DNA of 25,007 nucleotides. It comes from Thermodesulfobacteriota bacterium. GTDB lineage: Bacteria > Desulfobacterota_D > UBA1144 > Nemesobacterales > N074bin48. Of this stretch, positions 1 through 25,007 are shown one piece after another (the first letter of the stretch is position 1; every line of letters starts with the position of its first letter). The stretch lies in contig JBFFSH010000037.1 of NCBI GenBank assembly GCA_041572575.1, positions 1 through 25,007 of the forward strand, written 5' to 3'. The notes beneath the pieces are model-generated. The model saw only the letters and a list, made by a program, of their open reading frames with translations, was not told where the DNA came from and ran no database searches. The position numbers and the translations under genes are program-made.

Positions 1-32
1 AACCCTTAGGCAATGATTTTGCGGCCCATTTT

Positions 33-48
33 TTCAAATGGTGTGCCA
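33..48 (-). promoter_or_regulatory. Putative sigma54 (-24/-12) promoter firing leftwards out of the window
   Basis: Minus strand reads TGGCAC-ACCAT-TTGAA: perfect -24 element and exact spacing, but the -12 is TTGA rather than TTGC. An enhancer-like tandem repeat lies upstream at 181-218, across an AT-rich spacer. Confidence 0.45.
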
Positions 49-180
49 TTATCAGAAATTAATTTAATAAGTAATTCAATGCAAGTATAGTACAATTTTT
101 ATACCAATTACAACTTTTTTTTTTAATAATCTGTAATTATTCAATTTAATTAATCATGATTATGATCTGTCATATATATC

Positions 181-218
181 TGCGCATAACTGTTCACCTT
201 TTGCGCAGAAATGTGCAC
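181..218. promoter_or_regulatory. Tandem 17-bp imperfect direct repeat, candidate enhancer-binding-protein UAS
   Basis: TGCGCATAACTGTTCAC (181-197) and TGCGCAGAAATGTGCAC (202-218), 21-bp period, each semi-palindromic (TGCGC-N6-GTKCA). Confidence 0.45.
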
Positions 219-279
219 AGTAAAAAGGATTTCTTATGAGTTGAAGGAAAAACAGTACACATGAGCTCCTGACTGGTAT

Positions 280-450
280 TGACCTTCTCCCCGTAAACTG
301 CACCAGTCAAAAAGAGAAATCTGGCAAAATAACACTATTTAACAGGAGGTATATTTTGCCATGAGTAAGTCAAGATTTACTGAAGAACAGATAGCCTTTG
401 CTTTAAGACAGGCAGAGACAGGGACAAAGGTATCCGAGGTATGCAGGAAG
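280..450 (+). mobile_element. IS3-family (IS407 group-like) insertion sequence remnant: left inverted repeat plus 5' part of orfA
   Basis: Begins TGACCTTCTCCCC (IS407-group ends typically begin TGACCTGCCCC), followed by SD AGGAGG and an ORF reading MSKSRFTEEQIAFALRQAETGTKVSEVCRK; similarity stops at ~450. Confidence 0.8.
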
Positions 451-486
451 ACAACGGGGTACATATTGTCACCCCGTTCTCTATAA
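361..486 (+). pseudogene. Truncated IS3-family transposase OrfA (HTH_Tnp_1), 41 codons
   Basis: ATG at 361 to TAA at 484-486. The first 30 aa match the typical 'MKKSRFTEEQIxxxLRQAExGxxVxEVCRK' OrfA N-terminus; the expected 'xGISxATFYxWK' helix is replaced by unrelated sequence. Not in the supplied ORF track (<60 aa). Confidence 0.8.
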
Positions 487-732
487 TTCCAACTTAAAAC
501 CAGCTTGACAAAAGGGGAGCAGTACACTTCTGAGAAACTAGTATACTAGTAATCCACATAGAAAAGAGCAATATATCTACTTTGTTAGACATCGGAATTC
601 AGCCATTATTTATCAGGACTAATTGTTAAATTGATCATCTAATTTTTTGAAATTATGTGCAGAAAACTTCATGATTTCTTTCTGAGAATATTCTAAGAAC
701 CATTTGGAAAATAATGGTATTGAATGCAATTG

Positions 733-767
733 GTTACACTTGTTGCATAGAAAATTACAAGTGTAAC
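733..767. repeat. Perfect 11-bp inverted repeat with 13-nt spacer
   Basis: GTTACACTTGT (733-743) / ACAAGTGTAAC (757-767). Confidence 0.8.
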
Positions 768-824
768 TCATTGTAGATATTAGATTATCTAATGTTTATA
801 GGTGTTTAGCTCTTTTGTTCTTTT

Positions 825-870
825 CGGACTTCTAATCCGTAGGTCAGAGGTTCGAATCCTCTCGGGCGCG
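825..870 (+). pseudogene. 3' fragment of tRNA-Arg(TCT), probable att site of an integrative element
   Basis: CGGA-CTTCTAA-TCCG anticodon arm (anticodon TCT), variable region AGGTC, T arm AGAGG-TTCGAAT-CCTCT and 3' acceptor strand CGGGCGC+G. The upstream sequence lacks the complementary GCGCCCG 5' strand and a D arm; no CCA. Confidence 0.8.
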
Positions 871-1069
871 AAATATTATTCCATGATTGTGGGTGGATAG
901 AACCCCATATTAACACATAGATGGTGTTGTAATTTCTGGTGCCACAAAATTTGCTTTTACATATACCTGATTTATTAGATCAGATATCTGATTAATATTA
1001 CCCCTAAGCGATTTATAAATATGAACATATCTTATGGTTTTGTATCAATCTGTATTACCGGCAGTTTAC

Positions 1070-2116
1070 TTAACAAATCCTTGGAAGCTGCTCTCCGCTT
1101 ATCATATCTACAATGCGGTTTGTTCCCAGCAGGTTTTTCATTGTAACAACCGCCTGTGCATCGTCCTTAACAAATCCAATTATAGAACCCTCTCCATAAT
1201 TATTCATAATTTTTAGAGCCTTTTGAGCGTGCTTGGGGTTTACAAAAGCAATAAACCTGCCTTCATTTGCGACATGCATGGGATCAAGGCCCAGTATTTC
1301 ACATACTCCTCTTACCTCGTTACTTAATTTAATTGAAGCTTCTTCAATCTGTATATGAGTTTTTGATGCCTGTGAAATTTCTACTAAAGCGCTTGCTAGT
1401 CCACCTCGGGTTAAGTCTCTCATACAGTGAACATCTACGCCTTCACCTATAAGACTGGAAACCGGCTCACAGAGTGGAGCAGAATCACTCTGTATCTCAT
1501 TTTCGAATTCCAGTCCTTCTCTTAGGGTCATTATTGCTATGCCGTGTCTGGCAATATCACCATTTAATATTATAGCGTCTCCGGGGCTAACATTCGAAGG
1601 AGCAATACTGATGTTTGAATCTACGATCCCTATCCCGGAGGTGTTAATGTAAATCCCGTCACCTTTTCCTTTTTCAACCACCTTGGTGTCTCCGGTGACA
1701 ATCTGAACACCTGCAATTTCTGCCGATTCTTTTAATGAGCTAATAACTTTCCATAGAGTCTCTGTTGCAAACCCCTCTTCTATTATAAGCCCAATGCTTA
1801 TATAAAGCGGCTTAGCTCCGCACATGGAAAGATCGTTAACAGTTCCGTTTACAGCCAGTTTCCCAATATCTCCCCCCGGGAAGAAAAGAGGAGAAACGAC
1901 ATATGAATCAGTCGTAAATGCTATCTTGGTATTTTCAAAATTAACTATAGCGCCGTCGTGGCGGGCATTTAGGATGTTATTGTCAAAGGCCGGCAGAAAC
2001 ATCTTCTCTATAATATTGTTCATAAGCTTACCGCCTCCACCATGAGCAATTTGTATATTGGGGTATTGGTCGGTTGATATAGGGCAGGATAGTGAAAAAT
2101 CTTTAATTTTTCCCAT
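1070..2116 (-). CDS. hypE: Hydrogenase maturation carbamoyl dehydratase HypE
   Basis: [51 protein letters not shown] and the C-terminal PRIC motif. Confidence 0.98.
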
Positions 2117-2154
2117 AAGATTATTTTATTGATTTAGGTAATGTACAAATTAAT

Positions 2155-3246
2155 TCATACTTCTGCTTTTCTGTATTTATAGTAAGCGGCGCACGCCCCC
2201 TCGGATGATACCATTGTGGCTCCAAGTGGATGCTCCGGAGTACATTCCTTGCCAAAGGCAGAACACTCCAGTGGTTTTTTAACGCCCCTAAGAACAAGTC
2301 CGCTTATACAGTCTTTTGACTCTTCTGCTGAATAAGTTTCTAAATTGAAAATTTTTTCAGCATCATATTTCTCATATTTAATTTTAATTCCAAGACCGCT
2401 TCGTTCTATTTCTCCTATGCCTCTCCACTTTCTGGGTACTATTTCAAATACTTCTTCTATGATTTCTATAGCTTTCAAATTGCCGTCTTCTTTAACCGAC
2501 CTTTTATATTGATTTTCTACTTCATGCCTGCCTTCTTCGAGTTGTTTGATACACATGCAAATTCCCTGCAGAAGATCAAGAGGCTCAAACCCCGTGGCAA
2601 CGATAGGAACCTTGTATTTTTCTGCAATTGGAAAGTACTCTTTATATCCCATAATGGTACATACATGACCGGCTGCTAAAAATCCCTGCACCTTGTTATT
2701 CAAGGAAGATAGAATTGCTTCAATAGCCGGGGGCACAAGAACATGTGATACGAGGAGCGAGAAATTATCGATACCCCTATTGTAAGCCTGATACAGCGTC
2801 ATTGCTGTTGCTGGGGCGGTTGTCTCAAACCCTACTGCAAAAAAAACAATTTTTTTAGACGGATTATCTTTTGCAATCTTAAGACAGTCCAGAGGCGAGT
2901 ATACTATCCTAATATCTGCACCCTTTGCTTTTACCGACAGTAAATCTCCGGTAGTGCCGGGGACTCTAAGCATATCGCCAAATGAACAAAATATGACATT
3001 ATCCAGCAAAGCTATGGTAAGCGCCTTATCTATAAGCTCAACAGATGTAACGCATACTGGACATCCGGGGCCATGAAGCAGTTCAATTTTATCTGGAATA
3101 AGCTCGTCTAAACCGTATTTTACTATTGCATGTGTCTGCCCCCCGCAGACTTCCATAATAGTCCATTGCTTGGTTGTAATATCTTTTATTAAATTGCTGT
3201 ATCTGCGGGCAGAATCCGGATCGCGGTATTCGTCTATAAATTTCAT
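2155..3246 (-). CDS. hypD: Hydrogenase maturation protein HypD
   Basis: [25 protein letters not shown]-like AGHV and C-terminal Fe-S cysteines with [10 protein letters not shown]. Confidence 0.98.
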
Positions 3247-3258
3247 CTATTTCCTATT

Positions 3259-3513
3259 TTATATTTCACCGTCTTTCAATTCACTGAGCTCATCAATTTC
3301 TCTTAGATATTCAAACACCTGATCGGCTTCTTTTTCATCAACCTGGCTTATTGCAAAACCCACATGAACCATAACGTAATTGTTCACATCAGCTTCGGGT
3401 ACGAATGACAGGTTTACTTCTTTTACAAGCCCTCCGAAACTTACTTTACCCCTCCTTGTTAATGGGGCGTTATCCGTAATTCCAATTATTTTTCCAGGTA
3501 TGGCTAGACACAT
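3259..3513 (-). CDS. hypC: Hydrogenase chaperone HypC
   Basis: N-terminal MCLAIP and YVMVHVGFAI motifs. Confidence 0.98.
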   Translation of the reverse strand: MCLAIPGKIIGITDNAPLTRRGKVSFGGLVKEVNLSFVPEADVNNYVMVHVGFAISQVDEKEADQVFEYLREIDELSELKDGEI

Positions 3514-3516
3514 ATC

Positions 3517-5829
3517 CTACTCCTTTTGCTCCATATTATATGACGCTCCTATTATTTGCCCTAGTGCTAATCCCCCGTCATTTGAAGGAATCATCTGGTT
3601 GTAGTAGGGGCGGAATCCCTCTTTCTTCAAGTGAATAATCGCACTTTCCAGCAGGTATTTATTTTGAAAACATCCTCCTGTAAGCACTACATTTTTTAAC
3701 TTAAAATAATTTGCAACCGATACAATAATATCAGTAAGCGTGTTGTGAAACTTTGCCGATATAATTCCTGCATGTGTCTTTGCTTTTAAATCATCTATTA
3801 TGCTTATAATCATTTGCTCCCAGTCTATTATTATAGATGATAAATCGGTATCAGGACATAGATTTAGTGAATAGTTGTATTTATACTCTGTCTTATGAGC
3901 TTCAGCAATAAATTCCATTTTCATGGCAGCCTGCCCTTCGAAATCATTAAAATGACAAAGACCCAAAATGGAGCTTACCGCATCGAACATTCTTCCTGCA
4001 CTCGATGTTGTATTAGTATTTATTTTTTTGCTCAGCGCAGATTTTAATATTCTCAGTTGCTGAATAGAAAAAGTTTTTGTGGGTTTAAGATCGTTCATCT
4101 TAAAAATTTCTTCTCCAAATATTTCATAAAGAATACCTATCGCAGCGCGTCTTGGTTCCTTTATAGCTTTTTCTCCGCCTGGAAGAGGAAAGGTTCTGAA
4201 ATGAGCTACCCTGTTATACGATCTATCACTGACACTTAGGAATTCGCCGCCCCAGATAGTTTTGTCATCACCATAACCTGTTCCATCCCAGCATACTCCC
4301 AGTGCAGTTTTTTCTATTTTGTTTTCTGCGATACAGCCTAATACATGTGCATAGTGGTGCTGAACAGGGATTACAGGCAAATTTCTAGTTTCAGCATATT
4401 GTGTAGACATATAACCCGGATGTTTGTCACAAGTAATTGATTTTGGATTAGAATCAAAAAGTTTTTCAAATGATTTTATCTCATCTTTAAAATTATTGAA
4501 TGCCTCTAAAGTTTCTAAATCGCCAATGTGCTGGCTCATATGTATATAATTTCCATTTGCAACAGAAAAAGTGTTTTTCAGATGACCACCAACGGCCAAT
4601 AGATCCGGCACCTTATTTTTGATATAAACTGAGTGTGGAGAGTAGCCTCTTGCTGACCGTATTACAGTTACTTTGTTCATAATCACCCTTGCAACAGAAT
4701 CATCGACTCGTCTTTTTATTGGTCTGTTATGAACCAGAAAAAGATCGGCAATTTCTCCCAGTCTTTCGAGCGCCTCGTTTTCATCTATACATATTGGTTC
4801 ATCAGAAATATTGCCGCTTGTGGCGACAACCGGTGTCCCAAGCTCTTCCATTATTATATGGTGAAGTGGGGTGTATGGCAGCATGATGCCAAGATAAGGA
4901 TTGTCTGGCGCTATCTCAGAAGGAAATTCATGAGACTTATTTTTAAGAAGTACAATTGGACTTTCATTTGAAGTGAGTAGGGTAGCTTCTTTTTTTGAAA
5001 CCCTGCAGTGAAGCTTAACAGTACCGAGAGTTGGAAACATCATTGCAAAAGGTTTGTGCTTTCTTTTTTTTCTCTTTCTTAATTTTAAAACAGCATCCCG
5101 ATTAAAAGCATCTGTTATCAGATGAAATCCGCCTAATCCTTTTAGAGCCACAATCCTTCCGTTTTGTATTTCTAATATAGCTTTATGTATAGCTTCATCT
5201 TTTAAGAACAGAGGGTTTCCCTTAGAGTCCCAAAGCTCAACAGCAGGTCCGCACTGTGCACAGCAGTTTGTTTGTGTGTGAAAACGCCTGCTTGAAGGGT
5301 CGTCATACTCTATACTACACTCCTTGCACATGCTGAAGTTTTTCATAGTTGTGTTCGCTCTGTCGTAAGGCATAGACTCTATAATGCTATAACGAGGCCC
5401 GCACACAGAACATGATGTGAAAGGATATAAATATCTGCGGTTATTGGGATCAAAAATTTCTGCGGTACAGTCAGTACAGGTAGCCATATCAGGCTGAACT
5501 AAAGTACTGTTGTTTGGAGTCATGGCGCTGGTGGCTATTTCAAAATCTTTATAGCCTCTATATTTTAGTTCTGCTTTCTCTATTTTTCGTATAACACAGT
5601 TTGGAAGTTCATCATTACTTAATTTCGTTAAAAGATCACAAATGTCTTTCACTCTGCCTTCAGCTTCAATTATGACTCCTTCTGTTGTATTTTTTACCCA
5701 GCCTCTAAGCCCAAGTTTTTTAGCAATCCTGAATACATATGGCCTCATGCCCACACCCTGCACGCGTCCGTATATTTTTATTTCCGTTCTTGTAAGCTTG
5801 TGATCCCGAGTAGCTTCTAAGTGATTAAT
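3517..5829 (-). CDS. hypF: Carbamoyltransferase HypF (start probably ATT at 5829; first canonical start is GTG at 5763)
   Basis: Acylphosphatase motif IKIYGRVQGVGMRP, two CxxC-x18-CxxC zinc fingers, KGLGGFHL, TSGN, HHYAH, DGTGYG and NDGGLALGQ. The frame is open upstream of 5763 to a TAG just 5' of AAA ACA ATT. Confidence 0.96.
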   Translation of the reverse strand: MNHLEATRDHKLTRTEIKIYGRVQGVGMRPYVFRIAKKLGLRGWVKNTTEGVIIEAEGRVKDICDLLTKLSNDELPNCVIRKIEKAELKYRGYKDFEIATSAMTPNNSTLVQPDMATCTDCTAEIFDPNNRRYLYPFTSCSVCGPRYSIIESMPYDRANTTMKNFSMCKECSIEYDDPSSRRFHTQTNCCAQCGPAVELWDSKGNPLFLKDEAIHKAILEIQNGRIVALKGLGGFHLITDAFNRDAVLKLRKRKKRKHKPFAMMFPTLGTVKLHCRVSKKEATLLTSNESPIVLLKNKSHEFPSEIAPDNPYLGIMLPYTPLHHIIMEELGTPVVATSGNISDEPICIDENEALERLGEIADLFLVHNRPIKRRVDDSVARVIMNKVTVIRSARGYSPHSVYIKNKVPDLLAVGGHLKNTFSVANGNYIHMSQHIGDLETLEAFNNFKDEIKSFEKLFDSNPKSITCDKHPGYMSTQYAETRNLPVIPVQHHYAHVLGCIAENKIEKTALGVCWDGTGYGDDKTIWGGEFLSVSDRSYNRVAHFRTFPLPGGEKAIKEPRRAAIGILYEIFGEEIFKMNDLKPTKTFSIQQLRILKSALSKKINTNTTSSAGRMFDAVSSILGLCHFNDFEGQAAMKMEFIAEAHKTEYKYNYSLNLCPDTDLSSIIIDWEQMIISIIDDLKAKTHAGIISAKFHNTLTDIIVSVANYFKLKNVVLTGGCFQNKYLLESAIIHLKKEGFRPYYNQMIPSNDGGLALGQIIGASYNMEQKE

Positions 5830-6091
5830 TGTTTTCTACCTCTACGGATTCTAGGACTATTTCCTGGGCAAGGGGATCATTCATGTCTTTTGAAATTATG
5901 AACTCAATCTCTGCATTTTCGGCAATGCTGCCATTTGAAAGCTCATAGAAATGTTCTTTGAAATGCTCAGGTGTAGTGTGGGATAGGGCACCTAGTTTAA
6001 TCTTAAAACTTTTTACTGTTTTAGCATCGTTTTCGTAAGCAATTGATTCTATTTTCTTTATTAGATTTTTTATAAGAGAGTGCTCATGCAT
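5825..6091 (-). CDS. hypA: Short HypA/HybF-like nickel metallochaperone lacking the zinc-binding domain (88 aa)
   Basis: N-terminal MHE nickel motif (ATG at 6091, overlapping the protease stop as ATGCATGA), V..F.I.LG.LS, GSIAENA.IE and C-terminal LESVEVE; no cysteines. Confidence 0.85.
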   Translation of the reverse strand: MHEHSLIKNLIKKIESIAYENDAKTVKSFKIKLGALSHTTPEHFKEHFYELSNGSIAENAEIEFIISKDMNDPLAQEIVLESVEVENN

Positions 6092-6578
6092 GTTGTGCTC
6101 CAAAATTATTAATTTCTTTAATTATTATGCCGGCGGTCTTATTAATATTTTTTTGAACCTTTTGAGAAAGAATATCACCATAAGAAAAATCCTTTCCTTC
6201 GATTCCGTAGACTATAAGAACTTCCGGAAGTTTGTCCAAAGCCCGCGCAAGCTCAACTGCATCAGCTATGCTAAATGAATGTGTTGAGTAATTGAATATA
6301 TCTTCAGTTAAAAGCGTTTGCTTAACATCAAACCGCTTAATTGCCCCAGCCTCAGCTCCTGAAGATATTGCATCCGCTATTATGACTATGTCATAACCTT
6401 TCCATGATTCGATGAGTCTTGTAGCTTCACCGTCTTGTTTTGATATTGCACACTTTCCCGCAGGAATAATCTGCTCGATCCGTTCTGCTATAAAAAGCCC
6501 TGCTCCGTCGTCACTCCTGTATTTATTTCCTATACCTATAAAAAGAATGTTTGAATTATTGCCTCGGTATTCGGTCAT
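6084..6578 (-). CDS. Hydrogenase maturation endopeptidase (HycI/HyhP-like)
   Basis: GIGNKYRSDDGAG, IIADA and STHSF motifs; immediately downstream of the large subunit. Confidence 0.95.
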   Translation of the reverse strand: MTEYRGNNSNILFIGIGNKYRSDDGAGLFIAERIEQIIPAGKCAISKQDGEATRLIESWKGYDIVIIADAISSGAEAGAIKRFDVKQTLLTEDIFNYSTHSFSIADAVELARALDKLPEVLIVYGIEGKDFSYGDILSQKVQKNINKTAGIIIKEINNFGAQHA

Positions 6579-6584
6579 GGTTTT

Positions 6585-7901
6585 TCATTCTCTATCTATA
6601 TCGAGTTTAAGAAAATGTGTCGCGCAGGAAATGCAGGGGTCGTAGTTTCTTATTGTTTGCTCACAGTGCCATGTAAGCTCTTTGTCGCTAAGGCTAATGT
6701 TGTTATCTACAAAATCGCACAAATCACTTTCTATTGTTTTTTGATTTTGTGAAGTCGGGGGTACAATCTTTGCATCCAATATACTGCCTTCTTTGTCCAT
6801 TTTATACCTGTGATAAAGAATACCCCTTGGAGCTTCGGTGCATCCAAAACCTGTGGACACCGACGGTTTTATTTCTAGTCTAGATTTTTCAGGCATTTCA
6901 TATTGATCTATGATTCGCAGCGCCTCATCGCATGCATACAGTATCTCGATGCTCCTTATTATTATGCTTTTGAATGTATTGTTGCATAGGGGTTCAAGCC
7001 CTGCATCCTTAGCAGTCTCTTTGGCAAGTGGTGAGAGCTTATCAAAATTAAGATTGTAACGGGCCATAGGGCCAACAAAGTATTCTCCCCTTCCTTTAAT
7101 AACCGAATGAAGGGCATTTGTGTATGAGATGTGTTGTTCTTCAAAATATTGATCATAATCGCTGGCCTCAATATCCATTCCCTTATTTGATACAATTCTG
7201 CCCTCGTTAATTGGATATTCATTGGGATGACTGAGGGCAACATATTCATAATCCCTATAAAAATCAGGGAATGTGAATTTAGATACCAATTGTACTGTTT
7301 GCATTGCATCATCTCTTGCTCGTTTGAGATCATCTTTAATTCCGATTAGTTCACTTTTCGTAGGCAGTTTATAAAAACCCCCAACGCATATATTTATTGG
7401 ATGAATTTCCCTTCCGCCAATAAGAGACATTAAGTCGTTTCCGATCTTTTTTAGCTTAAGTCCTCGAGCCACTTCCTTTGGATAGTCTTTTGCCATTTCG
7501 ATTGCGCTCTCGTAACCCAGAAAATCAGGCGCATGCAGCATATATACATGAAGCGTATGACTTGCAATCCACTCCCCGCAGTATATTAAACGTCTGAGGG
7601 CTCTCAGTTGTCCATCCACATTTATACCAAAGGCATTTTCCATGGCGTGACATGCGCTCATCTGATACGCAACCGGACATATACCGCAAATCCTGGCTGT
7701 TATATCGGGGGCTTCATCAAACCTTCGTCCCCGCAGAAGTGCTTCAAAGAACCGCGGCGGCTCAAATATTTTTAATTTTACATCTTTAACTTTATCATCT
7801 TTGACTTTTATATATAGAGCACCTTCACCCTCTACCCTTGCAAGGTAATCTACTTTTATCGTTTTAGTTTTGGACTTATTGCTAGTCTCTTTCTTTTTCA
7901 T
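6585..7901 (-). CDS. hydA: Group 3b [NiFe] hydrogenase (sulfhydrogenase-type) large/alpha subunit
   Basis: RVEGEG, L1 RICGICP, EAPRG and L2 DPCISCATH followed by the cleavable tail [12 protein letters not shown] at 7901 is preferred over GTG at 7910. Confidence 0.95.
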
Positions 7902-8670
7902 AAAGCTCACTTTCTTTTAGAAATTCATCTGAATATGCATTAATACCCCTAAAAGCCCTCAATATATCTTCATTTTTTACACCCAGTGTTTTCCACTCTT
8001 TGCTCAGTGCCTTTGTGTTAGCAGTTTCCGTGGGTCCGAAACAACCATAGCAGCCCCTCAGATAAGAGGGGCATAAAGCTCCACAGCCAGCTTGTGTTAC
8101 CGGGCCCAGGCAAGGAGTACCATTAGCCACCATGACGCAAACATTACCCAGCATCTTGCACTCGATGCAGACACTGTGCGGCGCCGTGTTTGGTTTTCGT
8201 TTATTCAAAAATGCGCTAATTACTTCAATTAGCTGATACTTATTTATCGGACAACCACGAAGCTCAAAATCCACTCTTACATGATCTGCAATAGCGGTGG
8301 ATTTTTCCAGAGTTTGTATATATGATGGTATCGCATAAACAATAGAAATAAAATCTTTTACATCTTTAAAATTTCTAAGTGCCTGAATTCCACCTGCTGT
8401 AGCACATGCGCCAATTGTAATTAAATATTTTGAGCATTTTCTTACTTGCTGAATCCTTTTTAGATCTTTAGGCGTTGTTATTGAACCTTCAACAAGCGAT
8501 ATATCATAGGGGCCTTTTATTATTCTGCGGGAGGCTTCGGGAAAGTTTGCAATTTCAATCTCCCCCGCAACTCTAAGAAGTTCTTCTTCACAGTCTAACA
8601 AGCTAAGCTGACAGCCGTCACATGATGCAAACTTCCATACTGCAAGCTTTGGCTTTTGTTTGTCTGCCAT
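7882..8670 (-). CDS. hydD: Group 3b hydrogenase small/delta subunit
   Basis: ASCDGCQ, EGSI, GACA, GCP and distal Fe-S cysteines (CIEC, CLGP, CP..RGCYGC). Confidence 0.93.
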
Positions 8671-8671
8671 T

Positions 8672-9511
8672 TTATAGCTCCCTTATGTTAAGCAGATTTT
8701 CAATGTTGCTATACTTAAACACTGGCCCGTCCTTACAGATAAAGTTTGGGCCGTATTGACAGCGTCCGCAAAATCCCACAGCACACTTCATATTACGTTC
8801 CATAGATAAATATATCATGTCTGCCCTTACGCCGCATTTTAGCAGTTCTGAAACCGAATATCTCATCATTATTTCCGGGCCGCAAATCATTGCCACGGTG
8901 CTTGCCGGATCAAATGCTGCTCTTGGGATAAGAGTCGTCACTACTCCTACATTGCCATGCCAGTTTTGCGAGTCATAATCAACGGTTATCTCCAATTCCA
9001 GATCAAAACGCCTGCGCCACTTTTGAAGTTCCCTTTTATATATAATGTCTTCTGAACTTCTGGTACCATAAAGCAGAGTTACTCTTCGGTAATTTTCTCT
9101 GCCAGAAATAATTTTATATATGACCGGCATGACTGGAGCAAGCCCTATACCACCGGCAACTATTACAAGATCATTTCCTTTAGCCTTCTCTATTGGCCAG
9201 CTGCTCCCATAGGGGCCTCTTATACCTACTGTATCTCCGCGTTTTAATCTGCTAATAGCACTGGTAACATTTCCTACACTGCGTATCGTATGCAAAACTG
9301 AATCTTGATCAGCCGGATCACCGGTAATAGAAATCGGCACTTCTCCAATACCGTATATATACATCATATTAAACTGTCCTGGAGAAAATCTAATTTTGGA
9401 TTTTATATCTTGGGGTAAAAGTTTTAATGTGAAGGTATCATGTGTTTCCCTTTTGATCCGATCGATGACATATAGCGTCGGTATAAATGGACTTTTAATT
9501 TTGTCTGGCAT
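8672..9511 (-). CDS. hydG: Group 3b hydrogenase gamma subunit (FAD/NAD(P)-binding with [2Fe-2S])
   Basis: [34 protein letters not shown] and [14 protein letters not shown]...CKDGPVF. Confidence 0.93.
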
Positions 9512-9518
9512 AACAAGG

Positions 9519-9992
9519 TCAATTACCGTCTCCGTACAAGTCTAGCAGTCTCAGTCTTGTTCCCTGAAGGCGCTCAGCAATAATATAAGAAAACCTCTTC
9601 ATAAGTTCATATCCAAGCCTTGGGTCATCTTCACATTTTTCTCTTAAACATTTTCCATCAAGCGCTACCGCACGAACAAGACTAATTGCACGAGCGTCCA
9701 AAAACCATCTGTATGGAGGATATAACCACGACCAGCCGAGCACATCTCCCTCAGAAATAGTTTCTATTGTTATCGGGCCGCGATTGGGAGACGAAATTTC
9801 CAAGGCTATTTTACCGTGCCTGATAATATAAAAGTGATCGGCGTTCTGTCCCTCACGAAATATATAATCTTCTGAGTTGAATTTTATATTCGATCCGCAC
9901 CCTGCTATGAGCTTTAAATATTCCGGATCAAGGCCCTCAAAAAATGAGTGCTCTTTAAGCAGGCTATCGATTGATTTAAGGTTTTTTGCCAC
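9519..9992 (-). CDS. Stand-alone cyclic-nucleotide-binding (CAP effector) domain protein without HTH
   Basis: IFREGQNADHFYIIRHGKI...GDVLG beta-barrel pattern; 157 aa, too short to carry a Crp DNA-binding domain. Confidence 0.88.
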   Translation of the reverse strand: MAKNLKSIDSLLKEHSFFEGLDPEYLKLIAGCGSNIKFNSEDYIFREGQNADHFYIIRHGKIALEISSPNRGPITIETISEGDVLGWSWLYPPYRWFLDARAISLVRAVALDGKCLREKCEDDPRLGYELMKRFSYIIAERLQGTRLRLLDLYGDGN

Positions 9993-10002
9993 CAGTATAT
10001 CC

Positions 10003-11142
10003 TTATTCTTCTTTTTCGGTTTTTCTTATTGCGTCTATCTCTTCTGTTATATCTATTCCAACCGGACACCAGGTAATGCACCTGCCACAGCCAACGCATC
10101 CGGAAGTGCCAAACTGGTCGATCCATGTTGCGAGTTTGTGTGTTATCCACTGACGATAACGCGACTTTACCGACGTACGAACACTCCCGCCATGGATATG
10201 TGAAAAATCCATGGTAAAACATGAATCCCACTTCTGTACCCTCTCAGTATTATCACCAGTCAGGTCGGTTGTATCTTCTACCGTAGTGCAAAAACATGTT
10301 GGGCATACCATAGTGCAATTGGCACAGGAAAGACATCTGTCGGCGACTTCGTCCCACCGCGGATTTTCATAGTTACGGTAAAGAAGCTCTTTAATATCCG
10401 ATGTGTCTATCTCTCTGCCCATCTGACCGCGTGTATTATCTACTATAGAATCCGCTGCTTCCATATCCTTTTCTGAGGCATATTCATTTGGAATTTCATT
10501 TATAACTTCCAGTGCCTCCTGGGTGCCGACTTCTACTACAAAGTAATGCCCCCGGGGTTTAATTATTTCTGTTAAGCTTAGGTCAAAACCAAATTCTACT
10601 TTGGGGCCCGTGTTCATAGAATCACAAAAACAAGTGCTTGCCGCCTGTCCGCAGTTAACTGCTACAACAAATGAGTTTTCCCTGTTTGATTTATAAGCAT
10701 TGTCTATAAACTGCCCGCCTGTAAATACCCTATCCTGTATTGACATTGCATGAATTTCGCAGGATCTTACCCCTATAAACGCATATTTATTGGCAACTTC
10801 TTGCTCTTCAACAATCTCAAATCCTGTTCCCTTTCGCTTGGCCTGCCATAGTTTTTTGACCGGCGGATGCAAATACTTCTTCCACGAGTGAGGACCAACA
10901 TTATAACCAAAGGCAGCCCGGTCATTTCTTTTTTTTAGACGGTAAGTTCCTCCTTCCTGCTCATCGGTATATCCCACAGGAAGCTCATTTGCCGAGGTTA
11001 GTTCACCATAGACAATTGCATTATCAGCAACTGTTGGTCCAATTACCTTAAAGTTTCTATTTATTAAAGAATCAAAAAGGCTCTGTAGATGCTCATAATT
11101 TAATACAATTTTGTCCCCTATTTGTTTTGGTATATTAGTCAT
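10003..11142 (-). CDS. hydB: Group 3b hydrogenase beta subunit (AsrA-like 4Fe-4S protein)
   Basis: GVRSCE, TCFC, CLSCANCTMVCPTCFC, WDSCF and CVGCGRCITWCP. Confidence 0.93.
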   Translation of the reverse strand: MTNIPKQIGDKIVLNYEHLQSLFDSLINRNFKVIGPTVADNAIVYGELTSANELPVGYTDEQEGGTYRLKKRNDRAAFGYNVGPHSWKKYLHPPVKKLWQAKRKGTGFEIVEEQEVANKYAFIGVRSCEIHAMSIQDRVFTGGQFIDNAYKSNRENSFVVAVNCGQAASTCFCDSMNTGPKVEFGFDLSLTEIIKPRGHYFVVEVGTQEALEVINEIPNEYASEKDMEAADSIVDNTRGQMGREIDTSDIKELLYRNYENPRWDEVADRCLSCANCTMVCPTCFCTTVEDTTDLTGDNTERVQKWDSCFTMDFSHIHGGSVRTSVKSRYRQWITHKLATWIDQFGTSGCVGCGRCITWCPVGIDITEEIDAIRKTEKEE

Positions 11143-11206
11143 ATATTTTTGACCGGTTTACCTAAAGATTTGTACCGAGCATTTACTATTGTCACTAATG
11201 CTCTAA

Positions 11207-12406
11207 TTATAACTTAAATCTCAGAATTGCCCCCATACCATCAATTTTTTCTTTAAGCTTGGAATCATAGACGATATCAACCTCGCATTTTTGGCTGAAT
11301 GCCTCTTCAATTATATAGTCGACTATATCCTGTATCTTGTTTGGTTCTTGATTTTCCGGGCATGGGCTTTGATTGTTATCCAGAATAAGCAGTTTGGACT
11401 TAGGGCAAATGAAGCCGGGTTGTGCAAAACCTTCGTTTATCAGAAGTGTTCTTGTCTGTCCGTTATACAGGGAGTTTAAGGTGGATTCTATTCCATTTAC
11501 TGCTAAACCAGAGCTCAGCTTTTCTTCAAATTCTTCTAATAACTTGCAGTTGTTTTTATATCTTAGATCGTCTAGCAAGTTCATTGATAAATCAAAGAGT
11601 TTATCTGTCTTAATGGTATCAATATCCAGTTTGATATTGCCAAGAAGTTTTGGCTTTAAGTAAGAGTGGATATGATTTGATAAATCTTGGACAACATCAT
11701 CAGAACCACCCAAAATCAACCAGTCAACTTTATTATCCTTAGAATATTCGAAGACCCTGTCTGAGACGTATTTAAAATGTTGTTGAACATCATTCTCTAT
11801 AGTCCGGTTAAAAGTGTATTCTCCATATCCCTGAGACATCATTCTGTCACCAGAAGAGGATGAAACCCGTTGTTTAAATTTACCGTCCTGGGGTTTGAAT
11901 TTATGAGTCCTGGAGGCACCGGGGAAAAGAAACCCCGAAAGCTCCTGTACACCATCCAGGGTTAAATTGAAAAATCTTGCTTTATGTTTATCTATGACCA
12001 AGAATACGGTATTGCCGTATTTATCATTTAATATCATTAATTCACCGACATGGGGATAGTTATTAAAAAAAAGTCTGTCTTTGTTTACAAGCGGCAGGTT
12101 AAACACTTCCCAGAAATCATTAGAAGAACACGAAAATATTGCTATCCCCCTCAACCCTTCTATGTTTTTTGAATTATTAATATGATTTTCTATCATGGCC
12201 AAATCATTTTCTATAGATTTATATTTTTTAATGTCACTTTCCAGATATGAATAGTTTTTCTTAGACTCCTTAATTAGATTTTTCAAAGTTCTTTTATACT
12301 GAAAATCATTTCTTTCATCCGGACCCAACTTTAAATATAGCGTGGTTACATACGATGTGTCATCTTTATATTCTAAAACTTTGTTAATATTGTTTTCTAA
12401 TATCAT
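11207..12406 (-). CDS. Bacterial aeRF1-like (baeRF / Balon-type) protein lacking GGQ
   Basis: Three-domain eRF1/pelota layout: TTLYL...RGIAIFS N-domain, LVIDKHKARFF RNase-H-like M-domain with WLILGG, and a C-domain AVNG..TL..LY.GQ..TLLI...DIVDYIIEEA...VDIV...GMGAILRF. Start ATG 12406 follows SD AGGAGG; the ORF track's upstream start runs through the promoter. Confidence 0.85.
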   Translation of the reverse strand: MILENNINKVLEYKDDTSYVTTLYLKLGPDERNDFQYKRTLKNLIKESKKNYSYLESDIKKYKSIENDLAMIENHINNSKNIEGLRGIAIFSCSSNDFWEVFNLPLVNKDRLFFNNYPHVGELMILNDKYGNTVFLVIDKHKARFFNLTLDGVQELSGFLFPGASRTHKFKPQDGKFKQRVSSSSGDRMMSQGYGEYTFNRTIENDVQQHFKYVSDRVFEYSKDNKVDWLILGGSDDVVQDLSNHIHSYLKPKLLGNIKLDIDTIKTDKLFDLSMNLLDDLRYKNNCKLLEEFEEKLSSGLAVNGIESTLNSLYNGQTRTLLINEGFAQPGFICPKSKLLILDNNQSPCPENQEPNKIQDIVDYIIEEAFSQKCEVDIVYDSKLKEKIDGMGAILRFKL

Positions 12407-12466
12407 AGCGCCTCCTGTCTGAGAAATAGTAATGTAGAGAACTTTTATTTTTCTAATATATGATTT

Positions 12467-12482
12467 TGCAACTGTTGTGCCA
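12467..12482 (-). promoter_or_regulatory. sigma54 (-24/-12) promoter of the baeRF-hydrogenase-hyp operon
   Basis: Minus strand TGGCAC-AACAG-TTGCA, an exact match to TGGCAC-N5-TTGCW, 60 nt upstream of the ATG at 12406 and correctly oriented. Confidence 0.85.
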
Positions 12483-12563
12483 CCGAAACAAATGATTTTA
12501 TTAGGATTAAACGGCAAATATATGCTTGATCTTGTAGAGTGTAAGAATATAAGACATAACCAT

Positions 12564-12580
12564 TGTACTTAAAATGTGCT
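12564..12580. promoter_or_regulatory. Candidate NtrC-type upstream activating sequence
   Basis: TGTAC-TTAAAAT-GTGCT matches TGCAC-N7-GTGCA at 8 of 10 positions and lies ~110-125 nt upstream of the predicted sigma54 start. Confidence 0.35.
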
Positions 12581-12593
12581 GAATATTTAATAT

Positions 12594-13091
12594 TTATAGC
12601 TTGTATCCGATTTTTCTCAGAAGCAATTTTCTTTGCTCAATATCATTATCATCTTCGATTCCTTTTGATTTGTATCCGTCTATTACGCCTAATATTCCCC
12701 TTCCAAGATCTGATTCGGCCACTATCACTTCAGTAGGGTTTGCAGTGGCGCAATAGATTGTACAGACTTCATTAACATTTTTTATTGAGTTTAATACATT
12801 TAAGGGAAAGGCGTCTTTTAGGAAAATAATAAAACAGTGCCCGGCCGAGAGCCTTAATGCGTTTGCTTTTGCAAGCTCTATCATATCTGGTTCTGTTCCG
12901 CTGTGTCTTATAAGGCATGGCCCGGAAGCCTCACAGAAGGCAATTCCGAATTTAATTCCAGGCATGGAATTAATTAGAGCCTCATGCAGGTCTTCAACCG
13001 TTTTAATAAAATGTGCCTGGCCCAAAATAAAATTTATTTCTTCGGGCTTTTCTATACTTACTGTTAGTATTTCCATCTTACTGTTCTCCAT
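12594..13091 (-). CDS. DUF355 / COG1839 'adenosine-specific kinase' family protein
   Basis: NFILGQAHFIKTVEDLHEAL, FGIAFCEASGP, GH.F, IYCATANP, GRGILGVIDG and C-terminal LLRKIGYK. Confidence 0.9.
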   Translation of the reverse strand: MENSKMEILTVSIEKPEEINFILGQAHFIKTVEDLHEALINSMPGIKFGIAFCEASGPCLIRHSGTEPDMIELAKANALRLSAGHCFIIFLKDAFPLNVLNSIKNVNEVCTIYCATANPTEVIVAESDLGRGILGVIDGYKSKGIEDDNDIEQRKLLLRKIGYKL

Positions 13092-13316
13092 AAGTTATTA
13101 TATTCTAATTTTGTGCAAAAATCATTCCACCAATATGTTAAATATAATAAATATTATTCTTAAGTAAGTGAATTATCTGATATTTACATTCATAATATGT
13201 TTAGAATATTTTAATAATTTTACATAATGCTATTTTGTAACCCGGTTTATAAATAATAAACACAATGCACATCTTGATAGCCTATAAGAATAAATATTTT
13301 ATAAGAATCCAATAAA

Positions 13317-14342
13317 ATGACATTAATCATTTGGATCGGAATATTAATCTGTATAACACAGGCCGGGATATTATCTGGTCTTAATCTGGCTTGTTTCAGT
13401 ATTAGCAAGCTAAGGCTTAAAATTGAGTCTTCAAAAAAAAATAAAAAAGCTGCTAAAGTTTTAGAACTTAGAGAAGACTCAAACTTTCTTCTCACTACAA
13501 TTCTGTGGGCAAATGTAGCCGTAAACGTTCTTTTAACATTGCTCTCAGAATCTATATTAGCAGGTGTAACAGCATTTATGTTTTCTACATTACTGATTAC
13601 ATTTTTTGGCGAAATCATACCACAGGCATATTTCTCAAGACATGCTTTAAAAATCGCCTATGCACTGTCTCCCATGCTCCGTTTTTATCAGATACTACTA
13701 TATCCGGTAGCAAAACCCACGGCACTAATTCTTGACCGGTTTTTGGGACCCGAAGCTATTCAGTACTTTCAGGAAAGTGACTTAGAAGAGATAATAAAGA
13801 TGCACATCGAATCAACTGCAACCGAAATTGATGAGCTGGAGGGCATTGGGGCACTCAATTTTCTTGCAATAGACGATCTTCCAATAACAGATGAAGGTGA
13901 ATTTATAGACCCAAAAAGCATTATCACCCTGGATTTTCAAAACAGCAGGGCAATGTTCCCCAATATAAGCAAATCGGTAAATGACAATTTTTTAAAGCAG
14001 ATACTATCATCGGGCAAGAAATGGGTAATAATAACTGATCGCAGGTTAGAGCCCAGGCTTGTATTAAACTCAAATAGTTTATTGCGGGTTGTATTGTCTG
14101 ATGCGGACGCTATAAATCCATATGCTTTTTGTCATAAACCTATAGTAGTCAAAAATCCCAATACCCGGTTGGGTGAGATTATTAATCAGATTGAGGTTTA
14201 CACGGGTTCACTCTCAAAGAATGTTCTTGATGAGCGGGTGGTACTTTATTGGAATAGTAGAAAGAAAATCATTACCTCATCGGATATACTCGACAGATTG
14301 CTTTCCGGAATAAAGAAACAGAAATCATTTAGTGATAAATAA
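13317..14342 (+). CDS. CNNM/DUF21 transmembrane-domain protein with degenerate C-terminal CBS-like region
   Basis: SGLNLACFS, LLTTILWANVAVN and FGEIIPQAYFSR...LLYPVAKP are DUF21 hallmarks. Confidence 0.85.
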   Translation: MTLIIWIGILICITQAGILSGLNLACFSISKLRLKIESSKKNKKAAKVLELREDSNFLLTTILWANVAVNVLLTLLSESILAGVTAFMFSTLLITFFGEIIPQAYFSRHALKIAYALSPMLRFYQILLYPVAKPTALILDRFLGPEAIQYFQESDLEEIIKMHIESTATEIDELEGIGALNFLAIDDLPITDEGEFIDPKSIITLDFQNSRAMFPNISKSVNDNFLKQILSSGKKWVIITDRRLEPRLVLNSNSLLRVVLSDADAINPYAFCHKPIVVKNPNTRLGEIINQIEVYTGSLSKNVLDERVVLYWNSRKKIITSSDILDRLLSGIKKQKSFSDK

Positions 14343-14356
14343 ATAAAAACTATAAA

Positions 14357-15403
14357 GTGTCTGAAGATAGCAGCTTAATTTCTATAGATGGTTCTCATGG
14401 AGAGGGTGGGGGACAGATCATTAGAACGTCATGTGCCCTAGCCGCAGTTACAGGAAAAACAATCGAGGTTTTCAATATAAGGAAAAACAGAAGAACCCCG
14501 GGCCTGAGGAGACAGCACTTAATAGGAATTCAAAGTTTAAATAAGTTATGTAACGGATTTATAGAAGGAGCAGCACTTGGTTCACAGGAAATATTATTTA
14601 GGCCTGGAGAAATAAAACCTAAACGGCTCAAGATTGAGATAAACACAGCTGGCAGCATAACCCTTGTATTACAGACTCTCCTGCTCCCTTCTTTTTTGTC
14701 ACCCACGCCGATAATACTCGACTTTCTTGGAGGCGCTACAGATACCTACTTTTCTCCGACAATAGATTACAACCGTAATGTTTTCTTTAAATTTTTAGAA
14801 AAGTTGGGTCTGAGTGCAACAATAAAAATCAAAAAGCGCGGTTTTTTTCCATCGGGAGATTCCAGACTTTCAGTAAAAATCGATCCGGGCTTTCCAAAAT
14901 CGCTTAATTTTCTTGATAGAGGTTCACTGAATAAAGTTACTATTATTTCCGGAGCCTCGAATAATTTAAGAGACGCGAAAGTATCAGAGCGCCAGGCTAC
15001 TGCCGCAAGTAAGCTCTTAAGCTCGAAACTCGACATATCAGCCAATATACAAATTGAATATTACGATACCTTATCTACAGGAAGTCAAATCAACATTATC
15101 GCCGAATTTGAAAACTCGATCATTGGAGTCGATGGTCTTGGTAGTCCGGGAAAACGGGCCGAAAGAGTGGGCAGGCAGGCGGCAAAAAATTTTATTAAGG
15201 AATTTAGATCCAATGCCTGTATGGATAAATATGCCTGTGACCAGATACTTCCTTACATTGCATTATCTAAAGCTGAATCTATTTTCACGACTTCCGAAAT
15301 AACAGAACATACAAAAACTAATATGTGGGTAATTAGTCACTTTTTAAAAAGAACTTTCACTATGGAAAAAGAAGAATCGAGATTTGTAGTAAGGGTTAGA
15401 TAA
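14357..15403 (+). CDS. rtcA: RNA 3'-terminal phosphate cyclase
   Basis: IDGSHGEGGGQIIR, NIRKNRRTPGL..QH, TAGSITLVLQ, RGFFP.G, D.YACDQIL and the catalytic His in ITEHTKTN; GTG start. Confidence 0.95.
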   Translation: MSEDSSLISIDGSHGEGGGQIIRTSCALAAVTGKTIEVFNIRKNRRTPGLRRQHLIGIQSLNKLCNGFIEGAALGSQEILFRPGEIKPKRLKIEINTAGSITLVLQTLLLPSFLSPTPIILDFLGGATDTYFSPTIDYNRNVFFKFLEKLGLSATIKIKKRGFFPSGDSRLSVKIDPGFPKSLNFLDRGSLNKVTIISGASNNLRDAKVSERQATAASKLLSSKLDISANIQIEYYDTLSTGSQINIIAEFENSIIGVDGLGSPGKRAERVGRQAAKNFIKEFRSNACMDKYACDQILPYIALSKAESIFTTSEITEHTKTNMWVISHFLKRTFTMEKEESRFVVRVR

Positions 15404-15606
15404 TCAAACTTAAAGTGAAATGCTTATAAAGGGATATTAATATATTGTATTTATATTGCTGAAGATACATTAAATACGAATTGTAATATAAAAACATATA
15501 CAAATTTAATTGTGATGCTAAAGTATAAATGCAGAGGCTCCTTCAGGGCTTTCATTTTGTATATTGATGCTACTATATTTGCTTTATATAAAGGAGTGGT
15601 TGGATA

Positions 15607-16965
15607 ATGCAAATTAACCATGAGAACATTCACAGAGGAGAGCCTGTCCCTTTTAAAGTCTACACTCAAAATAATCTCACTAAAATTGCTCAATTAAAGC
15701 ACTTTAATTCTGAGCAGTTATTTGATATGCAGGTTGTAGCCACCGTTCTGCCATTCAGGGTAAACCAGCACATTATAGACAGTCTTATTGATTGGGACAA
15801 TGTACCCGATGACCCTATGTTTCAGCTTACTTTCCCGCAGCGAGACATGCTTGAACCGGAACACTTTGAGCAAGTTGCCGAATTGATCAAGTCTGGTGCT
15901 GACAAACAGAAGTTAAAATCAGTTGTTCGTGAAATCCACATGCAACTAAACCCTCATCCTGCAGAGCAGCTCACACTTAATGTCCCTCGTCACGATGGCG
16001 TTAGAATTTCAGGTGTTCAGCACAAGTATCGTGAAACAGTTGTATTTTTCCCAAGTCAGGGACAAGTATGTCATTCGTTTTGCACGTTTTGCTTTCGCTG
16101 GCCTCAGTTTGTTAATGATTCAGAACTCCGTATAGCGCTTACTGAAGGGAAGCTTCTCAGAAGTTATCTGCATGATCAAAAAGAAGTCACGGACCTTCTT
16201 ATCACTGGGGGAGACCCCATGGTAATGAAGACGTCCAAATTAGCCAAGCACATAGAACCCATACTTGGAAGCGAGTTCGACCATATACAAAACATAAGAA
16301 TAGGAACAAAAGCTCTAACTTACTGGCCTTATCGTTTTACTAGAGATTCAGACTCAGATGATCTGCTTAGGTTGTTTGAAAGAGTTGTAAAATCAGGCAA
16401 GCATCTGGCTTTAATGGCACACTTTACACACTTCAGGGAATTGGAACCTGACGCCACAGTCGATGCCATAAAGAAAATACAATCCACAGGGGCTGTAATA
16501 CGCAGCCAATCTCCGGTGCTGAATCACATCAATGATGATCCAGCTGTATGGGCAAGGCTGTGGCGTGAACAGGTAAATCTTGGGGTTGTTCCATATTATA
16601 TGTTTGTTGAACGTGATACCGGAGCCAGACGCTATTTTGAGCTTCCTTTAATTCGTACTTGGGAGATTTACCAAAATGCAATTCAACAAGTGTCAGGACT
16701 AGGGCGTACGGCTAGAGGGCCTTCTATGAGTGCGGGCCCCGGTAAAGTAGAGATCCAGGGAGTATCACGGGTCAATGGGGAAGAATGTTTCATATTGCGT
16801 TTTATTCAGGGACGAAACCCTGATTGGGTAGATCGTCCTTTCTTTGCTAGCTGTGATCCCGGGGCAAAATGGTTAGACCATTTAAAGCCTGCTTTTGGAG
16901 AAAATAAATTCTTTTATGAAGATGAATATGAGCAAATGCTCGAAAAGCACTTGGTAGGTTTTTAG
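15607..16965 (+). CDS. KamA-family (lysine 2,3-aminomutase-like) radical SAM/PLP enzyme, substrate uncertain
   Basis: HKY, radical SAM motif CHSFCTFCFR, TGGDP, IRIGT, PYY and GPGKV (PLP-lysine position); SD AAGGAG upstream. Confidence 0.88.
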   Translation: MQINHENIHRGEPVPFKVYTQNNLTKIAQLKHFNSEQLFDMQVVATVLPFRVNQHIIDSLIDWDNVPDDPMFQLTFPQRDMLEPEHFEQVAELIKSGADKQKLKSVVREIHMQLNPHPAEQLTLNVPRHDGVRISGVQHKYRETVVFFPSQGQVCHSFCTFCFRWPQFVNDSELRIALTEGKLLRSYLHDQKEVTDLLITGGDPMVMKTSKLAKHIEPILGSEFDHIQNIRIGTKALTYWPYRFTRDSDSDDLLRLFERVVKSGKHLALMAHFTHFRELEPDATVDAIKKIQSTGAVIRSQSPVLNHINDDPAVWARLWREQVNLGVVPYYMFVERDTGARRYFELPLIRTWEIYQNAIQQVSGLGRTARGPSMSAGPGKVEIQGVSRVNGEECFILRFIQGRNPDWVDRPFFASCDPGAKWLDHLKPAFGENKFFYEDEYEQMLEKHLVGF

Positions 16966-17003
16966 ATAAAATTTAACTGCCACACATATTTCTGAACTTC
17001 TTT

Positions 17004-18260
17004 TTAAGGGTAAATTCCTCTGATCCTTGTAGCATCTGCTACTCTCTGTATACCCATCATAAGAGCAGCAGAACGAAGGGTTAAGCGATTATCATCGGCG
17101 TACTGAGTGAGTTTATTATACTTGTTTTGTATCCTTGTCTTAAGCTCCTTAAAAACCATTTCTTTTAACCAGTAATATTCCTGGATTCCCTGAACCCATT
17201 CAAAGTATGAAACTATAACACCGCCTGAGTTTGCCAGTATGTCTGGCAGGACTTTAATGCCCTTGTCTTCTAATATTTCATCGGCTCCGGGAGTTGTAGG
17301 TCCATTTGCACCTTCTGCAATTATATTGCATTTTAATTTGGTTGCATTATTGTCATTGATTACTCCACCAAGAGCAGCGGGTATGAAAATATCACAGTCT
17401 ATACCAATTAATTCTTCGTTGGTTACTTTATCTGCTTCTTCATACTCGCTAACCTTCATACCTTCTTTATTTAATTCAATGATATTTTCTACAGGCAGTC
17501 CGAAAGGGTTATAAATACCACCCTTGCTGTCACTTATAGCTACTATATTACAACCCATCTCTTTTAGTTTTAAAGCTGCGAAACTTCCCACATTTCCAAA
17601 ACCCTGTATTGCAACCTCTATATTGGACATTTCCTTGTTCTCTTTATGGATCGCAGCTTCTGTAGCATAAGCAACTCCAAATCCGGTGGCTTCTTCTCTA
17701 CCAAGTGAACCTCCTATATTAAGCGGTTTTCCTGTTACAACTGATGGAGATGTATAACCAACACTCATGCTGTATGTATCCATTATCCATGACATGATTT
17801 GTGCATCAGTTCCTAAATCGGGAGCGGGTATATCTTTGTTTGGTCCGATGATAGGAAGTATTTCTGCGGTATATCTTCTTGAGAGCCTTTGCAGTTCATC
17901 TACTGATAGCTGTTTAGGATCTACAGTGATACCTCCCTTGGCTCCACCAAATGGTAGTTCCGAAAGAGCGCACTTCCATGTCATATTCATTGCAAGTGAA
18001 GCGACTTCACCCATATCCACAGTGGGATGAAATCTTATACCACCCTTACAAGGACCCAGAGTTTGATTATGCTGGATCCTGTAACCACTAAAAACCTTCA
18101 CATTTCCATCATCCATTTTTATAGGACAGTCTACAATAAGAGTGCGCTGGGGGGTTCTGAATTTCTCTACAATCCAGTCTTCCAGTTCCAGAATATCGCA
18201 GACTTTTTCAAACTGTGCTACTGAATTCTCAAAAGCATCTGATTTAAATAGTTCATTCAT
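17004..18260 (-). CDS. gdhA: NAD(P)-dependent glutamate dehydrogenase
   Basis: GPCKGGIRF, MTWK, GGAKGG, DIPAPD, VTGKP, GGSLGREEATG, QGFGNVG, EGANGP and VSYFEW. Confidence 0.93.
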   Translation of the reverse strand: MNELFKSDAFENSVAQFEKVCDILELEDWIVEKFRTPQRTLIVDCPIKMDDGNVKVFSGYRIQHNQTLGPCKGGIRFHPTVDMGEVASLAMNMTWKCALSELPFGGAKGGITVDPKQLSVDELQRLSRRYTAEILPIIGPNKDIPAPDLGTDAQIMSWIMDTYSMSVGYTSPSVVTGKPLNIGGSLGREEATGFGVAYATEAAIHKENKEMSNIEVAIQGFGNVGSFAALKLKEMGCNIVAISDSKGGIYNPFGLPVENIIELNKEGMKVSEYEEADKVTNEELIGIDCDIFIPAALGGVINDNNATKLKCNIIAEGANGPTTPGADEILEDKGIKVLPDILANSGGVIVSYFEWVQGIQEYYWLKEMVFKELKTRIQNKYNKLTQYADDNRLTLRSAALMMGIQRVADATRIRGIYP

Positions 18261-18311
18261 ATTTTTATAGGGTACTTTTTAATTTCTGTGGATTCAAATT
18301 TGAACATAAAA

Positions 18312-19481
18312 TTACTTTATTTCACCTGCTTTTTTCAGCTGCCACACAGTAACCAGCGGGCCTATAATTTCAAAAATAATTGTACTAGCTATAACAATTT
18401 GCAAAATCTGCACGCCCGGTTCGGGAAGTTTTTCTGCTATAAGCAGAGCCATTCCCATAGCAACACCTGCCTGCGGTATCAAACATAATCCGATTCGTTT
18501 TTGAATAACGTTATCAGCTCCTGATACGCTGCCTCCTAAAAGCCCACCAAAATATTTGCCTGCAAATCTGCTTAATATATAGAAAAATGTTATTGAGCTT
18601 ACAGCCATTATTGCAGGCAGCTCAAATTTGAAGCCTGCAAGAAAAAAGAAAAGAGCAAGAAACGGCTCACTTATTCCCTTTATGTCTCTAAATGGTTTTG
18701 TATGATGTTTTGCCCTGTTTGCAACTATAGCACCTAAGACCATACATGAAAGCAAATATGAAACGTGTAAATAAAGTGCTAAACCGCCGCAGAGAAATAC
18801 AAATCCTGCTGCTTCAAGCATAGTGGGTTCGCCTTTTTTTATTCTCCCTGTAAGCCACGCCATAGGTATTCCCAGAATGACTCCAAGTAGCATTGCTCCA
18901 AAAACTTCCCAAAGGCCGTTTATTAATACAAATCCGGCATTTCCGCTTCCAAGTGATAACTCTACGAAGACAAGTATAAAGCTAAACAGTATTATTCCCC
19001 ATGCATCATCAAGAGCTACGACTCCCAATAGGGTTTTAGTGAGCGGTCCCCTTGCTTTTTTTTCATTTACAATATCGTACGTCGCTGCTGGTGCAGTGGC
19101 GGAAGAGACTCCTGCAAGTAAAAGCGCCATCAGTGCACCCGCACCACTAAGTATCAAAAACGCAAAAACTATTATCACAGTTATAACGGTTTGCAGGATT
19201 GAAAGCCGTAAGACGACTCGCCCGGTAGTCTTTAAGTCTTTACCATAAAATCTCTCCCCTAACAGAAAACCCACCATAGCAAGTGCCATATGTGCTATTT
19301 GCGGAAACCACTCGGATATTTGCTGAGGTATAAAGTTTAAAAAATACGGCCCTGTTAAAAGTCCTATAAGAAGTAAAAGCGTTACTCTTGGAATATGCAC
19401 CTTGCGACCTGCTACGTGTGCTCCGTAACCTGCCAGAAGCAATATGCCCAATATAGAAAGATTAAGAGATATATTTTCCAC
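18312..19481 (-). CDS. Cation:proton antiporter (CPA2 / Na_H_Exchanger family)
   Basis: Many hydrophobic helices; ATAPA and VALDD motifs, PQAGVA; no obvious C-terminal regulatory domain. Confidence 0.88.
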   Translation of the reverse strand: MENISLNLSILGILLLAGYGAHVAGRKVHIPRVTLLLLIGLLTGPYFLNFIPQQISEWFPQIAHMALAMVGFLLGERFYGKDLKTTGRVVLRLSILQTVITVIIVFAFLILSGAGALMALLLAGVSSATAPAATYDIVNEKKARGPLTKTLLGVVALDDAWGIILFSFILVFVELSLGSGNAGFVLINGLWEVFGAMLLGVILGIPMAWLTGRIKKGEPTMLEAAGFVFLCGGLALYLHVSYLLSCMVLGAIVANRAKHHTKPFRDIKGISEPFLALFFFLAGFKFELPAIMAVSSITFFYILSRFAGKYFGGLLGGSVSGADNVIQKRIGLCLIPQAGVAMGMALLIAEKLPEPGVQILQIVIASTIIFEIIGPLVTVWQLKKAGEIK

Positions 19482-19531
19482 TTAAATTTCCCGGCTTGAA
19501 ATAGAAATTCATAGCTTTTATAAAGCTATAT

Positions 19532-21247
19532 CTAACTTAAAGTTTTTTGTTTTTCTAGTTTTTCTATTGCGATTTCCCGCATACGAAATTTTTGCAATTT
19601 TCCTGTTACTGTCATAGGAAATTTTTCAACAAACCAGATATATTTAGGAATTTTATAATGGGCAATATTGCCTTTGCAATATTCTTTTATTTCATTTTCG
19701 TCCGCCGATTCATTTTTATGAAGCTCTATCCAGGCCATAACCTGCTCACCATAAAACTCATCAGGAACTCCAAACACGGCCACCTCGGCTACCTTTGGAT
19801 GAGTAAATAAATAATCTTCAATTTCTCGTGGATAAATATTTTCCCCTCCCCTTATAATAATTTCCTTGAGCCTGCCGGTGATCTCAACATAACCATCTTT
19901 GTCCATCTTTCCCAGATCACCCGAATAAAGCCATCCATTCTCATCAATAGTTTTTTTGGTAGCTTCATCGTTTCCATAATATCCTTTCATAATATGGTAA
20001 CCGCGAAAGCATATTTCTCCATCCGTGCCAATTGCAACGGTTTTACCTGTATCTATATCTGTTACTTTAACCTCCTGATGAGGAAGATTTTTACCCACTG
20101 TCTCTGTACGCCTCTTAAATGAATCTTCCCTTGTTGTGAGATGAGTGAGCGGCGAAGCCTCCGTCTCACCATAGCCAATGAGAATATCTTTGCAGTGCAT
20201 ATCTTTTATAACCTTTTTCATAAGTTCAGGCGGGCATGGAGCTCCTGCCATTATCCCTGTTCTTAGAGAAGATAGATCGAACTCTTTGAAACCAGGATGT
20301 TCGAGCTCAGCTATAAACATAGTTGGAACCCCATGTATTGCAGTGCATTTTTCTTTTTCTATTGCTTTTAATGTCTTTTCAGCATCAAAATGTTCGGAAG
20401 GGATGATGATAGCTGCTCCAACCGAAAAGCAGAGCAGATTAGCAAGCACCATCCCAAAGCAGTGATAAAAAGGTACTGGTACTGCAAGGCGGTCTTTTTC
20501 GGAAAAATGCATGGCTTTTGCCGAAAAGTAAGCGTTGTTTAGAATATTATGATGCGTGAGCACAACGGCCTTGGGAAATCCTGTAGTTCCGGATGTGTAC
20601 TGTATGTTTATAGGGTCATCACGATCCAGGTTTTCGGTTAATTGCTCCAACTCTTTTTTCTTAACTATGCTGCCAGCGGCGATTACTTCCTGCCAGGTTA
20701 GAAAACCCCTATGGGGGCGGGCAGTTCTGTTTGGTCTCAAGGGATCATATACAACTACTTTTTTAAGTGCCGGGAAATTAGTACTGTGCCATTTGCTATG
20801 ACTTGATTTTTTTAGTTCCGGTATAAGTCCTGTAATCATAGACACATAATCACTCTTTTTAAAAGCGGGGATAATAAAAAGCCCCTGTACTTCTGATTGT
20901 TTAAGCGCATATTCGAGCTCTACCGGGCGGTAAGCAGGATTTATGTTTACTAGAACAGCACCAATACGCGCTGTGGCCATTTGAAGCAGAAGCCACTGGG
21001 TATTGTTAGTAGACCAGATACCTATTCGGTCGCTTTTTTCAAATCCAATACCTACAATACCTCTGGCGAGTTTGTCAATTGCTTTTGAGAACTGTAAATA
21101 GCTCAGTCGTTTATTCTGATGCAGAGAAACTACCGCGTCATTATCAGCAAACCTGATCGCTATATCTGAAAAATGATCTGGAATTGTAGCACCTAATAAA
21201 GGCTCCAATCCTCCACGATGATAGTAGCTTTTTTTATGATTCGTCAT
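19532..21247 (-). CDS. AMP-forming acyl-CoA synthetase (ACSF2/YngI-like)
   Basis: IQYTSGTTGFPK, PFYHCFG, YGETE, SGDLG, GRLKEIIIRGGENIYPREIE and TVTGKLQK. Confidence 0.93.
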   Translation of the reverse strand: MTNHKKSYYHRGGLEPLLGATIPDHFSDIAIRFADNDAVVSLHQNKRLSYLQFSKAIDKLARGIVGIGFEKSDRIGIWSTNNTQWLLLQMATARIGAVLVNINPAYRPVELEYALKQSEVQGLFIIPAFKKSDYVSMITGLIPELKKSSHSKWHSTNFPALKKVVVYDPLRPNRTARPHRGFLTWQEVIAAGSIVKKKELEQLTENLDRDDPINIQYTSGTTGFPKAVVLTHHNILNNAYFSAKAMHFSEKDRLAVPVPFYHCFGMVLANLLCFSVGAAIIIPSEHFDAEKTLKAIEKEKCTAIHGVPTMFIAELEHPGFKEFDLSSLRTGIMAGAPCPPELMKKVIKDMHCKDILIGYGETEASPLTHLTTREDSFKRRTETVGKNLPHQEVKVTDIDTGKTVAIGTDGEICFRGYHIMKGYYGNDEATKKTIDENGWLYSGDLGKMDKDGYVEITGRLKEIIIRGGENIYPREIEDYLFTHPKVAEVAVFGVPDEFYGEQVMAWIELHKNESADENEIKEYCKGNIAHYKIPKYIWFVEKFPMTVTGKLQKFRMREIAIEKLEKQKTLS

Positions 21248-21272
21248 TAGAAATAAAGAGTAAATTATATGT

Positions 21273-22193
21273 TTATTCTATATTATCCCAATACTCATCT
21301 ACTTTTGCCTGAAGCTCAGAAAGCAGCTTTTTATTTCGTTTTGGTTTGAAAAGATGAGAAAATCTTCCCTGTTTTTCCAGATACTCTTCAACAGGAATCC
21401 TTGGATGAGGCATTTTTGTGTGAACTACTTTTCCATCCATATATTCCTTTAAAGGCCAGACCCCGCTTTTCACGGCGAGTCTTCCTATCTCTATACTCTC
21501 CCTTGGATCATACTCCCAGCCGGTTGGACAGGGCGCAAGAGTAATTAACATGCGAGGCCCTTTTATGTCTTTTAGCTTTTCTATTTTCTGTGCAAGATCG
21601 AGAGGCTCTGTGCCAATTATAGTGGCAAGATAGGCTGGTTTGTGAGCAGCCCAGATTGAAAACAGGTCTTTTTTATAGCCAGCAAATCCCCTCGGGCCTT
21701 TGCTGGTAGCGGTCTTTGCCGCGTGTGGTGTAGCGCCCGAGTACTGCTGGCCCGTATTTCCATAACCTTCGTTGTCATAGCAGATATAAATGAAATTCAA
21801 GTCCCTTTCCATAGCCCCCGATGTTGCTGAAAGCCCCATGCCATAGGCTGCGCCGTCTCCAGTTAGAACCACAACGTCTAAGTCTTCTTTTTTGGGTATT
21901 CGTTTTTGCTCAAGGAGTATATCGAGCGCGTCTCTGATTCCCTGTGCGCCTGCAGGAGCCGAGGCCATAGACGTATACAACCATGAACCTCTAAAAGGAG
22001 TAAACGGATAAACAGACAGTAGTGTCATGCATCCGGCCGCATTTACAAACACTGTTTTTTCGCCAAGCACATCATATATAGCGTGCAGGGCCTGAAGCCC
22101 TCCACAGCCGGCACACATAGGCGTGCCTGATCCAAGCAGGTGTGTTGAAGGCAGATCCTTCCAGCGTTTATACTCAGTTGTTGTTTCGCTCAT
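21273..22193 (-). CDS. porB: 2-oxoacid (pyruvate-type):ferredoxin oxidoreductase beta subunit (TPP-binding)
   Basis: CAGCG, AGC, TPP motif GDG...YDNEGYGNTG and PCPTGW. Confidence 0.9.
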   Translation of the reverse strand: MSETTTEYKRWKDLPSTHLLGSGTPMCAGCGGLQALHAIYDVLGEKTVFVNAAGCMTLLSVYPFTPFRGSWLYTSMASAPAGAQGIRDALDILLEQKRIPKKEDLDVVVLTGDGAAYGMGLSATSGAMERDLNFIYICYDNEGYGNTGQQYSGATPHAAKTATSKGPRGFAGYKKDLFSIWAAHKPAYLATIIGTEPLDLAQKIEKLKDIKGPRMLITLAPCPTGWEYDPRESIEIGRLAVKSGVWPLKEYMDGKVVHTKMPHPRIPVEEYLEKQGRFSHLFKPKRNKKLLSELQAKVDEYWDNIE

Positions 22194-23437
22194 TGTATTT
22201 CTCCAAGTTCAGTACGTTCTACATGTGCTACGGCCTGAAGCTTTCTCATCTGTCTTAATTCATCCTCTTTATAAAGAAGTCTTGGAGGAGGCGTTATCCC
22301 GGAATCGGCGGCTATGCTTGTGATTTGTGCCATTTCAAAAAATTCTTCTTCAGTTATATCACGCCCGCCCAGGCCGCCTATAAAACTTGTAAGCACAGAA
22401 GGACTGCCATTTTTTCCGTAAAGCGCAGAGGCAATTTCTGTATGCAGCACTCCACCTTTACCCATAGACAGATTCTGGTCTATTACGCATACTCCTTTTT
22501 TATTTGCAAGTACACTACTTAATTTTTTTTCTGGAAACGGTCTTAAAAGTCTTGGCCTGACAAGCCCAACCTTCTTTCCTGCTGAACGCAATTTATCCAC
22601 AGCAGCTTTTGCCTTTGTTGCAAAACAGCCCATCATTACAAATACAATATCGGCATCTGCGGATTTGTATGATTCTACGGCTTGGTGACTTCTTCCAAAA
22701 AGCTCTGCAAATTCATCTGAGACTTCATCGTACACATCCAGAGCATTTAGTGCAGCAAGATGTGTTTCATAACGAAAATAAGAATAGGGCGAGCCACCAA
22801 GCACAGCCACTGCCTGGCTTGTTGGTGTGCTTGCGCGAAAAGCGATCTCTTCGGGATCAAACGGAGGAAGAAAATTTTTAATGGATTTAGTACCTGGTAG
22901 TTGTACAGGCTCGCGAGTAAAGGAAAGATAGAATCCATCTAAATTAACTATCACAGGAAGACGCACTCGTTTGTCTTCTGAGAGCCTGTAAGCGATCAAT
23001 GTGCTGTCCAGCACCTCCTGACAAGTAGAGCAGTGAATCTGCAAGAAACCACAATCCCTTGCTGCTAGTATATCATTGTGGTCAGGTTCCATAGTAATAG
23101 GAGCTGCAAGCCCTCTTGAAACATTTATAAGTACAAACGGCACGCGCCAGCCGGCTGTGGTGTATAGCATTTCCATAGCATACAAAAGCCCCTGACTTGA
23201 AGTGGCACTGAATACCCTTACTCCTGTAGCGGCGGCGCTTCCGGCAGCCGTGAGCATGGAATGTTCTGATTCCAGTGTTACAAGTCTGCCTTTCATCTCT
23301 TTATTATCAATCCAGCGCGAAAGGGTTTCTATTATCTCGGTTTGCGGAGTAATAGGGAAAGCCGGTATATAGTCTACACTTGCAAGACGTGCTGCCCATG
23401 CTGCTGCCCCGTTGCCTGTAAGCATTTGCCGTTTCAT
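22190..23437 (-). CDS. porA: 2-oxoacid:ferredoxin oxidoreductase alpha subunit
   Basis: GNGAAA, FPITPQT, ESEH, ATSSQGL, DGFYLS, RPFP and GLGGRD; ATGA overlap with the beta gene. Confidence 0.9.
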   Translation of the reverse strand: MKRQMLTGNGAAAWAARLASVDYIPAFPITPQTEIIETLSRWIDNKEMKGRLVTLESEHSMLTAAGSAAATGVRVFSATSSQGLLYAMEMLYTTAGWRVPFVLINVSRGLAAPITMEPDHNDILAARDCGFLQIHCSTCQEVLDSTLIAYRLSEDKRVRLPVIVNLDGFYLSFTREPVQLPGTKSIKNFLPPFDPEEIAFRASTPTSQAVAVLGGSPYSYFRYETHLAALNALDVYDEVSDEFAELFGRSHQAVESYKSADADIVFVMMGCFATKAKAAVDKLRSAGKKVGLVRPRLLRPFPEKKLSSVLANKKGVCVIDQNLSMGKGGVLHTEIASALYGKNGSPSVLTSFIGGLGGRDITEEEFFEMAQITSIAADSGITPPPRLLYKEDELRQMRKLQAVAHVERTELGEIQ

Positions 23438-24369
23438 TATAGTTTGCCTCCCTTTGCATCCTGAGACTGTTTTTCAGGTACTGCTTCGATTGCATGAGAC
23501 GGGCAGATAGCAACGCATATCATGCAGCCTTTACAATGATCATAATCCACTTCCGGAATGTTTTCATCAGATACATTTATAGCGCTATCGGGACAAAAAG
23601 TGCTGCATATCCACCAGCAATTATTACACCTGTCATAGTCAATTTCAGGGCGCAGAATACGCCAAAGCCCTGTTCTGACTTCAACGCTTGTAAGGCCTGC
23701 ATGTATAACCGGTGCTGACTGCTCAGCCGATTCAAATGGTACATCTACCCAATCAGGAGAATCATACGTATCTGCTAAAGTTTCGTCCGTCTCTGTAACA
23801 GTACCTTTATCTTTATTCATTGATTTGAAAGCAGTTTTTGCATATTCAATATTTTTGTCTACTATGTCTTTCCCTAAGTCTTGCAGTTCTGTTCGTATAG
23901 CCTTTTCCAATGACTTAAGTGAAATTACTCCCAAAAGACAGGCCCCGGCTCCAGCGCACATTGCGCCTATAAATGGTAGCTCGGCGCGGTCTTCGGATTC
24001 TTCGCTGACTGGCAAAATCAGTACCTGCGATTCGATATTTAATCGCCCTGTCCATGTTTCCTTAGAGTCATGGCTATTTATAAGTACAGTAGTCTTTTTT
24101 GTGACTCCATCAAGTACTCCTGCGGCAGGAACTGGCACTAAAGTGTCATCCGCTACGATAACAAGGTCGGGTTTTTGTATAACTCCCCTGTCGTTAATCT
24201 GTTCCTTTGATGCCCGAACGTAAGCGAATATCGGCGCCCCGCGTCTTTCCGCTCCGTATCTTGGAGCGTCCTGTACTTCATAACCTTCTAAAAAAAAGGC
24301 GGTACCGAGTATGCGGCTTGCCGTCTTTATACCCTGTCCCCCTCTTCCATGAAATCTAATCTGATACAT
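23437..24369 (-). CDS. porC: 2-oxoacid:ferredoxin oxidoreductase gamma-delta fusion
   Basis: IRFHGRGGQG and YGAERRGAP (gamma), fused to TGLWR..RP and 2x[4Fe-4S] motifs CNNCWWIC...CP / CKGCMIC...CP (delta). Confidence 0.9.
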   Translation of the reverse strand: MYQIRFHGRGGQGIKTASRILGTAFFLEGYEVQDAPRYGAERRGAPIFAYVRASKEQINDRGVIQKPDLVIVADDTLVPVPAAGVLDGVTKKTTVLINSHDSKETWTGRLNIESQVLILPVSEESEDRAELPFIGAMCAGAGACLLGVISLKSLEKAIRTELQDLGKDIVDKNIEYAKTAFKSMNKDKGTVTETDETLADTYDSPDWVDVPFESAEQSAPVIHAGLTSVEVRTGLWRILRPEIDYDRCNNCWWICSTFCPDSAINVSDENIPEVDYDHCKGCMICVAICPSHAIEAVPEKQSQDAKGGKL

Positions 24370-24380
24370 ATATTAGTTCC

Positions 24381-25007
24381 CTAAACAAATTTTGGAGCTG
24401 ATGAAAACGCAGAAAACCTGCGGTATTCCATAGCTTTTTTCACTCTTGCTGTAGCAAGCTCGGTGGCAGCCTGCCTTGGGGCAATTTTTTTATTTGCTGA
24501 GTCCTCTAAAACCTGCTGTGTATTTCTTCTAATTTTATCTTTTATGGATTCAAATACTGAAGATTCTGTAGCACCCTGATATTCCATTGCTGCGCAGATT
24601 ACTCCGCCTGCATTTGCAACGAAGTCCGGAACATTAATTATTCCCTTTTTGAATAGAATCTTTTCAGCCTCTGTAGTTGCAGGAATATTTGCCCCAGCCA
24701 CAATAAGCCTGGTCTTCATTTGATCTACGTTTTTTTCGGTTATTACATCAGGACGGGCCGCAGGAATCCATATCTCGCATTCTATTTCTATAACATCATC
24801 ACGCTTTAACACCTTACCCTTTTTATATTCCGACAGGCTCTTACCTGAGTTCTTATGCTCTATTAATTCATTTACATCAAGTCCATCCGGATCATATACA
24901 GTAGCTTTAGAATCAGATGCTGCTACCATTACTGCTCCCATGTCAGATAGAAATAGTGCTGAATGTTTTCCCACAGCCCCAAAACCCTGAACTACAAATC
25001 GCGCTCC
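24381..25007 (-). CDS. Glu/Leu/Phe/Val dehydrogenase, C-terminal NAD(P)-binding domain (5'-truncated by the window edge)
   Basis: Frame open to the window end: GARFVVQGFGAVGKH (Rossmann motif), IPAA, GANIP and VPDFVANAGGVI. Confidence 0.9.
   Translation of the reverse strand, partial: GARFVVQGFGAVGKHSALFLSDMGAVMVAASDSKATVYDPDGLDVNELIEHKNSGKSLSEYKKGKVLKRDDVIEIECEIWIPAARPDVITEKNVDQMKTRLIVAGANIPATTEAEKILFKKGIINVPDFVANAGGVICAAMEYQGATESSVFESIKDKIRRNTQQVLEDSANKKIAPRQAATELATARVKKAMEYRRFSAFSSAPKFV

Follow-up and report, generated by a model that had tools for sequence, protein, structure and literature searches.

The locus raises the question of why a gene for an aeRF1-like protein (baeRF), a putative ribosome hibernation factor, should stand directly ahead of a predicted group 3b hydrogenase cluster, and what switches the two on. 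The window, the whole stretch of 25,007 nt analysed here, is contig JBFFSH010000037.1 of assembly GCA_041572575.1, the genome of a marine Dadabacterium (G000; completeness 96%). Taking together what was directly observed, namely the gene order, the motifs, the conservation of an upstream box, the genes that share this box and the heme-ligand residues of a kinase, the best explanation as a whole, which we hold with some confidence, is that the 12-gene run is one transcript that low O2 switches on through a predicted heme-PAS kinase and its NtrC-type partner, the genes of both lying elsewhere in the genome.

Annotation and profile matches agreed that all genes from baeRF to hypE are co-oriented on the minus strand, in the order baeRF, hyhB (beta), cNMP, hyhG (gamma), hyhS (delta), hyhL (alpha), protease, hypA, hypF, hypC, hypD and hypE (Table 1). 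As claimed in the preliminary description, neighbouring genes overlap (two pairs) or are separated by at most 64 nt, the widest gap being that between baeRF and hyhB (11143-11206), and a terminator scan gave no terminator-like site in this gap; terminator and sigma54-motif scans found neither a terminator nor a promoter of hyhB's own there. The frame of hypF is open upstream, and its true start therefore probably lies a little upstream of 5763. For comparison with RNA, contigs of 4 of the 18 RNA runs were used. Run X1 covered every bin evenly, as DNA would, and runs X7 and X9 were patchy, with contigs also ahead of the promoter; a contig of X9 spans 11042-11311, which is not a demonstration of a transcript.

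Table 1. Features of the 12-gene run and its upstream region (positions in the window)
Feature	Position	Strand	Basis
Candidate activator-binding box, palindromic TGT-N11-ACA	12540..12556		starts 74 nt upstream of -24 element; kept in kin
sigma54 -24/-12 promoter motif TGGCAC-N5-TTGCA	12467..12482	-	exact match; kept in kin; rpoN present
Shine-Dalgarno GGAGG of baeRF	12411..12415	-	sequence; invariant in alignment
baeRF, Balon-like family-10 protein, 399 aa	11207..12406	-	PF18854 40.3 bits; AlphaFold model; structure match
hyhB, group 3b hydrogenase beta (Fe-S) subunit	10003..11142	-	Fer4_22; best NCBIfam matches HydB/ShyB, under cut-offs
Stand-alone cNMP-binding-domain protein	9519..9992	-	PF00027; equal position in many outside loci
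hyhG, gamma (FAD/NAD(P)-binding) subunit	8672..9511	-	Pfam/NCBIfam profile matches
hyhS, delta (small) subunit	7882..8670	-	Pfam/NCBIfam profile matches
hyhL, alpha ([NiFe] large) subunit	6585..7910	-	profile matches; both Ni-binding CxxC motifs; short C-terminal extension
Hydrogenase maturation protease	6084..6578	-	TIGR00072 over cut-off
hypA, short, 92 aa	5825..6103	-	matches first 65 of 112 profile positions only
hypF	3517..5763	-	TIGR00143 over cut-off; frame open upstream
hypC	3259..3513	-	NCBIfam profile match
hypD	2155..3246	-	NCBIfam profile match
hypE	1070..2116	-	NCBIfam profile match

The sigma54 site noticed earlier ahead of baeRF (12482-12467) proved to be the sole zero-mismatch site among four matches in the window, and alignment and locus comparison showed the motif to be kept ahead of baeRF in four related loci (L012, L013, L015 and L017). 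G000 contains rpoN and 18 matches to sigma54-activator domains, 12 of them strong, and a genome-wide -24/-12 scan gave 12 strict sites where base composition predicts about 1.3. Standard sigma54 spacing predicts a transcription start near 12455-12456. The baeRF gene starts with the ATG at 12406 behind its GGAGG; a 436-aa frame from TTG 12517 was rejected, as it crosses the promoter and most close homologues have 399 aa.

An NtrC-like activator site had been proposed at 12564-12580. This candidate has two mismatches, the window holds six such matches against 7.4 in shuffles, and an alignment of the window with L012, L015 and L017 leaves only 4 of its 17 columns unchanged; it was dropped. In the same four-sequence alignment 13 of the 17 columns of the TGT-N11-ACA box are invariant, and the box is kept although the flanking DNA is not. 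The box is also found upstream of baeRF in L013, L014 and L020, and thus precedes it in three upstream contexts across seven loci: with an adenosine-kinase gene (window, L012, L013, L015, L017), divergent from genes for D-2-hydroxyacid dehydrogenase and PEP synthase (L014), and divergent from HPF-RtcB (L020). In L019 it lies one gene further upstream.

The same layout recurs elsewhere in the genome. Among 78 relaxed sigma54 matches in G000, six, including the window site, have the box 55-110 nt ahead of them, where the background rate is 1.5%, and further box/sigma54 pairs lie on contigs C24 and C10. Box and promoter stand ahead of nosZ, Hsp20/USP, FtsH and PGK genes and ahead of genes for a FixL-type heme-PAS kinase and its NtrC-type partner, and one box lies near a divergent cbb3 promoter; the box is common to the cbb3 oxidase locus and clade II NosZ, and both PGK and PEP synthase belong to box-bearing loci. 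The box matrix was built from six own-genome sites, so that the scores of these sites are circular. Several other high scorers, located inside genes (C69, C82, C61), look like noise.

The box-plus-sigma54 pattern was present in 19 of 41 genomes and a reversed-pattern control in none, the control being blind to sigma54 sites being common. It occurred in 16 of the 17 genomes with an orthologue of the activator described below and in 3 of the 24 without one, a correlation among kin that are not independent; G026 has the orthologue and no pattern match, and G013 has six good sites and no orthologue (best match 40%). The 24 downstream genes scanned from relatives included five CcoI-like ATPases, four CBS proteins, four cytochromes c and one oxidase subunit II. 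From the content of the genes bearing the box we take the regulon to be of a low-oxygen type, and infer the sign of its response to O2. Among f2 loci read by eye, L021 and L186 have a partial degenerate box and L187-L189 no clear one. In 14 loci of family f7, where baeRF lies behind TruD or a gene that we take to be TrmI-like, no sigma54 motif was found upstream of baeRF, so that membership of baeRF in the regulon is not universal.

The hydrogenase is assigned to group 3b by subunit content and best HMM matches only: four subunits, alpha, beta, gamma (FAD/NAD(P)) and delta, are encoded together, with ShyA/HydA, ShyB/HydB, ShyD/HydD and gamma-subunit models as best NCBIfam matches, all under equivalog cut-offs. 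HyhL has intact L1 and L2 CxxC motifs and a short, presumably cleavable C-terminal extension, and a protease gene is present. Genes hypA, C, D, E and F are present and hypB was not found in the 96%-complete assembly; HypA is 90-92% identical in L012 and L017. The lack of hypB and the short HypA suggest that maturation may be weak. The order beta-cNMP-gamma-delta-alpha-protease-hyp, in which the stand-alone cNMP protein is a usual member, is identical to that of bacterial group 3b clusters from many phyla, and hyhB is 63-70% identical to its best outside homologues. In contrast to those clusters, the one in the window is preceded by baeRF and a sigma54 promoter and has no hypB; no strict sigma54 motif occurred within 400 nt upstream of hyhB among the approximately 46 outside loci listed.

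The direction in which such an enzyme would run bears on the purpose of the regulon. With operon and regulon unchanged, it might act mainly in uptake, H2 from neighbouring fermenters reducing NAD(P)+ and thereby feeding complex I, cbb3 and NosZ, in which case the regulon would serve microoxic and N2O respiration and not a dormant state with venting. We judge this unlikely, although hyhL is the sole [NiFe] large subunit found in G000, NuoF is present, and the cbb3 and NosZ loci share the box. Moreover, no acetate kinase was found in G000, nor an ADP-forming acetyl-CoA synthetase above cut-off, so that ATP formation by fermentation to acetate has no evident route. HydDB, in the available part of its text, calls group 3b enzymes physiologically reversible but gives NADPH oxidation to H2 as their primary role (PMC5037454). 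Venting is further favoured by the evolution of H2 by M. smegmatis Hyh under hypoxia, as stated in the accessible text of 10.1101/2023.09.11.557286, and by the presence of PGK and PEP synthase in box-bearing loci.

A neighbourhood survey of the kind suggested in the preliminary description gave no broad baeRF-hydrogenase linkage. Of 119 other genomes of the phylum, 30 contain baeRF and none contains hyhB. Among the best 80 of 593 outside hyhB loci, in a survey in which many flanks were shorter than 10 kb, the profile may miss distant families and 207 leftover ORFs lay outside the Pfam scan, two had baeRF nearby; both are from Dictyobacter, with a baeRF of another subfamily downstream of the protease. 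Only one narrow clade carries the link. Searching GTDB with the baeRF protein alone gave no relative, and the diverse baeRF alignment was too variable for use as a scan query. The same-genus genome G001 (74% complete) had no match to the baeRF protein or to 8 kb of DNA and gives no test.

So narrow a distribution could mean that the adjacency is accidental, the sigma54 promoter serving baeRF only and the cluster being transcribed separately, weakly or never. This reading, which we consider improbable, would account for the lack of hyhB in the rest of the phylum, for the lineage in which the cluster is deleted and baeRF kept (L014) and that in which the cluster is absent (L015), for the lack of a clear Shine-Dalgarno site at hyhB, and for run X8, with just three contigs, of which two fall on baeRF and the third on the cNMP gene. 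It is at odds with the gap between baeRF and hyhB, which stays at 64-93 nt across linked loci and shows no terminator or separate promoter, and with a link that, in a quick tree, is found on both sides of the deepest division within the close baeRF clade (L017 versus the window, L012 and L016). The link has also survived an apparent in-place replacement of baeRF, which is only 66% identical, as against 90% for hyhB and 91% for the upstream gene. Elsewhere box/sigma54 promoters precede baeRF in several settings where there is no hydrogenase. Our best reading of this history is that baeRF is an old gene of the lineage and was a regulon member first, and that the hydrogenase cluster was gained laterally in one clade and borrowed its promoter; if so, the coupling is one of shared regulation and not a mechanistic partnership. 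An island origin of the operon was also considered and rejected, since the orientation of a tRNA-like fragment would place the island on the side away from the operon, and GC3 carried no signal.

The predicted sensor kinase (C10:36732-39155) and NtrC-type activator (C10:39155-40504) are encoded side by side in a box-rich cluster, itself behind a box/sigma54 pair. The PAS domain of the kinase matched best the heme domains of DosP and FixL, with the aligned proximal His kept and a distal G.GR-type Arg region as in these proteins, and heme binding is predicted; the His...G.GR motif occurs in 11 of 16 loci. The whole kinase scores under the FixL equivalog cut-off (161/850), and no globin was among the best 5 of 12 Pfam families matched. 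Two family searches found no Crp/Fnr-type regulator in G000. As promoter and box are shared with genes of low-oxygen respiration and stress, one predicted heme oxygen sensor likely switches all of them on. We give little credence to the alternative that a different activator reads the box, or that the kinase senses NO, CO or redox or is active in the O2-bound state, so that the operon would not be simply low-oxygen induced, even though G000 has 11 other strong sigma54 activators, the kinase has several PAS domains, G013 is an exception and heme sensors vary in the sign of their response. The location of the pair inside the box-rich cluster, behind its own box/sigma54 pair, argues for its being the reader, and high-affinity cbb3 oxidases are typically hypoxia-induced, according to the available text of PMC11841059.

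The lead protein passed the gathering score of PF18854 (baeRF family 10; cut-off 27.1 bits). Translation and loop alignment confirmed that it has no GGQ, and no NIKS either. Glu196 occupies the catalytic Gln position after a lengthened loop; Gln is found there in GGxSQ-type homologues and Glu throughout this clade, and the window protein does not have the conserved catalytic-loop Gln of family 10. In an AlphaFold model (pLDDT 88.4) the three closest folds were Balon-family proteins, led by MSMEG_1130 Balon (8V9L; Z 25.1, rmsd 4.3, 365 aligned), compared with Z 16.2, rmsd 11.4 and 321 aligned for the best eRF1, values that the domain arrangement of a predicted model affects; the earlier view of an aeRF1-like, hibernation-type protein is thus supported at the level of the model. 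G28 and P29 are both invariant in the homologue alignment, P29 also in the set of 28 homologues, and probably mark the HP-motif position; MSMEG_1130 has DP aligned there, so that the HP motif may not be universal. A C-domain insert (about 325-358), which holds short strands and the conserved C334/C349, is a candidate for the EF-Tu contact seen in Balon. The protein shares with the Balon family and baeRF family 10 the three-domain aeRF1 fold, the lack of GGQ, the C-domain insert and stress-gene neighbours, and differs from solved Balons in its low identity (15-17%), longer middle-domain loop, GP for the expected HP-type motif and conserved Cys pair. It scored below the NCBIfam Balon equivalog cut-offs NF052287-9 (75.3/330, 38.9/480 and 26.4/320 bits). 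We therefore regard it as Balon-like in its working, with a likely role in ribosome hibernation, yet as no member of the curated equivalogs. That it is instead an active rescue peptidyl-tRNA hydrolase is very unlikely: family 10, its best Pfam family, is the one singled out by Burroughs and Aravind as retaining the catalytic Gln (in the available text of PMC6514570), 28 homologues all keep E196 with its neighbouring G-x-G, and the Balon score is far under cut-off (75 against 330 bits), but Glu replaces Gln throughout the clade, the fold is nearer Balon than eRF1/aRF1, and one homologue is divergent from HPF and RtcB, which the accessible text of PMC10901736 gives as typical Balon neighbours.

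On the preferred reading of a single low-oxygen transcript, loss of O2 from the FixL-type PAS heme would lead the kinase to phosphorylate the activator, which would bind TGT-N11-ACA boxes and open sigma54 promoters of the cbb3 oxidase, NosZ, cytochrome c peroxidase, USPs, Hsp20, CBS proteins, FtsH, PGK and the activator's own operon. The Balon-like protein would park ribosomes without peptide release, and the hydrogenase would be a valve between NAD(P)H and H2 that works in both directions and most likely vents reductant once O2 and N2O run out. The anoxia switch coupling ribosome shutdown to H2 disposal that was originally proposed thus stands in part. The sigma54 promoter with its upstream box, a candidate activator, the low-oxygen-type gene set and the Balon-like lead protein speak for the switch; a dedicated, conserved coupling is weakened by the narrow clade, by baeRF promoters without hydrogenase and by cluster deletion with baeRF kept.

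By itself the operon is a narrow lineage arrangement, and the regulon is the larger finding; it suggests that landing behind an existing regulon gene is one way for a laterally gained cluster of enzyme genes to acquire correct regulation. A wider reading, for which we see about as much reason to doubt as to believe, is that Ca. Dadabacteria have an undescribed master O2 switch (FixL-type heme-PAS kinase, sigma54 activator, TGT-N11-ACA box) that independently assembled a DosR dormancy kit (Balon, USPs, Hsp20, CBS proteins, PEP synthase, an Rv2004c-like kinase and group 3b hydrogenase) and a FixK respiratory kit (cbb3, NosZ, peroxidase), one marine clade carrying hibernation and H2 exchange on a single mRNA. 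If true, an uncultured phylum gains a named O2 sensor, activator, box and regulon open to tests with purified parts, DosR-style ribosome protection with a hydrogen valve has arisen anew with sigma54 as its chassis, and control of clade II N2O reductase by the switch bears on the timing of N2O consumption by Dadabacteria. The low-oxygen sigma54 regulon is apparently undescribed so far: we found no description of it or of the baeRF-hydrogenase link in the literature searched, subscription papers and supplements (Balon operon datasets could list such neighbours) being outside its scope, and neither PMC10901736 nor 10.1101/2025.11.04.686544 uses the word 'hydrogenase' in its main text.

Three known systems are comparable. 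The NmpRSTU system of Myxococcus xanthus likewise runs from a heme sensor kinase to an NtrC-like sigma54 activator, with a CcoI-type ATPase and cbb3 among its targets; it uses the protoglobin NmpU, a multi-step phosphorelay and an NmpR box GCGCA-N5-TGCGC, and the word 'hibernation' is absent from the available text (PMC11841059). The window genome has instead a single PAS-heme pair, with no globin among the best 5 of 12 Pfam families of the kinase, and the box TGT-N11-ACA, and neither feature places its system with NmpRSTU. The rhizobial FixL-FixJ-FixK system shares the FixL-type heme PAS with aligned His and cbb3/fixGHI-type targets. Its output is through FixJ/FixK, whereas that in the window genome is a sigma54 activator, with no Crp/Fnr-type factor found in the genome. 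In available accounts, mycobacterial DosS/T-DosR is similarly a heme-sensor two-component switch over a group 3b hydrogenase, a small heat-shock protein and PEP synthase, and the mycobacterial Balon homologues MSMEG_1130 and Rv2629 are hypoxia-induced, as proposed for baeRF here. DosR itself is a NarL-type, non-sigma54 regulator. Compared with it, the system described here would combine a PAS-heme kinase, an NtrC-type sigma54 activator and a TGT-N11-ACA box, has Balon and hydrogenase genes in one run, and includes the cbb3 oxidase and NosZ in its set.

Close homologues carry Ca. Dadabacteria cluster labels, and the sequencing runs containing DNA of the window originated from marine water and sediment. 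As the preliminary description had held, the Balon-like gene baeRF heads a co-oriented run of 12 minus-strand genes (baeRF-hyhB-cNMP-hyhG-hyhS-hyhL-protease-hypA-hypF-hypC-hypD-hypE) with a maximum gap of 64 nt, and a scan of the gap between baeRF and hyhB revealed no terminator-like site. The large subunit of the group 3b [NiFe]-hydrogenase, HyhL, retains both Ni-binding motifs and the C-terminal extension and is the sole [NiFe] large subunit detected across the genome. HypA is missing the zinc-binding C-terminal portion, and a genome search detected no hypB, which possibly indicates a minimal nickel-insertion route. The run, a likely operon, is real yet confined to a narrow group; of greater value as a lead is the candidate regulon to which it would belong.

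Coordinates and gene content of features in the window, its genome (G000, with the window at C37:1-25007) and related genomes (G) or metagenome/outside loci (L); C, contig
Feature	Location	Strand	Remark
baeRF	window 11207-12406	-	start ATG 12406; first gene of run
sigma54 site	window 12482-12467		exact consensus match
TGT-N11-ACA box	window 12540-12556
NtrC-like candidate UAS	window 12564-12580
short HypA	window 5825-6103
tRNA-like 3' part	window 825-870	+	just past hypE
transposase start	window about 360-430	+	just past hypE
RtcA then KamA-family radical SAM gene	window 14357-16965	+
two Glu/Leu/Phe/Val dehydrogenase genes	window 17004-18260 and 24381-25007	-
candidate kinase	G000 C10:36732-39155
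box-rich cluster	G013 C7:580544-608281
baeRF promoter with box	L014 4352-4455		box identical to C118
dehydrogenase promoter with box	G000 C118:3042-3145		box identical to L014
hyhB-hypE fusion	L014 5783-6058		in frame, 91 aa
less similar baeRF copy	L017 8001-9200
Dictyobacter Balon-like genes	L057 15405-16328; L061 15637-16863
outer-membrane protein	G000		box-bearing; box also about 155 nt from divergent ccoI-ccoNO-P-G promoter
Hsp20-USP-cytochrome c-permease	G000		box-bearing
cytochrome c-nosZ (clade II)-nosD	G000		box-bearing
small-protein/CBS run	G000		box-bearing
Glu/Leu/Phe/Val dehydrogenase	G000		box-bearing; divergent from AMP/thymidine phosphorylase + PEP synthase
FtsH-HlyD	G000		box-bearing; divergent from AAA_33 kinase
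USP-PGK-CBS-rhodanese-cytochrome c peroxidase	G000		box-bearing
GNAT-kinase-activator operon	G000		box-bearing

The tRNA-like sequence (no whole tRNA was detected) and the transposase start, presumably IS3-like, are likely to mark where an element extending toward the end of the contig has its att site. The RtcA-KamA pair was found in locus L012 and is missing at the same place in L017. A run encoding 2-oxoacid:ferredoxin oxidoreductase and acyl-CoA ligase lies between the two dehydrogenase genes; close to the hydrogenase, this set is likely to supply reductant from amino-acid breakdown.

The baeRF protein passed Pfam baeRF family 10 and fell below the NCBIfam Balon cut-offs. A profile of 146 sequences compared with solved structures ranked the MSMEG_1130 Balon first with aRF1 behind, and the AlphaFold model (pLDDT 88.4) gave Z scores of 20-25 with the Balons and no higher than 16 with release factors. 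The catalytic Gln, often retained in family 10 according to the accessible part of Burroughs and Aravind (PMC6514570), is replaced by Glu196, behind a lengthened loop. Divergent from one homologue are HPF and RtcB, described as typical Balon neighbours by Helena-Bueno et al. (PMC10901736). The protein likely acts like Balon, though it lies outside the curated equivalogs. In its C-domain insert a Cys334/Cys349 pair, at least 90% conserved among 146 homologues, could bind a metal or act as a redox switch, on what would be the EF-Tu-facing side.

The sigma54 promoter motif ahead of baeRF was confirmed, and the genome contains rpoN, 18 matches to sigma54-activator domains (12 of them strong) and 12 strict sigma54 sites against about 1.3 expected. 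The upstream NtrC-like sequence proposed earlier did not hold, as it occurs at chance level in the window (6 matches versus 7.4 expected) and is not conserved in an alignment of the promoter with three related loci, where conservation is limited to three islands, namely the box, the ribosome site and the -24/-12 element. In L014 and L020, with other upstream genes, baeRF is again preceded by the box, which in L019 lies one gene further upstream. Among 78 relaxed sigma54 matches in the genome, 6 carry the box 55-110 nt upstream, compared with 1.5% of random positions; one of the six is the window site at which the box was discovered. By predicted function, the genes behind box-bearing promoters form a set for low-oxygen respiration and stress. 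Of the downstream genes scanned in relatives, 14/24 encode CBS proteins, cytochromes c, CcoI-like ATPases or oxidase subunit II and 4/24 are without family. The AAA_33 kinase we take to resemble Rv2004c. The box common to L014 and C118 suggests a shuffling of genes among the promoters of the regulon.

The candidate kinase bears PAS domains, one of which matched best the heme domains of DosP and FixL, with the aligned His present; the His...G.GR motif was seen in 11 of 16 loci. The kinase is partnered by an NtrC-type activator, of which 16 of 40 relatives have an orthologue (61-67% identity). The box-plus-sigma54 pattern occurred in 19/41 genomes and in 0/41 with a reversed control that takes no account of how common sigma54 sites are; it was present in 16 of 17 genomes with the activator orthologue and 3 of 24 without, kin not being independent. 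One exception, G013, has six good sites and no activator orthologue was found in it; its box-rich cluster encloses another NtrC-type pair, 40% identical. No Crp/Fnr-type factor was found in the window's genome. We infer both the pairing of kinase and activator with the box and the sign of the oxygen response.

We consider it fairly probable that low oxygen would switch on the heme-PAS kinase, that the activator would open sigma54 promoters bearing the box, and that the products would comprise high-affinity and alternative respiratory enzymes and chaperones together with a ribosome-parking protein (baeRF) and the hydrogenase, serving as a reversible NAD(P)H/H2 valve. By analogy, the valve would most likely vent H2, for which 10.1101/2023.09.11.557286 and 10.64898/2026.10.24.761498 offer a precedent in M. 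smegmatis and HydDB (PMC5037454) further support. H2 uptake is a serious rival, because NuoF, cbb3 and NosZ are present and acetate kinase was not found in the genome.

The linkage of baeRF to the hydrogenase, expected to be conserved in related genomes, stood in four close loci and failed more widely. Sixteen metagenome loci carry baeRF, six of them at 66-92% identity; hyhB is directly downstream in four of the six (L012 and L013 being near-identical) and one is without hyhB. No hydrogenase was seen in the remaining ten, L019 ending at the stop codon. In L014 the start of hyhB is joined to the end of hypE at an 8-nt shared stretch; this junction is the scar left when about 9 kb, the hydrogenase and hyp cluster, was deleted. 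Hydrogenase-linked copies fell on either side of the deepest split in the close clade in a quick tree, a careful search being unfinished. The L017 baeRF is only 66% identical to that of the window, its neighbours about 90%; baeRF appears to have been replaced in place there, promoter and hydrogenase being retained. Elsewhere, baeRF follows a TruD or TrmI-like gene with no sigma54 motif (family f7, 14 loci), while in family f2 (15 loci) the motif lies within 1.5 kb in 4, baeRF comes immediately or one small ORF after a YbaK-type gene in 4 more, and the other 7 show neither feature. Among the best 80 of 593 outside hyhB loci, 2 had baeRF, both Dictyobacter, a short way downstream of the 3b hydrogenase protease; the gene there is another Balon-like one, seemingly broken in L057, and the juxtaposition is an independent one. 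Since baeRF occurs in 30 and hyhB in 0 of 119 other phylum genomes, and the best hyhB homologues, two close ones aside, are 63-70% identical and from scattered phyla, baeRF has long belonged to the lineage and the hydrogenase is a likely lateral arrival that borrowed the baeRF promoter.

Terrestrial-clade Dadabacteria are facultative anaerobes according to Graham and Tully (10.1101/2020.06.22.165886), in whose text the word 'hydrogen' does not occur. In the library searched, no published description of the baeRF-hydrogenase link or the box/sigma54 regulon was found. Among the nearest systems, mycobacterial DosR has the same cargo under a different switch, whereas NmpRSTU of Myxococcus, from the accessible part of PMC11841059, is a sigma54 oxygen regulon as here, with another sensor and box.
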